Shown: in pieces, positions 1-64,000 of the stretch
How the letters are laid out: each line of letters starts with the position of its first letter
How positions within the stretch are numbered: the first letter of the stretch is position 1
Assembly: GCA_050011535.1 (NCBI GenBank)
Contig: JBEKIX010000003.1
Span: 37,976-101,975 of the forward strand
Direction of reading: 5' to 3'
DNA: 64,000 nt
DNA from: Acidobacteriota bacterium
GTDB lineage: Bacteria; Acidobacteriota; UBA6911
Translations under genes and position numbers: made by a program
The notes under the pieces: generated by a model
The model's input: only the letters and a program-made list of their open reading frames with translations
Told to the model about the DNA's origin: nothing
The model's database searches: none

Positions 1-563
1 AAGAATATGAGCGGGCAGGGGCCGCGGCGATCTCTGTCGTAACGGAAGCAAACTTCTTTCAGGGCGAGCTGGAAACCCTCGCATCTTTGCGTTGGCACAC
101 GGAGGTGCCGCTGTTGCGCAAGGACTTCATCGTGGATCCGTATCAGATCCTGGAGGCGCGCCACGCCGGCGCCGACGCCGTGCTCTTGATTGCCGCGCTC
201 CTGGACGAAGCGCGGCTCAGCGACTTGCGCAGCTATGCCGAGGAACTGGGCATGGATGCTCTCGTCGAAGTGCACTCCGAGGAGGAGTTGGAACGCGCGG
301 TCCAGGCGGGATCCACGCTGATCGGAGTGAACAGCCGCGATTTGAAAAGCTTCGAGATTTCTCTCGATGTCTGCCGGCGTCTGGCAGCTCATTTCCCTCG
401 CGAAGTGATCGCGGTGGCGGAAAGCGGCTTGCGCACCCCCGCGGATGTCGCTGCCATGGCGGGGCTCGGCTATCGGGGCTTCCTCATCGGCGAAACTCTG
501 ATGCGTGCGGCCTCGCCGGGCGAGGCGCTGGCGGGCTTTGTGTCGGCCCTGACGAGAAAATGA
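1..563 (+). CDS. trpC: Indole-3-glycerol phosphate synthase, C-terminal part (5' end outside window)
   Basis: Reading frame is open from the window edge (EYERAGAAAISVVTEANFFQGELE...) into ORF 87..563. Motifs LRKDFIVDPYQI, GADAVLLIAALL, IGVNSRDL and VAESG are typical of TrpC. Followed by trpF-trpB-trpA. Confidence 0.9.
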   Translation, partial: EYERAGAAAISVVTEANFFQGELETLASLRWHTEVPLLRKDFIVDPYQILEARHAGADAVLLIAALLDEARLSDLRSYAEELGMDALVEVHSEEELERAVQAGSTLIGVNSRDLKSFEISLDVCRRLAAHFPREVIAVAESGLRTPADVAAMAGLGYRGFLIGETLMRAASPGEALAGFVSALTRK

Positions 564-628
564 GAACTGTGATTCATAAATTCGTCACTGTATTTATGGA
601 ATCGTGTACTTAGGTCGAGGTCTGATCT

Positions 629-1255
629 GTGAGGGTAAGAGTCAAGGTCTGCGGAATCACGAACCATGAGGATGCCGTGATGGCGCTCGATCTGGGCGCC
701 GACGCACTCGGGTTTAATTTCTTTCCCCCGAGCCCGCGTTTTATCGATTCCGCAGCCGCTCGCGAAATCATCCGCCGCCTGCCGCCATTTGCCACGACTG
801 TGGGTGTGTTCGTGAACGTCCCCGATCCGTGTGCAGTGGAAAGGACCGCACGAGGCGCCGGCGTGCAGGTCATTCAGCTGCATGGAGACGAATCGGCCGA
901 ATACTGCGGCAATCTGGGAGCGTGGCCTCTGATCAAGGCCGTGGGCGTTGGCTTGAATTGGGATCCCACGCTCCTCGATAATTTCTCTGTGCGGACGATT
1001 CTGTTGGATGTGAAGGACGATCAGCGGTTCGGCGGCACCGGGCAGGCCATCGACTGGTCGCTCTTGCGCTGCTTGCCAGCAGGGAAAAGATTCATTCTGG
1101 CGGGAGGGCTCAGCCCGGTCAATGTGACGGAGGCGATTCGCGTCGTGCGGCCCTATGGTGTGGATGTCTGCAGCGGCGTCGAGAGTCGCCCCGGGAAAAA
1201 AGATCCCGGCAAGCTGGCAGCCTTCATGGACGAGGTTCTTCATGCAACAAAGTAA
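629..1255 (+). CDS. trpF: Phosphoribosylanthranilate isomerase
   Basis: 208-aa ORF. N-terminus [30 protein letters not shown] and C-terminal GVDVCSGVE are typical TrpF. GTG start. Sits in a trp operon context. Confidence 0.9.
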
Positions 1256-2468
1256 TTCCAGTCCAGAGTATTCCGAGCTTCCGGACGAACGCGGTCACTT
1301 CGGTCCTTATGGAGGAAGGTTTGTTCCCGAAACCTTGATGGATCCGCTGTTGGAGCTGGAGGCAGCCTTCCGGGACGCGCTTCAGGATTCATCATTTCAG
1401 TCGGAGCTGGCAGACCTGTTGCACAACTACTCCGGCCGTCCGACGCCCCTCACGCGCGCCCGCCGGCTGGAAAGCCATCTTGGACGCTGCCGCATCTACC
1501 TCAAACGCGAGGATCTCAATCATACCGGGGCGCACAAGATCAACAACGCCCTGGGTCAGATTCTGCTGGCGCGCCGCATGGGCAAGACACGCATCATTGC
1601 GGAAACGGGTGCGGGGCAACACGGGGTGGCGACTGCGACCGTCGCCGCACTCTTCGGCATGGAGTGCGAAATCTACATGGGAACCGAAGACATGCGCAGA
1701 CAAGCGCTCAACGTGTTTCGCATGCGCCTGCTGGGTGCCAAAGTCACCCCGGTCGATGCGGGCAGCCGCACACTGAAGGACGCGATCAACCAGGCGATGC
1801 GCGATTGGGTGACCAACGTCCGGCACACTCATTACCTGCTCGGGTCCGTCCTGGGAGCCCATCCCTACCCCTGGATGGTGCGCGAATTCCAATCCGTGAT
1901 CGGAAAGGAAACGCGCACTCAGATCCTGGCGCTTGAGAAACGCCTGCCGGATCTTCTGGTCGCCTGCGTGGGCGGCGGGAGCAACGCCATCGGGTTGTTC
2001 CATCACTTTCTAGCTGACCGGTCGGTGCGCATGATCGGCGTCGAAGCCGGCGGACGCGGCAGCGCGCTCGGTGACCACGCAGCCCGCTTTATGGGCGGCA
2101 AAGAAGGCGTGCTCCAGGGCACCCGGAGTTTCGTGCTGCAGGATGAGGACGGACAGATTGCCGGCACTCACTCCGTTTCGGCAGGCCTTGACTATCCGGC
2201 GGTCGGACCCGAGCATTCGTACCTGCACGACCAAGGGCGAGTGGAGTACACGTCAGCCTCGGACCAGGAGGCGCTGGAAGCGTTTCAGCTGCTGAGCCGG
2301 CTTGAAGGGATCATACCGGCGCTCGAGAGCGCGCACGCCGTTGCAGAAATGGTTCGTCGCGCGCCGGAATTGAATCGGGACACGCTGGTCGTGATCAATC
2401 TTTCCGGCCGCGGCGACAAGGATGTCAATCAGGTGTCCGAAATGCTTGGCGAATCCCCGGGAAGCTGA
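1242..2468 (+). CDS. trpB: Tryptophan synthase beta chain
   Basis: [31 protein letters not shown] and GGGSNAIG motifs. The ATG at 1242 is chosen over the ORF-track start at 1155 and overlaps the trpF end by 14 nt. Confidence 0.95.
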
Positions 2469-2534
2469 ACCTTCGAGGGCTGGTACTGTGGTTCGTAAAT
2501 ACAGCAACGGATTTCACGGATAGCGAGACACGAG

Positions 2535-3326
2535 ATGGCGCGTGCGATAGAGACGACTTTTGCGCAATTGAACCGGCGGCGAGAGAAGGCTTTCATCCCC
2601 TTCATCACCGCGGGCGATCCGGACCTGGAAACCACGGTGCGCCTGGTTCCCGAACTCGAGCGCGCCGGATCCGACATAGTAGAACTGGGAATCCCGTTCT
2701 CGGATCCGGTCGCCGATGGACCGACCATTCAACGCTCTTCGGAACGGGCGCTGCGCAACGGCTACCGGCTCGGTGATTATCTTGAGGCAGTGAAGACCAT
2801 CCGGCGCGAAAGCTCGATCCCCCTGGTCCTCTTCAGCTATTTCAACCCGATCCTGCAATACGGGTTGGAAGAATTGGCGCACGATGCCCGCGCGGCGGGT
2901 ATGGACGGGGTTCTCGTGACCGACATGACGCCGGAGGAGGGAACCGAATACTGCGCGTGTCTCGGCCGCCACGGTCTGGATGCTATTTTCCTGGCTGCGC
3001 CCACAAGCAGTGATGAGAGGATCGGAAAGATCGTCGAGTGTTGCCGGGGATTCGTTTATGTGGTTTCGCGCACGGGCGTCACCGGAGCGAATGCGCAGCT
3101 CTCGGAATCCGTGCTTCCCACGGTGCAGCGCGTGCGCGCGCACACGCATCTTCCCATTGCGGTCGGCTTCGGCATCTCGCAGCCGGAACAGGTGCGCGCG
3201 GTATGGGAAGTTGCCGACGGCGCCGTCGTCGGCAGCGCGATCGTGGCCGAAATGGAAAAGCGCACGGGCGCGCGTGATTTTGTTTCCCGCATTGGGGCAT
3301 TTTGCCGCCGGCTGAACGGGAAGTAA
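2535..3326 (+). CDS. trpA: Tryptophan synthase alpha chain
   Basis: 263-aa [37 protein letters not shown] and [13 protein letters not shown] are hallmark TrpA motifs. Confidence 0.95.
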
Positions 3327-3341
3327 TTCTCGGACAGGCTC

Positions 3342-4679
3342 CTACCCTCCGGAGAGGGCTCCGAGGAAGTCGGCGTTACTCTTGGTCTTCGAGAGTTTTT
3401 CGAGCAGGAGTTCCATGCTCTCGGTGACGGAGAGCGGATTCAGAACTTTGCGCAGGATCCAGATCCGATTCAAATCTGTAGACGGAAGTAGCAGCTCTTC
3501 CTTGCGGGTGCCGGACTTATTGATGTCGATGGCAGGGAAGACACGACGGTCGACCAGCTTCCGGTCCAGATGCAGCTCCATGTTGCCCGTTCCCTTGAAT
3601 TCTTCAAATATGACGTCGTCCATGCGGCTACCGGTGTCGATCAGGGCAGTCGCGATGATGGTCAGGCTGCCGCCCTCTTCGATGTTGCGCGCCGCTCCAA
3701 AGAAGCGCTTGGGGCGCTGCAGAGCGTTACTGTCGACGCCGCCGGACAGCACCTTTCCGCTGGGAGGGACGATGGTGTTGTAGGCACGGGCGAGGCGCGT
3801 GATGCTGTCGAGCAGGATCACGACGTCGCGTTTGTGCTCAACGAAGCGCTTGGCCTTCTCGAGCACCATTTCCGCCACCTGAACATGGCGCGAGGCGGGC
3901 TCATCAAAGGTGGAACTGATCACCTCGCCTTTGACCGAACGCTGCATGTCGGTCACTTCTTCAGGGCGTTCATCGATCAGGAGCACGATGAGAACGACGT
4001 CGGGGTGATTCCTGGAAATCGAATTGGCGATTGACTGCAGCAGCATGGTTTTGCCGGTGCGTGGAGGGGAGACGATCAGGCCGCGCTGGCCTTTTCCTAC
4101 GGGCGCCAGCATGTCCATCACGCGTCCCGAGAGGTTGTCGGTCGAGGTCTCCAACTTGAACGCCTCATGCGGATAAAGCGGGGTCAGGTTATCGAAGAAA
4201 ATCTTGTCCTTGGCCGCATCGGGGTGCTCGAAATTCACGGCTTCGACCTTGATCAAGGCGAAGTATCGCTCACCGTCCTTGGGAGGCCGGATCTGGCCTG
4301 AAATCGTGTCTCCCGTTCTCAAGTCGAACTTGCGGATCTGGGAAGGGGAAACGTAGATGTCGTCCGGCCCCGGCAAGTAGTTGTAATCCGGGGCACGAAG
4401 GAAACCGAATCCCTCGGGCAGGCACTCCAGGACCCCTTCGGAGAAGATCAATCCGCTCTGCTCGGTCTGCGCCTTCAGGATCTGGAAAATCAGCTCCTGC
4501 TTGCGCATTCCGGTATAGCCGGGAACGTTAAGGTCCTTGGCTACCTGCGTCAGCGCGGAAATGTTCATCTCTTTCAGTTCGCGAATATTGAGATGGTCAT
4601 TTTCCTTTTCTTTCTCGCGGCCGTTTTCCCGGCCGTTGGCATTGTTGACATGATTGCGACGTTGCGTCGTCTCAGGCAT
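3342..4679 (-). CDS. rho: Transcription termination factor Rho
   Basis: 445-aa ORF. Rho N-terminal domain ([16 protein letters not shown]), RNA-binding region ([22 protein letters not shown]), Walker A PPRTGKT, and [24 protein letters not shown]. Confidence 0.95.
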
Positions 4680-4723
4680 AACTACCCTCCAGGGGGGAGA
4701 GGCTCCGGTAGGTTAAGGTTCAG

Positions 4724-5329
4724 TTAAACTCTCGGGGATTTCTCTCGCAGGTTATCGATTTGGGTGGCATCGACCACCCGGTTCCAAATCTCCTTGCATC
4801 CTATCCCGGTGACCGCGGAAGAAAGGATCACCGGCACTTCAGGTAACGCTTCACAAATCAACCGCAATTGAGCGGCTCGTTGGTTGCCGGATAGCTTATC
4901 GGCTTTGGTGGCCACCACAAGGCGTGGAATCTGCAAGTGCTGCACCCATTCTGCAAACTGAAGATCCAGTGCCGTGGGCGGCATGCGTGCATCCACCAGG
5001 TGAACCACCAGGGCAACGGCCGAACCACGCTCAAAGTAACGTTCGACCAACCGCTTCCATTCCCGGCTGCCGTCCTTCCCCTTTGCAAACCCGAATCCGG
5101 GTAGATCCACCAGTAAGAAGGAGCCGTCACAGCTATAAAAATTGATGCTACGGGTCTTGCCTGGCGTTGAGCTGATCCGGGCCAAACCCTTTACTCCGAC
5201 GAGCCTGTTGATCAGGCTCGATTTCCCGACATTCGATCGGCCTGCCAGCGCGACTTCGGGAATTTCGGGGCGCGGGAATTCGTGCTCCGAGAAGGCGCTG
5301 GCCATGAACTTTGTCTGAGTCTGCTTCAC
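4724..5329 (-). CDS. engB: Ribosome biogenesis GTP-binding protein YsxC/EngB
   Basis: 201-aa ORF. G1 motif GRSNVGKSSLINRL, DLPGFGFAK and TKADK are the typical EngB layout. Confidence 0.9.
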   Translation of the reverse strand: MKQTQTKFMASAFSEHEFPRPEIPEVALAGRSNVGKSSLINRLVGVKGLARISSTPGKTRSINFYSCDGSFLLVDLPGFGFAKGKDGSREWKRLVERYFERGSAVALVVHLVDARMPPTALDLQFAEWVQHLQIPRLVVATKADKLSGNQRAAQLRLICEALPEVPVILSSAVTGIGCKEIWNRVVDATQIDNLREKSPRV

Positions 5330-5358
5330 GACTTCTTCGCCGCTGCGGTGATTCCGGC

Positions 5359-5378
5359 AAATCGGGAGAGCCCGATTT
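5359..5378 (-). terminator. Hairpin between lon and engB (possible intrinsic terminator or attenuator)
   Basis: AAATCGGG-agag-CCCGATTT forms an 8-bp stem with a 4-nt loop, 78 nt downstream of the lon stop. The U-tract is partly inside the stem, so terminator status is uncertain. Confidence 0.3.
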
Positions 5379-5455
5379 CAGCTGTATCTGCGTTCAACAC
5401 CCAACGTGCAGGATCTTGCCGCCTTCATGAGTGATGCATCGGCGGGCAAAACCGA

Positions 5456-7843
5456 TCAATGTGCGATGTTCTCGTTTGGACGGACGGACAATTCGGCAAC
5501 CTGCCCCTGGGGAACAGGGACTCGCTCGAGTGCCAACTGCAAAACTTCGTCCATGGTTTCCACGAGGTTGACCTTCATCGCATCCAGGATGTCCTGTGGG
5601 ATGTCCTGGAGATCCTTTTCGTTCTCTCTGGGAAGAATGACTTCCTTCATCCCGGCGCGGTGCGCCGCCAGGAGTTTTTCTTTCACCCCTCCGATTGGGA
5701 GGACTTTGCCGCGCAGAGTGATTTCACCCGTCATGGCAACATCGTTACGGACCGGGATCCGAGTGAGGACGGAAACGATCGTCGTCGCCATGGTGATGCC
5801 TGCCGATGGGCCATCCTTGGGGATTGCTCCTTCCGGGATGTGAATGTGCACATCCATTTTCCGGTAAAAATCGCGGCTGATGCCATAGAGGGCGGTACGG
5901 GTGCGCACAAAGGACATGGCGGCGCGCGCGGATTCCTGCATGACCTCGCCCAGCTTGCCGGTCATGATGAGCTGTCCTTTACCATCCATCAGGGAAGCTT
6001 CTGTGAAGAGCACTTCACCGCCAACCTCTGTCCAGGCAAGCCCGGTAGCGACTCCGATCTGGTTGCTTTCGACCCCAACTTGCTCCCGGAACTTGGGCTT
6101 TCCGAGCAGTTGCTCCACCACTTCCGGCGTAATGCGCGCGTGGCTGGATTCCGCGATGATGATCTTCTTCGCTGTCTTGCGGCAGACGTTCGCTATCTCG
6201 CGCTCGAGATTTCTGACGCCCGACTCGCGGGTATATTTGCGCGTGAGCTCCAGCAGGCCCTCGTCCGTGAATTCGATCTGATCAGATTTCAGCCCATTGC
6301 CTTCCATCTGTTTCTTGACCAGGAAGCGCTTGGCGATCTGGAGCTTCTCCAGTTCGGTGTATCCCGAGAGTTGGAGGACCTCCATGCGATCCTGCAAGGC
6401 CCGTGGGATCGTGTGCAGCACGTTAGCAGTAGCAATAAACATGACCATCGAGAGGTCGAACTCGGTGTCGAGATAGTGGTCGACGAACATGTGGTTCTGC
6501 TCGGGATCCAGCACTTCCAGCAAGGCTGCCGAGGGATCGCCCCGAAAATCCATGCTCATCTTGTCGACTTCATCGAGCATGAAAACCGGGTTCTTCGTGC
6601 CGGCCTTCTTCATGTACTGGATGATCTGCCCTGGAAGCGCTCCGATGTAGGTGCGCCGGTGCCCGCGAATTTCCGCCTCGTCCCGCACGCCTCCCAGCGA
6701 CAAACGCACGAACTTTCGCCCGGTTGCGCGCGCGATTGACTTGCCCAAAGAAGTCTTGCCGACGCCTGGCGGGCCGACGAAACACAATATGGTACCCTGC
6801 GGCTTTTTAAGCAGCGTGCGCACGGCGAGAAACTCTGTAATGCGGTCCTTGACCTTCTCCAGCCCGTAGTGGTCTTCCTCCAGGACTTTCATGGACCAGC
6901 GCATGTCGCGGATCTCTTTTGACTTCTTGTTCCAGGGCATGGCGATGAGCCAGTCCAGATAGGTCCGCGAGACGCTCGACTCCGCCGACATAGGCGGCAT
7001 CATCTCAAGGCGCTGGATCTCCTTCATGGCCTTGTCATGGGCTTCCTTCGGCATTTTGGCCGCTTCCACCTGCTTCTTGAGATCCTCCAGCTCCGTCTTT
7101 TCGTCCTTGCGGCCCAGTTCTTTCTGGATCGCCTTCATTTTCTCGTTCAGGTAATACTCTTTTTGCGCCCGCTCCATCTGGCGCTTCACACGCCCCTGGA
7201 TGTTGCGATCCACCTTGATTTTCTCGATCTCCACCTCGATGATCTCGTTGATCTTCTCGATGCGCTCGGCCAGATCGACGGTCTCGAGGAGCTGCTGTTT
7301 TTCTTCGACGCTGATCGGCAGATTGGTGCAAATGTTGTCGGCCAGCTTCGAGGGATCCAGCGTTTTCATCGCGTTCAGGATTGCATCATAGTTGACGCTG
7401 TGGCTGAGCTTGGAAAACTGCTCGAATACCGACTGGAGCCGCTTGATCAAAATGTTGGTGCGCGCACTGGCTACCGACGATTCCTCGAGAATCTCGACGT
7501 CCGCCACGAAAAAGCCGGGTTCGTCGATCAGGCGCAGAGCCCGCACGCGCTGGATGCCTTCGACCAGTACTTTGATGTTGCCGTCGGAGAGCTTCACGCT
7601 CTGGACGATGTTAGCAACGGTGCCCACGCTGTAGATATCCTTAGCCTTAGGCTCGTCGACCGAAGCGTCGATCTGCGTCGCAAGAAACACCCGCTTGGAT
7701 CCCTCGTGGGCAAATTCGAGCGCTCGTATCGAGGAAGGGCGCCCGATCACGAATGGAATCATCATGTGGGGAAATACAACCACGTCCCGAATCGGGATCA
7801 TGGGGAGGCGTTCTGTTCTCTTGGGGGGATCTTCGTTTATCAT
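5456..7843 (-). CDS. lon: ATP-dependent Lon protease
   Basis: LON N-domain ([23 protein letters not shown]), AAA+ Walker [10 protein letters not shown], and protease motif [14 protein letters not shown]. The ATG at 7843 (MINEDPPK) is chosen because the upstream 174 codons of ORF 5456..8365 overlap clpX and are Arg-rich nonsense. Confidence 0.95.
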
Positions 7844-7851
7844 GCTTTCAA

Positions 7852-9087
7852 TTATCCGGCCTTTTCCAGCAGCGTAAATACGATCTCTTTGTTTTCCACC
7901 ATTTCGCGAGTGACGATGAATTCCTTCACCTTCTTCTGCGACGGCAACTCGTACATCACTTCTAACATAAGATCCTCGAGGATGATTTTCAATCCCCGCG
8001 CCCCCATCTTTCGTTCCATGGCTTGTTCGGCAATTGCGACAATGGCGTCGTCCGTGAATTTGAGCTTTACGTTTTCGAAATCGAAGAGTTTCTGATATTG
8101 GCGCACGAGAGCGTTTTTCGGCTTGGTCAATATCTCGATCAAGGCAGCGCGATCCAGTTCGGACAAGGAGCCGATTACCGGCAGTCGTCCGACGAACTCC
8201 GGAATCAGGCCGAACTTGATCAGGTCGCGCGGCTGCGTCACATCCAGAACGTTCGGCGGAATCGGTTTCCGGTTCTTCGTGGTTTTTTCGGACAGGAAGC
8301 CGAGGCTCTTCTTGCCTACTCGCCGCTCGATGATTTTTTCGAGGCCTATGAAAGCGCCGCCGCAAATGAACAGGATGTTGGTGGTGTCGACCTGGATAAA
8401 CTCCTGGTGTGGATGCTTTCGACCTCCCTGCGGGGGCACGTTGGCGACCGTCCCCTCCAGGATTTTGAGCAATGCCTGCTGCACTCCCTCGCCCGAAACA
8501 TCGCGCGTTATGGAAGGATTCTCGTCCTTGCGCGCGATCTTATCGATCTCATCGATATACACTATGCCCTGCTGGCACTTTTCCTTGTCTCCGCCGGCAT
8601 TCTGAAGGAGTTTGAGGATGATGTTTTCGACATCCTCACCCACATAGCCTGCCTCCGTCAACGTCGTGGCATCCACGATGGCAAAAGGGACGGACAACAT
8701 CTTGGCCAGCGTCTGCGCGAGAAGCGTTTTCCCAGTGCCCGTAGGTCCGATCAAGAGCACGTTGCTCTTCTGCAGCTCCAGGTCACTGCGCTTTTTTGCA
8801 ATCTCGAGCCGTTTGTAGTGGTTGTAAACCGCGACCGCCAGTTTCTTCTTGGTGAGTTCCTGGCCGATAACGTAAAGATCTAGGAACTCTTTGATTTCCA
8901 AAGGCTTCGGAAGTTTGTCCCCGATGGGTGAAGTCACAACATCATCCGCGATGATCTCATTGCAGACATCAACGCACTCATCGCAGATGTAGACTGTGGG
9001 GCCTGCAATGAGCTTCTTTACGTCATTCTGGCTCTTCGAGCAAAATGAGCATCGCAGGATGTCGTCGCGCTCGTCGTCTTTTCTCAA
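7852..9087 (-). CDS. clpX: ATP-dependent Clp protease ATP-binding subunit ClpX
   Basis: 411-aa ORF. Zinc-binding N-terminus [26 protein letters not shown], Walker A GPTGTGKT and the IGF-type loop region. Follows clpP. Confidence 0.97.
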
Positions 9088-9116
9088 CGGGTTCCTCCGG
9101 TTTGAACTGCTTCCAG

Positions 9117-9704
9117 CTACTCTTTCTTGGAGATGACCTGATCAACGATACCGTACTCTTTGGCTTGCTCGGCCGTCATGATGTAATCGCGTTCCACATC
9201 AGCCTGGATTTTCTCCACCGTTTGCCGCGTATGTCGGGACAGGATGACATTCATGGACTCGCGCAACCTGATGATTTCCTTGGCATGGATGTCGATATCG
9301 GTCGCCTGGCCCGAGAGGCCGCTCATCGAGGGCTGATGTATCAGAACCCTGGAATTGGGCAGCGCAAAGCGCTTCCCCGGCGCTCCGGCAGCCAGTAGCA
9401 ACGCCGCCATGCTTGCAGCCTGACCGATGCATATGGTGGTGACATCCGGCCGGATAAACTGCATGGTGTCGTAGATCGCCATCCCGGCCGAGATGGCTCC
9501 CCCGGGAGAATTGATATACAGCGAGATGTCCCTGGTCGGGTCTTCGGCCTCGAGGAACAGCATCTGCGCCGTGACGACATTAGCAACGTTGTCATCGATC
9601 GGCGTGCCCAGGAAGACGATATTGTCTTTCAGAAGGCGGGAGTAAATGTCGTAGGCGCGTTCGCCCCGATTGGTCTGCTCCACTACCATGGGTATTAATG
9701 CCAA
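9117..9704 (-). CDS. clpP: ATP-dependent Clp protease proteolytic subunit ClpP
   Basis: [31 protein letters not shown] and [13 protein letters not shown] (catalytic Ser) motifs. Start is uncertain. The TTG at 9704 is preceded by GAGGGGTGA. Alternatives are ATG at 9689 or 9731. The longer ORF-track N-terminus overlaps tig. Confidence 0.93.
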
Positions 9705-9708
9705 TGCT

Positions 9709-10983
9709 TCACCCCTCGCTAATAGTAGCATTGCGGAAGATGAAATCAAGCGCCTTGTTTTGCAGCAAAAACATCCTAAATCCCTGAAGACGTTGATCCT
9801 TTTCGAATTGCGCCCGCAGTACGGCGGCCGACTTCCCACCTCTCTGCGCCATCTGTTGGAACTCGCCGTCAAGCTCGGCATCCGTTATTTCGAGGCTCTC
9901 CTGGCGAGCGACCGCATCCAGCACCATGCGCCGCCGCACCGACTGCTCGGCAAAGGGTCTTTGTTCGTCAAATACCTTTTTCCAATCGATGGAGGTCTTG
10001 CTCACATCGATGCCTTGTTGGACCAGGTTTGCCGCGATCCCTCGGGCATGCTCCTCGAGTTCTTCCTTGACCATGCTCTCGGGCACGTCGAACGTGAGGC
10101 GTTGGACTATCTGATCCAAGGCTGATTCTCTCGCTTTCTCTTCGGCAGTCTGTCTGGCTTTCGTTACCAATTCATCCCGAATGCGGGCACGCAACTCCTC
10201 CAGATTGGCCGCGCCAATCTCGCCTGCAAATTCGTCGGTCAATTCAGCGAGCTGTTTCTCTTTAATTTCCTTGACCTTGACATGGTAGTGCACGCGCTTG
10301 CCGGCGAGCCGCTTCTGGCGGTACTCCGCCGGATAGGTGACATCGAAGGAACGCGTATCATCGACACGCGCTCCCAGGAGATTCTCGGTAAATGTGCGAT
10401 TGGTTCTCTGAGCACCCACGATCAGTGTGGCATCCTCCTCATGGATCGGCTTGCCGCCGCCTTCGAACTCACCGTCAAGGGCAATGGTGACATAGTGGCC
10501 GTCGAGAACTTCGCCGTTTTCCACGGGGCTGTACTGGGCGTGTTCCTGGCGGAGGTTTTCCAAAGCGCCCTCCACGTCCGAATCCTGAATCACCGGCGCG
10601 GGGATGGTTATCGTAACACCTTTATAATCAGTAACTTCTATTTTGGGCAAAACTTCGAAGGAGACCACGAACTTGAGCGGCGAACCAGGCTCTGCTTCCA
10701 CTTTCTCGACCTTGGGTTCCGCTATAGGTTCCAACCCTCGCTCCGCGATGGCCTGCTTCCAGGTGCGGCTGATGATCTCCTGGGTTACCTCGCCGCGCAA
10801 TTCAGAGGCGTATCGTTGCCGGATTATACCCAAAGGCACCTTGCCGGGCCGAAATCCGGGCACTTTGATCTCCTGGGTATATTTCCTGGCGAGCTGCCCG
10901 ATTTCTTCTTCTATCTGCTCGACAGGCACCTCTGCGATGAGGTTTTTCTTGCAACTGCTGACGTCGACTATTTCCAGATTCAA
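9709..10983 (-). CDS. tig: Trigger factor
   Basis: 424-aa [21 protein letters not shown] ribosome-binding motif, central PPIase-like region, and tig-clpP-clpX-lon synteny. Confidence 0.95.
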
Positions 10984-11053
10984 GGGTATGGGTTTCCTTT
11001 TCTAGCGCTCTGGAGGCTCTTCCGGCAAATCTGGAGCAGCCTTCCGGCGCACA

Positions 11054-11138
11054 TGGTGCGAAAGGGGGGAGTTGAACCCCCACCCCTTGCGGGACTGGAT
11101 CCTAAGTCCAGCGCGTCTGCCAATTCCGCCACTTTCGC
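11054..11138 (-). tRNA. tRNA-Leu (anticodon TAG)
   Basis: Hand-folded cloverleaf on the minus strand. Acceptor GCGAAAG/CTTTCGC plus ACCA, anticodon stem CTGGA/TCCAG with loop CTTAGGA, long variable arm TCCCGCAAGGGGT, and T-arm GGGGG-TTCAACT-CCCCC. Confidence 0.9.
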
Positions 11139-11342
11139 AGCAGTCCGGCCTCGAAGCTCTGTTCCGGAATTTCCCGTGGGAAAACTGGGACCGGGCGAGG
11201 CGGGAAGTAACGCAAGAAATGCAAATTCTGTTCGCTGACCAATTGCGAAATCTAGCAAACACAGGTGATAATGTCAACTTGATCCCAATGGACGTTTCTT
11301 CAATAGGGGACAGTCCCTAATTGAAATTGGTGGAGGTGTTGT

Positions 11343-11975
11343 TTGCGAGCGATTGTTCTCCTGTCGGGAGGTGTGGATTCTGCGGTGGCTTTGTACTGGG
11401 CGCGCTCGCGAAGTTGGGAGGTCTTCCCCCTCGAGTTTGAATACCACGAGCGTCCCGAGCGAGAGCGCAAAGCGTGTCGCGATTTGCGCGCGCATGCCGG
11501 CATCAAAAGCCAGATCGTGGTTCCAGTTCCGTTTATCCGCGAGGCCGCCGATATTCCGGCAAGCGAAAGGGCAAACCCTTATCTGGAAAACGCTCCCCAG
11601 GGTTACATTCCTCTGCGCAACCTGATTTTCTACGCCCTGGCCGGTTACCATGCTGAGATCCTGGGGGCGCGCTACATCGTCGGCGGCCATAACCGTACCG
11701 ACCGCGAAAGTTTCCCTGACGCGGGACAGAGTTTTTGGGACCAGCTTAACGAGATTCTCGGACTCGCGATCTGGAGCCACGCGCAAATCCAGACAGAGAT
11801 CGTTCATCCTCTCATCGGGATGGGAAAGAACAAGATTGTGGCCCTGGGTTCCGAACTCGGAGTGCCCTTCGAACTGACCTGGAGCTGCTACTACAATGCG
11901 GACCGGCCCTGTGGCGCTTGTGTATCCTGCATTGAACGCGCAGAGGCCTTCGCTGGTAGTCATCCTCTGCACTAA
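11343..11975 (+). CDS. queC: 7-cyano-7-deazaguanine synthase
   Basis: 210-aa ORF with TTG start preceded by GGAGGTG. PP-loop LLSGGVDS and C-terminal zinc cluster CYYNADRPCGACVSCIERAEAF. Confidence 0.9.
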   Translation: MRAIVLLSGGVDSAVALYWARSRSWEVFPLEFEYHERPERERKACRDLRAHAGIKSQIVVPVPFIREAADIPASERANPYLENAPQGYIPLRNLIFYALAGYHAEILGARYIVGGHNRTDRESFPDAGQSFWDQLNEILGLAIWSHAQIQTEIVHPLIGMGKNKIVALGSELGVPFELTWSCYYNADRPCGACVSCIERAEAFAGSHPLH

Positions 11976-12002
11976 AGTAACCGCAAAGACCGACGCCTCT
12001 TT

Positions 12003-12046
12003 GAGATTCTTAGAGTCTTCGAGTCTTCGAGGTTTGTCTTGTCATT
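12003..12046. repeat. Short-period (8-nt) tandem micro-repeat just downstream of the queC stop
   Basis: GAGATTCT TAGAGTCTTC GAGTCTTC GAGGTTTG TCTTGTC. Shares the string CGAGGTTTGTC exactly with the micro-repeat at 34178-34225. Confidence 0.7.
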
Positions 12047-12130
12047 GGGTTATGCAATTCGGTTTTCAAAAGTGGCTAAACAGTTACGAGGGCACAGGTC
12101 TGATAATATTGTCTGCAAAGGAGGCAGGCG

Positions 12131-12457
12131 ATGAAACTTGGAGTCATCGAATACATCGATTGTGCTCACTATTTGCCCGGGCATAAGAAATGCGGAATTC
12201 TGCATGGCCACACCTACAGAGTCGAAGTCATTATCGAAGGCGAAAACAAGACGGGTATGATTCTTGACTTCGGCGACCTAAAGGCCCTGCTGCGCGAGAC
12301 GCTCGGCATGTATGATCACCGGTGCTTTAACGATTTTCTCGAGTATCCTTCGGTTGAAAACATCTGCGAGATGATCCACCAGAAGCTGGAGGTCCAGCTG
12401 AGCATGCCTTGCACGGTACGGGTTTGGGAAGGCAACGGCAAATGGGCGGAAGTCTGA
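12131..12457 (+). CDS. queD: 6-carboxy-5,6,7,8-tetrahydropterin synthase (PTPS family)
   Basis: 108-aa ORF. CAHYLPGHKKCGILHGHTYRVEV zinc/His motif of QueD/PTPS. Adjacent to queC. Confidence 0.85.
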   Translation: MKLGVIEYIDCAHYLPGHKKCGILHGHTYRVEVIIEGENKTGMILDFGDLKALLRETLGMYDHRCFNDFLEYPSVENICEMIHQKLEVQLSMPCTVRVWEGNGKWAEV

Positions 12458-13668
12458 TGACTCTTTCGTTGTGGCTGGACACCCCCAGTGTTTCGCGCCC
12501 CCGATTGGACGGGCGGAAAGAAGCGGATGCTATCGTCCTCGGTGCGGGCATGACAGGCATCGGGCTGGCCTATTTTCTTTCCGAACTAAGAGTGCGTACG
12601 CTGGTCCTCGAGGCGGAATCGGTCGCGTGCGGCGCAACCGGCCGGAACATGGGGCTTCTGATCAGCGGCCTTGGCGAGCACTATGCACGCAGCGTCGCTT
12701 TCTGGGGACGGAGCGAGGCCGCCGCGATTACGTCCCTTCATTTGGACAATCAGGATCTTGTCGGCGAGTTGGTGCGCCATCACGGCATCGAGTGCGGTTA
12801 TCGTCGCAGCGGCTGCTACGCTGTCGGCGCCGACATCCAGGAAGAGGAAGAATTGCGGCAGAGTTGTTTGCTCATGCAGGAGGACGGTTTCCCTTGCTCA
12901 TTTCTCGATGCTCGGAATATGAATCTGGCTTTGGGCGGGCGCGGTTTCTTCGGAGGGATGCATTGTCCTCGTGACGGCGTAGTGGATCCTGTGCGGCTGG
13001 TCCGAGGCCTGGCATGCGCCGCGGAACGAGGCGGCGCCGTCATTCTGGAGAGAAGTTCCGTGCAAAGCATTTCCCGGGACGGCCTGCGCTGGGTTGTGCA
13101 GACGACAGATGGAAGCGCTTCGGCGCCCCTCCTCTTTCTGGCCTGCAACGCGTGGCTCCCGTTTTTTCGTGGCGGGATCCCGCTACGGCCCGTGCGCGGG
13201 CAGTGCTGTGCCATCCATGCGCCGGCGGCGGCGATCCCAGATATGGCATGCATCGGGAACTATGGGGCCGAGTACTGGCGGCGATCGGGGGATTACTACC
13301 TTTTTGGCGGATTTGGACGCCTTGGAGGTATGGAAGAAGGCTGCTGGCTGGATGAAGTTGCCGCGGGCATTCAACACGCCATCGAAGAGTTTGCGCGCAG
13401 TCATTTCCCCGACCTTGAATCCGCGCCGGTGACGCACCGTTGGTCCGGGATCATGGCATTCACGCCTGACGGGCTTCCGCTGGTGGGCCCCCTGCCGGGT
13501 GAGTCGGGGCTCTACTTTGCGGGTGGCTACACGGGCCACGGGTTCGGTCACGCTTTCGCGACGGCGAGGCGGCTGGCGGCTCTGGCGGTTGAGGGGCGCG
13601 ACGAAATCCCCGCACTTTGCAGGATCGACCGACCAATGCGCGTCAGCCCCGCGCTCGAAGAAATCTGA
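12457..13668 (+). CDS. FAD-dependent oxidoreductase (DAO/glycine-oxidase-like family)
   Basis: Dinucleotide-binding motif DAIVLGAGMTGIGLAYFL near the N-terminus and C-terminal GGYTGHGFG. The ATG at 12457 overlaps the queD TGA (cTGATGa). The ORF-track start at 12409 lies inside queD. Confidence 0.8.
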   Translation: MTLSLWLDTPSVSRPRLDGRKEADAIVLGAGMTGIGLAYFLSELRVRTLVLEAESVACGATGRNMGLLISGLGEHYARSVAFWGRSEAAAITSLHLDNQDLVGELVRHHGIECGYRRSGCYAVGADIQEEEELRQSCLLMQEDGFPCSFLDARNMNLALGGRGFFGGMHCPRDGVVDPVRLVRGLACAAERGGAVILERSSVQSISRDGLRWVVQTTDGSASAPLLFLACNAWLPFFRGGIPLRPVRGQCCAIHAPAAAIPDMACIGNYGAEYWRRSGDYYLFGGFGRLGGMEEGCWLDEVAAGIQHAIEEFARSHFPDLESAPVTHRWSGIMAFTPDGLPLVGPLPGESGLYFAGGYTGHGFGHAFATARRLAALAVEGRDEIPALCRIDRPMRVSPALEEI

Positions 13669-13745
13669 AGGGTGTTGCCCACCCCTCATGGGGCTTTCCT
13701 GATTGCCGCCTCAGCTCGCGACACAAGTTCCGGCGGCGGTCCCGG

Positions 13746-14519
13746 CTACTTGATGGCACCAAGGCTGGGATAAAGTGTGGGGCTGAAAAGAAGGCGTGCG
13801 AGACCAGGGGCTTCTTTCTGCAGGTCCTCGACTGCTTTTCCCGCCACCCCGGGTTTTGCGGTGGTGAACCAACCGTACTCCGCATCCAGCGCTTCGGCGA
13901 CTTCCTTCAGAGTCTTAACCTCAATGGGACGGATTCCATCTATGTTGAGCGGACGGACGATTAGGTAGCGGAGAAACTGATCGAAGGACTCCGTGAGACG
14001 ATCGGCGAGCACATCGCCGGAGACTGGTTTCTCGTAGCGGAAAGGGACCACGGTTGTCTGGGCGGGGATGAAGTCCAGCCTGAGAGTGACACTGTTGTCG
14101 GCCGTAAGAAGGTCTCCGGCGGATGCCCATTTTGCCGCCAGCCGCGTCGCAATCTGTGAAGCCATATCCGCTGTGATAGTACGGGAATTCCCCAATGCCT
14201 GCATGGTCACCGGCATCGATTCCCAAAGTGGAATTGGCTCCAAATCGGACGCCGTGTGCGCGACCTCGTCCATCAGCACCACGGATCCAAACGAATACCA
14301 GCGCAGATTTGCGTCGTCACTGGGAAGGTTCACCGGAAGCAGAGCGATGCGTGCCGGCGGTGGAATCACCGGAGCCGGACGAGGCTTATGCTTGAAGATG
14401 TGGAAGGGGTGGAGCAGGCATCCCGTTTGAAGGAGCAAGGCGAGGAAGGCGAGCGATAGGAGGAGCGCAACCAGGCTCTTCCTCTGGCTACGCTTTGGCA
14501 TCGATGAGAGTAAGTGCAT
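13746..14519 (-). CDS. Hypothetical lipoprotein
   Basis: ORF 13746..14540. N-terminal basic stretch plus hydrophobic helix ending in the lipobox-like LLQTGC. No recognisable catalytic motif. Start is one of three close Met codons. Confidence 0.5.
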   Translation of the reverse strand: MHLLSSMPKRSQRKSLVALLLSLAFLALLLQTGCLLHPFHIFKHKPRPAPVIPPPARIALLPVNLPSDDANLRWYSFGSVVLMDEVAHTASDLEPIPLWESMPVTMQALGNSRTITADMASQIATRLAAKWASAGDLLTADNSVTLRLDFIPAQTTVVPFRYEKPVSGDVLADRLTESFDQFLRYLIVRPLNIDGIRPIEVKTLKEVAEALDAEYGWFTTAKPGVAGKAVEDLQKEAPGLARLLFSPTLYPSLGAIK

Positions 14520-14556
14520 TTTCACTATGTCTCCAAGCATCGGTTCTTAAGAAATA

Positions 14557-17538
14557 TCAATGACTGCCGACAAATTCACTCCCGGCCAGGACTCCCGCGA
14601 GGGCCTCGGCAAGATGCACTGCCGCGCGTCCGGTCGCGTGCCGGATTTGCTGGCGGCAGGAGGTGCCGGATGCGACAATCAGGGCGTCCTCGGCAGAACT
14701 CCGGATCGCCGGAAAAAGGCGCATCTCGCCGATCTGTAACGACAGATCATAGTGCTCTGTCTCATAACCAAAGGCGCCTGCCATGCCGCAGCACCCCGAA
14801 TCGACTTCCTGCGCAACGAAGCCCGGCGGCATCTTCAACAGACGCAAGGAAGGGCCTGATCCTACCAGGCTCTTCTGATGGCAGTGGCCGTGCAGCAGGA
14901 CCGGCCGCTGCGCGCTCGAAAACTCAGGTTGCCATTCTCCGGCGTCGATGCGGCGGCACAAATACTCTTCGAGCGACAAGACTCGCTCCGCGAGTGCCGC
15001 GGCCTCTTTCGTTCCCAGGAGATCCGGATAATCATCGCGCAAGGTAAGTATGCAACTGGGCTCACAGCCGACGATCCACGCGCCGGACTCGGCTGCCGGA
15101 GCAAGCAGGGCGGCGTTCGTACGCGCCATTTTTTTCGCCTTGGCGAGAAGTCCCTGCGAAATCATGGGCCTTCCGCAGCAGACGACCTTCGGAACCGACA
15201 CCTGCGCCCCGCTGCTCTCCAGTAATCGCAATGCAGCGATGCCAATCCACGGCTCATTGTAGTTGGTGAAGGTGTCGTTGAAAAGGACAACCTTGGGAGA
15301 TGAGGGCGGAAGCGTGCGGGGCGGATGGTTGCGCAACCAATGCCGGAACGTCCGCCGCACAAAAGGAGGCGTCTTGCGATCAGGATGAACGCCGAGAATA
15401 CGCACCAATACGCGACTCACAGGCGACCAGCTCATTGCCCAGTTCGACAACGGAGCTGTTGCCGACCCGAGGCGGCTGAGTGCTGCGATGTCGGCAAATA
15501 CCCGGGCGCGCAACGGAACTCCGTGGTGATCGTAGTAGTGCGCCAGAAACTCGTACTTGAGCTTCGCCATGTCGACATTTGCTGAACACTCGGTTTTGCA
15601 GGCCTTGCATGAGAGACACAAATCCATGGTTTCATGCATCCGCACGCTCGAAAACTCTTCGAGAGGGAGACGTCCAGTCAGCGCCGCGCGCAAAGCGTTG
15701 GCGCGGCCCCGGGTTGAGTGCTCCTCGTCCCGAGTCGCCATGTATGAGGGGCACATGGAGCCGGTGTCGAGCTTACGGCAGACGCCCATGCCGTTGCATT
15801 GCTCGACGGCGCGCACGAGCCCACCCTCGCGTGTAAAATCGAGGTACGTCTTGATCTCGACGCCGGCGTGCTGCGGCTCGTTTCGCAGGTGGCTCGTCAT
15901 CGAAGGCCCGTCGACAATTTTCCCGGGGTTCATGATGCCGGAAGGGTCGAAGGCCGCCTTCAGCTCTTTGAAGGCAGTGTAAAGACGGTCGCCAAACAAC
16001 TCGCGGTTCCAGTGGCTCCGGGCAATGCCGTCGCCATGCTCGCCGCTCATGGCGCCCTTGAACTCGATCACCAGGTCCTTTACGGCCGCGGCGATGTCCA
16101 CCATCTTCTGAACGCCGGACGGTTCCTTGAGATTGATCACCGGGCGTATGTGCAGGCAGCCGACCGAGGCGTGTCCATAGAAGCCGGCGCTCGTGTGATG
16201 CCGCTCCAGGATTTTCCGGAAACGCCGTACATACTCTGCTAGATGTTCGGGCGCCACGGCCGTATCCTCGACGAACGCCGTGGATTTAGCGTCTCCCCTG
16301 GTGCTGGCGAGCAGCCCGACGCCGGCCTTGCGAATCGCCCAAACGTTGGCCTGGGCCTCAGGCTCTTCTACGCGCAGGCATGCGGTGCCCACGCCGATTG
16401 TCCGGAGTCGCTGTTCGAGCTGCGACAGCTTCTGTCTGACCTCCGCCGGGGTCTCGCCGAAAAACTCGACGATCAGGATTGCCGCGGGATCACCTTCCAC
16501 AAACGTCATCTTGCGTGCGAAGGCGGGTTGCAGTCTCGTAAGATCAAGCAGGACTTTGTCGACAAGCTCAACCGCCGCGGGCTGCAGCGCGAGAATCTCC
16601 TGGAGAGCTTCCAGGGCAGCAACCAGGTCTGAGAAATGGACGATGGCCAGCGACTTGACGGGAGGATCACGGGTCAGATTAACGCACGCTTCCGTGCAAG
16701 TCGCCAGTGTGCCCTCGCTGCCAACAATGAGGCGGCAGAGGTTGCCGCCGTCGACTCCCAGCACTTTGTCGAGGTTGTAACCTCCGACGCGCCGCATGAT
16801 CTTTGGATAGCGGGAGTCGATTTCCTGCCGGTTCTCGGCGACCAACTGCTGAACGGTGCGATAGATTCGCCCTTCGAAATTGTCGGACGCGCCTTTCCGC
16901 AGGAACTCTTCAGCGCTCATTTCCGCAAAACCAGCTTCGCCGCCATCGGAGAGCACCAGCCGCAACTCGCGGATATGATCGCCGGTGATGCCGTACAGGA
17001 TGGAATGTGCCCCGGAGGAGTTATTCCCGATCATTCCTCCTAGCGTTGCACGATTGCTGGTCGCGACATCGGGCGGAAATCGCCAGCCTGACTTCTGCAA
17101 ATGAGCGTTGAGCTGGTCGAGGATAATTCCAGGTTCCACGCGGGCGAAGCGCTCCTCGAGATTCACCTCGAGAATCCGATTCATGTACTTGGAGAAGTCG
17201 ATCACGACCGCGGCGCCAACGGTCTGTCCTGCCAGGCTGGTTCCGCCCCCGCGCGGCAAAACGGGCAAACCGTGATAAGAGGCCAGCAAAACGGCCGCCG
17301 CCACGTCGTCTCGCCCGCGCGGCACCACGACAGCCAGGGGCTCAATCTGATAAATGCTCGCGTCGGTGCTGTACAGGAGGCGGGTGAATCGGTCCGTGTG
17401 AATCTCACCCGAAAACTCCTTCCGGAGCTTTGCGGCGAACTCTTGGATGGACTCGTCCGTGCTTTTCACGGTGTATCCTTTACCATAAAGACATTTCTCG
17501 ACCAATGGATTTCCCGCACGACCCCGGCAAAGTCTCAT
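14557..17538 (-). CDS. FAD-linked oxidase fused to Fe-S/CCG cysteine-rich domains (GlcD-GlcF-type fusion, YdiJ-like)
   Basis: 993-aa ORF. FAD-binding PCMH-type N-terminus (PRGGGTSLAGQ), FAD-oxidase C-domain, 4Fe-4S-type CxxCxxC clusters (CNGMGVCRK..; CLSCKACKTEC) and two C-terminal CCG-like regions (CCG..). Size and order match the E. coli YdiJ architecture as I recall it. Confidence 0.85.
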   Translation of the reverse strand: MRLCRGRAGNPLVEKCLYGKGYTVKSTDESIQEFAAKLRKEFSGEIHTDRFTRLLYSTDASIYQIEPLAVVVPRGRDDVAAAVLLASYHGLPVLPRGGGTSLAGQTVGAAVVIDFSKYMNRILEVNLEERFARVEPGIILDQLNAHLQKSGWRFPPDVATSNRATLGGMIGNNSSGAHSILYGITGDHIRELRLVLSDGGEAGFAEMSAEEFLRKGASDNFEGRIYRTVQQLVAENRQEIDSRYPKIMRRVGGYNLDKVLGVDGGNLCRLIVGSEGTLATCTEACVNLTRDPPVKSLAIVHFSDLVAALEALQEILALQPAAVELVDKVLLDLTRLQPAFARKMTFVEGDPAAILIVEFFGETPAEVRQKLSQLEQRLRTIGVGTACLRVEEPEAQANVWAIRKAGVGLLASTRGDAKSTAFVEDTAVAPEHLAEYVRRFRKILERHHTSAGFYGHASVGCLHIRPVINLKEPSGVQKMVDIAAAVKDLVIEFKGAMSGEHGDGIARSHWNRELFGDRLYTAFKELKAAFDPSGIMNPGKIVDGPSMTSHLRNEPQHAGVEIKTYLDFTREGGLVRAVEQCNGMGVCRKLDTGSMCPSYMATRDEEHSTRGRANALRAALTGRLPLEEFSSVRMHETMDLCLSCKACKTECSANVDMAKLKYEFLAHYYDHHGVPLRARVFADIAALSRLGSATAPLSNWAMSWSPVSRVLVRILGVHPDRKTPPFVRRTFRHWLRNHPPRTLPPSSPKVVLFNDTFTNYNEPWIGIAALRLLESSGAQVSVPKVVCCGRPMISQGLLAKAKKMARTNAALLAPAAESGAWIVGCEPSCILTLRDDYPDLLGTKEAAALAERVLSLEEYLCRRIDAGEWQPEFSSAQRPVLLHGHCHQKSLVGSGPSLRLLKMPPGFVAQEVDSGCCGMAGAFGYETEHYDLSLQIGEMRLFPAIRSSAEDALIVASGTSCRQQIRHATGRAAVHLAEALAGVLAGSEFVGSH

Positions 17539-17756
17539 CTCTTGGTTTTACGCAATTCATTCAGTTTGGGCGAAATAATTTTGTCCTTGCTGAAACTGTA
17601 AGAATACGCGAGGGGCAATTAGGACGGCTATCGCAATCAGCCCTCTGGTCACAGTGGCGTCTCTCTTCTGGCAGACAACTGACAAGACCCGTGGTTCAGA
17701 CACTGGCAAGCCCCGAAGTGGCGTGAGTCCATAAGCGCAAAGATATGCTTGCTATC

Positions 17757-17886
17757 GGACCTGGACCTGGACTTGGACCTGAACCTCGACGTGGCCGTGG
17801 ACTATCAAGCGCGCAGCAAAGTTTTGCAAGCAGGATGCTCGCGAAAATCTGTCAAGCACAAGAACGTCCAAGTCCAGGTTCAAGTG
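17757..17886. repeat. Inverted pair of hexanucleotide (GGACCT-type) tandem arrays in a divergent intergenic region
   Basis: 17757-17804 reads GACCTG GACCTG GACTTG GACCTG AACCTC GACGTG GCCGTG GAC. 17864-17886 reads ACGTCC AAGTCC AGGTTC AAGTG, the opposite polarity. A 14-nt perfect inverted match ACCTGGACTTGGAC / GTCCAAGTCCAGGT links them. Confidence 0.75.
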
Positions 17887-18033
17887 GGAAAAGCGGCTTA
17901 AGTTAGCGCTTATGGAGATCACGCTCCCGGGCCGTAGCATGCCGCCCCTCGCGGGGTTTGCCACTGTCTGGATGGCAGTGACAAAACACAACATCGGTCG
18001 TGCACCATGCACTGGGTGAATAGGAGACATGGC

Positions 18034-19524
18034 ATGAGGGTAAATCGTGATTGGAAGCCGCAAAACTTTTCGCGGGAATCAGGCTTTGCGCTCCTGATTG
18101 CGTTGATTGCGCTCGCGCTGCTTTCAGTCCTTGGACTGTACCTCAGCCTGGCGGCAACGGCGGAAGTCCGCATCAGCGACAACTATGAAAGTTATGTACA
18201 GGCGCGTGCCGCGGCACTGGCAGGTTTGAGTCACGCGCGCGCGCTCATGAGGGGTCTCCGCTTCGACGATCTTCTGCAAGGACCAGACGGGGAGCATGAC
18301 ATGAGCGCCGGTTACCTTGCCCACGCCAGAACTGCGGCGAGTCGTACTCCGATCGATTGGACCGTGGCCAGGATGCTCGATATCCAGGATCCCAGCGCGA
18401 TGCTGGCGGGCCTTGCCGACGATGGAACCATGAGCACGGGCGAAAACGCGGCCGGCAACGGGGTGGAATTAATCCCGCGTTTCGGCATTGCGCAAGCAGT
18501 GAAAAACCCGTACGGCGTCGGCACCGTGGTGGTTAGCAGATACTTTGTCAAGGTGTCCGACAACAACGGCGAAGCAAGCGAAATCGCCTCGGATCCCGCT
18601 AATGATCCGTTCCACGACGGTGACGGCCAGATCATCGTGCGCTCGATGGGAGTTGCCCAAACGTTCAGGGAAGAAACCCAGAGTGGGGCGCGCAAAAACT
18701 CGCTGGTGGTCTTCGAAGCGAGATTCAAACACATGTCCATGTTCGAACTCGATTCACCCCTGGTGGTGCAGGGGACGGGCGTCGAGTCTTCCTCGGCGGA
18801 TATGTTCGTCGGCAGTCTTTTCTCGATCCAGGGTGGCGCCGCCAGCTATGGAATCTCGACGATTGACACGAATAACAGTGACGGCGTTTTCCCCGCCCAG
18901 CAGGTCACTGCACATCTCACTGTACAGCAGGGGCAGAACATTCAGGGCACAGGGAAACAACCTTCCGTTCTCGACATCACCTCCACAATCAGCACGAACG
19001 CGGATAAGAAACTTCTCCTGGACGGGGCATACGTCTCGAATTTCATGGCACAAACCGTCCCGCGATTCGCCGACTCCACATATTTCGGATCTCAGACGTG
19101 GATGGGCGCAGCCCCGGCGCAGCTAGGCCATTATGATCCCTTTCAACCGCAGAACGCTCCGGGTCAGACTCCCAAAATGACTTACGTGAATGGCGATCTC
19201 TCCGTGGACGGAAACCTCGACGGAGCCGGCCTGCTCGTGGTCACGGGGAAATTCACTGCCACAGGTAACTTCACATTTTGCGGCCTTATTCTGGTAATTG
19301 GCTCAGGAGAACTCGACATCGGCGGGACGTGCCACGTGACCGGAGCTGTCTATGTCGCGCGTCTGTCCGGTATGGGGGCTGGCGCGAGTTGGGGTGTATC
19401 GAAACTGACTGTCAAGGACAACATCCGCCTCGATTACGATAAAGAAGCGGTCAAAATGGCAGTAAGTTTGTTGCCGCCTCTTCAACTGAGTTTTCGCGAA
19501 ATCACAAGCATCATCGACCCGTAA
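18034..19524 (+). CDS. PilX-N-terminal-domain (pseudopilin-like) secreted protein
   Basis: The ATG at 18034 has AGGAGA 6 nt upstream. N-terminus ESGFALLIALIALALLSVLGLYLSLAATAEVRISDNYESYVQARAAALAGL matches the PilX_N hydrophobic helix pattern. C-terminal GDLSVDGNLDGAGLLVVTGKFTATGNFTFCGLILVIG is typical of this family. Confidence 0.6.
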   Translation: MRVNRDWKPQNFSRESGFALLIALIALALLSVLGLYLSLAATAEVRISDNYESYVQARAAALAGLSHARALMRGLRFDDLLQGPDGEHDMSAGYLAHARTAASRTPIDWTVARMLDIQDPSAMLAGLADDGTMSTGENAAGNGVELIPRFGIAQAVKNPYGVGTVVVSRYFVKVSDNNGEASEIASDPANDPFHDGDGQIIVRSMGVAQTFREETQSGARKNSLVVFEARFKHMSMFELDSPLVVQGTGVESSSADMFVGSLFSIQGGAASYGISTIDTNNSDGVFPAQQVTAHLTVQQGQNIQGTGKQPSVLDITSTISTNADKKLLLDGAYVSNFMAQTVPRFADSTYFGSQTWMGAAPAQLGHYDPFQPQNAPGQTPKMTYVNGDLSVDGNLDGAGLLVVTGKFTATGNFTFCGLILVIGSGELDIGGTCHVTGAVYVARLSGMGAGASWGVSKLTVKDNIRLDYDKEAVKMAVSLLPPLQLSFREITSIIDP

Positions 19525-19620
19525 ACCTTCCGCTTCCGCGGTGCGGAACCTCATGGACCGTTGTGAAATCGTGCTCAAGACCCCTGGCGCTCTGACAATT
19601 GGACCTTACTCGCCCAACCT

Positions 19621-20199
19621 ATGCAGACAGAACTTGCACCATCGACACCCGATCAGCTTGCCATGCCAGTGGAGCTGATTGAGCGCCGCATTTGCCTCAT
19701 TCGGGGTCAGAAGGTGATGCTTGACCGTGACCTCGCCCAGCTTTATGGAGTTGAAACTAAGGCGCTCAATCAGGCTGTGAAACGGAATCAAGACCGCTTC
19801 CCAGACGACTTTATGTTTCAGTTGACTGCCCAGGAGGCTAAACTTTTGAGGATCCATTTTGGCACCTCAAACTTGGAATCACAAAGTGGCGCCTCAAAAC
19901 CTGGTCGTGGCGGCCGGCGGTATCTTGCTTACGCTTTTACGGAGCAAGGCGTGGCCATGCTTTCAAGCGTTCTCAACAGCAAGCGCGCCGTCCAGGTCAA
20001 CATCGCCATCATGCGGACGTTTGTCAGACTGCGCGAACTTCTTGCCACGCACAAGGACTTAGCCCGCAAGCTTGCCGCCATGGAAGATAAGTACGACGCT
20101 CAGTTCAAGGTAGTCTTTGATGCAATCCGAAATCTCATGACACCGGCGCCCCTTCCTCCAAAACGGCAAATCGGATTTGCACCTCCCGAAGAAAAGTGA
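19621..20199 (+). CDS. ORF6N (KilA-N-related) domain DNA-binding protein, paralog 1
   Basis: 192-aa [89 protein letters not shown]. Confidence 0.85.
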
Positions 20200-20204
20200 T
20201 CCAA

Positions 20205-20233
20205 GTTTGAGGTCACAATTTGCGACCTCAAAC
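20205..20233. repeat. Free-standing copy of the ORF6N-internal palindrome, inside a decayed ORF6N remnant (~20203-20340)
   Basis: GTTTGAGGTCACAA-t-TTGCGACCTCAAAC (13/14 arm match), 5 nt after the stop of paralog 1. It translates as LRSQFATSN, the conserved ORF6N motif, but the flanking frame has no ORF6N continuation. Confidence 0.6.
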
Positions 20234-20349
20234 AGCAGTTTGGCCCTTTTGCGTACCTACGGGACGCTGGGAAAACAGCCCGGCACTTCAGTGCCGGGAT
20301 TCTGCATCAGGTTGCTGAATCAGCGCGTTCTGATCTAAGACTCTGCCCA

Positions 20350-20910
20350 ATGCCGAAGCAAGAATCTCAACACAGGTCATCCCACATTCTGATCCCCGTC
20401 GAAACTATCGCGGACGAGATTTATTTGATCCGCAGCCAGAAGGTTATGCTTGATGCTGATCTCGCCAAGCTCTACGGCGTCTCGACGAGGCGTCTCAATG
20501 AGCAGATCCGCCGCAACCGTGACCGTTTCCCTGAAGATTTTGCTTTTGTGCTCTCGTCGGAGGAGTTCGCAAACTTGATGTCGCAAAATGCGACATCAAG
20601 TTTGGGTTGGGGCGGGCGCCGCAAACTACCATACGCTTTTACTGAACACGGGGCGATCATGGCTGCGAATGTCCTTAGCAGTCCCATTGCCGTTGGCGCT
20701 AGCATCCAGGTCGTTCGTGCATTCGTCAGGCTTCGAGAGCTCCTGGCAACTCACAAGGATCTGGCCCGCAAACTCGAGGACTTGGAGCGGAAGTACTCTG
20801 CCCATGACGTCCGAATTCAAGAGATTTTTTCCTGCATCAAGAAGCTCATGACCCCGGCCTGCTCACGACGCCACCTGATTGGCTTTGTGGTTCCCAAAGG
20901 CAAGAAGTAG
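20350..20910 (+). CDS. ORF6N (KilA-N-related) domain DNA-binding protein, paralog 2
   Basis: 186-aa ORF. IRSQKVMLDADLAKLYGVSTRRLNEQIRRNRDRFPEDFAFVLS, GGRRKLPYAFTEHGAIMAANVLSSPIAV, and the C-terminal [15 protein letters not shown] shared with paralog 1. Confidence 0.85.
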   Translation: MPKQESQHRSSHILIPVETIADEIYLIRSQKVMLDADLAKLYGVSTRRLNEQIRRNRDRFPEDFAFVLSSEEFANLMSQNATSSLGWGGRRKLPYAFTEHGAIMAANVLSSPIAVGASIQVVRAFVRLRELLATHKDLARKLEDLERKYSAHDVRIQEIFSCIKKLMTPACSRRHLIGFVVPKGKK

Positions 20911-21056
20911 TCCGCAGCACTTCCTTGATCATTAAGACAAAATGTTTGCCCGTTTTCGAGATGGTCCAACGTCTCTAAACTGATAGGCCCGCCGGATCTG
21001 TTACCGGGAGTGTGCCTCCCGCACATTGCTGAGGGTTTGACAATTCCGGGAGTGAC

Positions 21057-21563
21057 TCAGGGAGTTTCTTCGCCACCCGCAAGGACGCGCTTAGCCGATG
21101 CCACAGCTGAGGCGGCATCGGTAGTGATCTCGAGTATTGAAGAACTCATCGCCGCAAAAACGTGAACAACATCCTCGGGCTGGCAAACGAGGATTGCCGG
21201 TTGCTTGTACTTCAGCGCAAGAGCCAGCTCGGATGCGGTTCCGGCACTCATGCCAACGAAGAATAATACCTGGCTGGAAAGGACATTGATGTTGTTGCGC
21301 GCATCGTTCATGCCGGTAATGATCGGGATGTCGACCGCAGCCGACATTTCTTCATCATCTATTCCCGGAAGGATCCCGACAACCATGCCTTGTGCAGACT
21401 TGGCGCCGCGACTGGCAGCATCCATGACTCCGACTCGCCGCCCTCCCGTGACGAGGATCCAGCCCTGTTGCGCAATCAATCTACCAAGTTCATAGGCTAA
21501 GCGGATGTCATCGTCCGTAGCGCCCTCTCCGGGCCCCATCACCCCGACAAGCGTCTTGCTCAT
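21057..21563 (-). CDS. TIGR00725-type / LOG-SLOG superfamily Rossmann protein
   Basis: 168-aa ORF. VGVMGPGEGAT...GWILVTGGRRVGVMDAASRGAKSAQGMVVGILPG, then PIITGMNDARNNINV..., is the pattern of the TIGR00725/LOG-like family. Confidence 0.75.
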   Translation of the reverse strand: MSKTLVGVMGPGEGATDDDIRLAYELGRLIAQQGWILVTGGRRVGVMDAASRGAKSAQGMVVGILPGIDDEEMSAAVDIPIITGMNDARNNINVLSSQVLFFVGMSAGTASELALALKYKQPAILVCQPEDVVHVFAAMSSSILEITTDAASAVASAKRVLAGGEETP

Positions 21564-21714
21564 TGTATGCTCCGCAACTCAATAAAATTATTAAAACACC
21601 CCAAGCTGAAAGGCGCCTTTCATCCTCCTTTAAAGGACTCATCCCCACATTGAACAACTATTCTAGACGGTCCGACCCCGACCTCGCCCCGCAAGTAATC
21701 CTTCGCGCGCTGGA

Positions 21715-21915
21715 TCATCGATCCGGCACAATCTCCTTCACGCGGCCCACTTCTCCACTCGCAAGGCGCACTTTGATACCGTGCGGGTGGGTGGCGGAGT
21801 TGGTCAGAATGGTCTGAACGATTCCCTCTGCCAATTTCCCGCAGTGCTGGTCCTGCTTTTGGACAATCCGGACGCGTGCTCCGGGCTTAATATCGGACCG
21901 ACATCTACCGTCCAT
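21715..21915 (-). CDS. YwbE family small protein
   Basis: 66-aa ORF. IKPGARVRIVQKQDQHCGKLAEGIVQTILTNSATHPHGIKVRLASGEVGRVKEI closely follows the YwbE/DUF2196 consensus as I recall it. Confidence 0.85.
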   Translation of the reverse strand: MDGRCRSDIKPGARVRIVQKQDQHCGKLAEGIVQTILTNSATHPHGIKVRLASGEVGRVKEIVPDR

Positions 21916-22029
21916 TTATGCCTCTCCCCTTGCAACGGATTTCGACGGAACGGGGTCGAACCACAGCAAGTTGAATCATTGCTCCAAAATAACTCTCCAG
22001 GACTCGCCTGAAATCGGGCACTCCTCTAC

Positions 22030-22190
22030 TTTGCCAACTCTTCCTCGATTGTACGCAACTCGACGCCGGCGGTCATAGGCAATCGTGACCGCTTCCCTGG
22101 GGACTTTATGCTCCGGTTCATCGGAGAGGAAGTGGTTTTTTTGAAGTCGCAATTTGCGACTTCAAGACCTGGGCGTCGCTTGAGCAGGGA
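22030..22190 (+). pseudogene. Decayed third ORF6N gene (frameshifted, truncated)
   Basis: The plus strand reads NRDRFPGDFMLRFIGEEVVFLKSQFATSRPGRR (compare paralog 2 RNRDRFPEDFAFVLSSEEFANLMSQNATSSLGWGGRR). The upstream part (..LPRLYATRRRR..) is in another frame. There is no N-terminal or C-terminal continuation. Confidence 0.55.
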
Positions 22191-22267
22191 ATTGACAGCT
22201 CTGACCGACATTGCTATGCTCGCTTTGGATGTCGGAAATTCCGACTTTCAGAATTAACGGAGTTTTT

Positions 22268-22621
22268 ATGCCTCTTGTCAAAATGCAAAAGAAAGGCCAG
22301 CTTACCCTGCCCAGCCAAATCCGCAAGCGCCTAGGTTTGGCAGAAGGGGACTTTGTGGATGTGAAGATTCGCGCTGCTCATATTGTGGTTACTCCCCAAG
22401 TGGTGATCGACCGCTCAAAGTTTCCAACCGCTGACGATGAGTACACACCGGAGCAGCGGCGCATTATAGACGCGCGCTTGGCCAAGTCCGAGGAAGATCT
22501 CAAAAAGGGGCGCGTTTATGGTCCATTCGAGACTCATAAGGAGATGATGAAGTTTCTCCACAGCCAGACGAAGAAGGTCAAAGAGAAGGTTAAGACTAAG
22601 TTTCGGGGACAGGCGCCATAA
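22268..22621 (+). CDS. AbrB/MazE/SpoVT-type DNA-binding (antitoxin-like) protein, copy 1
   Basis: ATG at 22268. MPLVKMQKKGQLTLPSQIRKRLGLAEGDFVDVKI..HIVVTP is a SpoVT-AbrB swapped-hairpin motif. The last 7 codons and the stop lie inside the left arm of the 30-bp inverted repeat. Confidence 0.8.
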   Translation: MPLVKMQKKGQLTLPSQIRKRLGLAEGDFVDVKIRAAHIVVTPQVVIDRSKFPTADDEYTPEQRRIIDARLAKSEEDLKKGRVYGPFETHKEMMKFLHSQTKKVKEKVKTKFRGQAP

Positions 22622-22693
22622 CCTCGAAATATCACGGAAAGCATGTTCGTCGAATCGCAAGTAATTTCGAGGTTATGGCGCCTGTCCCCGAAA
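22601..22693. repeat. Perfect 30-bp inverted repeat with 33-nt spacer
   Basis: 22601-22630 TTTCGGGGACAGGCGCCATAACCTCGAAAT and 22664-22693 ATTTCGAGGTTATGGCGCCTGTCCCCGAAA are exact reverse complements. Confidence 0.95.
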
Positions 22694-22720
22694 TTCCCGC
22701 CCGATGAAAGCAGGCATACT

Positions 22721-23029
22721 ATGAGTGTCAGGATTACTCGATCCAACCGCAATGTCTTCCGTGACCTCGGATTCGATCTGGAAGAATCGGAGCACCTCAA
22801 GATCCGAGCGGATCTTATGATTCAGGTTCAGAAACAGATTGCGGCCGGTGGATACAGGCAGGCTGACGTGGCGAAGATGCTGAGCATAACCCAGCCTCGA
22901 GTGAGCGACCTTCTTCGCGGCCGGATCGACTTGTTCAGCACCGACACCCTGATCGACATGCTGGCGTGCCTGGGTGTCAGGGTGCGGCTAACGTTGAAAC
23001 CGACGCGCAGTGCCTGCAGAGTCGCGTGA
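22721..23029 (+). CDS. XRE-family HTH protein (HigA-like antitoxin type), no cognate toxin adjacent
   Basis: The ATG at 22721 gives 102 aa. NVFRDLGFDLEESEHLKIRADLMIQVQKQIAAGGYRQADVAKMLSITQPRVSDLLRGRIDLFSTDTLIDMLACLG matches the HTH_37-type antitoxin pattern. Confidence 0.8.
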   Translation: MSVRITRSNRNVFRDLGFDLEESEHLKIRADLMIQVQKQIAAGGYRQADVAKMLSITQPRVSDLLRGRIDLFSTDTLIDMLACLGVRVRLTLKPTRSACRVA

Positions 23030-23047
23030 TGGAAAGGCGGGAGATCT

Positions 23048-23075
23048 CGGGGACAGGCACCATAACCTCGAAATT
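23048..23075. repeat. Third copy of the 30-bp repeat arm (same orientation as the left arm)
   Basis: TCGGGGACAGGCACCATAACCTCGAAAT has 1 mismatch to 22603-22630 and is inverted relative to 22664-22693, so the XRE gene is bracketed by inverted copies. Confidence 0.9.
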
Positions 23076-23105
23076 CCGACTTTCAGAATTTACGGAGTTT
23101 TTTTT

Positions 23106-23530
23106 ATGGCTCTTGTCAAGATGCAAAAAAAGGCCAGCTTACCCTGCCCAGCCAAATCCGCAGCCGCTTAGATTTGCCGGAAGGGGATCTTGTGGACGTG
23201 AAGATTCGCGCTGCTCATATTGTGGTCACTCCCCAAGTGGTGATCGACCGCTCGAAGTTTCCAGCAGCTGACGACGAGTACACGCCCAAGCAGAGGCGCA
23301 TCATAGAAAGAGATTTGGACACCCACGAAGGGTGCGAAGTGAAAAGTGGGTGTCCAGGTCCTCCTCGGGCTGCTCAGAGGGCAATTCTCCGGGCCTGGTC
23401 GCCGAGGGTGCCGGAAATGCGTGGGGAAGGTCCGAGATGCTCAAAAACGTGTTGCGTCCGCTTTTTCCCTTTCGCGATCACCGAAGAAATGCGACGTAGA
23501 ATTATTTCTCGCTCTTCGTTGGCGTTATGA
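23106..23530 (+). pseudogene. AbrB/MazE-type gene, copy 2, frameshifted in an A7 homopolymer
   Basis: 23071-23305 is a roughly 88% identical (by eye) direct repeat of 22234-22468, including the 5' leader GAAATTCCGACTTTCAGAATT.ACGGAG. Copy 2 reads ATGCAAAAAAAGG versus ATGCAAAAGAAAGG, a 1-nt loss that leads to an in-frame TAG. The rest of the domain continues in the frame of ORF 23174..23530. Confidence 0.6.
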
Positions 23531-24269
23531 AGAGAAGCCTGCCAAGAGCCCCTACCACCTGCCCATCATCGCGGGTGATCGGCTTAAATCTCCATCTTCT
23601 GGCTGCCGCGAGGATCGCGTCAGCCGATATCCCTTCTTTAAATTCGCCATCTAGCCCGGCGCACAGCACCTTCCCGTTTTTATCAATCATGATCGCAACA
23701 TTTATGCAATACCCTTGCGGCGTATTGGGGGGCCATTTGGGAAAAACCTTTCGAACTGCACGCTGTTCCAATTCACTATGATTTAGGTAGAGCTGCGGGC
23801 CAGGCATCTCCTTGACAATATCGACATTCTTCAAGCACGGCAACGGAGCGAATAACGGAGGACCAAAGCTGTCACAATAGGTGCCTGGAGCGAAGCAGTC
23901 CATGTTACCGATAACTATCCTGCCGACATTTACCTCATGATCCTGGATGATGGTTATTCTTAATGCCCTCTGGGGGAAACCCTGGACCGTTACTATGAGA
24001 AGGTAATCGCCCTTAGGTAAACCGCTGATCCGTAGTATCCCATCCTTTGACGACTCGCCATGAAATGCGGCCGTTGTCGCAGGAATCGGCGTTAGCAGAA
24101 CAGTAGCGCCTTCTATAGGTTTTCCAAAGAGGTCCACAATCACCGCTCGGAGCGCACCGATTGATTGACACATCGCACCATTTGATTGTCCCCAAGACAT
24201 CATTACGGCAAAACATATCAGCTGCAAGATGGCTTTGAGGTAATGAAGCCGAGATAACGACAGTCTCAT
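23502..24269 (-). CDS. Secreted protein with carboxypeptidase-regulatory-like and TonB-C-like domains (candidate partner of the orphan Rhs-CT)
   Basis: The ATG at 24269 (MRLSLSRLHYLKAILQLICFAVMMSWG) gives a signal peptide. GKPIEGATVLL..SKDGILRISGLPKGDYLLIV is CarboxypepD_reg-like. PKWPPNTPQGYCINVAIMIDKNGKV...AILAAARRWRFKP is TonB_C-like. Starts 17 nt after the orphan toxin stop. Confidence 0.6.
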   Translation of the reverse strand: MRLSLSRLHYLKAILQLICFAVMMSWGQSNGAMCQSIGALRAVIVDLFGKPIEGATVLLTPIPATTAAFHGESSKDGILRISGLPKGDYLLIVTVQGFPQRALRITIIQDHEVNVGRIVIGNMDCFAPGTYCDSFGPPLFAPLPCLKNVDIVKEMPGPQLYLNHSELEQRAVRKVFPKWPPNTPQGYCINVAIMIDKNGKVLCAGLDGEFKEGISADAILAAARRWRFKPITRDDGQVVGALGRLLFITPTKSEK

Positions 24270-24285
24270 GATCAATCTCCTATGC

Positions 24286-25017
24286 CTAATGACTAAAACA
24301 ATTCTCAAAAATAGCCTTGTTATTCGCTTTCTCATTGTCATCGTGGTTTGGGTCATACTGGCCATCGTCTAGAAGGGCGCCGGTTATGTGACCCAGCTCG
24401 TGCAAAATAACAAAAGCCTGAAAGGCAAGGGGGTTATTTCCTCCAAATAATTGTGTCAAGTCCTGGCCATTGGCATTAGTTGGGTTAAAGAAATCTCCGT
24501 ACGCATTGATCGACACTTGTTGAGTGAAGGGATTCACATCTGCCTGCGTACCATTTGGAGCAGTCAATGGCAGGTAAAAGAAGGTCGTTGCATTGAGGGC
24601 TTTAGTTGGGTCAATGCCTTTCGAACCTAGGAGTTTCCCACAGTCCCCGGTTAATAAACTTAACCCCAGATTGAAAGCGTTATAGAACTGGGATTGCTGA
24701 TCGGATGTGACGTTGGCCCCAACCAAAAAGCCCTTGAACGGATTTACTGATCTTGGCGATGGCAGCGGCCCACCGGCCCCTCCCTGCGGTTCGTCTACGC
24801 CACCTCCGACGTATCCGAACGGTCCTTCTCCTTCAGCTGCTGGGTTCCAACCATAGATATCGAAATAATATGTTGTCGTCACGACCATCCATGTAGTCTT
24901 CCCAAGCGTGCCCCCTGCCAAACCGGCAGTAACTTCCTCGTAACTTATCGAAACAGACACGTACTCATCATCTCTGCCGTCCAGATCAATCCTATTTACC
25001 GGATCGTTTCTGACCTA
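24286..25017 (-). CDS. Orphan (displaced) Rhs C-terminal toxin cassette with HExxH metallopeptidase motif
   Basis: ORF 24286..24960 (GTG). Directly upstream and in frame is VRNDPVNRIDLDGRDDEY, preceded by a TAG at 25015-25017. This matches the core-end motif YVRNDPVNLVDPDGRE of the main Rhs gene. Further upstream, AYDETAAGI resembles YYDSRTIGI of the main gene. HELGH lies at 24388-24402. Confidence 0.65.
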
Positions 25018-25169
25018 AACAACGATCCCCGCCGCGGTTTCGTCGTAAGCATGCCCGCATCCCGGCCGCAGGTTTCGGCTTAGCTCGCCCTCGAGCCCGA
25101 TGCAAGGTGGTATTTTCAGGTTGATCCCCTGACGCGAGTTTTCCGTTAACGCTTCGGTCGTAGCCATGG

Positions 25170-25214
25170 GTTTTTCTTTAGCTGCCGGCGGCTATTGTGG
25201 CAGCTAAAAAGAAC
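25170..25214. repeat. Palindromic intergenic repeat, family B, copy 1
   Basis: GTTTTTCTTTAGCTGCC-ggcggctattgt-GGCAGCTAAAAAGAAC. Lies between the DUF2442 stop and the orphan Rhs-CT. Confidence 0.8.
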
Positions 25215-25267
25215 GGCAGATGAGCTTGTTTTCCATTTTGCCGATGGAATCCGAAGGGCGTGGCGGC

Positions 25268-25504
25268 TCAGTCGTGTTTTTTGAGAAGGCCGTTGACCGA
25301 TAGGTCTTCATCAATCAGTGGCCAGTGGATCCCGTAGCCACCGGGTGACAGCTCCGCAACCAGCCGCTCCTGCTCTGATGCGGCAGCCAGCGTATTGGAG
25401 CATTCTTCCCACGGAATCCGCAGGCGGCGCTGGCCAAGCACCAGAATCAGCGCGTCCGGGGTCACTTCGATGCCGGTAGCTGTGATCGGCTCAGTTGCTT
25501 GCAT
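25268..25504 (-). CDS. DUF2442 domain protein
   Basis: ATG at 25504. VTPDALILVLGQRRLRIPWEE...GGYGIHWPLIDEDLSVNGLL matches the DUF2442 pattern. Overlaps the upstream DUF4160 gene by 14 nt. Confidence 0.8.
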   Translation of the reverse strand: MQATEPITATGIEVTPDALILVLGQRRLRIPWEECSNTLAAASEQERLVAELSPGGYGIHWPLIDEDLSVNGLLKKHD

Positions 25505-25757
25505 TTCCTTTGTCCCCAAAACTCTTCTCCCATTCTCCCACAATCAAGTCAAAGTGGTCAAAAATGATCTTGCGCGCTTCCCGGCGCAGGCGCGGCGTCA
25601 GGTTATAGGACCATGCCTCCTCGATCTCATAGAGGTCGGGCCGCAGCCAGTACTTGCATTCGGTTTCCGCCTTGCGCGCGTGGATGTGAATCGGTTCATC
25701 GCCTTCGTTGGCGTAGAAGAAGAACCGCCATCCCTGAATCAGAAGTATCGTCGGCAT
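25491..25757 (-). CDS. DUF4160 domain protein
   Basis: 88-aa ORF. GWRFFFYANEGDEPIHIHARKAETECKYWL is the typical DUF4160 signature. Confidence 0.8.
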   Translation of the reverse strand: MPTILLIQGWRFFFYANEGDEPIHIHARKAETECKYWLRPDLYEIEEAWSYNLTPRLRREARKIIFDHFDLIVGEWEKSFGDKGNASN

Positions 25758-25779
25758 GCGGCTCGGTCCCCCCGTGCGC

Positions 25780-25827
25780 GTTTATTCTTTAGCCGCCGAC
25801 GGCCATTGTAGCAGCTAAAGAGGAAAC
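25780..25827. repeat. Palindromic intergenic repeat, family B, copy 2
   Basis: GTTTATTCTTTAGCCGCC-gacggccattgta-GCAGCTAAAGAGGAAAC. Arms GTTTATTCTTTAGC / GCTAAAGAGGAAAC match 12/14. Lies between DUF4926 and DUF4160. Confidence 0.8.
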
Positions 25828-25856
25828 CGTTGAAGTCGTTTTGCGACTGAGTGCGT

Positions 25857-26075
25857 TCAGGCCGTCTCGGCCGGTTCGTAATGCAGGACCAGCAGCTGGC
25901 TTGCCTGCAGCGCCAGGCCGGCAAAGGCGCGACCGTCGTTGTCCGTGAACTCGATCTCAAACACCTCGGGAGCCAATTCCTGGACGACGGTTCCGACCTG
26001 CCCGCGCCGCAGCTTGCGCTCACGCAGGGCCTCGATCAATGCCACGACATCAAGAAGTTTGATCCCCGCACTCAT
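25857..26075 (-). CDS. DUF4926 domain protein
   Basis: ATG at 26075. VVALIEALRERKLRRGQVGTVVQELAPEVFEIEFTDNDGRAFA matches the DUF4926 pattern. Confidence 0.75.
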   Translation of the reverse strand: MSAGIKLLDVVALIEALRERKLRRGQVGTVVQELAPEVFEIEFTDNDGRAFAGLALQASQLLVLHYEPAETA

Positions 26076-26089
26076 GATATTGACACCCT

Positions 26090-26119
26090 CGCCGCTATTG
26101 TAGCAGCTAAAGAAGAAAC
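26090..26119. repeat. Family B repeat, copy 3 (right half only)
   Basis: CGCCGCTATTGTAGCAGCTAAAGAAGAAAC, 15 nt upstream of the DUF4926 start. The left arm is absent. Confidence 0.7.
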
Positions 26120-26197
26120 CAGATCCGTTTTGGAACGCTGTTTCATTCTTCCTCTTCGTCATCGGCCCGATCGGGCGAAGAGAGCGGATCCTCGGGG

Positions 26198-26948
26198 AAA
26201 ATGGCGACGCTACCTATTTTGGCTTGACCTTCCTCGGCCGGCCAAGTGGTCTTGCCTCCAGTCTTCGGCCCAGCCTGGACTCCAGCTTGGCAATAAACTG
26301 CTTGCTGCCAATCGGCCGTCCAGTGCGCGTGCAGAGTCTGAGCCTGAGCAGCATCTTGTCATCTTCCTTTTCCGCAAGCCACGCAGCCCAGTCCTCAGCC
26401 CCTGGCGACCTTCGCTCCGGCAGTGGCGCCAGAACCGGATCGATGCGCCCGCCGCAATGAGCCGCGGCGCTGCTCCACGGGTAATGCTCTGCCTTCCGCA
26501 CCAGCCTTGCCCGTACGGGATTCCGTTCCACATACCGCATCGCCGCCCACAGATGCTCTTCATCCAGCGGGCAGGAATAATAACGCCCTTGCCACAAACG
26601 GCCGCTTATTCCCTGAACCCAATTGACGTGCTGGGCATAGCGCAGGTCCACAGGCTTAAACACGCGGGCGAGGGAATCGGCCCGAGCCGGCACACTGACA
26701 AAGTGGACATGGTCGGTCATCAGACAATAGGCCAGCGTTGCCAGGCCATGCTTGGCCGAGTATTCGAGGAGGAGCTGAAGATAGCGCTGACGGTCACCAT
26801 CGTCGAAGAACACATCTTCACGGCGATTGCCCCGTTGCGTCAGATGGTGAGGAAGTCCGGGCACAACGACCCTTGCCATTCGCGGCATGAGCTCATGGTA
26901 GCTACGCCACGCCCAATGTCAAGATAAATAGGGTAGCGTCCCCTATTT
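26198..26948 (-). mobile_element. RAYT gene flanked by inverted hairpins (REPtron-like unit)
   Basis: 26926-26948 is AAATAGGG-tagcgtc-CCCTATTT, 38 nt upstream of the start. 26198-26220 is AAAATGGC-gacgcta-CCTATTTT, the same hairpin in inverted orientation, overlapping the stop codon. Confidence 0.6.
26214..26888 (-). CDS. IS200-like / REP-associated tyrosine transposase (RAYT, HUH Y1 family)
   Basis: 224-aa ORF. HHLTQRGNRREDVFFDDGDR, HUH motif MTDHVHFV, catalytic-Tyr region GRLWQGRYYSCPLD, and YVERNPVRARLV. Confidence 0.85.
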   Translation of the reverse strand: MPRMARVVVPGLPHHLTQRGNRREDVFFDDGDRQRYLQLLLEYSAKHGLATLAYCLMTDHVHFVSVPARADSLARVFKPVDLRYAQHVNWVQGISGRLWQGRYYSCPLDEEHLWAAMRYVERNPVRARLVRKAEHYPWSSAAAHCGGRIDPVLAPLPERRSPGAEDWAAWLAEKEDDKMLLRLRLCTRTGRPIGSKQFIAKLESRLGRRLEARPLGRPRKVKPK

Positions 26949-26984
26949 TCCTATTTTCCAGTCATGTGGGGACACCGCTACCTT

Positions 26985-28094
26985 CTATCTCTGGACTCTT
27001 GACAGGACGTCGATCTGTTCCCAGTGGCAGCCCCTGTCCACTGAACGCATTAACCCTTTGTATGTTCCGACAAATAACACATTCGGTTGGGTGGGCACGA
27101 TTACGATGCTATGGACGGAACGTGCCTTAGTTATTCCGGTGTTTATGAGGATGCACCAAGTCTCCCCGCCATTCTCAGTACGCAAAATACCTTTGCTGGT
27201 GGCCACATAGACGCGATTCACATCAACCGGATCGATCGCAATACCCTCAACTTCAGTAGGCCATTCATCGAACAGCTTGGCGATGGCCTTCGTCTCTGCG
27301 GCCATTGTGCGAACGCGTGTCTTGCGGATCAAGTCATTCTGGCCGACAAGGTCCCAAATTTTTCCACCATCCACGCTCTTGAGAAGGCTGCCCATGGAGC
27401 CGGCGCCGTACATCACAGCCGGGTTTGATTGGCTGATTGCCAGCGTGTCAATGCCACCCGACGCGTACATGAACCTGAACGTATCTCCGCCATCGACAGA
27501 AACGAACATTCCCCCTCCATATTGCCAGCCCGGCAGGTCGCCAGCGATATAAAAGGTTAGCGGATCACGGGGGTGATAAAAAATGAGCCCCCCTTGCACC
27601 ATTCTCGTTCCGTAGCCCAAAAGGGCTTCTTTCATTCGTGTCCAGCTCTTTCCACCATCAGTCGATCTCTCGTCGTATGACTTCCTCTCGCGAAAAGAAA
27701 TCGTCCTATATTTGACCGAAGCATCGGCAGGATTTGGGGTCCACGGCAGAATTTCACCTTCTCTAAGAGGCTGAGTCTGCCAAGAACGAAGGTGCTCATA
27801 GAAGTTGTCAACACGCCATGTATCTCCTCCGTCTGCAGAATAGAGGAAGGCCCTCTTGTGGTCGCGATCGCCAACGGTCGCGACAACTGCTTTGTGATCC
27901 GACCTCAATTCCACGTCAACTCGGCCCGTCTCCAACTCGTCGGGAACCGGTGGCTCATCAAGAACTCGGTCAGCTCGAAGGTTTTCGCAGCAACCTTCGG
28001 TCGCTGGGGGCTGGCGCCCCCCACATGAAGGGACGAAGGATGAAACGACCAGGAAGTATATTAGGCGGCTTGATTTACCCACAAAGCTTCTCAC
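26985..28094 (-). CDS. BNR/Asp-box repeat beta-propeller lipoprotein
   Basis: 369-aa ORF with GTG start. Lipobox-like VPSCGG after a hydrophobic N-terminus. Repeated SxDxGxTW boxes: SADGGDTWRV, STDGGKSWTR, VSVDGGDTFRF, KSVDGGKIWDL, TENGGETWCI and SVDRGCHWEQ. Starts 42 nt after the Rhs stop. Confidence 0.75.
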   Translation of the reverse strand: MRSFVGKSSRLIYFLVVSSFVPSCGGRQPPATEGCCENLRADRVLDEPPVPDELETGRVDVELRSDHKAVVATVGDRDHKRAFLYSADGGDTWRVDNFYEHLRSWQTQPLREGEILPWTPNPADASVKYRTISFRERKSYDERSTDGGKSWTRMKEALLGYGTRMVQGGLIFYHPRDPLTFYIAGDLPGWQYGGGMFVSVDGGDTFRFMYASGGIDTLAISQSNPAVMYGAGSMGSLLKSVDGGKIWDLVGQNDLIRKTRVRTMAAETKAIAKLFDEWPTEVEGIAIDPVDVNRVYVATSKGILRTENGGETWCILINTGITKARSVHSIVIVPTQPNVLFVGTYKGLMRSVDRGCHWEQIDVLSRVQR

Positions 28095-28136
28095 GATACT
28101 TAGCTCCGTATTTGCCCGAGGCTGTGCGCGTTGAGG

Positions 28137-31100
28137 TTATATTCCCCCACCACAGTTCCGTCCAAACATCTGCTTGTTGAACCACGAACTGCCGCCACCT
28201 TGGTAGGGAGTCCCATCTGCAGCGGAAGTAGCGGGCATGAGGTGATCATCATCTATTCGGGCGTTGTTCCCGCTCATGAGCAAGTGAAAGCCCTCATGAA
28301 GTAACGTTGAGATGTAATCATTGCCGACGGATTCAGTGGGGTCAGAGGCGATGTTGATGGTATTCCCGTTTGTCTGCGCATTTGCTCCGAGCGCTGCTAC
28401 AGTAGTGGGAATCTTGGTAGCAGCCATGACGTTGTCGATCAAACTTTGAACCGTGAAATTGGCAGCGAGTAAGCCCTTATTATTCAACTGATTGATGACC
28501 TTCACCAGAAAGTCGTAGCAATCGCCTTTCCTCTCCGCAATACCGGTTCGCGAACTTAGGTCGGATTGGAGTAGGGCTTTGTTTGCGAGAAGTGCCTGCA
28601 AGCTTTGGGAAGCAGCGGGTTCGCCGCCGTCGTCTCCGCTATCAATCCCGCCTCCGCGGATCGGCGCGTGAATCAAGTTCTCAAGCATCATTCCCGACAA
28701 GTCTGCAATGACTGAGCCCACGTCGAAGCTTGTGTTGAAGAGATCCGGCTCCCAATAAGGCGCCCAGGTAGTTGGACCATGTATCGTAAAGGGTTCTCTG
28801 CCATCCGGATCAACGAGATTCACCGGGTCGTTTCTGACGTAGGTGTATTTGTTCAGCGAAGGGGGATCGTAGATCCGTGATGTCACCGAATCGGCCGAGA
28901 TCCATCGCATGGAACTGATTCCTATCGTCCTACTGTCATAGTACCTGGCGCCGTAGTAGTCCAGGTCCCCGCTTCGCTCCTTGCCCTGGAACATCAGCCG
29001 TGTGGGCGAGGAATTGCCGGTATGGCCGAATGGCTCGTACACGTACTCCCCTGACCACGTCGTCCAGTTGCCTTGGGATTGCCAGTTGTAAACCGACAGC
29101 GACACCGTCACAACCCAGCGCGTCGATCCGAGATGGTCCTTGAACAAAAATAGGACACTATCGTCCTGTTGATGGATCGCCACGACCTGGCCGTTGAAGT
29201 AAATGTAGTTGTTCGATGCTGATTCCGTGATCCGATCCTCCGTAAGCAGCTGGCCCGTGTACGAATACACATAGTTTACCACGTTTCCGTCGTTGGTGCG
29301 GAACCGCCGACCGTTGCCGTCGTACACGTAGCTCGCGCCCTGCGAGGTCAGGATGAGCCGGTTCTCGGCGTCGAAGGTCCCCATCGTCGTCATGTTCCCG
29401 GCCGCGTCGTACGCGAAGCTCTCGTTGCCCCCATACCAGGTTCTGCTCGTCAGCCGGTTGGTCGAGGCGGCCACCGTAAACGTGTCTATCCCCACCGACG
29501 CAACGTTGTTGTAGAGGTCGTACCCGAACGGTATCTTCGAACTGTCGTCGTCCCGGTCACGCGACTGCCAGTAGCCGGTCAGACGGTGCCACAGATCGTA
29601 CTCGTAGTGCTGGCTTTGGTTCAAGTTAACCCAATCCGTGATGTCTTGAATCAGCGGCCCCTCAAATGGCACGTAATTGTAATCGAAATTCAGCTCAAAG
29701 GATTCCATGTGCGTCAGGTACCCCGAGTCCGGTGCGTACGTGTAGAGCGTCTGGACCCTCTGCCCTCCATAGTAGAGGATCGGGTACTGTACTTGCGTCA
29801 GCTGCCCGGCCGGACCGCCGTAGGTAGCGGAGTAAATGTAATCGAAGGGCTGGTTGTTGTACGTTGACGACACCTTCGTCTGCCGTCCGTTGTCATCCAG
29901 CGTATAGGTAACGATCTTGCCGTTGGGATATGTGAGAGTGGTGAGCTGCCCCGCTAAGTTGTAAGCGTAGTTGGTAATATAGGTTCGAGGTGTGCCATCG
30001 TTAATGACAGTGGCCTCTTCGGTGATCGAGGAGCAGCTGCAGTAGGCGTAGTAGCTGCTCACCGTGATCCCCGAAACCGTTCTTGTCACGCCCGTCAGGC
30101 GTCCCACGGGATTGACCGTGGCGATCGGGCTCCCCGAAGGCTGCGTGTCGTAATAGTAGGTGACCGAAGGCGTGCCGTCGCTGTAACTTTTCTGCGTCAC
30201 CCTGTTCAGCTCGTCGTAGCTAATCGTCGTCAGGATCCCGCGCGCGTTCGTCTTGCTGACCATGTTCGAGTTCGCGTCGTAGCTGTAGCTCGTCGTGCCG
30301 CTCTCTGGGTGCGTCTCCGTAAGGAGCCGGCCGAGGTTATCGTAGGTAAACGACCTCGTCTGAATTCCCTGGCTTATGGCGGTCAGCCTGCCCATGGCGT
30401 CGTAGGAGTAGTACGTGTTGACATTGAGCTCGGCGGTGCTCGGATTCTGCACGGTCACCGCCCACACTTTGTGATCTTCTTGATACCAATAGTCACGAAC
30501 GCCGCCGCTGGACGAATTCACCATTGTCACGCCGGGATAATTTGTGTACGACACCGTGGTCCCATCGGCGTAGGTTGCGTATTCATACGACGGAGACTGG
30601 CCGTGATAGTTGGTTTGATAGATAGTCTGAGATCCCGAACGATACGGCGCCGAGATCTGTGAGACCGCGCCGCGCGCGTCGTAGTGCAGATCCTGTTGAA
30701 TGTTGCCGCTAGAGGAATCCGTCAGCGTTTGCGTCGACAGCCGGCCCATTTCGTCGAGGTCTGATCGCTCCTCGGTATAGGTATTGGCCGTCAGGTATTG
30801 CCTCACTGTGGCGTAGGGAGGGTGTCCGTAATACGGATCCTGGACGTAAGTGATGGTCTTATGGGCGCCGCTTGTCTTGCTGATATCCGTCGGGCGGTCG
30901 AGGCTGTCATAGGTTGTGGTCGTGACCATGCTGTTCGGGTCTGTTTGGGTGAGGACGGCGCCGCTTTTGTAGCTGTATGTAGCGCTGCTGACGTGTCCCT
31001 TGGCATTGGTCATCCGCAAAGGGAAGGCATAGGCGTTGTCAGCCGAGGTTAGCCAGTAGTCCGTGTAGGTCGTGTAGGACCGGGGATCGGTCACCTGCCG

Positions 31101-33377
31101 GGGATTTCCAAACTCGTCGTATCGGGTCGAGGCTACGACGGACAAGTTCTGGGCGATGTTGTACCATCGGCTGACGCTCGTCGGCAATCCTCTTGTCAGA
31201 TAGCTCGTGCCAAAGGAAGTATCGTGCCGGGTTGCGTTGGCGCTCGACGAAACCAGAGTGGTGGAATCGTAGGCCGTGCTCGTTTTTGATATCAGGTTGC
31301 TGGAGCCGTCGTAGATCAGCGTGTCGGTGACCCGATCCAGGATGTTCAGCGACACGTAGGAACCGCTGGATTCGTGAGCGTAATTGAGATCGGTCCTGCG
31401 GCGCAACGTGCCGCTGTACGAATACTCCCTGATCTCCTTTAGGTTCCCGCTGTAGTCACTGCTCGAAGCGTAGGTGAACTCTTTGCGCACAACGGTCTGC
31501 GATTGCGGATTCTGCGCGTCTGTGTTCACCTGCTTAATCCAACTCACCCTGGGGTTTTCGATGGTCGAGAGTTGGGTGTCGTCCTGGGTCCAGTCCTGCT
31601 GCGATTCGGGAGTGAACCCCGGCCAGGGGGAATCCGCATATTTTGTGTCGATAACAAAGCCATCGGCCCAGGCCGAGCCGGACTTGCCCATCAGATAGGA
31701 ATAGTATGTCTGCTGTGATCCCTGAATCGTCACCGTGGTGGTGCTTGCGGCTGCGGCCCCGTTGGGGTTGCCGTACCAGGTCCAGGTCGGCGTGTAATCC
31801 CCACGGTCGTGGGACGACACATAATGGTCAGGGACCGTTTGATTCAGCAAACGCTCAAGAACCGTTAAGGTTTGATAAAAATAGCGACTGGTCGCGAATG
31901 TCGGGTACGTTATCTGGCTTACCTCTCCACTGCCGCCATACGTGAACGTATATCTTAGGCCAGTGATGTATGTCACTTGTGTCAAGAGCTCCTGCGTCGG
32001 GATGGATGCTGTCGCGGCGCCGGAACCAAAACTGATCGATTGGCCCTGGTACTCAAGACTGATCGTACTCGTCGCCTGGGTCGTGTCATTGGTGTTGAAG
32101 TATGAAATATACGCTAGCCGCCCCTGTGAGTTCAGCAGGAACGTGTAGGTGTTCCCGAGCGTGTCCTGGATCGTGTTGATTCGTCCGCCATTGTCGGCGT
32201 AGGTGATGTCAAGGTAGTTGCCGTTTGCGTCTTGAACCCGCGTCGCATAGCGGATGTTGGTGTGGATGGTGTCTTGATAGCCGAAGCTCAAGTTCGTGCC
32301 ACCCTTCAAGGTAAGTTTGTGGGCGACGGGATCGTAAATCATGTAGGTCGAATCCATCGAACGCCAAGCCCCTCCGTAATAGGTCAGTTCATGATTGGAT
32401 CCGTCCGATAGAGTGATGTAATAGCGGCCGTTGGCCGAGTCGTCGATCACCCTTCCGACCAGAAGCGTCCATCCTGTCCCGACCCAGGAACTGTCTTCAA
32501 CCAATGTGGCGTATATCGTCGCGTTATACGTGTAGAAATCCCAGATCTTGGAATTGTAGGCGAGCTTCAGATCGATGCCGAGCCCTGCGCGTCCAGGTCG
32601 GCTCACGAGCGGCACGGTAAAGAAGAGGTTACCGTTGGCCACATTGACGGTTTCGTTGTCTGCCTTGGTATACGGGAAGAATGGAGGCGTGCCCTTCTCG
32701 TGCCGTACTGAGTAGCGGTGACCGTTCATGGATAGCGGCATGTCAATCCCAACCGTTGTGCTCGCTTGAGCCGAATAACCGGAATTATATGCAATCAGCG
32801 TGTACGTGGTCGTCGTGCTCGGGCTCACAACCATGCTGCCGGAAACGGACACAGCCGTGCCATTGATGGTCGCGCTGGAGGCGTTCGATGTGGACCAGTA
32901 CAGAGTCGTTGAACCTGGCAAGGCATAATGGCTGGGACTCGAGTAGAAATAATTAATGGAGGGTCCGGAGATGTTTAGGGTTGCCGACGTGGTTCCGGCC
33001 GCAAAGGAGCAATCACCATCCCAACCGAGATAGTGTGTCGCCTGAAGACTCCAGGTTCCAAAGGCCATCGATTGGTATCTGTCTACACCGGTATATCCGC
33101 CGCCCGACCAGCAGCCTGAGTTGAGATTGATGGGATTACCGACCGGAGGTGTGAGCGCAGCACTGACTGCCGCACTGTCGTATTCTGCGTCCCCAGGCAT
33201 GTTTGTCCAAGATTGGGCATAGACCACTGAGGACCAAAGGAGCTGCAGGCTCGATCCAAAATCATAGGTGTCCTGATAGTAATATTCATCGGGGTAGCTT
33301 GCCTTTAACATAAACGATAGCAAGCAAAACAAGCATAAGACAGCACCCCAAATGAGCTTCGCTGATTTCGTCTCCAT
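28137..33377 (-). CDS. Rhs/YD-repeat polymorphic toxin with Sec-type signal and C-terminal HExxH metallopeptidase-like domain
   Basis: About 1746 aa from the ATG at 33377 (GAGGCGGA upstream; alternatives at 33395 and 33410). Signal-like METKSAKLIWGAVLCLFCLLSFML. Dozens of YD repeats (YDANGNY.., YDELNRV.., YDNLGRL.., YDAMGRL..). Core end ARYYDSRT..YVRNDPVNLVDPDGRE at ~28794-28850. The 218-aa C-terminal domain has HEGFH at 28284-28298. Confidence 0.9.
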   Translation of the reverse strand: METKSAKLIWGAVLCLFCLLSFMLKASYPDEYYYQDTYDFGSSLQLLWSSVVYAQSWTNMPGDAEYDSAAVSAALTPPVGNPINLNSGCWSGGGYTGVDRYQSMAFGTWSLQATHYLGWDGDCSFAAGTTSATLNISGPSINYFYSSPSHYALPGSTTLYWSTSNASSATINGTAVSVSGSMVVSPSTTTTYTLIAYNSGYSAQASTTVGIDMPLSMNGHRYSVRHEKGTPPFFPYTKADNETVNVANGNLFFTVPLVSRPGRAGLGIDLKLAYNSKIWDFYTYNATIYATLVEDSSWVGTGWTLLVGRVIDDSANGRYYITLSDGSNHELTYYGGAWRSMDSTYMIYDPVAHKLTLKGGTNLSFGYQDTIHTNIRYATRVQDANGNYLDITYADNGGRINTIQDTLGNTYTFLLNSQGRLAYISYFNTNDTTQATSTISLEYQGQSISFGSGAATASIPTQELLTQVTYITGLRYTFTYGGSGEVSQITYPTFATSRYFYQTLTVLERLLNQTVPDHYVSSHDRGDYTPTWTWYGNPNGAAAASTTTVTIQGSQQTYYSYLMGKSGSAWADGFVIDTKYADSPWPGFTPESQQDWTQDDTQLSTIENPRVSWIKQVNTDAQNPQSQTVVRKEFTYASSSDYSGNLKEIREYSYSGTLRRRTDLNYAHESSGSYVSLNILDRVTDTLIYDGSSNLISKTSTAYDSTTLVSSSANATRHDTSFGTSYLTRGLPTSVSRWYNIAQNLSVVASTRYDEFGNPRQVTDPRSYTTYTDYWLTSADNAYAFPLRMTNAKGHVSSATYSYKSGAVLTQTDPNSMVTTTTYDSLDRPTDISKTSGAHKTITYVQDPYYGHPPYATVRQYLTANTYTEERSDLDEMGRLSTQTLTDSSSGNIQQDLHYDARGAVSQISAPYRSGSQTIYQTNYHGQSPSYEYATYADGTTVSYTNYPGVTMVNSSSGGVRDYWYQEDHKVWAVTVQNPSTAELNVNTYYSYDAMGRLTAISQGIQTRSFTYDNLGRLLTETHPESGTTSYSYDANSNMVSKTNARGILTTISYDELNRVTQKSYSDGTPSVTYYYDTQPSGSPIATVNPVGRLTGVTRTVSGITVSSYYAYCSCSSITEEATVINDGTPRTYITNYAYNLAGQLTTLTYPNGKIVTYTLDDNGRQTKVSSTYNNQPFDYIYSATYGGPAGQLTQVQYPILYYGGQRVQTLYTYAPDSGYLTHMESFELNFDYNYVPFEGPLIQDITDWVNLNQSQHYEYDLWHRLTGYWQSRDRDDDSSKIPFGYDLYNNVASVGIDTFTVAASTNRLTSRTWYGGNESFAYDAAGNMTTMGTFDAENRLILTSQGASYVYDGNGRRFRTNDGNVVNYVYSYTGQLLTEDRITESASNNYIYFNGQVVAIHQQDDSVLFLFKDHLGSTRWVVTVSLSVYNWQSQGNWTTWSGEYVYEPFGHTGNSSPTRLMFQGKERSGDLDYYGARYYDSRTIGISSMRWISADSVTSRIYDPPSLNKYTYVRNDPVNLVDPDGREPFTIHGPTTWAPYWEPDLFNTSFDVGSVIADLSGMMLENLIHAPIRGGGIDSGDDGGEPAASQSLQALLANKALLQSDLSSRTGIAERKGDCYDFLVKVINQLNNKGLLAANFTVQSLIDNVMAATKIPTTVAALGANAQTNGNTINIASDPTESVGNDYISTLLHEGFHLLMSGNNARIDDDHLMPATSAADGTPYQGGGSSWFNKQMFGRNCGGGI

Positions 33378-33479
33378 CGATCCGCCTCTATTCATTTGAA
33401 TCCTCCTCACAAATGCGCATCACGAGTGACTTCTGACCCGCAACTTGCCGCTCAAGACAGCCGAGATGGCCGGCCATTT

Positions 33480-34028
33480 TCACTTGGGTACCGCAATCTT
33501 GCCTACCTTGATAGTGGGCGCGATGTTGATTCGGGCGTAGGACAGAAGCCTATTGAAGGCATCCTCGCCGATGCGGGCGCGCAGCCCGTCGCGAAGCTGG
33601 AGCGTCAGGACTTCCTTATTCATCTGGCTCTGCCGCAATTTTAGGCGAAGCGTATCCTTGGTCTCCGCCTTCGACGCCTTGAGGCTTTGAGCCGCGGCAT
33701 TCTTTGCGGCGTCCATATCGCGGTGGTCCGAAGCGCGCTGGAGCAGCTCGTTCATCTGCGGCATCGTCAGATGCAGCTTATCCACCCAAATCTCTTTGCC
33801 CTGTGTGGCGGACTGGTCCGAAAACATCGAGACCCTTCTGAACAGTTCCCTCCAAAGAATCCAGTCCGGGATGCGCTCGGGCGTCTGCGCTCCATCGATC
33901 GTTATCGTGGTGGACGGTTTCCCTCCTGAGGTCTGCGCGACCACGAAGACGATCGTGCAGAGGAAAAGAAATGCTGCCATCGGCCACACGGCTTTTCTGT
34001 TCTGTGAGTACAGCTGTTTTGGACTCAT
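33480..34028 (-). CDS. Hypothetical signal-anchored protein upstream of the Rhs gene
   Basis: 182-aa ORF. N-terminal hydrophobic helix WPMAAFLFLCTIVFVVAQ. No recognised domain. Same strand as the Rhs gene, about 100 nt upstream. Confidence 0.5.
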   Translation of the reverse strand: MSPKQLYSQNRKAVWPMAAFLFLCTIVFVVAQTSGGKPSTTITIDGAQTPERIPDWILWRELFRRVSMFSDQSATQGKEIWVDKLHLTMPQMNELLQRASDHRDMDAAKNAAAQSLKASKAETKDTLRLKLRQSQMNKEVLTLQLRDGLRARIGEDAFNRLLSYARINIAPTIKVGKIAVPK

Positions 34029-34177
34029 ATGAAGTCTCCCGCATCAGACACAATGTGAAAACGCAAGCTTGGGATCTTGCTCGCACAAGCCATCAGGTTT
34101 GCCGGGATTGCGAAGCGACTCCCTTATGATCCTGTGGCGTGCGTGACGCGGGATTCTTACTATGCGGCTAAGCAGAT

Positions 34178-34225
34178 GTCATTCGTCAGATTCGCCAGAT
34201 TCGCGAGGTTTGTCAGATTCGTCAA
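34178..34225. repeat. 9-nt-period tandem micro-repeat
   Basis: GTCATTCGT CAGATTCGC CAGATTCGC GAGGTTTGT CAGATTCGT CAA, immediately 3' of the stop (34234) of the HTH gene on the minus strand. Confidence 0.75.
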
Positions 34226-34233
34226 ATACTTGT

Positions 34234-34569
34234 TTAGCGCGAATTGCGCGTTTGAGCTCGACTTGCAGGACGGGCTTCGCCTGATGCCCAGGCGCAGACT
34301 TCTGACCGGATGTGCTCGTGCAGCGTTTCCAGATCGACGTGAAGTTTCCTGCCTATGCATAGCGCCCGGATTTCTCCCACATCGATCCACGCCTCGATGG
34401 TCCGACGCGTGACTCCCGCGATCCCGGCCGCGCCGGCAGTATCTATGAATCTCCTGTTGCGTTCATGCGGCGGCAGTGAAAACCACTCGTCGAGCAACTC
34501 GTCGGTTTGATCTTGATAACAGCGGGTACGGACAACTCTTGAGTCATTTGGTTTTTTTGAATTGGTCAT
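34234..34569 (-). CDS. Excisionase/MerR-like helix-turn-helix DNA-binding protein
   Basis: The ATG at 34569 gives 111 aa. IDTAGAAGIAGVTRRTIEAWIDVGEIRALCIGRKLHVDLETL fits the HTH_17/excisionase-type pattern. Confidence 0.6.
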   Translation of the reverse strand: MTNSKKPNDSRVVRTRCYQDQTDELLDEWFSLPPHERNRRFIDTAGAAGIAGVTRRTIEAWIDVGEIRALCIGRKLHVDLETLHEHIRSEVCAWASGEARPASRAQTRNSR

Positions 34570-35083
34570 GGAATTCCCTCCACGAACTGAAGGATCTGCG
34601 GTGAGCGGTTGGGAAACCCGCGACTTTATGCCCAGCGGCTTGCAACTTCTGGCTAGGATTGTCGCAGGCTCCTGCGGTTCTGACCGCTCACGACCCAAAA
34701 GAGGCCACTAACCTCTATGAGAGCTGGGGGATGGCTCTCAGAATGACGCCTTAGAAGACGCTAATGCTAATAACAATTCATAACAAGGTGTGTCAATGAT
34801 TTTCTTGTGATTTTTCTATGATCTTTTGTGGTTTCGTACTATCCGCCGCTTGTCCTGAATCTATATGCATCGTGATCATCAGAAATATCATCTGGCTTTG
34901 CAGCAGAGGCAGTTACTTATGGGATTCTAATCTACGCCCTGCAGAACTGCTTAACTGCAGTGGAAGAGCATTTTAATGCCTGGGCGGCCGCTCTGCCCGA
35001 CCAGGAGCCGCCGTTGATATCGCCTGCATTTTTCATATTCCGGGAGCACGAGCACTCCCACCGTTGCGTTGCCATGTTGCAGT

Positions 35084-35494
35084 GTGACGCTGAAAGGTCG
35101 AAAACCTCTTCCCGAAGCGTATCCTAAGGAAATCAATACATTAGGAGATCACATCCGCAAGAGGAGATTTGACCTGGGACTCCTTCAGAGAGAGGTTGCG
35201 GGGCAAATCGGGGTGGATGAGGCAACCATCTACAATTGGGAAAGGCAACGCAACCAGCCGGAGATATGGTTCATTGCCCCCATCATTGGGTTCCTTGGGT
35301 ACTGTCCTTTCCCGGAGCCAATCGGCCTTCCGGAACGACTGGCATTCTTCCGTAAACGCCAGGGCTTATCTCAAAAAGTGTTCGCAAGAACCCTGGGGAT
35401 CCACCCGGCAACTCTCGGTGGCTGGGAAACTGGCAGGCATCAGCCCGGCAGACGATCGAATGATAGTAATTCGCTTTTTCTAGGAGGAGGATAG
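35084..35494 (+). CDS. XRE-family transcriptional regulator with two HTH modules
   Basis: GTG at 35084 (the ORF-track TTG at 35069 is also possible). LGDHIRKRRFDLGLLQREVAGQIGVDEATIYNWERQRNQP, then a second module RLAFFRKRQGLSQKVFARTLGIHPATLGGWETGRHQP. Confidence 0.65.
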   Translation: MTLKGRKPLPEAYPKEINTLGDHIRKRRFDLGLLQREVAGQIGVDEATIYNWERQRNQPEIWFIAPIIGFLGYCPFPEPIGLPERLAFFRKRQGLSQKVFARTLGIHPATLGGWETGRHQPGRRSNDSNSLFLGGG

Positions 35495-36140
35495 CAGCAC
35501 TTGGGGTGGAAATCACCCGGGGAATTATTCCGGCCAATAGGAAGAGTTGTCGAAAAACTCCGCATCCCGACGGCCCTTTTGGGGTTACAATCCTCGCGGG
35601 AACGTGATTCCGGCTGCATTTCGGGATCGACTTGCCCGGAAGTTGACATAAGCACCCCATAACGGAAGTGGTGAGCGAGGCAAAACACGTGGCTCACGAG
35701 TCAAAATGCAGCTCGTTTTTCCTATTCGTCACTTACTGATTCAACAGTTTTCATTGGATTTAGTTGGTTCTCACCGTATTTCCCCATGCCTGGACGACAC
35801 TAAGAATGAGAGAATTGACGTCTGATTTCCTATGATCTTCAAAGAGGGGATTTCGACAGGAGGGCAAAGGGAATGCAAGACCACTTGGTTCCAACTGTGG
35901 GATTCGGCCAAGCGTCCGCACGGCGCGGAGGTTGCCCATTCTTCTTGCTCACGAAGGCATGAAGCTTGTCTCGGTCTATCTTGATCCGAAGGCGTTTCGT
36001 TGTTACCTCCCTCGCTCCCCACGTCGATAGGCATCGATCCACTCCGCCGGGATTGAGCAAGGATCCCGCTTCCGGTTCGCTGTTGTTCAATCTTGAACAA
36101 GTTTAATTTGTGACAGAAAAACATGGGGGACGGTGGTAAT

Positions 36141-36190
36141 CGCGAAAAAACAAAAAAAAGCTTGACAGGAATTTTAGAGCGCAAATACAG
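36141..36190 (+). promoter_or_regulatory. Promoter-like element (A-tract plus perfect -35)
   Basis: AAAAAACAAAAAAAAG followed by TTGACA (36162-36167). Only weak -10 candidates sit 16-17 nt downstream (AATACA/ATACAG). It points toward the palindrome array. Confidence 0.25.
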
Positions 36191-36754
36191 TGGGGTTGTA
36201 GCTGGTCAGCTGGATCTGATGGTGAATTTCCCGAATTAATAATGATGCGAGCGGGCTGGAGACATCTGAGGTACTCCGTTAGCCTGGTTTTATTTTGAAG
36301 CTTTCCGACAGAGGTTTACCCGAGAGGCACAAAGCCCGAGATTTCCATACGAGAGCCATCCGGTCAGTCAGCAGAGAATAATGCGTTCCTTGTTCCGTGA
36401 ACACGCGGGCCTTGGTCCAGCGCAAGCCTTATAGAAAAATCCTCTAATGGACAACATCTGAGAATGCGTTTGCGGATCAAAGCACATCGTCCCGCTCGAG
36501 CGTCTCCAGCAAACCGTCGAACGGTAGCTCCAAATTGTCCGTAGCGGGTACGATGCGTGCCCTAAATCTTTAGATTCACTGAGTCATATTCTAGCAAGAA
36601 GGAATGGGAAATCTGAAGAAAAAGGGAAAAGCTCTAGTTATCCTTTCTTTGAAGAAACCAGCTGATTGGCGAAGCTCTATCCACCGGTTGCGGTGTGCGC
36701 GAAAGTCCGACCCGTGCCATGGTGCACAGGCTGTCTCGCGGACGGCACGGTCGG

Positions 36755-37470
36755 CGCGACAAAGAGCATCATCTTGGCGACTGAGGGCATCATCTTTGCG
36801 GCGGAGATCATCATCTTGGCGATCGAGAGTACCTTCTTCGCCTACGAAATGATGATTTGCATCACGAATACCATCATGTTTGCGACGGCGATGATCAATT
36901 CAACGATCGACATGATCTTCTTCGCTGCGGAAATGATCATCTCCGTCGTCAGGACCCTGGTCTTCGTGAGATCGACGATCTTGTTCGTTGCTTCGACGAT
37001 CATCTTCGTCGGCGAAATGATCATTTCGATGACTGAAATGATCATTTCAGTCGCAAAGATCATGGTCGAAGACGACATTTAAATATTGAGTGTATTGAGG
37101 TTATATCGGCGCCCGATTTTGACCATGGTATTTGTCACCGAAATGATCATTTCGAAGGCTGAAAAGATCTTTTCGTAGGCGGAAATGATCATTTCAAAAG
37201 CGGAGCTGATCATGTCAAAAGTGGAGATCATCATTTCGGAGCCGGAGATCATCGTCTCGCATTCGGAAATGATCATCTCTGACCTGGGGACCTCAGTCTG
37301 CGGTTCGGAAATGATCATCTCCGGGCCGCGGACCTCGGTCTCGGTCCTGGAAATGTTCATTTCCGTCGTGGAGAAGATGGTATCCGAGGCTGAAAACATC
37401 ATCTCCGCAACGGACACCGTTTTCCTCGAGGCGGACACTGCTTTCTCCGTCTCGGAGAAAACCGTCGGCG
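36755..37470. repeat. 21-bp-phased tandem array (~34 units) of GATC-centred palindromes, consensus core GAAATGATCATTTC
   Basis: Perfect 14-mers at 37014-37027, 37035-37048, 37140-37153 and 37182-37195. The symmetric variant GAAAAGATCTTTTC is at 37161-37174. Hand-placed dyad centres from 36894.5 to 37356.5 are all congruent modulo 21, including across the unique spacer at 37076-37135. Confidence 0.9.
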
Positions 37471-37573
37471 GAGCGCCGGCGGTCGTGTTTCACCAGCAAC
37501 GAACAACGAGAAGCTGTGAAAAAATCGGTGATAGAAACGCTGCGTCGGTTGTTTGGCGGCAAAAACTGTCTTG

Positions 37574-38206
37574 TTACAGACGAGGCTTGCGGGTATGGTC
37601 GATGACTTCATCGGGAAGTTCGTTGACGTCATCTGGTCGATGTGGAAAATGCTCGGCCAAAGCACGGCCGCAGGTTTCCACGGCAGCGCATATGCCTTCC
37701 CTGGCCTTGCCCTGCTTGATGCCGCGGAGGATTTCATCGCGGACACCAGTCCAGTGGGTGTCGCCCATCTTCTCGTGGATGCCCTTGTCGCCAAGAACTA
37801 CGACGCGCCGTTCGAGGTCGGAGAGGTAGATTAAAACACCGTTGGACTCGCGCGTCCTGTAAAGCGCGCCGGCGTAAAACTCCCGGAATGCCGCGTCGTG
37901 AACGCATTCCTCCATCTCGCGCGCGGGAATAAACCAGCGGCGCATCGGGAGGCGCGGAACGACAGCATAAAACACGGCGAAGGCCACAATCTCGAGCCAC
38001 AGAACCAGAGTGATGGTGTGCAGGATCGGCAGTGCGAGATAGAGCGCCGTGGCCAGGACGGTTCCGGCAAGAGCCGCCTGCAACGTCGCATGAAGGTAAT
38101 GTCCCGAAGCATCCGAGAATGCAAAAACAATTTCTCCCGAGGTGAGCTGCTCGGCTCTTTTGATCGCGTCGGCGATTGCCTTCTTATCTTCCACACTTAA
38201 ACGCAT
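37574..38206 (-). CDS. TPM-domain membrane protein (third gene of the LemA/TPM operon)
   Basis: 210-aa ORF. AIKRAEQLTSGEIVF, two TM helices, and NGVLIYLSDLERRVVVLGDKGI fit the pattern of the short TPM/DUF477-type protein that usually follows lemA-ygcG-like pairs. Confidence 0.75.
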   Translation of the reverse strand: MRLSVEDKKAIADAIKRAEQLTSGEIVFAFSDASGHYLHATLQAALAGTVLATALYLALPILHTITLVLWLEIVAFAVFYAVVPRLPMRRWFIPAREMEECVHDAAFREFYAGALYRTRESNGVLIYLSDLERRVVVLGDKGIHEKMGDTHWTGVRDEILRGIKQGKAREGICAAVETCGRALAEHFPHRPDDVNELPDEVIDHTRKPRL

Positions 38207-38243
38207 AAGCGCTCAGCCCTCTAGGCGTGGTTCACGATTCGAG

Positions 38244-38280
38244 ATTCGAAATTCGAGATTGGGAATCTCGAATTTCGAAT
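38244..38280. repeat. Perfect 17-bp-stem AT-rich hairpin built from GATTCGA-type micro-repeats
   Basis: ATTCGAAATTCGAGATT-ggg-AATCTCGAATTTCGAAT, preceded by CGATTCGAGATTCGAA tandem units. Lies between the two TPM genes. Confidence 0.9.
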
Positions 38281-38404
38281 TTGTCTTCGACTTGGCAGCT
38301 AAAGACCTTTGCCTTCCCACAAACAATTCGCGGTTTAGTAGCACAGTGTAATGCCGAAGGCAAACCTCAAAGGCTCAAAGTGCTCGAAGAACCTCCAAGC
38401 TCTC

Positions 38405-39316
38405 TTACCATCCTCCGGACGAGCCACCCCCGCCGAAGCCGCCGCCGCCGCCGGAGAAGCCCCCTCCTCCGAAACCTCCGCCACCGCCAAAACCCCCAAA
38501 TCTTCCGCCGCCCATAAAAAATGGGCCACCAAATCCGCCGTGGCGCCCGGAGGTAGACGATCGACTGCCCGACTTGACGATGGCGCCCAGGCAACCCCCA
38601 AACAACACACCCACCAGACCACCGATAAGCATTGGCAGCAGAGTGAACCCGATCAAGGAATGCGCCAGGAACATTCCTGCTCCTCCGCCCAACACCCCGC
38701 CTCCCCACTTGCCGGTCGACGCCAGCAGCCAGAGCAGCGGGACGAGCAAGAACACGAGCAAGCCAAACACGCCGCCGGAATCGCCACCTGGCCGTGAACC
38801 GTGCGCAGGCCGCGACGAGCCTTGATAGGTTCCACGCACGGCTGCCAAAATCCCGTTTACACCGGCGTCAACGCCCTCATAAAAATTGCCCTCTCTGAAA
38901 CTGGGAACAATTTCGTTTTGGATTATCCTCTGGGAGAGTGCGTCGGTCAGGGTGGCTTCCAAACCGTAGCCGACTTCGATTCGAATCTTGCGCTCCTTCA
39001 TGGATATGAGCAGCAGCGCGCCGTTGTCCCTGCCTTTCTGGCCGAGTCTCCAGGCAGTGGCAACGCGCACGGAGTAGTCTTCGAGCGCTTCCCCTTCGAG
39101 GCTGGGAATGAGCAGGACCGCGATTTGGGTGGAATCCGAGATCTCGAATTGCCTGAGCTTTTCTTCGAGATTTGCAGTCTGCTCTGGTGTCAGCACTCCC
39201 GCCAGATCCGTTACTCTCGCCTGGAGCTTTGGAATGTCGAGGGCAAATGCTCCGGCCGCCAGCAGCCAGGAGCAGAAGCCCACAGAGAACCAGAATAGGC
39301 GGCGGTTTCTTCTCAT
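38405..39316 (-). CDS. TPM-domain protein (YgcG-like) with Gly-rich C-terminal tail
   Basis: 303-aa ORF. Signal peptide, VTDLAGVL..E..L...E..T..QIAVLLIPSL.GE.LEDYS TPM phosphatase-like motif, TM segments, and a GGGGFGGGGFSGGGGGFGGGG tail. Confidence 0.85.
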   Translation of the reverse strand: MRRNRRLFWFSVGFCSWLLAAGAFALDIPKLQARVTDLAGVLTPEQTANLEEKLRQFEISDSTQIAVLLIPSLEGEALEDYSVRVATAWRLGQKGRDNGALLLISMKERKIRIEVGYGLEATLTDALSQRIIQNEIVPSFREGNFYEGVDAGVNGILAAVRGTYQGSSRPAHGSRPGGDSGGVFGLLVFLLVPLLWLLASTGKWGGGVLGGGAGMFLAHSLIGFTLLPMLIGGLVGVLFGGCLGAIVKSGSRSSTSGRHGGFGGPFFMGGGRFGGFGGGGGFGGGGFSGGGGGFGGGGSSGGW

Positions 39317-39319
39317 AAT

Positions 39320-39919
39320 CTATTTGCCGAAGTTTACGACGGGCGCCTTTTCGCTCCCTGGTGCGCTCTGGAAGTATTGCTTCTCACTGAATCCGAAGAA
39401 TCGCGCGACTATCACGGCAGGGAACTGCTTGATCCGCGTATTGTAGCCCTGAGCGGTTTCGTTGAACCTCATGCGCTCCACGGTAATGCGATTCTCCGTG
39501 CCCTCGAGCTGGCTCTGCAGCGCGAGAAAATTTTCGTTTGCTTTCAAATTGGGATAGTTCTCCGATACCACAAGGAGTCGCGAGAGCGCGCCCGATATGC
39601 CTGCTTCAGTCTGCTGGAACTTCTGAAACTGCGCCGGATTGTTCAGAATGTCCTGTGCGCGGATCGAGCCCACAGAAGCGCGCGCGGCGGTCACGGTCTC
39701 CAGCACCTCGCTCTCATGCGCTGCATAACCCTTTACCGTGGCGACCAGGTTGGGAATCAAATCCGCACGTCGCTGATATACGTTTTCGACCTGGCTCCAT
39801 TGTTGATTGACCGCCTGCTCCTTGGCGACGATGTCGTTATACGTGCTTTGAACGGTGAGTGCGGGAAACAGCACCAGAACCACAAGAACTCCCAGACCTA
39901 TGAGCAAGCCCTTTTTCAT
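39320..39919 (-). CDS. lemA: LemA family protein
   Basis: 199-aa ORF. N-terminal TM helix, NQQWSQVENVYQRRADLIPNLV, and FNETAQGYNTRIKQFPAVIVARFFGF match the LemA consensus. Confidence 0.9.
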   Translation of the reverse strand: MKKGLLIGLGVLVVLVLFPALTVQSTYNDIVAKEQAVNQQWSQVENVYQRRADLIPNLVATVKGYAAHESEVLETVTAARASVGSIRAQDILNNPAQFQKFQQTEAGISGALSRLLVVSENYPNLKANENFLALQSQLEGTENRITVERMRFNETAQGYNTRIKQFPAVIVARFFGFSEKQYFQSAPGSEKAPVVNFGK

Positions 39920-40009
39920 GCTAACCTCCTCGGTTCTGCGAACATCGAGCTGCCATCGTGAAGTGCGCCTGTCACGCTACCTATCGCAGATCCCAATGTA
40001 CAGCATAGA

Positions 40010-40774
40010 TTACCCGGATGAGCGCTGAATATTCATTTCGGTCATTTTGACGAAGGTCCGGACACGCGCGGCATCGGTTGTGGTCACGCTGAATTCAGGC
40101 GGCCTCAACTCGCCTCCCATGAAGCACCGGCTGTTGCGAAATTTCATCGGGCCTTCGACATCCACAAGCGCCGCGACATGCAACTCGCGCGCGCCGCTCT
40201 TTTCGAGGATCCTGGCAAAGTTGCGTTCGTGAATGCCGCCGCCGGGCATGATGATGATGCGGTCGCCGGACTTGCGCACGAGGTCAGCGATCAAATCGAG
40301 GCCTTCCAAGGCGCTGGCCTCCTGCCCGGAAGTCAGGATGCGATGAATGCCGATACCAATCAAAGTGTCTAACGCCTCGTAGGGGTCGCGCGACATGTCG
40401 AAGGCTCGATGAAACGTCACGTTCATCGGTCGCGCCAGAACGGCTAACTCACGTGTTCGAGGCGCATCGATAGAACCGTCTTCTTTCAATATTCCGATGA
40501 CGACTCCGTCGGCTCCTGCCTGCTTTGCAGTCTCGATGTCGCGTTTCATGATTTCGAGCTCGACTGCCGAGTAGCAGAAATCGCCGCCCCTGGGCCGGAT
40601 CATGACTTGCAGTCCTATATGCAGCCGGCTCCGTGCCAGCTGGATAGATCCCGCACTAGGGGTAGTTCCTCCTTCGAGTAGGTTCGCGCACAGTTCCACG
40701 CGGTCCGCACCCCCATCCTGTGCCGCGATCGCACCTGCCACCGATTCCACACAGACTTCCAGCAGTCTCTTCAC
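40010..40774 (-). CDS. cutC: Copper homeostasis protein CutC
   Basis: 254-aa ORF. LEVCVESVAGAIAAQDGGADRVELCANLLEGGTTPS and MIRPRGGDFCYS are typical of CutC. Confidence 0.9.
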   Translation of the reverse strand: MKRLLEVCVESVAGAIAAQDGGADRVELCANLLEGGTTPSAGSIQLARSRLHIGLQVMIRPRGGDFCYSAVELEIMKRDIETAKQAGADGVVIGILKEDGSIDAPRTRELAVLARPMNVTFHRAFDMSRDPYEALDTLIGIGIHRILTSGQEASALEGLDLIADLVRKSGDRIIIMPGGGIHERNFARILEKSGARELHVAALVDVEGPMKFRNSRCFMGGELRPPEFSVTTTDAARVRTFVKMTEMNIQRSSG

Positions 40775-40875
40775 GAATACCTCCGTCTGTTACCTGGTCC
40801 GCTCTCTCGATACTCCGCGATGCAACCGTGCCACTCAAGCCGTGCAAATCAACTCTTTGATTCTCCCGCAGCCGG

Positions 40876-41268
40876 CTATTTCTTTTTCACCAGCTCCAGG
40901 GCGCTGGAGTCGCCCTGGTCCGACACCCAGGAGCCGACGAGCTTGTCGTTGCTGAGCTTGAGTGTGGTGCTGATCTTGACGGCCTGATCAGAACTGCCGG
41001 CATAGAACTGGAAGCTCAGGGTGCCGTTCTCAAACTTCACATTTTCCAGACTGACTCCGCTGGCCATGCCCATGGAATCGGTCATGGTGCCTGAATAGGA
41101 GGCGCCGTCCTTTTTCAAAACGAGGCTGATGCCGTCCTTATCCGTGGAATTGGGAACCGAGGTCTCTCCGACCCATGTGCCGCTCAAATCGGTGTTCTGT
41201 CCAAAAAGCACTCCGGCTGCCAGAGTTGCAATTATTGCAGCCAACGCAAGGATGGTGATGCTCTTCAT
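40876..41268 (-). CDS. Hypothetical small secreted protein
   Basis: 130-aa ORF with a clear signal peptide (MKSITILALAAIIATLAAGVLFG). The rest looks beta-rich. No recognised domain. Confidence 0.5.
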   Translation of the reverse strand: MKSITILALAAIIATLAAGVLFGQNTDLSGTWVGETSVPNSTDKDGISLVLKKDGASYSGTMTDSMGMASGVSLENVKFENGTLSFQFYAGSSDQAVKISTTLKLSNDKLVGSWVSDQGDSSALELVKKK

Positions 41269-41432
41269 AGTTTGTTCTCCTCCTGAGGGCAGACTTGCAT
41301 AGAAACGCTCGGCTGAAGAAAAAAGTTCAAATGAAATTCTCTTCTCTCAATAGTAGCATCTTCGAGGTATCCACGCAGTCTTTGCTCCAGGACGCCAAGC
41401 ACATCATACCGTCTTGGCATTTATCCCGGCAG

Positions 41433-42509
41433 CTATGCGAAGCCGACGAAAACGGGCTCGGGGACCAGCTTCACGTGAAAAAGACCATCTACCGCGGCCT
41501 GTATTTCGGCCATAAGAGCCAGAATCTCGCCTGCGGTCGCTCCGCCCCTGTTGATGATCGCCAAGGCATGTTTGCTGGAAAGGCCGGCTTGTCCTCGGCA
41601 ATAACCCCTGCTGAAGCCCGCATGCTCGATCAGCCATGCGGCCGACAACTTAACGCGGCCATCACCCATCGGATAGCAGGGCATGTTTGAGGATTCTTTC
41701 GAAGGTGCGCGACTCATGGCCGCTTCTTCTGCAAACCGAGCGTCGGATTCAGACACGATTGGATTCTTGAAAAACGAGCCGGTGCTCTTTGAGTCCGGAT
41801 CGCCGGTACGAAGGACCATGGATTTGCCTTCCCTGATGCGCAAAACGGCCGCGCGCACATCAGCCAGCGTGGGTCTGACGGTTCTGCCTTCAAAGCGGCG
41901 CTGCAGTTCGGGGTAGGCGATTCGGGGGCCGGCGCCGGGATGCAACTGGAAGGCGACTGCCAGGACAACATAGCGATCGCGTTCAGAACCGTTAAAGAGA
42001 CTCGTCCGGTAGGAAAAACCGCAGGCGGCGTTATCGAGATCCAGCGTTTTTGGGGTCTTGCGTTCGAGGACGCGAACGGAGGCGATGACTTCGCTCACCT
42101 CCTGGCCATACGCGCCCACATTTTGAACGGGCGTGCCCCCCACCGTGCCCGGAATGCCGCTCAAACACTCGATTCCAGCCAGTTCATGGTCGACGCATAG
42201 GCGCACCAGTGAGTCCCAGTCTTCACCGGCAGCCGCGACGATCCGGCCGGCAGTTTCTTGTCGAATGCCGCGCAGAGCAATTCTCACAACCATTCCTTGA
42301 AACCCGGAATCCGCAACCACCAGGTTGCTGCCTCCGCCCAGGACGAAAACAGGCAAATTCCGGAGCGATGCGAACTCCAGTGCATTCCCGACCTGGACTT
42401 CATCCTCTGCCTCGACGAAAAAACGCGCAGGTCCTCCGACACCCAAAGTGGTGAAGGGCGCCAGAGGCACATTTTCACGCAAAACCATAGGAGAGGCAGG
42501 TCGCTTCAT
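41433..42509 (-). CDS. murB: UDP-N-acetylenolpyruvoylglucosamine reductase
   Basis: APFTTLGVGGPARFF, VLGGGSNLVV, and the C-terminal GSFFKNP..AAWLIE.AGF.G motifs. The ATG at 42509 overlaps the panE stop (ATGA). Confidence 0.9.
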   Translation of the reverse strand: MKRPASPMVLRENVPLAPFTTLGVGGPARFFVEAEDEVQVGNALEFASLRNLPVFVLGGGSNLVVADSGFQGMVVRIALRGIRQETAGRIVAAAGEDWDSLVRLCVDHELAGIECLSGIPGTVGGTPVQNVGAYGQEVSEVIASVRVLERKTPKTLDLDNAACGFSYRTSLFNGSERDRYVVLAVAFQLHPGAGPRIAYPELQRRFEGRTVRPTLADVRAAVLRIREGKSMVLRTGDPDSKSTGSFFKNPIVSESDARFAEEAAMSRAPSKESSNMPCYPMGDGRVKLSAAWLIEHAGFSRGYCRGQAGLSSKHALAIINRGGATAGEILALMAEIQAAVDGLFHVKLVPEPVFVGFA

Positions 42510-43501
42510 GGGTTCTGAGAATCGGAATGGTGAAGATGCCGGCGTTCGAGGAGCCGCGCGCACGCGTAAACAGCCCGGGTCTGAGGAATCTGAACTCCCA
42601 GCCTGTCTGCCAACTCCACTACGGCTCCCATGATAGCTTCCGTCTCCAGGGATCGTCCCATTTCGATGTCCTGAAGACTGCTGGTTTTGTGGGGTCCAAC
42701 ACGCGCGGCGCCTGCCAGGCGCTGATCGACAGTGATCTCCAGCTCCATGCCGAAGGCGGTCGCGACCGCCCTGCCCTCTTCCATGATAGCGCGTGCGAGC
42801 GTGGAGGCGTATGGATCGCGGAGAATTTCCTCCATATTGGCCCGCGTGAGCGCGCTGATAGGATTGAATGCCAGGTTGCCGATCAGTTTTACCCAGACAT
42901 CATGACGGATCCGGTTGCGCACGGCGCACTTCAGACCACCATTCTGGAATGCACGCGCAATCCGCCGGCACCGCTCGCTGCGGGCGCCGGAGAGTTCGCC
43001 AATGGCGAAGCGATTCCCCTCCGTCTGTTCGATGACTCCGGGTGCGACAATGACGGCCGAGCAGTAGACGACGCACCCGATGACGCGCTGCGCTGGAATT
43101 GCAGTGGAAAGGAACCCATCGGGATCCACGGCTCGCAGGTGGATGCCTGCCAACGGACCGCCCCAATTCTCGAAGTACCACCAGGGAATGCCGTTCTGCC
43201 CGGCCACCACCGGCGTTTCAGGCCCGAGCAGGGGCGCGAGGCTGGGGCTCACGGCTCTCAGACTCTGAGCCTTAACAGACAGGAAGACGACATCCACAGT
43301 GCCGATCTCCGCAGGATTGTCCGTGGCATACGGATGGGCGGTCAGCGTCTCGCCGGTCTCCAGGCGAACGCGCACCCCTCGCTTCTGCATTGCTGCCAAA
43401 TGCGGTCCGCGCGCGACGAGCGCGACTTCATCTCCGCCGGCAGCGAGGCATGCGCCGACATAAGCTCCGATGGCTCCGGCACCCACGATCGCAAATTTCA
43501 T
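42506..43501 (-). CDS. panE: 2-dehydropantoate 2-reductase (ApbA/PanE family)
   Basis: The ATG at 43501 gives MKFAIVGAGAIGAYVGACLA (Rossmann fold). The C-terminal KTSSLQDIEMGRSLE motif is typical of ketopantoate reductases. Overlaps the upstream gene stop by 4 nt. Confidence 0.8.
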   Translation of the reverse strand: MKFAIVGAGAIGAYVGACLAAGGDEVALVARGPHLAAMQKRGVRVRLETGETLTAHPYATDNPAEIGTVDVVFLSVKAQSLRAVSPSLAPLLGPETPVVAGQNGIPWWYFENWGGPLAGIHLRAVDPDGFLSTAIPAQRVIGCVVYCSAVIVAPGVIEQTEGNRFAIGELSGARSERCRRIARAFQNGGLKCAVRNRIRHDVWVKLIGNLAFNPISALTRANMEEILRDPYASTLARAIMEEGRAVATAFGMELEITVDQRLAGAARVGPHKTSSLQDIEMGRSLETEAIMGAVVELADRLGVQIPQTRAVYACARLLERRHLHHSDSQNP

Positions 43502-45000
43502 GATCCCAGCTTCTGTGCCACCGTCTTCCTTTGGATTTTGCCTGTGGCGGTGCGCGGAATGCGCTCCACGATATGGATTTTCTTGGGGCACTTGAAATCC
43601 GCCAGGCGCTCACGGCAGAAGGCGAGCAGTTCTTCTTCGGTGGCAGGCGCTGTCAGTTCAACCGCAGCCTCGACCTCTTCGCCGTAAACCCGGTGAGGCA
43701 CGCCGAATGTCGCAACCTCCGCGACGGCAGGATGCAGCTGAAGCACCTGATCGATCTCGAGGGGAGAGATCTTCTCGCCGCCGCGCACAATCAGCTCCTT
43801 GATGCGGCCGATGAGCTTGACATACCCCTGCCGGTCTATGATCCCTTCATCTCCTGTGCGAAACCAGCCGTTCGTGAATGAGGTCGCGTTTGCCTGCGGG
43901 TTGTCTTCGTACCCGGCGATGACGTTCGTGCCGCGGATGACCACCTCGCCCTGCGCTCCAGGCAACAGCAGGTGTCCCTCCTTATCCATGATTCCGACTT
44001 CGACATTGGCGCCAAGCCCGACGGTTCCCGCTTTGCGTTCAGCCGGCGGCAGCGGATTGGTGGCAATCTGGTGCGCAGCTTCGGTCATTCCGTACGCTTC
44101 CAGCACGGGCGCTCCGAAGCGTGTCTCAAGGTCAGCCATGAGCGCGGGAGACAGCGCCGAACTGCACGAGCGAATGAAGCGGAGCCCTTCGGAACCCAAG
44201 GGACGAACTCCCTCGCGCGATCGCGCCAGGAGCATCTGATGGATTGCAGGAACCGCGGAATACCAGGTCGCCCGGTGAGCGTGCACCGCAGGCCAGAAGG
44301 ACAGTGCACTGAATCCCTGCGTCACCACGACGGTAGAGCCGACGAGCAGGGAAGCCAAAACAGAAGCCACCAGCCCATGCACGTGAAACAGCGGCATGAC
44401 GCACATGGCGACATCTTCGGACGTGAGCGCATAAGAGTGGGCGACGTTGCGCGCCGAAGTCAGAAGATTCACGTGCGTGAGCGGCACGCGCTTGGGGCGG
44501 CTCGTGGTGCCGCTTGTGTGCAGAACCAGTGCCACGTCCTCCGCCCTGGGCACATCTAGTTCTGCGTCGGCCTTCAAAGGAACGGTGGTGGAAAACTTTA
44601 CCGCGCCTCCGGCGTCGATCGTAGATTCGACGAGAAACATGCCGGGGTTCACCGCCTGCCGTGCCAGCTCCGCGCCGCCCGCCGGCACGATTAAAGCGCG
44701 GGCGCCAGTGTCGGCGAGATAGTACTGGAATTCTTCCACCTTGTAGCCTGGATTCAAGGGTGCGGCGGTTCCGGCGGCGGCCGCCGCAAAAAATGCGATC
44801 ACGGCGTCGATGCCATTAGGCAGAACGATGCCGATTCGGTCGTGGCGCGCGATCCCCGCCCGCTGCAGGAAAAGAGCCAATCCAGCCACTTGCTCCTGCA
44901 GGGATCCATAGCTCACAACCGGACCCCCAGGTGCGAGCAATGCCGGTCGCGCCGGATCTACTCCCAACAGTGCATCCAACAAGGTACTTCCCATGTTCAT
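43498..45000 (-). CDS. AMP-dependent acyl-CoA synthetase/ligase
   Basis: AMP-binding motifs LHTSGTTSRPKRVPLTH, YGMTE, GWFRTGDEG and ELIVRGGEKISPLEID. Substrate cannot be assigned from sequence alone. Start at ATG 45000 or 44994. Confidence 0.85.
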   Translation of the reverse strand: MNMGSTLLDALLGVDPARPALLAPGGPVVSYGSLQEQVAGLALFLQRAGIARHDRIGIVLPNGIDAVIAFFAAAAAGTAAPLNPGYKVEEFQYYLADTGARALIVPAGGAELARQAVNPGMFLVESTIDAGGAVKFSTTVPLKADAELDVPRAEDVALVLHTSGTTSRPKRVPLTHVNLLTSARNVAHSYALTSEDVAMCVMPLFHVHGLVASVLASLLVGSTVVVTQGFSALSFWPAVHAHRATWYSAVPAIHQMLLARSREGVRPLGSEGLRFIRSCSSALSPALMADLETRFGAPVLEAYGMTEAAHQIATNPLPPAERKAGTVGLGANVEVGIMDKEGHLLLPGAQGEVVIRGTNVIAGYEDNPQANATSFTNGWFRTGDEGIIDRQGYVKLIGRIKELIVRGGEKISPLEIDQVLQLHPAVAEVATFGVPHRVYGEEVEAAVELTAPATEEELLAFCRERLADFKCPKKIHIVERIPRTATGKIQRKTVAQKLGS

Positions 45001-45312
45001 AGCGATCCGCCGATTTCTGCCGCTTTGCGCGCCTGCATCAAAACGTGATTCGTACACACCATTCTACAATGGTTTCATGACTGATTGGAAATCCAACGCA
45101 GCTGTGCCGCACCTTCGGTGTTCGATGATGAGGCGCATCCTAATCCCGGCCTGACGGCCGGGCCTAGGGGGTGTTAGCAGCGAGGCCCAAAGGGTCGGCA
45201 CATTTTTTATGCTTATGTTCAGACCCACAAAATTACGTGTAAGGAGCAGGTGATGCCGCTGCACTCCAAAGGCTCCGCCTATTTTCGGAACACATCGGCA
45301 TCATTTCCGGCT

Positions 45313-46185
45313 TTAATCCAGATAGCGGCTGGTCAAGCCCTGATAGGCATCCAGACGGCGATCACGAAGGAACGGCCAGTGCGTGCGCATCGTTTCTACC
45401 TGTTGCAGATCACATGCTGCGACCAGGATCTCTTCCCGGACGTGCGAGCTTCTTGCCAGGACATTCCCGCCGGGATCGCACACGAAGCTTGCGCCCCAGA
45501 ACTCGATCCCCTCAGGCGCCACACCCTCATGTCCCACACGATTGACGGTCGCGACAAACACGCCGTTAGCGATTGCATGGCCGCGTTGAATCGTCTCCCA
45601 CGCAGAATGCTGGCCTGCGCCGAGGGCCTCCTTTTTACTCGGATGCCACCCGATTGCAGTCGGGTAGAACAGGACATTCGCGCCATGTAGCGCCGTCAGG
45701 CGGGCTGCCTCGGGATACCATTGGTCCCAGCAGATCAGGACGCCGATGCGGCCGTAGCGGGTATCCCAGGCCTGGAACCCCAGATCGCCGGGGGTGAAAT
45801 AAAATTTTTCGTAATAGAGAGGGTCATCGGGAATGTGCATCTTTCGATACTTCCCCAAATACGTTCCGTCGGCATCGATTACCGCCGCACTGTTGTGATA
45901 GACTCCCGCCGCACGATACTCAAACAACGGCACAATCAGAACAACCTGGAGCTCTCGTGCAATTGCGCCAAGGCGCGTAGTGGTAGGACCGGGAATCTCC
46001 TCGGCCAAGCCGAAATGGGTGTAGTCCTCAACCTGGCAAAAATACAGGTTCCCGAACAGTTCGGGCAGGCAGATGATCTGCGCGCCCTGGCCGGCTGCTG
46101 AACGGATCCGATCCGTTGCCTTTTCCAGATTGGTAGCGGGTTCCTGACTCATGGACATTTGTATAAGACCGATTCTCACCAGCAT
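45313..46185 (-). CDS. Carbon-nitrogen hydrolase (N-carbamoylputrescine amidase-like)
   Basis: 290-aa ORF. IGLIQM..., LPELF, the catalytic triad context (E in CLPELF, K in YRKMHIPD, C in VLICWDQWYPE). Confidence 0.8.
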   Translation of the reverse strand: MLVRIGLIQMSMSQEPATNLEKATDRIRSAAGQGAQIICLPELFGNLYFCQVEDYTHFGLAEEIPGPTTTRLGAIARELQVVLIVPLFEYRAAGVYHNSAAVIDADGTYLGKYRKMHIPDDPLYYEKFYFTPGDLGFQAWDTRYGRIGVLICWDQWYPEAARLTALHGANVLFYPTAIGWHPSKKEALGAGQHSAWETIQRGHAIANGVFVATVNRVGHEGVAPEGIEFWGASFVCDPGGNVLARSSHVREEILVAACDLQQVETMRTHWPFLRDRRLDAYQGLTSRYLD

Positions 46186-46248
46186 CGTCTGCCCGTCCTT
46201 TCATGGGAAATCGGATGGAATGATATCTCAAATTGAGTAGTCTGCGAA

Positions 46249-47493
46249 ATGAGCGAAAGCACACACTCTCGATTTGACATGCGACCAACAGCGGCAGTTA
46301 TGGAATCCAACTCGGCAGCTGGCCCAGGGCGACGACCGGCACCTTTGGGCGGCACGAAATCTGGCGGAGGCCAGCGATTCGGCTTTGTCGACCTCCTGCG
46401 CGGCTTGGCACTGATCGTCATGGTGGAAACCCACGTGGTCAATGCCTATCTGCCGAAGTCCGCGCGCGAGTGCGCATTTTTTTTCTGGTTGTCTTTCGTG
46501 AACGGGCTGGTAGCGCCATCCTTTCTTTTTGCTTCGGGGTTTTCGCTCATTCTTCAAGCTCGCCGCAAATGGGAAGATTTTCTCCATAGCGGGCCGGCTT
46601 TCAGGAAGCATCTCCGGCGGATGGGGTTCATTCTGCTGGCTGCCTATTTCCTTCATTTGCCGCACTTCGGCCTAAGCCGGTATCTGGCTCCTCAAAATCA
46701 GGCGTTCTGGAAATCAGCGTTCCAGGTCGACGTCCTGCAATGCATCGTTGTTTCGTTGCTGGTCATCGATGCACTGATCTTTTTGACTCGCAAACCGAAG
46801 GTGCACTTCTGGGCGGTCGCCACGATCGGCGTGGCCGCCACGCTGTTGACCCCCTGGATCTGGGCGCAGGATTTCACAACGAGGCTGCCCCTGCCTCTGG
46901 CGATGTTTTTGAACCCTCACGGCGTGTCTCTCTTCCCGATTTTCCCCTGGATCAGCTTCGTTGCCGCGGGCAGCTGCGCTGCTATGCTCTTTCTGGAGGC
47001 GGTAGAAAAGCGCGTAGACGAGCGCTTCATGGCCCGCTCCTTTTGGCTAGCCGCGGCGGCGATCGCCGCTGCGCTGCTCGCGCGCGGAATGCCGCTCTTC
47101 CATTCCTGGAATGTCGATTTCTACAAAATCAGCCCGCTTTACGTGCTCATCCGATTGGGATGCGTCATGATTCTTTGCACCGGACTGTATGCAATGGAGA
47201 AGAGGCTGGGATGGGTGCCGAATGCAATTCGCCTTGCCGGCCAGGAGTCGCTGCTGGTCTACTGCGCACATCTGCTGCTCATATTTAGCGTTCTTCGACG
47301 ACCGCCGGTCTCCATGATTCTGGGCCGGGAGGCGGGCTATGGGTTCTGTTTCCTCATCAGTGCGGTTCTGATTCTACTCATGCTCTGTCTGGCTGCGGTC
47401 TGGCACGGATGGAAAGGCGGCCACCCACACCTTGCCAAACTAGTGCCGGCCGGATTAGTTGCCGTGAACCTCATCATTTTTCTTCTTCTGTAG
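46249..47493 (+). CDS. DUF1624 / heparan-alpha-glucosaminide N-acetyltransferase-like membrane protein
   Basis: 414-aa polytopic membrane ORF. QRFGFVDLLRGLALIVMVETHVVNAY is the signature N-terminal motif of this family. Confidence 0.7.
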   Translation: MSESTHSRFDMRPTAAVMESNSAAGPGRRPAPLGGTKSGGGQRFGFVDLLRGLALIVMVETHVVNAYLPKSARECAFFFWLSFVNGLVAPSFLFASGFSLILQARRKWEDFLHSGPAFRKHLRRMGFILLAAYFLHLPHFGLSRYLAPQNQAFWKSAFQVDVLQCIVVSLLVIDALIFLTRKPKVHFWAVATIGVAATLLTPWIWAQDFTTRLPLPLAMFLNPHGVSLFPIFPWISFVAAGSCAAMLFLEAVEKRVDERFMARSFWLAAAAIAAALLARGMPLFHSWNVDFYKISPLYVLIRLGCVMILCTGLYAMEKRLGWVPNAIRLAGQESLLVYCAHLLLIFSVLRRPPVSMILGREAGYGFCFLISAVLILLMLCLAAVWHGWKGGHPHLAKLVPAGLVAVNLIIFLLL

Positions 47494-47536
47494 GCTCCTC
47501 CGATGCGGCCTGCACGTTCTCGCGTGGTTCGGCTTG

Positions 47537-48484
47537 TCAAAAAGAGAGGTGAGGGAAGTCGGTGCAGACTCGATCTTGCGGTCGTGGCCGGGTGTGCCAG
47601 CGATCATGGATCCAGAGCCACTGCTCAGGATACTTGCGGATGATATTCTCCATCGCCTGTGCTACACGAGCAGTGTTCACGCCCAAGTCTCGCGCGAAGT
47701 CGCCCGTTCGCAAGACCTCGATTACAGGGCCACCCAGGAAAATGTATTTCTTGCGCACAGGATCCCAGGGGGCGAAGGCAGGGAAAACAGCAGCGCCGGT
47801 GGCAAGAGCCAGCGCGGCAACCGCGGCGTTGGAGCAGGCGAGCTTTCCGAAAAATGGCACGAAAATTCCCTCTTCCTGGAGAGTATTCAGGTCGGCCAGA
47901 ATCCCCAAGGTTCCGCCGTGTTTCAATTTCCGCATGCAGGTTAAGCCGGCGTCTTTCTTGCTAAGAGCCTGGTTTCCAAATCGGGTGCGCATCGAGTGAA
48001 CCACACGCTCGATCAAAGGGTTGTCGAGCGGGCGGATCAGAAAACTCAGCGGGTGAACGAGTGCGGAATGGGCGAATGCAAGCAGTTCCCAGGCTCCCAG
48101 GTGCGCCGCAACGAAGAGGACTCCGCACCCATGCCGCTCGGCTTCTTCCAGGCGTGCCACGCTTTCCGGATCATACTCCACAATTCGTCGCAAACTCTCC
48201 TTGGAGGCATGTGGAAACCTGCAGAACTCCCCAAGCTGGCGTCCAAGGCTGTCAAAGCTCTTCCGGAGAATCATGAGCCGCTCAGGGCGGCTCATTTGAG
48301 GGAAAGCTATTCCCAGGTTCTTCATGCCGACATGCCGCAGATGGCCCATGACTGCGTAGGCGATGCGCGCCAGGCCGCGCCCCAAACCGATGGCAAGCGG
48401 GCGCGGCAGGAATCCGATGCCGCCCACTACCGCACGGAACAGAAGACATTCGGCGTGAATCTTAAGTGGATTCTTCGCTTTCAT
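47537..48484 (-). CDS. Lipid A biosynthesis (lauroyl/KDO2-lipid IVA-type) acyltransferase family protein
   Basis: 315-aa ORF. HLGAWE (HX4D/E-type acyltransferase motif) and C-terminal YPEQWLWIHDRW are typical of the LpxL/HtrB family. Confidence 0.8.
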   Translation of the reverse strand: MKAKNPLKIHAECLLFRAVVGGIGFLPRPLAIGLGRGLARIAYAVMGHLRHVGMKNLGIAFPQMSRPERLMILRKSFDSLGRQLGEFCRFPHASKESLRRIVEYDPESVARLEEAERHGCGVLFVAAHLGAWELLAFAHSALVHPLSFLIRPLDNPLIERVVHSMRTRFGNQALSKKDAGLTCMRKLKHGGTLGILADLNTLQEEGIFVPFFGKLACSNAAVAALALATGAAVFPAFAPWDPVRKKYIFLGGPVIEVLRTGDFARDLGVNTARVAQAMENIIRKYPEQWLWIHDRWHTRPRPQDRVCTDFPHLSF

Positions 48485-48486
48485 TT

Positions 48487-49707
48487 TCAGGCAGCAGGCC
48501 GCCGGAATGCGAGCACGGCATTCAATCCGCCAAAGGCGAAGGAGTTTGAGAGGGCGTATTCACAGGAAGCGGTGCGGGGAATGTTGGGGATCACATCCAG
48601 ATCACAGGCAGGATCCGGTTCGACGAAGTTCGCCGTGGGCGGCAGGATTTCGTTGCGCAGACTCAGGATTGTCGCGATCGCCTCCAGTGCCCCGGCGGCT
48701 CCGAGCGCATGTCCGTGCATTGATTTCGTGGAACTGACCGCCAGCCGGTCCGCGTGCTTTCCGAAGACGTTTCGGATTACGGCGGTTTCGGTGGCGTCGT
48801 TTGCCAGAGTGCCGGTGCCGTGTGCGTTAATATACCCGATCGCCTCGGGCGCCAATCCAGCATCCGCCAATGCCGACTTCACGGCACGTCCCGCCCCATC
48901 CGCGGAGGGGCTGGTGATGTGATGAGCGTCCGCCGACATTCCGAAGCCAACGATCTCACCGAAGATCTCGGCGCCCCGGGCCCGAGCTGCATCCCAGGGC
49001 TCGAGGACCAGCATGCCTCCGCCCTCACCCAGGATCATGCCGCTGCGGTTCTTGGAGAAAGGCCGGCAGGTATCGGACGAAACCACCCGCATGGCTTCCC
49101 ACGCCTTCAGGTTGCCAAAGCTCAGGGGAGCTTCGCTGCCCCCGGTCAGGGCAAGGTCTACCATGCCTTCCCGTACCATCCAGAACGCATGGCCTATGGC
49201 ATGATTGGATGAAGAGCAGGCTGTGGAGAGCGTAAAGGCGGGGCCAGTGATGCCGTACTCCATCGAGATGTGGCTGGCCAGCGCGTTCGTCATGATTTTC
49301 GGGACGCTGAGCGGGTTTACACGCGATCGCTGGAGGCGATAGAGGTCCCAGAAGGCTATATCCTCTGTTGTCTGGCCTCCCATTGCCGAGCCGGTCACTA
49401 TGGCCGTCCGCTCCCGCGCTGCCGAGGTGAACTCGATCGACGACGTCCGGACTGCCTCGCGGGTGGCAATCAATCCGAATTCAGCGAACCGGTCCAGCAA
49501 CGAGGTGCGCTCACTGGCAAAATAATCTTCGGTGCGATAACCGTGAACCTCCGCGGCATTCGGGAAGCGAAGCTGGGACCGATCGATCACTTCGATCGCA
49601 CCAATTCCCGAGATGCCCCGGGAAATGGCGGCCCAGAACTCGGCACTATTCCGGCCCACTGCGGAAATGACACCAAAGCCGGTGATCGCAACTCGGCGTC
49701 GTGGCAT
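48487..49707 (-). CDS. fabF: Beta-ketoacyl-ACP synthase II family
   Basis: 406-aa ORF. RRVAITGFGVISAVG, active-site TACSSS, NAHGTGT and SMHGHALGAAG motifs. Confidence 0.9.
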   Translation of the reverse strand: MPRRRVAITGFGVISAVGRNSAEFWAAISRGISGIGAIEVIDRSQLRFPNAAEVHGYRTEDYFASERTSLLDRFAEFGLIATREAVRTSSIEFTSAARERTAIVTGSAMGGQTTEDIAFWDLYRLQRSRVNPLSVPKIMTNALASHISMEYGITGPAFTLSTACSSSNHAIGHAFWMVREGMVDLALTGGSEAPLSFGNLKAWEAMRVVSSDTCRPFSKNRSGMILGEGGGMLVLEPWDAARARGAEIFGEIVGFGMSADAHHITSPSADGAGRAVKSALADAGLAPEAIGYINAHGTGTLANDATETAVIRNVFGKHADRLAVSSTKSMHGHALGAAGALEAIATILSLRNEILPPTANFVEPDPACDLDVIPNIPRTASCEYALSNSFAFGGLNAVLAFRRPAA

Positions 49708-49718
49708 GAGATTTCTGA

Positions 49719-49994
49719 TCAGTCCTGATTCGCGGCCAGGGGATTCGGCGCGTTCTTATTAGCAATCAATTGATCGAGACCTTCCACGATCTGACGCACC
49801 GATTGCATTTTCTTGGCCGCTTCATCCGGAATACTGATGTCAAAGGCCTCTTCGAGGTCGAAGAAAAGGTTCAACCCGTCCAGCGAGTCGATCCGAAGTT
49901 CTTCGAGTGAGCTATCCAGTGCGATCGTCTCGGGGGGAATTTTTTTCATTTGGGCAATTGCCGCGAGTACTTTTTGTGCCACAGCATCGGACAT
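49719..49994 (-). CDS. Acyl carrier protein (specialised, not obviously the housekeeping AcpP)
   Basis: ATG at 49994. The phosphopantetheine site context LEELRIDSLDGLNLFFDLEEAFDISIPDE has DSL. Directly upstream of fabF and the lpxL-like gene. Confidence 0.85.
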   Translation of the reverse strand: MSDAVAQKVLAAIAQMKKIPPETIALDSSLEELRIDSLDGLNLFFDLEEAFDISIPDEAAKKMQSVRQIVEGLDQLIANKNAPNPLAANQD

Positions 49995-50570
49995 GATTTC
50001 ACCTGCCAACGAGGCATTTTGGCCGGCCATCGTGTAAGAGCGCCTGCCAGGTTCATGGTAGTTTAGGCCGCTCCATCATACGGACCTCGCGCACGGCAGA
50101 CAATATAAAACTGGGGGCAGTGCGATGAGGCTTGCGTCAGTCATCTGTTGATGGCGATTGTTTCCGGCGCAGGCAGAATTGACGTGAGCGGGGGTTTTTG
50201 CGAATTGCATATGAGATTCTGATGCATCTCTATGATTCCCATAGTGTCCAGGTCATAACCAAATAGACCCTTTCATAGAACAAGCGTGGGCGGCACTTAA
50301 TTGTCCCAGGTTCTGCGAAGTGGGCCGTAGGCGATTTCTACCGCACCTCGACCCAGATCCTCGACGCGCCGGCGTTCCTCTGACTCACTGCACCAGCACT
50401 CGTCATTCCGGGGTGGCGCTGCAGCCGCTTGACACATGGTAGATAATGACATCCGACGGTTTCATAACCTCTTCACCTCACGGAAGCTTCAAGCCCTTCG
50501 GTGAAATCACAGCAGGGTCGGCGGCCAGGCCAAACGGATCCTGAGGTTGCTGCGGGAGGTAATAGATAGA

Positions 50571-52526
50571 ATGTGCGTCAAGCGCAAAACCAAAAAAGCC
50601 GCCGTGATATTCAAATGCGTGATCCAGAATCTTCTTCTGGGTCTCGTTTGCTTCACTCCAGCCTTCGCCCAAAGGCCCGATCCGGTCAAGTGGTCTCTAT
50701 CATTAGAACCTCCCTCGGCTGCGCCGGGCTCCAAGATTCTGGCAAAGCTGACGGCGAAGATAGATTCAGGCTATCACATATATTCGCTTTCGACTCCTGC
50801 AGGGCCGATTCCGACCACTCTCATCGTGCAGGACAATCCGGCGGTAGCAAAATCCGAGATCTATCAGCCGCGCCCGCATGTCGCTTTCGATCCTAATTTC
50901 AAGATCAACGCGGAAACTTTTGAGAATGAGGTGGTGTTCCTTCTCGCGATCGGAATTGCAAGAGATGCCCCTGCGGGGCCGACCGATCTGGGAATTCAGG
51001 CTCGCTATCAAGCCTGCACTGGCACGCAGTGTCTGCTGCCAGTAAGGAAAACGGCGACGGCCCAACTTACAATCGATGTTTCGGCCGGAATCGCATCCGC
51101 GGCCATCCCGGCCGAATACACTCTGTTTGGGCAAAAAACACCTTCTGGCGGCACACCCGTTGCGCCTCCCGCCACTCCTGCTTCGGCCGGCCAAGCTGGA
51201 AAAGACGTGCAGGGAGTCGGCGCTTTTATGCTTATCGCATTCGGTTTCGGGCTGGCATCCGTCTTCACTCCCTGCGTATTCCCCATGATTCCGATAACAG
51301 TGTCCTACTTTCTAAAGGGGCAGGCCGGATCGCGCAGCCAGGGCATCTTTCAAGCAATACTCTTCTCGGGTGGGATTATTGTTCTGTTCTCCGCCATGGG
51401 TCTCATAACCACGGCCATTCTCGGGCCCTTTGGCACCGTTCAGCTCGGCGCAAATCCGTGGGTCAGTGCGTTCATCGCACTCGTCTTCCTCATCTTTGGC
51501 ATGAGCATGCTCGGCGCGTTCGCGATTACGATTCCATCCAGCGTGCTGACCAAAGCGAACCAGGCTTCCGGAAGAGGCGGAGTGCTGGGACCGCTTTTGA
51601 TGGGACTGACATTCTCGCTTAGCGCTTTTGCCTGCGTTGGACCTTTTGTGGGAACGCTGCTCGCCGGGGCCGTGTCGAGCGGCGGGTGGAAGCCCCTTGC
51701 CGGCATGGTTGCATTTGCTTCCGGCCTGGCCCTACCGTTTTTTGGACTGGCTCTCTTTCCGTCGTTCCTTGGGAAACTCCCCAAGAGCGGCGAGTGGATG
51801 ATGCGAGTGAAAATGGTGTTGGGATTCGTGATCCTCGCCGCAATGCTCAAGTATGTCAGCAACGTGGATGCCATTCTCGGATGGAACCTCCTCACAAGGG
51901 AGCGGTTCCTTGCACTGTGGATAATCCTGTTTGCGCTACCCGGGTTGTATTTGTTGGGGCTCCTTCGTCTCGAAGGGATCCGCTCCGAAGAGGAGGTCGG
52001 TGTTCCACGCCTGCTGATGGGGACTGCGTTCCTGGCGTTTGCATTGAGTCTCGTCCCGGGAATGCTCGGTGGACGCCTTGGGGAACTCGATGCCTATGTA
52101 CCACTGGCTTCAGAATCGGCAGGTTTGCCGCAGGGTGCGGCATCGATGCCATGGATGAAAAACCAGTATCAGGAGGCTCTCGAGCGCGGTCGCAAAGAGA
52201 ATAAACTGATATTTCTGAGTTTTACCGGTTATGCTTGCACCAATTGTCACTGGATGAAGAGCAACATGTTCCCGCGGCCCGAAATCGCCGAGGCGCTCGG
52301 CAATTACATTTTGGTTGAACTGTACACGGACGGCACGGATCAGGCCTCGGAGGCCAACCAGAAAATCCTCAGCGAGAAGTTCTCGACAATTGCCATCCCA
52401 TTCTATGCAATCGTCGATGCGGGCGGGAAAGAAATTGGCCGGTTCGCGGGCCTGACGCGGGACAGTGCCGAATTCCTGGCCTTTCTGCGCTCTGGGGCTG
52501 CGAAACCGGAGCCCAGGATGGATTGA
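50571..52526 (+). CDS. dsbD: Thiol:disulfide interchange protein DsbD-like (alpha domain, CcdA-type TM core, C-terminal thioredoxin-like domain)
   Basis: ATG at 50571 with signal peptide. N-terminal DsbD-alpha-like domain (VKWSLSLEPPSAAPG..IDSGYHIYS), TM core with FTPCVFPMIP and AFACVGPF, and a C-terminal FTGYACTNCHWM CxxC motif. Confidence 0.85.
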   Translation: MCVKRKTKKAAVIFKCVIQNLLLGLVCFTPAFAQRPDPVKWSLSLEPPSAAPGSKILAKLTAKIDSGYHIYSLSTPAGPIPTTLIVQDNPAVAKSEIYQPRPHVAFDPNFKINAETFENEVVFLLAIGIARDAPAGPTDLGIQARYQACTGTQCLLPVRKTATAQLTIDVSAGIASAAIPAEYTLFGQKTPSGGTPVAPPATPASAGQAGKDVQGVGAFMLIAFGFGLASVFTPCVFPMIPITVSYFLKGQAGSRSQGIFQAILFSGGIIVLFSAMGLITTAILGPFGTVQLGANPWVSAFIALVFLIFGMSMLGAFAITIPSSVLTKANQASGRGGVLGPLLMGLTFSLSAFACVGPFVGTLLAGAVSSGGWKPLAGMVAFASGLALPFFGLALFPSFLGKLPKSGEWMMRVKMVLGFVILAAMLKYVSNVDAILGWNLLTRERFLALWIILFALPGLYLLGLLRLEGIRSEEEVGVPRLLMGTAFLAFALSLVPGMLGGRLGELDAYVPLASESAGLPQGAASMPWMKNQYQEALERGRKENKLIFLSFTGYACTNCHWMKSNMFPRPEIAEALGNYILVELYTDGTDQASEANQKILSEKFSTIAIPFYAIVDAGGKEIGRFAGLTRDSAEFLAFLRSGAAKPEPRMD

Positions 52527-52713
52527 GTCTGCTGCATGGATTCAGACGGCCGGCCTATCGAGAGAGGAATGCGACGAATAGAGTGATGCTGGGCGTGATG
52601 CTGGCCGCGATGCTCTGCCTGGCAAAGCCGACCCCGGGCGCAAAGCCCATAACGATCATGTAGCTCGATGGCAAGCAAAAAGGTGCAGTTCACGCATGGG
52701 AAGAGACATCTCC

Positions 52714-53538
52714 CTACCTGAAGAAAATGGTGGACGAGACCGGCTTATTCCGTGTGGAGGTCGTGACGCCGCCCTCGGCAGGGGGCGATGTCAGCAAATC
52801 CAAACCCCAGTTCGCCTCCGTCAGCGCCGATCGAAGGAAAGGAAGGAAGCCGTTGGATCGCGCCTGCTGTACTTCCGCGGCGGTTCCCGCGGGAGAACTG
52901 GTTGAGGCGGCGATCGATACGCTCCCGGGTACGCTTGCGGTTCCCGTCGGTCCCTGAAATCCCTGCATCGTCCCGGCACTGGCGTTGTCGCGGGCTCTTT
53001 CTGCAGGGCCTGTGCCTGGTGCCACTGTGATCTTCAACGCGACCGGAACACCCCGAGGCGGCAGGCAGGTCTTGTTGTCACATGACTGATAGTAAGCCTG
53101 AATACGTACATCGTAATCGCCGGGGGCGGCAGAGGCCGACGCCTTCAATGGAACCCAGAACTCGGCGGTGCCGAAGTAAAGTTCGACCTGAATGCCGAAG
53201 TTAGGATCAAACTCCTTTTTGGGTGCCGACTGCCTTACCGTTCCTGACATTTCGAAAGGCGGCCCGGAGAGGACCTTGAAACGCGTGGCGATTGGAGGGG
53301 GCTCCTGGGTAGCCGAATAAATGTGCCAGTTTTCGTCGATCTTGGCTTCGAGTTTGACTTCAAAGCCGGCGCCTGCATGCACCGGCGCAGTCTGCAAACT
53401 TGCGGACCAGTGGACAGGGGACTCGTCCTTGGATTGGGCTCGGGCAGTCCCGGCCAGAGTCAGAATACAAAAGAGTGCGGCAGTAATCCATCGTACCATA
53501 GTGACGGAGTATACCATTGGTTCCATCAGCTTGTGCAT
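52714..53538 (-). CDS. Stand-alone DsbD-alpha-like (thiol-disulfide interchange N-terminal domain) secreted protein
   Basis: 274-aa ORF. Signal peptide, then VHWSASLQTAPVHAGAGFEVKLEAKIDENWHIYS and YYQSCDNKTCLPP, paralleling the N-domain of the neighbouring dsbD. The C-terminal third is low complexity. Confidence 0.65.
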   Translation of the reverse strand: MHKLMEPMVYSVTMVRWITAALFCILTLAGTARAQSKDESPVHWSASLQTAPVHAGAGFEVKLEAKIDENWHIYSATQEPPPIATRFKVLSGPPFEMSGTVRQSAPKKEFDPNFGIQVELYFGTAEFWVPLKASASAAPGDYDVRIQAYYQSCDNKTCLPPRGVPVALKITVAPGTGPAERARDNASAGTMQGFQGPTGTASVPGSVSIAASTSSPAGTAAEVQQARSNGFLPFLRSALTEANWGLDLLTSPPAEGGVTTSTRNKPVSSTIFFR

Positions 53539-53913
53539 CCTGCCTCACACCGGGATCGTGGCAACAACGCCCTACTGAATTTCCCATGCAGGAGGCCCTA
53601 ACTCCAAGATGGGCCGTGGTTTCCAACGAACGGAGTGAATTGTGGCAGGTATTTCCCCCCTCACCACTGGGGATGTACCTAGTCGCTCATTTCCCTGGCG
53701 GCCACTATTCTATGCAATATTTGGTTGATGCAGACTCCGATGATTACCTTAAAGCCGCCTGCAATTCATTCTTTCCCGCGTTGGGTCGCCCGTAAGAGCG
53801 GGAAGTAGGAGGACGCAATTATGGAGAGATGCATCAACGCCGCCGTTTCGGCACAACTGCCCGTGATCGGCCCGCCGCTGGAAATTGGTTATCTGCAAGC
53901 AGGGAAACTTTAG

Positions 53914-54498
53914 ATGAGGGTGCTTCAGGTTTACATAGTTAAAGGTCTTCTGTATACGCTGGCCATCACACCGATTGCATTCCTCTACATTAATGGATGG
54001 CGACACACTTCTTACGATGCCCGTACGTCCCCCCGATTGGGTGCGGCTGTTCCAGCGCATACTGCCATCGCTGCATCCGGCACTGGACCTGATTCTCAGA
54101 GCGTGTCGAGCGTACTGAAGCACGCGTCGGATCATTCCTCCGCGCGATTGATGCCGGCCAGGCTAAACTTAGGCGTGCGGGAAAACCCGGCGCCAAGTAG
54201 CGGTACGACGCAGATGGCGCGCAAGGAGCAAGACAGCACCGGAGCCAGAATTGACAGTGGACGAGTCCAATTCCGATGGGGAGATACTCCGGCTTTTCCA
54301 AATCAGGCAGGCTCGATTCTCGATGCCGACCCTGTCAGATCCGAAACGCTATACGGTCCCGACGCCGTTTACATAAACATCGGCAACGCCCAGGGGACAG
54401 GGATTTATTGGAAGCGCGTCATTTATTCGAATCCGCCGCCGTCCGGCGCGGATTTCGCACAGCGAGCGCTCAGCTGGTTGCGTAAACCGACTCGCTAG
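53914..54498 (+). CDS. Hypothetical protein (weak call)
   Basis: 194-aa ORF with one N-terminal hydrophobic helix and no recognised motif. It is the longest ORF in an otherwise unassigned ~1.1-kb gap. Confidence 0.3.
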   Translation: MRVLQVYIVKGLLYTLAITPIAFLYINGWRHTSYDARTSPRLGAAVPAHTAIAASGTGPDSQSVSSVLKHASDHSSARLMPARLNLGVRENPAPSSGTTQMARKEQDSTGARIDSGRVQFRWGDTPAFPNQAGSILDADPVRSETLYGPDAVYINIGNAQGTGIYWKRVIYSNPPPSGADFAQRALSWLRKPTR

Positions 54499-54630
54499 GT
54501 CGGTACCTTCAGGTCAAAAGATCCAAGCACACTCCGGGTCGTTTTTCGGCGCCACTGCGTACATCAGAGGTCATGTGGTACGGTCCAGGGTGTGGTATAA
54601 ATATTTCTTGCCGTAAAGGGGAAAGTACGC

Positions 54631-54999
54631 GTGCCCTATCTGATGCCGACGCGTGTGAAACGCGTGAACGCCTTGCAGACCGACATTACCTGGAATGACG
54701 GACATTTCAGCTCCTACCCTTCCTGGTATCTGCGGGAGAACTGCCCCTGCGCCCACTGCGTGGAGGAATTCTCGGGCCGGCGGCTGATCCTTCAAGGGAG
54801 TATCCCCTCTACCTTGGAGAGAGCCGATGTCGCGCCGGTCGGGAATTATGCGCTCAGTTTTACATGGAGCGACGGCCACAGCACCGGCATATATTCTTTC
54901 GACTTTTTACGCCGGATCTGTCCCTGTGCCCAGTGTATGCCGGATGGACTCAAGGAACCGCCCGCCAGCGTCAAACCTCCCGGATCCTTCGAAGTCTGA
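54631..54999 (+). CDS. DUF971 domain protein
   Basis: 122-aa ORF. WNDGHFSSYPSWYLRENCPCAHC ... FTWSDGHSTGIYSFDFLRRICPC is the DUF971 (gamma-butyrobetaine hydroxylase N-terminal-like) pattern. Confidence 0.8.
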   Translation: MPYLMPTRVKRVNALQTDITWNDGHFSSYPSWYLRENCPCAHCVEEFSGRRLILQGSIPSTLERADVAPVGNYALSFTWSDGHSTGIYSFDFLRRICPCAQCMPDGLKEPPASVKPPGSFEV

Positions 55000-55087
55000 T
55001 CTGCCGCCTGGGCTGCGATACGCAGTGAACTCCGAACGTGGATTGGTTGAACATCTTTACGAGTCATTTTAGCTCCGAGGTAGCCAG

Positions 55088-58777
<3,690 letters not shown>

Positions 58778-59029
58778 CTGCCCGAGATTCACTAGCTTGG
58801 CGGCCAGAATAGTATTCTGGACAGACTATCCCATGACCGTAGATGGCCGGCGCTTCATCTTTGTCAGCCAGATGGAAGAGACTGCTCCTCCATCATTGGC
58901 CGTCGTGGCCACCGGAGGGGACGGCGATGTTTTCCAAATCGATCGCGTCGCCGGTGTCACCCCTGATGATATTGGGGTCGCAGACTGTTTGACGAAATAG
59001 AGGTTTAATCGCACTCATCCCGCGGCAGT

Positions 59030-60421
59030 TCAAGATCGGCCCGCGTCGGCGCGCAGGATATCCAATAAGCGCTGCCGGCGGATGCAGCTCTCAAGCCGGA
59101 ACGAGTCCGCAAGCGTGACCACCTGCTCGCCGCGAAGCCCCTGGAAACAGCGCTCGAAATCGTCGACGAGCGGCTCGGCGAGAAGGATGTGTCGGACGAG
59201 CACCTGCACCCACGAATCCTGCCCCCACGGAAAGGGCCGGAAGCCGGGGAACTCGCGGTGGAAAGTCTCCTCGATCGGTCTCATGATGTGCCGGACGCCT
59301 GCGTCGGTCGAGCCCCATGCGTCAACGCCGAGCCGGGCCTTTTTCTCGAGCACCGGTCGAATCCGCTGCATGTAGGGCGAGGCCGGATCCGCATAGACGA
59401 GACCCTGAAGTCCGATGTCCTTGTAAGTCCAAATGCTCCAGCTGGCACCGTGCTGCCGATAGATCTCCAACTGGTCGACGAGCAACCGGTAGCGCATCTC
59501 GTCCTTCGACTCGTCTCCCGTGTAGACCGGGCCGAATTCGCCGACCCAGATCGGGGTCTTGGTGCGGCGCATATACTCGGTGCGCTGGAGGAATGTCCGC
59601 TCGAGCACATCCCGATCAATGAACTGACCCCGGCTTACGCCCGGATAGTCACCTGCGTCGACAAATCCGGGCAGGCCATAGTCGTGACATGTATAGATGG
59701 TGTTTGGCCAGACCTCGCGGAAGATGTCGAATTCAGTCGAGTAGCGGTCACCGTCAAGGAAGAGCATGTGATCCGGGTCGATGGCACGCATCACCTCGTG
59801 CAGACGCTCGTAGAAGGGATACAGTGCGCCGCCGCTCGCGTCGCCGGGCTCATTGACTGGGTTGTAGCCCGCTACCCATGGGTTGTTGCGATAGCGGCGG
59901 GCGAGCTCTTCCCAGAGGTGAACGACGCGGTCCTGGAAGTGTTTGTGGGACCAGAAGAAGGCCCAGTGGGTAGGATTGTCGCTGTGCCAGTGCTGGTTTT
60001 GGAACCCGGGAAGCGCGTGCAGGTCAATCACCGTGTAGAGGCCGTGCCGCGCGCAACGCTCGATTGCGCGGTCGAGCAGGAGAAATCCCTCCTCCTTGAG
60101 TTCGAACGGCTTCATGTCATCTTCGAAGTGACGGTAGTTCACCGGCAGACGCACGCAATTCAGCCCGAGGCTGGCGAGGAAGGCCGCATCCTCGTCTCCA
60201 AAAAAGACGTCGAGGAACCGATCGAAATACTGCCGGTAGCCGTCGTTGCCGAGCGCCTTCTGCAGTGCTTTCCGCTGCAGAGACTCCGTCGCCGGATAGC
60301 CGGTGATGAAGTTCTCCATGTTCATCCATCCGCCGAGACCAACTCCGCGCAATTTCAAGGGCTTCCCGGCTCTCGTTGCGATTTGCATGCCGCTCGTTTG
60401 AAGCAGGATGTTGTCATTCAT
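59030..60421 (-). CDS. Glycoside hydrolase family 5 (cellulase-type) protein
   Basis: 463-aa ORF. LRGVGLGGWMNMENFITGYP, NEPGD (acid/base Glu context) and WVGEFG (nucleophile Glu context). Confidence 0.8.
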   Translation of the reverse strand: MNDNILLQTSGMQIATRAGKPLKLRGVGLGGWMNMENFITGYPATESLQRKALQKALGNDGYRQYFDRFLDVFFGDEDAAFLASLGLNCVRLPVNYRHFEDDMKPFELKEEGFLLLDRAIERCARHGLYTVIDLHALPGFQNQHWHSDNPTHWAFFWSHKHFQDRVVHLWEELARRYRNNPWVAGYNPVNEPGDASGGALYPFYERLHEVMRAIDPDHMLFLDGDRYSTEFDIFREVWPNTIYTCHDYGLPGFVDAGDYPGVSRGQFIDRDVLERTFLQRTEYMRRTKTPIWVGEFGPVYTGDESKDEMRYRLLVDQLEIYRQHGASWSIWTYKDIGLQGLVYADPASPYMQRIRPVLEKKARLGVDAWGSTDAGVRHIMRPIEETFHREFPGFRPFPWGQDSWVQVLVRHILLAEPLVDDFERCFQGLRGEQVVTLADSFRLESCIRRQRLLDILRADAGRS

Positions 60422-60454
60422 CGAGTGCGTCCTTTTCCTATTGGTAACTTAGCG

Positions 60455-62344
60455 ATGTTATCAGTCAATACGGAATTATTAGCAAGGACAAGCTATAATA
60501 TCCAGATTGTGGAAAACATAGGCCGGTACCAGGTTACCAGAGAAGTCGGTCGAGGAGCGATGGGAATAGTCTACGCCGCCTGGGATCCACTCATCGGCCG
60601 CACAGTCGCTATCAAGACCATCAATATGGGAGCGATGCAAGCCGGCCAGACCCGCGACGAGCTGCGACTGCGGCTCCGTCGGGAAGCCCAATCGGCCGGC
60701 GTCCTCTCCCATCCCGGGATTGTGACCGTCTACGACATCGGCGAGAAGGACGAAAAAGCCTACATCGTGATGGAGTTCGTCGACGGCATCACGATGGAAG
60801 AAGTTTTCTCCAGCGGAGTTCCCCAACATCGCAGAACGCTCCTGGGAGTTTTGAACAAGGCGGCGGCAGCGCTGGACTATGCCCACAGCAAAGGCGTCAT
60901 CCACCGGGATATCAAACCTTCCAACATCATGGTATGCCACGCAGGGACGGTGAAGATCGCCGACTTTGGTGTTGCGAAGATCTCGGAATCGACAGGACTG
61001 ACTCAGGCCGGCTTTGTCGTTGGCACACCCAATTACATGTCACCCGAACAGGCGCAAGGACGACAGGTTGATGGCCATTCCGATCAGTTCAGCCTCGCCG
61101 TGGTGGCATTCCGGATGCTGACCGGAAAGCTGCCGTTTGACGGACCTACTCTGACGGCAGTTCTCACCAAGATCCTATGGGAGGAGCCAGAGTATGTAAG
61201 CACGAACCTGGGTCCGGAAATCCAGGCCGTTTTCAAAAAAGCCCTGTCAAAGGAGCCGGCACACCGTTATCCGGACTGCTCGGGTTTTACGCGGGATCTG
61301 GAAGCGGCAAGCGAGTATCACCAGGCTGAGTTGTCGGGCCGAGCAGAGGAGCGATCGATTCCTTCGTTCCATGCACATCCAACGGCTGACGGGCCTCTTT
61401 TGGAAAAAGCCGGCCCAGGACATCAGCCCCAAGAAAGCTCGGCTGTGAAGGAGGCCGGTTCCACGACTTCGCTCCCGCCCGGAACAGTCCCGGAGGAAGT
61501 GACGACGACGATGCTGGGCGAAGCCCCGGCAGAGGCACGTGCGCGCTCTGCTGCCTCCGGTCTCCAGCCTGCTGCTGCGTCCGTTGCAGGCAATTATGAT
61601 GCTTCGGGATTGTTTAATGCTCCGCCCCCCGGCGGGCCCGATTCGGATGCGGGGCGACCAGATCTTGACTCTACTTCTCCTCTCGCGGCAAAGGAGCACA
61701 GCTCCGTCGCAGCCGGCTTGACGGCGGCGCAGGTCGCAGAGCCTCAGGCTCTCCCTGAAGCGCCGGCAAGGAAGCCTGTCAGGCTGGTCTGGATTGCCGT
61801 TGCCGGGCTGCTCGTTATCGCCGTCGTAATTGTGCTGGTCCGAACCCTCGGCACGCGCGAGTCCATCCCCCTGGCTTCCGCTCCCCAGCCGCCTTCGATC
61901 GCCCAAAGCAATGACACTGCGGCGGTGCCAGCCGCTCCCGAAGTTGCCAAACGGACGGGGAAGGCGTCCGAGCCCTCAGCGGGTGCTACCCCTCCGGTCG
62001 TGGCGCAACCAGCCAAGGCGGACAGACCATCGGCACCAAAAACCGTAGCCACGAGGCCTGCTCCCGCCAAAGGTGACATACGCGCTCCGATTCCGATGAC
62101 AGGCATCCTCACCTGGACGGGACCGATAGGAAAAAACACAATTCTGACAATCAGCCCGAAGGGGGCCAATTTCGGAGTTCTGACAGGGAAATTACCCGGG
62201 GTGCCTGTAGCGATCAGGGTGGAGCCAAAAGACGTCAATATCCGACTGGCGCCCGCACAGGACAACGGCTGGTCGCTGATCATCCTTTACAGCGGCAAAC
62301 AGAAGTACAATTCCATCACAATATATTGGACTCTTAAGAAATAA
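60455..62344 (+). CDS. Membrane-anchored Ser/Thr protein kinase with extracytoplasmic C-terminal domain
   Basis: Hanks kinase motifs GRGAMGIVY, AIK, HRDIKPSNIM, DFG and SPE. Pro/Ala-rich linker, TM helix VRLVWIAVAGLLVIAVVIVLV, and a C-terminal ~90-aa beta-rich domain. Start is ATG 60455 or GTG 60509. The upstream 422 codons of ORF 59189..62344 are the antisense shadow of the GH5 gene. Confidence 0.85.
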   Translation: MLSVNTELLARTSYNIQIVENIGRYQVTREVGRGAMGIVYAAWDPLIGRTVAIKTINMGAMQAGQTRDELRLRLRREAQSAGVLSHPGIVTVYDIGEKDEKAYIVMEFVDGITMEEVFSSGVPQHRRTLLGVLNKAAAALDYAHSKGVIHRDIKPSNIMVCHAGTVKIADFGVAKISESTGLTQAGFVVGTPNYMSPEQAQGRQVDGHSDQFSLAVVAFRMLTGKLPFDGPTLTAVLTKILWEEPEYVSTNLGPEIQAVFKKALSKEPAHRYPDCSGFTRDLEAASEYHQAELSGRAEERSIPSFHAHPTADGPLLEKAGPGHQPQESSAVKEAGSTTSLPPGTVPEEVTTTMLGEAPAEARARSAASGLQPAAASVAGNYDASGLFNAPPPGGPDSDAGRPDLDSTSPLAAKEHSSVAAGLTAAQVAEPQALPEAPARKPVRLVWIAVAGLLVIAVVIVLVRTLGTRESIPLASAPQPPSIAQSNDTAAVPAAPEVAKRTGKASEPSAGATPPVVAQPAKADRPSAPKTVATRPAPAKGDIRAPIPMTGILTWTGPIGKNTILTISPKGANFGVLTGKLPGVPVAIRVEPKDVNIRLAPAQDNGWSLIILYSGKQKYNSITIYWTLKK

Positions 62345-62550
62345 ACCGGGCGCCAATTCTCTTGTTGACCGGTTGAAAGTAATCGGATAGCCTCTGCCGA
62401 AGGACGATCTTCTGTCGCGCCATCGTCGGCAAAACTACTATGTGCGGTTCTAATTGGTGTTCGTTTCAACCTGTGAAGTTGACCCGGACTGAACGGTCGC
62501 TTGGCGTCGTTGGCGAGCGGTCGCTTGGCCTTTAGACAAGAGGATATGAC

Positions 62551-63315
62551 ATGGCGTTTTGTTCAAAATGTGGAGCAAAAATGAATGAGGGAGCCGCCTT
62601 CTGCACTTCCTGCGGCGCAACCGCCGGAGTTACAGCCAGTGCCGGCCCGAGTCCATCCGCGCCACCTCCGGCAGAGCGGAGCTATGCTCCTGCCGCTGGG
62701 GCCACAGCTCCCCGCCTCATGACCCGCGTCACCAACATCCTTACGAAGCCGAAGCAGGAATGGCCGGTGATTGCCAGCGAAACGACAAGCGTGGCGAGCT
62801 TGTTTACCGGCTACATCGTCATTTTGGCGGCCATTCCGGCAATCGCGGGCTTCATCGGTTCCGCCTTGCTCGGCGCTTTGATCGCGAGTGTGTTGCGGAT
62901 CCCGTTGGCGGCCGGTTTGGGTGGCTTGATCCTGATGTATGTTTTGTCGCTCGGCGGGGTCTACCTTGCCGCATTCATCATCGAAAAGCTGGCGCCTACC
63001 TTCCAGTCGCAAGGAACTATCGTCGACGCACTGAAGTTGGTGGCCTACAGTTACACGGCGCTGTGGATTGCCGGCATCTGCAATTTGCTGCCGATCATCG
63101 GCGTCCTGGGTACGCTGGCAGGTGGCATCTACAGCATCTATCTTTTCTATCTTGGTGTTCCGTTAATCATGAAGACGCCGCAGGACAAAGTGGTGGCCTA
63201 TATGATCGCGTCTGCGGTCGTCATTATCGTGATTTATTTTGTGATCACGATAATCGTCGGTGTCATAACCACCGCTCTGTTCCTGGGCGCAGCTCGCGTC
63301 TTGACGCCGATTTAA
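62551..63315 (+). CDS. Zinc-ribbon plus Yip1/DUF1282-like multi-pass membrane protein
   Basis: 254-aa ORF. The N-terminal CSKCGAKMNEGAAFCTSCG zinc ribbon is followed by ILTKPKQEWPVIA and five hydrophobic helices, typical of Yip1-domain proteins. Confidence 0.7.
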   Translation: MAFCSKCGAKMNEGAAFCTSCGATAGVTASAGPSPSAPPPAERSYAPAAGATAPRLMTRVTNILTKPKQEWPVIASETTSVASLFTGYIVILAAIPAIAGFIGSALLGALIASVLRIPLAAGLGGLILMYVLSLGGVYLAAFIIEKLAPTFQSQGTIVDALKLVAYSYTALWIAGICNLLPIIGVLGTLAGGIYSIYLFYLGVPLIMKTPQDKVVAYMIASAVVIIVIYFVITIIVGVITTALFLGAARVLTPI

Positions 63316-63320
63316 AGCCA

Positions 63321-64000
63321 GTGGACCTGAGCACGATCCGTCATTTTCCCATTCGCGCCGATCCCGCGCGGCTCGCCTCGGTATCGGAAGAGCAAGCGTT
63401 GCGATTCCGTAAGGCTTTTGCCGTGGCCGGATATCTTTCCCCCTCACCGGAGAAGGTTCCCGAGGTCATTGAAATGCGCGCCCGCGGCGGGCGCAACCTA
63501 CCGCGCCTGTTCCGCCTTACGGCCGCGGAAAGGCCGCTGGACGTCCTCGCCCGCCTGTTTTTGCTCGGCGTTACGGTCCGCGCAGCCGTTGCGCGCGCGG
63601 CCATGAGTCCGATACCGCTCGAAGAGTGGTGCAAAGCAGGATTGCTGCAAACAGACGGCGAACATGTGCAGGGCCTGGTGGCGATCAGCTACTTCGACGG
63701 GCTCCTGTTGGCGTCTGAAAAACCCGAACTGCTCGACTGTGGCGCGCAGGAGGATTACGTCTGTGGGATGACCAACAGCACGGCTGCACTCGTGCAATTC
63801 AGGGTGCAGAGGCCTTTCCACGACATTCTTGACCTCGGCACCGGCTGCGGTGTTTTGGGATTCCTGGCTGCGCGCCAGGGCGGCCAAGTCCTCGCAACCG
63901 ATATGAACTCGCGCGCCATTCAGTTCGCCACCTTCAATGCCAGACTGAACGGCATCTCCAACATAGAGTTCGCGACCGGCAGTACATTTGAACCAGCCGG
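63321..64000 (+). CDS. Class I SAM-dependent methyltransferase (3' end outside window)
   Basis: Hand translation from GTG 63321 stays open to the window end. SAM motif I ILDLGTGCGVLGFLAARQGGQVLATDMN, followed by FNARLNGISNIEF. This ORF is not in the supplied track because no stop lies inside the window. Confidence 0.7.
   Translation, partial: MDLSTIRHFPIRADPARLASVSEEQALRFRKAFAVAGYLSPSPEKVPEVIEMRARGGRNLPRLFRLTAAERPLDVLARLFLLGVTVRAAVARAAMSPIPLEEWCKAGLLQTDGEHVQGLVAISYFDGLLLASEKPELLDCGAQEDYVCGMTNSTAALVQFRVQRPFHDILDLGTGCGVLGFLAARQGGQVLATDMNSRAIQFATFNARLNGISNIEFATGSTFEPA

What the first reader, a model, noticed from the sequence alone, without database searches (positions are those of the whole stretch)
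19845..22165. ORF6N genes carry an embedded palindrome kept by compensatory changes, and it survives in two decayed gene remnants
At the codons for the conserved L-[R/K/M]-S-Q-[F/N]-A-T-S motif, each ORF6N copy forms a 25-29 nt palindrome. The four copies are listed below.
- 19845-19871: TTTGAGGATCCA-ttt-TGGCACCTCAAA, 10/12 arm match (intact gene 1).
- 20572-20600: ACTTGATGTCGCA-aaa-TGCGACATCAAGT, 13/13 (intact gene 2).
- 20205-20233: GTTTGAGGTCACAA-t-TTGCGACCTCAAAC, 13/14 (remnant 5 nt after the gene 1 stop).
- 22141-22165: TTGAAGTCGCAA-t-TTGCGACTTCAA, 12/12 (frameshifted pseudogene).
The arms differ between copies by paired changes: TTGA-G-G with C-C-TCAA, TTGA-T-G with C-A-TCAA, and TTGA-A-G with C-T-TCAA. 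In coding terms, the second position of the Arg/Met/Lys codon co-varies with the synonymous third position of the Thr codon five codons downstream. That pattern is expected for selection on a DNA or RNA hairpin, not on the protein. The palindrome is most perfect in the copies whose reading frame is already dead. Possible meanings are an operator for the ORF6N DNA-binding protein itself, a recombination or duplication hotspot that generates the tandem family, or an RNA processing or termination structure.
Basis: seen in the sequence. Interest (0 to 1): 0.7.

Follow-up and report, generated by a model that had tools for sequence, protein, structure and literature searches.

The report
Conserved DNA palindrome inside ORF6N genes
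Nearly every gene of the large ORF6N family (a candidate anti-phage DNA-binding protein) carries the same 27-base palindrome in its coding sequence. It is kept self-complementary by many paired mutations, even at the cost of amino-acid changes, so the family's best-known peptide motif appears to be dictated by a DNA structure.

Summary
All four palindromes are at the stated coordinates.

- **Family-wide occurrence.** In 136 non-identical ORF6N genes from many phyla and from viral contigs, retrieved with peptide patterns outside the motif, the same site pairs at 10.97 of 12 arm positions. Resampling the same peptides with each gene's own codon usage gives 4.56±1.69.
- **Fixed synonymous codons.** Gln is CAA in 122/124 cases and Ser is TCA in 100/106.
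- **Compensatory changes.** About 140 switches between Watson-Crick pair types are inferred on a gene tree, many of them changing amino acids.
- **Frame independence.** Five genes read the same nucleotides in another reading frame.
- **Extragenic copies.** Self-complementary copies lie just upstream of start codons or just after stop codons. Window 20205-20233 is one of these, not a demonstrable gene remnant. It belongs to a 772-nt indel together with gene 1.
- **DNA versus RNA.** Mismatches and the central base are strand-symmetric, and G·U intermediates are absent. This favours a DNA-level element over an mRNA hairpin.
- **Recombination.** Module boundaries do not map to the palindrome.

The most likely function is a hairpin- or cruciform-capable cis site bound by the ORF6N protein for autoregulation. 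That step is inferred, not shown. I found no Rfam family and no paper describing the motif.

The parts
19545..20316 (.). 772-nt indel unit holding gene 1, the extragenic palindrome and a G+C-rich hairpin. Two 98%-identical relatives have 72 unrelated nt here instead.
   Evidence: blastn of the window against L081 and L082
19621..20199 (+). ORF6N gene 1 (192 aa)
   Evidence: ORF list; Pfam PF10543 E 2.2e-34; PADLOC PDC-S05 E 6e-56
19845..19871 (.). Degenerate in-gene palindrome of gene 1 (centre 19858; 10 of 12 arm positions pair), encoding L-R-I-H-F-G-T-S
19872..19898 (.). Diverged in-frame 27-nt tandem duplicate of the palindrome unit (encodes NLESQSGAS); no longer self-complementary
   Evidence: family D1; 9-aa insertion in protein alignment A1; the same kind of unit repeats occurs in other family members
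20205..20233 (.). Extragenic palindrome (centre 20219; arms 13/14 with an A·C mismatch at ±4). It starts 5 nt after the gene 1 stop codon and its centre lies 131 nt before the gene 2 start.
   Evidence: I14; DNA fold -9.9 kcal/mol on the + strand and -12.1 on the - strand, z -5.2 and -6.8; no ORF6N coding context
20350..20910 (+). ORF6N gene 2 (186 aa)
   Evidence: Pfam PF10543 E 8.8e-33; PDC-S05 E 2.5e-53
20570..20604 (.). In-gene palindrome of gene 2 (centre 20587; arms 16/16 around a 3-nt loop), encoding N-L-M-S-Q-N-A-T-S-S. In the model this is the end of a helix plus a low-confidence loop.
   Evidence: I7; DNA fold -19.8 kcal/mol, z -8.7; AlphaFold2 model with pLDDT below 50 at residues 81-85
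22040..22200 (+). Frameshifted ORF6N pseudogene fragment. The profile match covers 22072-22200 (profile positions 46-89). It is conserved in relatives L081 and L082.
   Evidence: hmmsearch; blastn
22141..22165 (.). Perfect palindrome (12/12; centre 22153) inside the pseudogene fragment
   Evidence: I21; DNA fold -11.8 kcal/mol, z -6.9; 100% identical in L081 and L082

Best explanation
**What it is.** The element is a family-wide DNA palindrome maintained by selection. It has two 13-nt arms around a central A or T, with consensus TTGAGGTCGCAA-W-TTGCGACCTCAA. Its conserved centre is T-C-R-C-A-A-N-T-T-G-Y-G-A.

**Where it sits.** It is embedded in the codons for a structurally permissive segment of the ORF6N winged-helix-like domain (the end of a helix plus a loop). 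Further copies lie just upstream of ORF6N start codons or just after stop codons.

**Shown here**
- The nucleotides, not the peptide, are constrained.
- Each copy keeps its own two arms complementary while its sequence drifts.
- The constraint is strand-symmetric and strictly Watson-Crick.

**Inferred mechanism**
- The site acts as DNA that can leave the duplex as a hairpin or cruciform.
- The ORF6N protein, probably a dimer or tetramer through its C-terminal coiled coil, recognises it by shape plus the conserved centre.
- The protein thereby regulates its own gene, using a promoter-proximal copy plus the intragenic copy about 255-300 bp away (roadblock or looping), or assembles on its own locus.
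- Placing the site inside the domain-coding module keeps protein and site linked when the module is shuffled.
- In the window, gene 2 carries an intact site. Gene 1 has a decayed internal site and a good copy just after its stop codon, 5 nt to the palindrome start and 20 nt to its centre. The pseudogene keeps a perfect copy.
For: **Unbiased sample.** The 80 genome loci were retrieved with peptide patterns outside the motif. A further 80 came from viral contigs.

**Pairing far above what the peptide allows.**
- Observed pairing is 10.97 of 12, against 4.56±1.69 for the same peptides with each gene's own codon usage. The maximum in 27,200 resamples was 11.
- Synonymous codons are near-fixed: Leu TTG 99/109, Gln CAA 122/124, Phe TTT 56/56, Ile ATT 47/47, Ser TCA 100/106.

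**Covariation.**
- 13 of 15 pairs change on both sides.
- 85% of cells pair, against 28-41% when the partners are slid, and 0/500 shuffles reach this.
- About 140 switches between Watson-Crick pair types are inferred on a tree built without the motif. At ±4 there are 23 left-arm changes, 23 right-arm changes and no mismatched state.

**Nucleotides outrank the peptide.**
- Compensation changes amino acids: Ala to Val with TCG to TCA, Ser to Leu with GCG to GCA, and Ser-Ala to Phe-Gly.
- Five genes read the same core in the +1 frame, as V-V-A-N-C-D-H-L.
- The encoded segment is a low-confidence loop that tolerates 1-6 repeated units.

**Extragenic copies behave as functional sites.**
- They cluster 23-54 nt before gene starts or just after stops.
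- One 36-nt block is invariant in three species, next to intergenic DNA where only a minority of columns are identical in all three.
- Two genes without an internal copy have an upstream one.

**Pairing matters more than the identity of the bases.**
- Copies in one locus differ (only 9/43 share the 7-nt core), yet each is self-complementary.
- Mixed G/A half-sites at ±4 occur in 0/113 in-gene copies.
- A Segatella plasmid subfamily keeps a 12/12 palindrome with a different core.

**DNA level rather than RNA.**
- In 46 non-coding copies, GT+TG is 14 and AC+CA is 14, and the centre is A 26 / T 20.
- There are no G·U intermediates at ±4.

**The protein is a plausible binder.** It has a winged-helix-like fold plus a long C-terminal helix.
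Against: - No binding, transcript or expression data exist. The link between the ORF6N protein and the site rests on co-occurrence only.
- 8 of 128 metagenomic matches and 15 of 32 viral matches to a 25-nt family pattern have no ORF6N gene within the stored flank. Some lie between housekeeping genes or upstream of a phage gp32-like gene. Another factor could therefore read the site.
- A simple test for a -10 box next to the upstream copies was not significant: 11/34 against 6/34 on the mirrored side.
- Stable cruciform extrusion of a 27-bp palindrome in vivo is not assured.
- Covariation could be partly mutational, through template-switch correction of quasipalindromes, rather than selected.
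- The sequences are related by descent. The shuffle control is not a probability, and errors in the neighbour-joining tree inflate the count of switches.
Confidence: 0.45

Rival explanations
1. It is an RNA hairpin in the ORF6N mRNA and its untranslated regions. It would act as a stability element, a terminator or attenuator, an RNase III site, or a binding site for a protein that controls translation.
For: - The stems are very stable.
- Extragenic copies lie where 5'-UTR and 3'-end hairpins lie: 23-54 nt before starts and just after stops.
- Some phage and Flavobacteriales copies are followed by T-runs.
- One phage group has a G·U-compatible mismatch in the orientation that is followed by the T-run.
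Against: - There is no wobble signal. At ±4 the pairs are GC 69, AT 32, CG 12 with no G·U state. In-gene mismatches are A·C 37 against G·T 14. In 46 non-coding copies the counts are 14 and 14.
- The central base is A or T about equally often. That is one duplex site read from either strand, but two different RNA loops.
- Complementarity persists at ±1 and ±2, which a hairpin loop does not need.
- The terminator-like scan of the window region did not list any of the window palindromes.
- No Rfam family matches, even at E up to 1.
Confidence: 0.2
2. It is a neutral, self-perpetuating quasipalindrome. Template switching during replication copies one arm onto the other, so arms covary without any function. 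The coding sequence merely tolerates it in a permissive loop.
For: - Established knowledge (Ripley; Lovett laboratory): quasipalindromes are corrected to perfect palindromes by intramolecular template switching at rates far above point mutation.
- The element sits in a permissive loop and readily duplicates in tandem.
- Dead and extragenic copies stay perfect.
- Mismatches are strand-symmetric and mostly transitions.
Against: - Unbiased conversion does not slow sequence divergence. Yet a 36-nt extragenic block is invariant in three species whose flanking intergenic DNA has diverged strongly.
- The centre T-C-R-C-A-A-N-T-T-G-Y-G-A is kept in non-coding copies across phyla.
- The position in the gene has been fixed across about 16,000 protein clusters.
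- Amino-acid changes are accepted to keep pairing.
- Genes that lost the internal copy have an upstream one.
Confidence: 0.1
3. It is a recombination or rearrangement site: a crossover point for module exchange, inversion or cassette insertion that generates the tandem ORF6N family.
For: - A palindrome encodes the same peptide on both strands, so exchange or inversion there keeps the frame.
- In-frame unit duplications of 27-54 nt occur.
- Many homologues split their profile match at residues 66-78.
- Gene 1 plus its palindrome is a 772-nt indel.
- Tandem ORF6N arrays exist in L033 and L034.
Against: - In gut-phage pairs the roughly 90%-identical module runs from about -195 to +140 around the palindrome. 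The breakpoints therefore lie at the domain borders, not at the palindrome.
- The window indel junctions (19544/19545 and 20316/20317) are not at a palindrome.
- Copies within one locus differ in sequence, which leaves little homology for exchange.
- No recombinase gene is consistently linked.
Confidence: 0.1
4. It is a site read by some factor other than ORF6N, for example a host or phage nuclease, or a defence sensor of palindromic or cruciform DNA. ORF6N genes would merely carry it.
For: - Family-type palindromes occur without a nearby ORF6N gene, in phage and chromosomal intergenic regions.
- ORF6N proteins match the defence candidate PDC-S05. One tested PDC-S05 representative reduced plating of T7 and T5 about 1000-fold (bioRxiv 10.1101/2024.09.26.614923).
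Against: - 106 of 128 metagenomic matches are inside ORF6N genes or fragments, and 9 more lie within 700 nt of one.
- No other gene family is consistently adjacent.
Confidence: 0.1
5. It is only peptide conservation plus codon bias; the palindrome is an accident of the LRSQFATS codons.
For: The motif is the best-conserved stretch of the Pfam domain.
Against: - Codon resampling gives 4.56±1.69 paired positions against 10.97 observed.
- Codon use at the site differs sharply from the same amino acids elsewhere in the same genes.
- Some genes read the core in a shifted frame.
- Non-coding copies exist.
Confidence: 0.01

Closest known systems
parS inside spo0J/parB (Bacillus subtilis; own knowledge, not tested here)
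   Same: A perfect palindrome lies inside the coding sequence of the DNA-binding protein that binds it. More copies lie elsewhere, and it is conserved across phyla.
   Different: parS is conserved in sequence and shows no arm covariation. It is read as duplex DNA. ORF6N proteins are not ParB, and binding has not been shown here.
Replication origins embedded in the initiator gene (pT181 repC IR-II cruciform; phiX174 gene A; own knowledge)
   Same: A cis site that can extrude as a hairpin or cruciform lies within the gene of the protein that acts on it.
   Different: ORF6N proteins have no HUH or Rep motifs. The genes are mostly chromosomal. The 2955-bp Segatella plasmid carries a separate Rep gene.
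Intragenic auxiliary operators with DNA looping (lac O2, gal OI; own knowledge)
   Same: A promoter-proximal site is paired with a second site a few hundred bp inside a coding region. Here the two are about 255-300 bp apart.
   Different: Those operators are defined by sequence, lie in another gene's coding region, and do not covary arm against arm.
REP/BIME elements with RAYT transposases (own knowledge)
   Same: Both are short extragenic palindromes that cluster after genes and next to one associated gene. Local arrays of differing copies occur here.
   Different: No Y1/HUH transposase is present. Copy number is low: 4-5 in 64 kb, all linked to ORF6N. The main copy is inside the coding sequence.
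Quasipalindrome template-switch correction (Ripley; Lovett laboratory; own knowledge)
   Same: It explains paired arm changes and perfect copies in dead DNA without selection.
   Different: It does not explain the invariant extragenic block, the conserved centre or the fixed gene position.
Rickettsia palindromic elements and other in-frame palindromic insertions (own knowledge)
   Same: Palindromic DNA is translated as a surface loop of a protein and is tolerated because the site is permissive.
   Different: Those are mobile insertions at many sites in many genes. This is a single ancestral site in one family, 27 nt long.

Membership tests
ORF6N domain proteins (Pfam PF10543) | Match to the Pfam model above its gathering score | tested here: met
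   Gene 1 scores 118 bits and gene 2 scores 112.9 bits, against a cut-off of 27.8.
PADLOC phage-defence candidate PDC-S05 | Match to a PDC-S05 profile over most of its length | tested here: met
   PDLC04856 matches at E 7.5e-54 and 2.5e-53, covering profile positions 5-168 of 177.
PADLOC phage-defence candidate PDC-S05 | Protects cells against phage | not testable with these tools
   One cold-seep representative, carrying a RhuM domain, lowered plating of T7 and T5 about 1000-fold (bioRxiv 10.1101/2024.09.26.614923). That protein is not the window's protein.
Any Rfam RNA family | Covariance-model match at the palindromes | tested here: not met
   No match at the palindromes at E up to 1 in 19000-23500. 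No palindrome match at gathering score or at E up to 0.05 in the whole window.
Intrinsic (Rho-independent) terminator | G+C-rich stem-loop followed directly by a T-run on the transcribed strand | tested here: not met
   The consensus scan of 19400-22400 lists four sites, none of them at the palindromes. The sequence after 20233 is AGCAGTTTGG. Some copies in other genomes do have T-runs.
REP/BIME with RAYT | Many extragenic copies per genome plus a Y1 HUH transposase gene flanked by them | tested here: not met
   Only the ORF6N-linked copies occur in 64 kb. The neighbours carry no RAYT gene. The whole-genome copy number was not measured.
Integron attC site | An imperfect palindrome of 55 nt or more with R''/L''/L'/R' boxes and extrahelical bases, at the 3' end of cassettes, next to an intI gene | tested here: not met
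   The element is 27 nt long and perfect or near-perfect, with no bulged bases. It is mostly intragenic. A search for intI was not done.
CRISPR array | Identical direct repeats separated by unique spacers of constant length | tested here: not met
   Array members differ in sequence. In L299 they are in-frame coding units with a 45 or 54-nt period.
Duplex operator of a symmetric dimer (classical repressor site) | Half-sites are conserved in sequence; positions the protein does not read vary independently in the two halves | tested here: not met
   Variable positions always change together. Pair types at ±4 are GC 69, AT 32, CG 12 with none mixed. Copies in one locus differ in half-site sequence, with only 9/43 sharing the core. 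This lowers the claim that it is a plain operator. It does not lower the claim that the protein binds it.
Acido-Lenti-1 RNA (RF01687), for the neighbouring hairpin at 20264-20298 | Score at or above the gathering score of 37 bits | tested here: not met
   27.6 bits on the minus strand.

The most novel reading that the evidence does not exclude
ORF6N proteins are structure-specific binders of hairpin or cruciform DNA, and protein and palindrome form a self-contained module in which the site lies inside the gene. The family's signature peptide (L-x-S-Q-x-A-T-S) would then be a by-product of a DNA structural element rather than a protein requirement. The module would use extrusion of the palindrome (supercoiling, or single-stranded DNA during phage or plasmid entry) as the switch for an anti-phage or plasmid-maintenance function. 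That would be a class of cis element not described so far.
Probability: 0.2. Interest if true: 0.9.

Novelty: new variant of a known kind. Interest (0 to 1): 0.8.

Why it matters
- **Scale.** ORF6N is a very large family: 16,296 clusters at 50% identity match at E≤1e-10. It occurs in phages, plasmids and defence islands, is listed as defence candidate PDC-S05, and has no known mechanism.
- **Reinterpretation of the motif.** Its most conserved 'protein motif' appears to be imposed by a DNA palindrome. That changes how the domain alignment should be read.
- **A handle on mechanism.** The palindrome is a concrete, mutable cis element for experiments on what these proteins do.
- **A clean example for method development.** It shows nucleotide-level selection overriding amino-acid sequence. 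Examples are an Ala/Val polymorphism coupled without exception to a synonymous site four codons away, the same nucleotides read in two frames, and about 140 inferred compensatory switches. This is useful for separating structure-driven constraint from protein-driven constraint in coding DNA.
- **Annotation.** Short 'ORF6N remnants' next to genes are often extragenic copies of the palindrome rather than decayed genes.

Tried and rejected
- **Codon preference as the cause.** Rejected by resampling and by codon tables.
- **Recent copying among the window copies.** Rejected: the genes are 51% identical in protein and the arms differ.
- **Known RNA family.** None found.
- **Breakpoints at the palindrome.** Sliding identity in four pairs puts module borders at about -195 and +140, not at the centre.
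- **Promoter overlap of the upstream copies.** TANNNT enrichment was 11/34 against 6/34 on the mirrored side, which is not significant.
- **Strand of action from wobble pairs.** In-gene A·C exceeds G·T (37 against 14), but this is confounded by AAA and AGA codons. Non-coding copies give 14 against 14.
- **A 16-base core pattern in viral contigs.** It gave 101 stretches, 95 without an ORF6N gene. Many are ordinary terminators. My own rough estimate is that a palindrome with 8 specified arm bases is not specific enough among tens of millions of hairpins. I replaced it with a 25-nt pattern.
- **Solved structures.** No sequence relatives in the PDB. Fold search gave only weak winged-helix-like matches.
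- **Cultured phages and E. coli.** Only four uncultured faecal 'Bacteriophage sp.' records matched, and E. coli genomes gave no match to the motif. No model-organism copy was found this way.
- **Literature.** 'ORF6N' appears in 11 papers, none about this. 'KilA-N' plus 'palindrome' gave none. The motif strings gave one unrelated hit.
- **Conserved partner gene.** The neighbours of extragenic copies that lack an ORF6N gene showed no shared family.


Full report
**Observation.**
- 19845-19871: 10 of 12 arm positions pair.
- 20205-20233: 13/14.
- 20570-20604: in fact 16/16 around a 3-nt loop.
- 22141-22165: 12/12.

The ORFs at 19621-20199 and 20350-20910 are ORF6N domain proteins (PF10543, E 2e-34 and 9e-33). 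They are 51% identical to each other. The stretch 22072-22200 is a frameshifted ORF6N fragment.
- Gene 1 encodes LRIHFGTS and carries a diverged in-frame 27-nt duplicate of the unit at 19872-19898.
- Translation of the region around 20205-20233 shows no ORF6N similarity outside the palindrome.
- The best palindrome belongs to intact gene 2, not to the dead copies.

**Is it more than codon choice?** I collected 80 ORF6N loci from one genome per species across many phyla: Acidobacteriota, Planctomycetota, Proteobacteria, Bacteroidota, Verrucomicrobiota, Nitrospirota, Omnitrophota and others. The retrieval patterns lay outside the motif. A further 80 loci came from viral contigs.
- Almost every gene has the palindrome at the same place.
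- In 136 non-identical genes, 10.97 of the 12 arm positions at offsets 2-13 are Watson-Crick.
- Resampling the same peptides with each gene's own codon usage gives 4.56±1.69, with a maximum of 11 in 27,200 resamples.
- The best palindrome elsewhere in the same genes averages 8.06.

Synonymous codons at the site are close to fixed and unlike the same amino acids elsewhere in these genes:

| Codon at the site | Count at the site | Share elsewhere in the same genes |
|---|---|---|
| Leu TTG | 99/109 | 19% |
| Gln CAA | 122/124 | 46% |
| Phe TTT | 56/56 | 55% |
| Ile ATT | 47/47 | 35% |
| Ser TCA | 100/106 | 12% |
| Arg AGR | 51/56 | 22% |

**Covariation.** The analysis used a gapless alignment of 113 distinct 35-nt sites (A3).
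- 13 of 15 pairs change on both sides, in 306 cells.
- 85% of cells pair, against 68% after shuffling and 28-41% when partners are slid by 1-3 columns. No shuffle out of 500 reaches the observed values.
- The arms are solid for offsets 1-13 and fade by offset 16.
- On a neighbour-joining tree built from the proteins without the motif, parsimony needs about 140 switches between Watson-Crick pair types. These include 23 at ±4, 15 at ±5, 17 at ±7, 20 at ±8 and 25 at ±13. At ±4 every left-arm change has a right-arm change. Tree error inflates these counts, but the changes are clearly repeated many times.

**The nucleotides outrank the peptide.**
- Compensation often changes amino acids:
  - Ala to Val (GCG to GTG) always comes with TCG to TCA four codons upstream.
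  - Ser to Leu (TCG to TTG) comes with GCG to GCA.
  - Thr to Ile comes with AGG to AGA.
  - Leu to Trp (TTG to TGG) comes with TCA to TCC.
  - L027 has Ser-Ala replaced by Phe-Gly with a perfect palindrome.
- Five genes (L032, L037, L044, L067 and a third gene in L034) read the same core GGTCGCAA-N-TTGCGACC in the +1 frame, as V-V-A-N-C-D-H-L.
- A Segatella plasmid subfamily keeps a 10/12 and a 12/12 palindrome at this position with a different core (GGTGGTCGAAATTTTCGACCAC and GAGGTTATCAAAAAATTTGATAACCTC).
- In an AlphaFold2 model of gene 2 (mean pLDDT 76), the motif covers the end of helix 70-79 and a loop with pLDDT below 50.
- That loop accepts one to six tandem units in other members: 27, 36, 42, 45 and 54-nt periods. 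Examples are L299 with six units and protein P0265 with four 9-aa units.

**Extragenic copies.** Many loci carry further self-complementary copies outside the gene.
- In 54 upstream copies, 22 lie 23-54 nt before the estimated start, and more lie at 63-96 nt.
- Others follow stop codons directly (the window, L053, L065).
- In three Terriglobia genomes, a 36-nt block holding the palindrome, 5 nt after the stop of the upstream gene, is invariant. In the intergenic DNA just after it, only a minority of columns are identical in all three genomes. This indicates purifying selection rather than slow decay.
- Two genes without an internal palindrome (L018, L075) have an upstream one at 41 and 37 nt.
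- Copies within one locus differ: only 9 of 43 extragenic/in-gene pairs share the 7-nt core, and the median difference is 2 of 13 arm bases. Each copy is nevertheless self-complementary.
- Local arrays of 2-5 different copies occur.

**The window copy at 20205-20233.** Two relatives that are 98% identical in DNA (L081, L082) lack window 19545-20316 and have 72 unrelated nt in its place. The copy at 20205-20233 therefore came or went together with gene 1. Gene 1's own internal palindrome is the degenerate one.

| Location of metagenomic sites | Number |
|---|---|
| Inside full-length ORF6N genes | 87 |
| Inside ORF6N fragments | 19 |
| Within 700 nt of an ORF6N gene | 9 (one at 772 nt) |
| No ORF6N gene within 700 nt on either side | 8 |
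| At a contig edge | 5 |

- One of the eight (L394) has a short ORF6N gene that my length filter missed.
- In viral contigs, 13 of 32 sites are in ORF6N genes, 4 are near one, and 15 have none in the stored flank.
- The unlinked copies lie between housekeeping genes (mdh/ATP-grasp; peptidase/def), after a methylmalonyl-CoA mutase gene, after a T5orf172 gene, or upstream of a phage gp32-like gene.
- A shorter 16-base core pattern was not specific enough, and many of its hits are ordinary terminators.

**DNA or RNA?**
- At ±4 the 113 in-gene sites are GC 69, AT 32 and CG 12, with no G·U or other intermediate.
- In-gene mismatches are more often A·C (37) than G·T (14), but AAA and AGA codons confound this.
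- In 46 non-coding upstream copies, where coding plays no part, GT+TG is 14 and AC+CA is 14. The central base is A 26 / T 20; in genes it is A 62 / T 50.
- An A or a T at the centre is the same duplex site read from either strand, but gives two different RNA loops.
- Positions ±1 and ±2, which a hairpin loop does not need, stay A·T.
- The element is therefore strand-symmetric and strictly Watson-Crick. This favours a DNA-level element and gives no support to an mRNA hairpin.
- A plain duplex operator does not fit either. Positions that differ between copies in one locus, and so are not read by base identity, are never mixed between the two halves.
- Intrastrand pairing (hairpin or cruciform), possibly helped by template-switch correction, is the simplest reading.

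**Recombination.**
- In gut-phage pairs the ORF6N domain module, from about -195 to +140 around the palindrome, is roughly 90% identical, while both flanks are unrelated.
- Shuffling therefore moves the domain with its palindrome inside it, and the breakpoints are not at the palindrome.
- The window indel junctions are not at a palindrome either.
- The only rearrangements centred on the site are the in-frame unit duplications.

**What the protein may be.**
- Both genes match the PADLOC defence candidate PDC-S05.
- One PDC-S05 representative, a different protein with a RhuM domain, lowered plating of T7 and T5 about 1000-fold (bioRxiv 10.1101/2024.09.26.614923).
- Fold search gives only weak winged-helix-like matches: the Ski/Dachshund domain (TM-score 0.58) and MarR. 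No solved relative exists by sequence.
- A 2955-bp Segatella copri plasmid encodes only a Rep protein and an ORF6N protein. The ORF6N gene with its internal site may therefore work as a self-sufficient unit.
- The family is very large: 32,353 clusters at 50% identity match at E≤1e-3, and 16,296 at E≤1e-10.

**Conclusion.**
- Shown: a family-wide palindrome under nucleotide-level constraint, kept by repeated compensatory change, embedded in a permissive loop of ORF6N genes, with conserved extragenic copies.
- Inferred, at about 0.45 confidence: it is a hairpin- or cruciform-capable DNA site recognised by the ORF6N protein, used for autoregulation or assembly on its own locus.
- Rivals:
  - an RNA hairpin (0.2);
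  - a neutral self-correcting quasipalindrome (0.1);
  - a recombination site (0.1);
  - a site for another factor (0.1).
- Prior description: I found no Rfam family and no paper that describes the element.

Noticed in passing
window 20264-20298 (- strand): A G+C-rich hairpin, CCCGGCACTGAAGTGCCGGG followed by CTGTTTT, matches Rfam Acido-Lenti-1 (RF01687) at 27.6 bits, below the gathering score of 37. The terminator scan also lists it on the minus strand. It lies inside the gene-1 indel unit.
   Followed up: partly
window 19545-20316 vs L081 9896-9967: Gene 1, its palindrome and the hairpin form a 772-nt indel relative to two 98%-identical relatives, which have 72 unrelated nt containing a TTGACA box. 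I saw no target duplication or terminal repeats at the junctions.
   Followed up: partly
window 22601-22630, 22664-22693, 23044-23075: A 30-nt unit, TTTCGGGGACAGGCGCCATAACCTCGAAAT, occurs three times. Two copies form a perfect inverted repeat with a 33-nt spacer at the end of the MazE-like gene. This caused a spurious Rfam miRNA hit.
   Followed up: partly
window 22192-22621 and 23070-23307: A MazE/AbrB-type antitoxin gene (22268-22621) has a promoter-like site (TTGACA-17-TATGCT, 22192-22220) and a 7-1-7 palindrome, GTCGGAAATTCCGAC (22230-22244), in front of it. About 240 nt of this unit are repeated at 23070-23307 at roughly 89% identity. The ORF6N pseudogene palindrome lies 27 nt before the -35 box.
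   Followed up: no
L406 (NZ_CP152354.1, 2955 bp) and L407 (NZ_CP152486.1, 4140 bp): Two small Segatella copri plasmids are annotated with only a replication initiator and an ORF6N gene. Their in-gene palindromes have a different core sequence but are still 10/12 and 12/12.
   Followed up: partly
L299 762-1014; proteins P0265, P0242: ORF6N genes carry four to six tandem in-frame palindrome units (27, 45 or 54-nt period), each unit with different arms. The protein loop is expanded accordingly.
   Followed up: partly
L186, L224, L229, L236, L256, L263 (viral contigs): In one phage group a family-type palindrome, TTTAAGGTCGCAA-W-TTGCGACCTTAAA followed by a T-run, lies between an acidic-protein gene and a gp32-like single-strand-binding gene. 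No ORF6N gene is in the stored flank.
   Followed up: partly
window 20219; L276 7693; L279 83; L283 2542: The window's extragenic copy and three unrelated viral copies share the same single asymmetry at ±4: GTCACAA on the left and TTGCGAC on the right. This is A·C on one strand and G·T on the other.
   Followed up: no
L024 1696: One ORF6N gene has a stop codon (TAG in place of CAA) exactly at the palindrome centre, which splits the profile match into two ORFs.
   Followed up: no
window 11057-11138 (- strand): A tRNA gene with a long variable arm (Rfam tRNA, 59.8 bits).
   Followed up: no

Follow-up and report, generated by a model that had tools for sequence, protein, structure and literature searches.

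Does a full-length Rhs gene of a peat Acidobacteriota bacterium have a displaced toxin tip behind it, with an immunity gene of its own, and could that tip still be expressed? The question is raised by a HELGH-containing reading frame on the minus strand of a 64,000-nt stretch of DNA, hereafter the window, in which a sequence-only reading had proposed such a cassette; all of its coordinates were verified on that strand. The answer we consider probable is that window positions 23502-25240 form an orphan-type Rhs toxin/immunity cassette of peat Terriglobia (Acidobacteriota) composed of four parts: a conserved head, a linker with a zincin-like domain, a short spacer and an exported partner protein.

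The locus and its surroundings

The cassette is located 3.1 kb behind the full-length Rhs gene and on the same strand, the main gene ending at 28137 and the orphan motif starting at 25014 (Table 1), a minus-strand position downstream of a full-length rhs gene as in orphan modules. Also as in orphan modules, it lacks a delivery region of its own and is not translated as a full toxin, there being no YD repeats upstream and a TAG closing the frame. The ATG-started leader found in its relatives is atypical for an orphan Rhs-CT/immunity module. G+C content of the cassette is 44.5-52%, below the 55-58% of its surroundings.

Table 1. Features of the locus, in window coordinates.
Feature	Position	Strand	Basis or detail
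Right flank common to L019, beyond L019's own different cassette	23361..23449	-	blastn 78% over 89 nt
Partner gene, 255 aa, signal-peptide-like N-terminus	23502..24269	-	CarboxypepD_reg aa 41-114 (23928-24149); TonB_C-like aa ~185-236 (23562-23717)
Spacer, tip stop to partner ATG, 16 nt	24270..24285	-	AGGAG 7 nt before ATG
Orphan tip ORF from GTG, 224 aa	24286..24960	-	HELGH 24388-24402
Zincin-like domain, 152 aa	24289..24744	-	family alignment A2; AF2 model
Orphan Rhs core-end motif remnant VRNDPVNRIDLDGRDDEY	24961..25014	-	in frame after TAG
In-frame TAG at head codon 51, between leader and motif/tip	25015..25017	-	
50-codon leader, ATG 25165-25167 (MATTEALTENSRQG...GCGHAYDETAAGIVV)	25018..25167	-	conserved in 12 metagenome loci and one MAG
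Non-coding head front with hairpin hp1	25168..25240	-	conserved in 12 aligned copies
DUF4160 (25491..25757) and DUF2442 (25268..25543), overlapping pair	25268..25757	-	PF13711 E 3.7e-15; PF10387 E 2.6e-10
hp2, second full copy of hairpin/TGnTACAAT element, before DUF4160	25789..25818	-	pattern search; alignment A6
DUF4926 gene	25857..26162	-	PF16277 E 6.4e-21
hp3, half copy of cassette-front element	26094..26120	-	repeat family D2
RAYT-type Y1 transposase gene, lineage-specific insertion	26214..26888	-	Y1_Tnp E 1.9e-10; not in syntenic L019
BNR/Sortilin-like beta-propeller protein, N-terminal lipoprotein-like signal	26985..28094	-	Sortilin-Vps10 E 8.8e-10; BNR E 2.3e-8
Full-length Rhs gene, 1757 aa: N-terminal signal/anchor-like segment, YD repeats, Rhs-associated core, variable tip	28137..33410	-	
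Main tip, about 220 aa, HEGFH	28140..28799	-	relatives in L015, L007
Main-gene copy of core-end motif (YVRNDPVNLVDPDGR), nucleotide level	28795..28841	-	direct repeat D3, 81% to 24971-25017

The main gene matches TIGR03696 (Rhs_assc_core, E 1.8e-15) and RHS_repeat (E 2.7e-21), its core ends in YVRNDPVNLVDPDGRE, and as far as the motif the protein is 67% identical to the Rhs protein of a syntenic Terriglobia MAG locus, L019. No match to the main tip is found in Pfam, NCBIfam or PADLOC. It is related to the tip of L015 (E 1e-5), a cassette with the conserved head described below, and to a fragment in L007, with HEGFH and a C-terminal Cys invariant in the three-sequence alignment of this type (A7). 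The BNR/Sortilin-like protein is a candidate immunity protein for the main tip; its homologues come after HEGFH-type tips in L015 (E 3e-42) and L007 (E 2e-33), and the L015 order of head, HEGFH tip and BNR partner represents the module family of the window's main tip. A two-tip metallopeptidase arsenal, as had been envisaged, is unproven: the HEGFH of the main tip is conserved, but the tip matches no peptidase family, and hhalign detects no relationship with the orphan tip (probability 4%).

Mobile DNA had also been held to have interrupted or assembled the array between main gene and orphan. This applies to the RAYT gene, which alone looks inserted because it is missing from L019, where ~200 nt separate the immunity gene from DUF4926. 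It does not apply to DUF4926-DUF4160-DUF2442, which are conserved parts of the locus with 88% nucleotide identity between window and L019. DUF4926 is also found immediately before heads in L009, L015 and L017 (blastn blocks), and the DUF4160 and DUF2442 proteins of L008 are 95% and 89% identical to those of the window; the L008 cassette differs.

The core-end motif

A six-frame regex search detects the core-end motif at two places only in the 64 kb, in the main gene and in the orphan, in agreement with the proposal that the orphan carries a copy of the Rhs core end cut off by a TAG. When the full 1757-aa Rhs protein is used as the tblastn query, the orphan motif is the top match in the rest of the window, with 11 of 15 residues identical and E 0.10, and in both copies a core 3' end with a PxxxxDPxG-type motif stands directly before the tip (VRNDPVNRIDLDGR and VRNDPVNLVDPDGR). 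At the nucleotide level homology is real but short, 24971-25017 and 28795-28841 being 81% identical over 47 nt at a spacing of 3824 nt, with a longest unbroken identity of 11 nt (GTCAGAAACGA). This is very little retained core in comparison with classical orphans. The motif segment is present in ten aligned heads and evolves as coding sequence across heads, with codon-position differences of 0.117/0.114/0.47.

Upstream of the TAG the situation is different. The resemblance between AYDETAAGI and YYDSRTIGI of the main gene, previously taken as a further echo of the core, is no more than chance; tblastn and blastn both miss it, and it is not a core echo because the leader has no coding signature. 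A decayed core fragment upstream of the TAG was likewise ruled out, as this segment is the conserved head with its own ATG that occurs at 13 or more other loci.

The orphan tip belongs to a sparse zincin-like family

The expected domain of ~220 aa with a HELGH sequence is present as a 224-aa frame without a signal peptide of its own, in which the first ~72 aa are beta-rich and are followed by a Gly/Pro-rich linker and then the toxin domain. The GTG at 24960 could permit some translation of the tip. An exhaustive search for relatives at E <= 1e-3 returned 30 proteins, consisting of the window's own, two low-complexity matches and relatives; the family is thus sparse, with about 28 distant relatives, and is without a Pfam model. 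In alignment A2, H115, E116 and H119 are invariant in 27 sequences, C149 is likewise invariant, 20 of 21 sequences have C35 and 23 of 27 have D/E127, the last probably providing the third zinc ligand. The family signature reads [ST]hxIN..G.FF, AFhLLHELGHxTG....D, NN..I...C. An AF2 model of the zincin-like domain has a pLDDT of 92.3 and a pTM of 0.89 and places the HExxH on a helix (residues 105-121). Leading Foldseek matches are mostly zincins, with a best E of 0.07 and TM <= 0.51, values that are not statistically significant; the weak fold and profile matches, again mostly zincins, include selecase, deuterolysin (TMq 0.51), AsaP1, IrrE, M91 and reprolysin. The 152-aa domain is suggested to be a zinc metallopeptidase toxin.

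Searched against Pfam, the orphan tip matches no family at E <= 0.1, and no curated peptidase or toxin family is matched. Membership in Tox-MPTase1-5/Peptidase_M91 was rejected, no profile match exceeding the curated threshold; among the 27 tip relatives, matches to M91, Reprolysin_5 and M64 are all sub-threshold, M91 being detected in six of the 27 with a best E of 2.5e-4.

The family does occur as an Rhs tip. Its relatives include the C-termini of YD/Rhs proteins (P0020/L005, P0018/L022, P0016 and P0011/L025), of which P0020 carries YD repeats and a TEN_YD-shell, and the objection that the family is never an Rhs tip is thereby removed. Tip homologues are also found in Rhs-immunity-orphan-immunity arrays (L006, L025). 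These observations bear on whether the locus is a toxin module at all. The alternative is a normal secreted or housekeeping metallopeptidase accompanied by a periplasmic accessory protein, with a motif that matches by chance. The absence of a curated toxin family, and a motif E value that is modest when taken alone, would agree with such an enzyme. We nevertheless judge it very improbable, as the motif precedes this domain family in many independent proteins that have full Rhs core ends as well as YD repeats, the tip lacks a signal peptide, its homologues reside in the arrays just mentioned, and the ten aligned heads have the motif with coding-type substitutions.

The partner gene

By inspection, the N-terminus of the partner is Sec-signal-like. 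Of the two domains previously assigned to it, CarboxypepD_reg stands above cut-off (PF13620, E 6.2e-8, 33.3 bits against 32.3) and is matched by the L025 partner as well. TonB_C is below threshold in the window protein (TIGR01352, E 0.015, 15.7 bits against 27.1) and faint in its L025 homologue; it is backed only indirectly, by other partners of the tip family, being clear in L007 (E 3.4e-9) and in a 142-aa protein of L025 and weak in L005. A single-sequence AF2 model of the partner is poor (pLDDT 49).

The partner is a conserved companion of the tip family. Window and L025 partners, the latter following tip P0011, are 31% identical over 203 aa (E 8e-30) with the same two-domain build, so that the tip is followed by a gene that co-varies with it, as a cognate immunity gene would. 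The spacer, earlier counted as 17 nt, is 16 nt, and the same 16-nt gap is observed in L004 and L025. Partners of the tip family carry signal peptides or lipoprotein boxes. An orphan Rhs tip with a cognate exported partner is therefore supported, because the family includes Rhs tips and the partner co-occurs with the family. The partner is predicted to be the cognate immunity protein, acting in the periplasm. Conservation of C35 and C149, the exported partners and a lysozyme in a sister cassette all point to extracytoplasmic action of the toxin, a putative zinc metallopeptidase that would act outside the cytoplasm of the target cell.

A conserved head precedes unrelated tips

The head, of ~250 nt, comprises a hairpin/TGnTAnAAT element, an ATG, a 50-codon leader and then the motif YVRNDPVNxxDPDGR. 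It is common to at least 13 other loci, 12 from metagenomes and one from a Terriglobia MAG, whose tips are unrelated. At least seven different tip types are fronted by it, including the main gene's own HEGFH type and, in a sister cassette, a lysozyme (Phage_lysozyme, E 1e-28). Homology between window and L004 starts about 45 nt before the ATG and stops at DPDGR. Window and L019 are 88% identical in nucleotides over the head block and 72% over the Rhs core.

Hairpin hp1 (25178-25207) has 9 bp, TTAGCTGCC-N12-GGCAGCTAA, around TGCCACAAT, an extended -10-like motif; 95% of cells pair, with two compensatory pairs, a result matched by 27 of 500 shuffles. Searching for the hairpin/TGnTACAAT pattern gave three matches against 0.01 expected. 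The DUF4160/DUF2442 pair is flanked by hp2 and hp1, and hp3 lies 27 nt ahead of the ATG (about 26075) at which DUF4926 probably starts. The TGnTAnAAT element of hp1 is a putative promoter; a simple promoter scan did not flag the site. Two other identities for the element were rejected. In an integron gene cassette reading, where an attC hairpin closes each cassette on its 3' side and an IntI integrase with attI adjoins, the hairpin would be on the wrong side, as it lies 5' of the units and overlaps the -10-like motif, and this part of the window has no integrase; tyrosine recombinase genes adjoin heads in L014 and L015 only. A REP element served by the RAYT is opposed by the two full and one half copies in 64 kb, all before cassette units, and by L019, which has the hairpin element without a RAYT.

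Leader conservation is 72-82% in amino acids across the 12 metagenome loci and the MAG. Substitutions are flat over codon positions (0.142/0.145/0.176; median dN/dS 0.49) with no third-position excess, and the amino-acid sequence of the leader is therefore not under selection. Codon 51 is TAG in the window and in L007, TAC in seven other heads, L004 among them, and AAC in one. Six heads are intact, their ATG opening a frame that crosses the motif and continues into a tip of full size (L004, L008, L010/L012, L013, L015, L019). Breaks or truncations affect about half of the heads, among them L007, L011, L014, L016, L017 and the second head of L019; in L018 the frame changes inside the leader with the ORF still open. 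Since the leader lacks a coding signature and about half of the heads are broken, heads could be relics in decay and not functioning units of expression.

The orphan tip would be untranslatable from the head's ATG because codon 51 is TAG, in place of TAC, and the toxin is most likely silent or present at trace level. The partner gene, having its own ribosome-binding site, could still protect against the same toxin delivered by neighbours. None of the RNA runs contains the region.

A doubtful but possible alternative holds that these cassettes are self-expressed small toxin genes, for which the head would be a portable promoter with a start codon and from which short leader-motif-tip proteins would be made, the window copy either having been inactivated recently or giving its 224-aa product by re-initiation at GTG 24960. 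The six open heads and the open L018 frame fit this account, as do the key positions of TGnTA(A/C)AAT, invariant before three consecutive window units and all heads. The GTG ORF is also called as a gene, encoding an identical 224-aa protein, on three independent JGI peat contigs, and in Salmonella a conserved promoter inside the gene, with a non-canonical start, drives more than 50 different Rhs tips (PMC7043789). Against it, the flat leader substitutions recur as a difficulty, and the leader has neither a signal peptide nor a known trafficking domain, whereas the partner is an exported protein and one sister cassette has a lysozyme as its tip; a product confined to the cytoplasm would leave its producer unharmed and would not arrive at a target. 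Neither the leader ATG nor the GTG is preceded by a Shine-Dalgarno sequence, the promoter scan missed the site, and the broken heads count against it as well.

Those same broken heads, the nonsense codon at position 51 and the neutral-looking leader substitutions could instead indicate a dead remnant, a decaying pseudogene of an old tip displacement in which neither tip nor partner functions and the head is conserved through recent descent or gene conversion. We consider this improbable. Past the TAG, frames of 224 and 255 codons are intact, with H115, E116, H119 and C149 all present; the partner retains both its identity to the L025 counterpart and its ribosome-binding site; 24 peat/wetland runs and the three JGI contigs carry the identical sequence; and head-block identity to L019 exceeds that of the Rhs core.

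Tips are exchanged at fixed boundaries

Boundaries of replacement are set by synteny with L019: Rhs homology between window and L019 ends at 28801 and cassette homology at ~24995. In related loci tips are replaced exactly at the motif boundary. Judged from sequence, the same tip/immunity modules are found both on full-length Rhs genes and behind heads, and the cassette is for this reason part of a shared Rhs-tip pool. Between genomes, cassettes of this type are swapped at two fixed points, the head/motif on the left and the conserved flank on the right.

The architecture had been described as one for tip replacement by recombination at the core-end motif. Relatives bear this out, with replacement seen at the boundary. 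For the window cassette such readiness is no more than an inference: its homology is limited to 47 nt at 81%, and no fusion of core to orphan (joint ~28800/~24970), the variant expected in metagenome reads, is seen in the Logan contigs of four metagenomes, where assembly into contigs drops rare variants. Efficient RecA exchange has minimal processing segments of about 25 bp, and 11 identical nucleotides in a row are far under this need, which weighs against efficient exchange with the resident gene. Were crossover to occur within the 47-nt motif repeat, the cassette would become joined to the resident Rhs core and the TAG would stay behind.

In a broader joint reading, which we regard as unlikely and offer as speculation, the head would be the junction unit of a Terriglobia cassette platform and the TonB_C partners would hint at the toxin's target. 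The same element stands before each unit of the array, DUF4926, then DUF4160-DUF2442, then the toxin-immunity cassette, and unrelated tips and immunity genes would be shuffled behind the head, sometimes near primase/tyrosine-recombinase elements (L014, L015). The element might then be both a portable promoter/operator and a homology or recognition site for exchange, making an integron-like supply line of Rhs tips. The immunity proteins of this zincin family are constant in carrying TonB_C (and CarboxypepD_reg), which may make them decoys of the toxin's natural substrate; the proteins cut by the toxin in the target periplasm would then be energy transducers of the TonB type or TonB-dependent transporters.

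Relation to known systems

Orphan rhs-CT/rhsI modules are known from Enterobacteria (Poole et al. 2011, PMC3150448; Koskiniemi et al. 2014, PMC3967940). Like these, the window cassette follows a full-length rhs gene in the same orientation, keeps a core-end (PxxxxDPxGL-type) motif, has a variable tip with its own immunity gene close behind and a tip family also fused to full-length Rhs, and is lower in G+C. Unlike them, it retains 15 codons of core homology (47 nt, 81%) and not a long core fragment, and it has a non-core head with its own ATG, common to unrelated tips, and a TAG-closed frame. The main gene has a Sec-type N-terminus and is not PAAR/VgrG-linked, with no T6SS context seen, the phylum is Acidobacteriota, and recombination with the main gene is not observed in the window cassette.

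In rhs main and orphan genes of Salmonella, a P2 promoter within the gene and a start of translation precede PxxxxDPxGL (Starsta et al. 2020, PMC7043789). The window head resembles P2 as a short conserved sequence just upstream of the motif, before many tips, with the potential for transcription and a start codon. The Salmonella element is inside the Rhs core coding sequence and experimentally tested, whereas the window head is a separate non-core block, found in orphan cassettes only and known from sequence. The Salmonella toxins are cytoplasmic and toxin-antitoxin-like; such a role is unlikely for the window cassette because its partner is exported.

Zincin-like polymorphic-toxin domains include Tox-MPTase1-5 and the HopH1/NleD Peptidase_M91 type (Zhang et al. 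2012, PMC3482391), the latter also in a Salmonella Dublin Rhs-M91 (PMC13556075). The window tip shares with them a small alpha+beta HExxH domain of ~150 aa at the C-terminus of RHS repeats, of the same general fold class. It differs in its lack of a Pfam match at E <= 0.1, its own signature, its conserved Cys pair and its recognisable exported immunity partner; for Tox-MPTase1-5, Zhang et al. (PMC3482391) name no immunity family. In structure, the AF2 model comes closest to minigluzincins/aspzincins (selecase 4qhj, deuterolysin 1eb6, AsaP1 2x3c), with which it has in common a sheet of three strands, the HExxH helix and a helix at the C-terminus, at TM-scores of 0.3-0.5 and E >= 0.07 that denote resemblance and not membership. 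Its third ligand is probably an Asp eight residues past the second His, in contrast to the Glu/Asp on the following helix in those enzymes.

Significance

Orphan Rhs tips are well known in Enterobacteria, but few descriptions exist from Acidobacteriota, a phylum that is dominant in soil and poorly represented in culture. The locus adds a zincin-like toxin domain family that has no curated model, with a confident structural model and a recognisable exported candidate immunity partner, a conserved cassette head before diverse tips, and a clear boundary on each side for the replacement of tip and immunity genes among related genomes. The TAG/TAC polymorphism at one codon of the head could be a simple on/off state of spare toxins. 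If the TonB_C partner is a substrate mimic, TonB-dependent uptake would be indicated as a target of interbacterial warfare in soils.

Results

Core-end motif ahead of the orphan tip

The core of the main Rhs gene terminates in ...KYTYVRNDPVNLVDPDGRE, and ~3.1 kb downstream of this gene a TAG codon at 25015-25017 is followed in the same frame by VRNDPVNRIDLDGRDDEY. A six-frame pattern search of the 64-kb window located the core-end motif at just two sites, the main Rhs gene and the orphan, in agreement with the coordinates at which the sequence-only reading had placed an in-frame copy ahead of the orphan ORF. The motif is also the best tblastn match of the entire Rhs protein elsewhere in the window (11/15 residues, E 0.10 with the full-length query). 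Nucleotide homology to the main gene is present as proposed, extending over 47 nt (24971-25017 and 28795-28841, spaced 3824 nt apart) at 81% identity with a maximal run of 11 identical bases.

Coordinates of features of the Rhs locus and of related loci
Feature	Location	Strand	Description
Main Rhs gene	28137..33410	minus	full-length, 1757 aa; RHS_repeat E 2.7e-21, TIGR03696 Rhs-associated core E 1.8e-15
Orphan tip ORF	24286..24960	minus	GTG start, 224 aa; HELGH at 24388-24402
Partner	23502..24269	minus	255 aa; signal-peptide-like N-terminus; CarboxypepD_reg E 6.2e-8
Element half copy	26094-26120	minus	precedes DUF4926
Element copy	25789-25818	minus	precedes DUF4160/DUF2442
Element copy	25178-25207	minus	precedes leader of toxin cassette
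Damaged heads	window, L007; L016, L017; L014; L019		TAG at codon 51 (window, L007); stops (L016, L017); 75-aa stump (L014); partial second head (L019)
Primase-like/integrase-like elements	L014 749-4821; L015 1145-5187, 9607-12150		

The orphan domain in an Rhs tip family

Scans of the orphan tip against Pfam, NCBIfam and PADLOC gave zero matches and a word-indexed protein search recovered the tip itself alone. An exhaustive HMMER search returned 30 proteins at E <= 1e-3, of which one is the orphan tip and two are low-complexity matches, the others being distant relatives that align to the last ~150 residues. In several of these (P0020, P0018, P0016 and P0011), the domain is preceded by YD repeats and an entire core end, reading ...NRYTYALNDPIDLVDPSGQ in P0020, ...NRYVYVRDNPVGIVDPAGM in P0016 and ...NRYAYVGNDPVNFNDVSGE in P0011. 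The domain is also found in two arrays of classical type. In L006, an Rhs gene with another tip is followed by a signal-peptide protein, an orphan consisting of a long core fragment and this tip domain, and another signal-peptide protein; in L025, an Rhs end with a HELAH variant is followed by a TonB_C protein, an orphan with the tip domain, and a CarboxypepD_reg plus TonB_C protein. Occurrence as an Rhs C-terminus, set beforehand as the test on which the orphan-cassette reading could fall, is thus observed in these proteins and arrays, indicating that the orphan domain belongs to a family of Rhs tips.

Alignment of 27 family sequences revealed invariant H115, E116, H119 and C149 within the signature [ST]hxIN..G.FF, AFhLLHELGHxTG and NN..I...C, with position 35 being Cys in 20 of the 21 sequences covering that site and position 127 being D/E in 23/27. 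AlphaFold2 produced a confident model from this alignment (pLDDT 92.3, pTM 0.89), comprising a three-stranded sheet and the HExxH helix between helices at the N- and C-termini. The top Foldseek matches in PDB and BFVD are mostly zincins, including selecase, deuterolysin (TMq 0.51), AsaP1, IrrE and SprT, none of them significant (best E 0.07). Searches of PDB sequences with the single sequence or a profile returned insignificant matches to the HExxH helix and nothing else, and individual relatives match Peptidase_M91, Reprolysin_5 and M64, in all cases below threshold. As the leading fold matches are mostly zincins but insignificant and the relatives' family matches are sub-threshold, we describe the orphan tip as representing a zincin-like domain family that has no curated model and that resembles in general kind the Tox-MPTase tips found on RHS proteins (Zhang et al., PMC3482391).

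Placement of the main (HEGFH) and orphan (HELGH) tips in one family was rejected as unproven, since neither of two hhalign comparisons was significant (E 0.11 in the first, E 0.0096 at 4% probability in the second). Many unrelated tips have in common, soon after DPxG, a short segment resembling a beta-strand (xVTVTA) and, after it, a Gly/Pro-rich linker; the segment reads VSVSIS in the window (24940-24960), with equivalents in L010, L013, L015, P0003, P0004 and P0020. This strand and linker may represent a pre-toxin element general to the Rhs clade.

The exported partner

An exported-type ORF lies directly downstream of the tip, as the sequence-only reading had stated, separated from the tip stop codon by a spacer of 16 rather than 17 nt which contains AGGAG. 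CarboxypepD_reg, one of the two domains previously assigned to this partner, was recovered, and the TonB C-terminal match fell below threshold (E 0.015). Over 203 residues the partners of L025 and the window are 31% identical (E 8e-30), and they agree in their two-domain build and 16-nt spacer. The partner in L004 opens in the same manner, that in L005 is a lipoprotein of 157 aa matching TonB_C weakly and, in L007, the toxin is deleted and the motif runs directly into a TonB_C protein (E 3.4e-9). Among partners of the tip family, TonB_C is clear in L007 and the 142-aa protein of L025, weak in L005, the window and the 233-aa partner of L025, and not detected in L006, L022 and L023. An exported TonB_C-type protein thus appears to be the recurring companion of the family. 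A single-sequence AlphaFold2 model of the window partner (pLDDT 49) was too poor for fold search. The exported partner, the conserved Cys pair of the tip and the lysozyme tip of a sister cassette in L008 suggest that the toxin has an extracytoplasmic site of action and is neutralised by the partner in the periplasm.

A conserved head precedes diverse tips

The relative P0004, encoded on contig L004, has the N-terminus MATASQLSENSRQG...GCGHAYDETAVEIAVYVRNDPVNLVDPDGRK. This start is equivalent to a small ORF of the window at 25018..25167 (MATTEALTENSRQG...GCGHAYDETAAGIVV), read on via a Tyr codon (TAC) in place of the TAG of the window. The two are homologous in nucleotide sequence from ~45 nt 5' of the ATG to DPDGR, and the tips which follow are just ~29% identical over the domain. 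A scan for the 50-codon leader situated between this ATG and the motif detected 12 more such heads in metagenome contigs and one among species-representative genomes, in the Terriglobia MAG locus L019. The head in L008 fronts a phage-type lysozyme tip (Phage_lysozyme E 1e-28) and four tips of unknown type follow the heads of L010/L012, L013, L019 and L011, the last being shorter and possibly truncated. In L015, the head is followed by a HEGFH tip and a BNR-like protein, a module of the same family as the main tip of the window (E 1e-5) and its neighbour at 26985..28094 (E 3e-42). The same toxin/immunity module is therefore attached to a full-length Rhs in one genome and placed after a head in another. 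As homologues of 26985-28094 follow HEGFH tips in both L015 and L007, this protein is probably the immunity protein of the main tip. It is a BNR/Sortilin-like beta-propeller lipoprotein which weakly matches Tli3, an immunity family of the T6SS (E 0.0014).

Approximately half of the heads are damaged, and in L018 the frame is changed yet open, reaching a canonical core end (SGKERDVESGLDYFLARYY...). Codon 51 is TAG in two heads with different downstream content (window 25015-25017; L007 3003-3005), TAC in seven others and AAC in one. In L014 and L015, a large primase-like gene, having a CHC2 zinc-finger N-terminus by inspection, and a putative tyrosine-recombinase/integrase gene, judged by eye, lie just 5' of the heads. 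The L015 cassette is flanked by two such elements, and a copy of the hairpin element described below lies ~110 nt past the integrase gene.

Within the conserved element 5' of the ATG lies a 9-bp inverted repeat (TTAGCTGCY-N12-RGCRGCTAA). Pairing is maintained in 95% of cells across 12 copies, with compensatory changes in two pairs, a result matched by 27 of 500 shuffles, so that covariation lends the hairpin weak to modest support. An intrinsic terminator was ruled out by the lack of a T-run after the hairpin and a REP element by copy number, and an Rfam scan of 23300-26300 returned nothing credible. Left arm and loop together spell TGnTA(A/C)AAT, in which TG, A2 and T6 are invariant, and could represent an extended -10 promoter; a simple two-hexamer promoter scan did not flag it. 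The element stands ahead of three consecutive units of the window, DUF4926, DUF4160/DUF2442 and the toxin cassette, and two copies bracket the DUF4160/DUF2442 pair, as if it were itself a cassette.

Substitutions in the leader are flat across codon positions (0.142/0.145/0.176), whereas the 15 motif codons display a third-position excess (0.117/0.114/0.47). Median leader dN/dS is 0.49. The conserved feature of the leader is therefore not its amino-acid sequence, and the stretch AYDETAAGI, previously considered an echo of the core sequence YYDSRTIGI, is no relic of it; neither tblastn nor blastn detected any core-like remnants 5' of the TAG.

Locus comparison and flanking DNA

L019 is syntenic with the window. 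The Rhs genes are 67% identical in protein and 72% in nucleotide sequence up to YVRNDPVN.IDP.G, homology ending at window position 28801, and the L019 main tip and immunity gene are different. A DUF4926-DUF4160-DUF2442-head block (26196-24995) is 88% identical and ends within the motif, beyond which the tip of L019 (301 aa, intact from the ATG) and its partner both differ from those of the window; homology returns in the right flank at 23449-23361. By eye, the main tip and head-cassette tip of L019 (1000-1700 and 3600-4344) resemble divergent paralogues of one family sharing C..F..YGEY.GT...ILT.MY.E.G...NRW, which parallels the HEGFH/HELGH pairing in the window.

The sequence-only reading had suggested that mobile DNA interrupted or assembled the array. 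The RAYT transposase gene at 26214..26888 is absent from L019 and is thus taken to be an insertion. The DUF genes between the main Rhs gene and the cassette are conserved in L019 and in L008, where DUF4160 and DUF2442 are 95% and 89% identical in amino acids to those of the window and are followed by the head and lysozyme tip; these genes are resident. G+C content is 44.5-52% in the cassette compared with 55-58% in its surroundings.

The region beside the cassette (22211-23307) is partly duplicated. A second copy of the 5' end of a MazE-like gene (22235-22470) lies 835-838 nt further downstream, at 23070-23307, and comprises 183 nt at 89% together with two short repeats at 90-97%; an HTH_37 gene (22643-23029) sits between the copies. 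Perfect 30-nt inverted repeats occur at 22601-22630 and 22664-22693, and 23044-23075 forms a third arm. Two tandem ORF6N-domain genes and an SLOG cluster4 gene (19621-20910, 21057-21563), present on JGI contig L001 too, are found a short way downstream of the locus.

Strain variation and expression

The locus is identical across 24 peat metagenome runs and three JGI contigs. A search for a variant fusing the orphan tip to the Rhs core detected no such joint in contigs of four peat metagenomes, from which the alternative lysozyme cassette of L008 is also absent. Depth of the orphan contig relative to the Rhs contig was 14.8/29.2, 33.7/50.2, 7.9/14.3 and 11.7/12.1, lower in three of four runs, at roughly half. 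The Logan contigs break between an orphan-bearing (23133-25546) and an Rhs-bearing (25521-30000) contig at a 34-nt node that also belongs to a 3086-nt contig with a paralogous DUF4160 copy (20 mismatches in 252 nt). Co-existing strains may differ downstream of 25517.

The orphan toxin is inferred to be silent, as its frame is closed by TAG, the GTG at 24960 has no ribosome-binding site before it and TAG serves as a normal stop in the same cassette. Recoding of TAG as a sense codon was rejected, since this codon is also the stop of the tip ORF (24286-24288) and of the L010/L012 cassettes.

Discussion

Combined, the motif copy, the Rhs-tip family and the co-occurring partner indicate that the orphan-cassette interpretation was right in outline. 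We propose that a spare Rhs tip/immunity cassette is held behind the main gene, its toxin being a zincin-like peptidase which would act in the periplasm. Here the toxin frame would be shut by the nonsense codon immediately before the motif, while the partner, having its own AGGAG, could still be made and would protect against the same toxin from neighbours. Cassettes would be exchanged by recombination in the head or motif and the right flank. Were a crossover to occur inside the 47-nt repeat of the motif, the resident Rhs would acquire the tip and the TAG would stay behind, an event that should be rare because at most 11 bases in a row are identical. The experimental precedents that come closest are the recombination of orphans in Salmonella (PMC3967940) and a conserved internal promoter/start ahead of many Rhs tips (PMC7043789).

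Orphan Rhs tips in general are well known, and the finding is ordinary in kind. Four particulars are new: the phylum, a so far unclassified family of zincin-like tips whose exported partner is of TonB_C type, a conserved cassette head outside the core that diverse tips have in common, and a recurrent TAG/TAC difference at a single codon.
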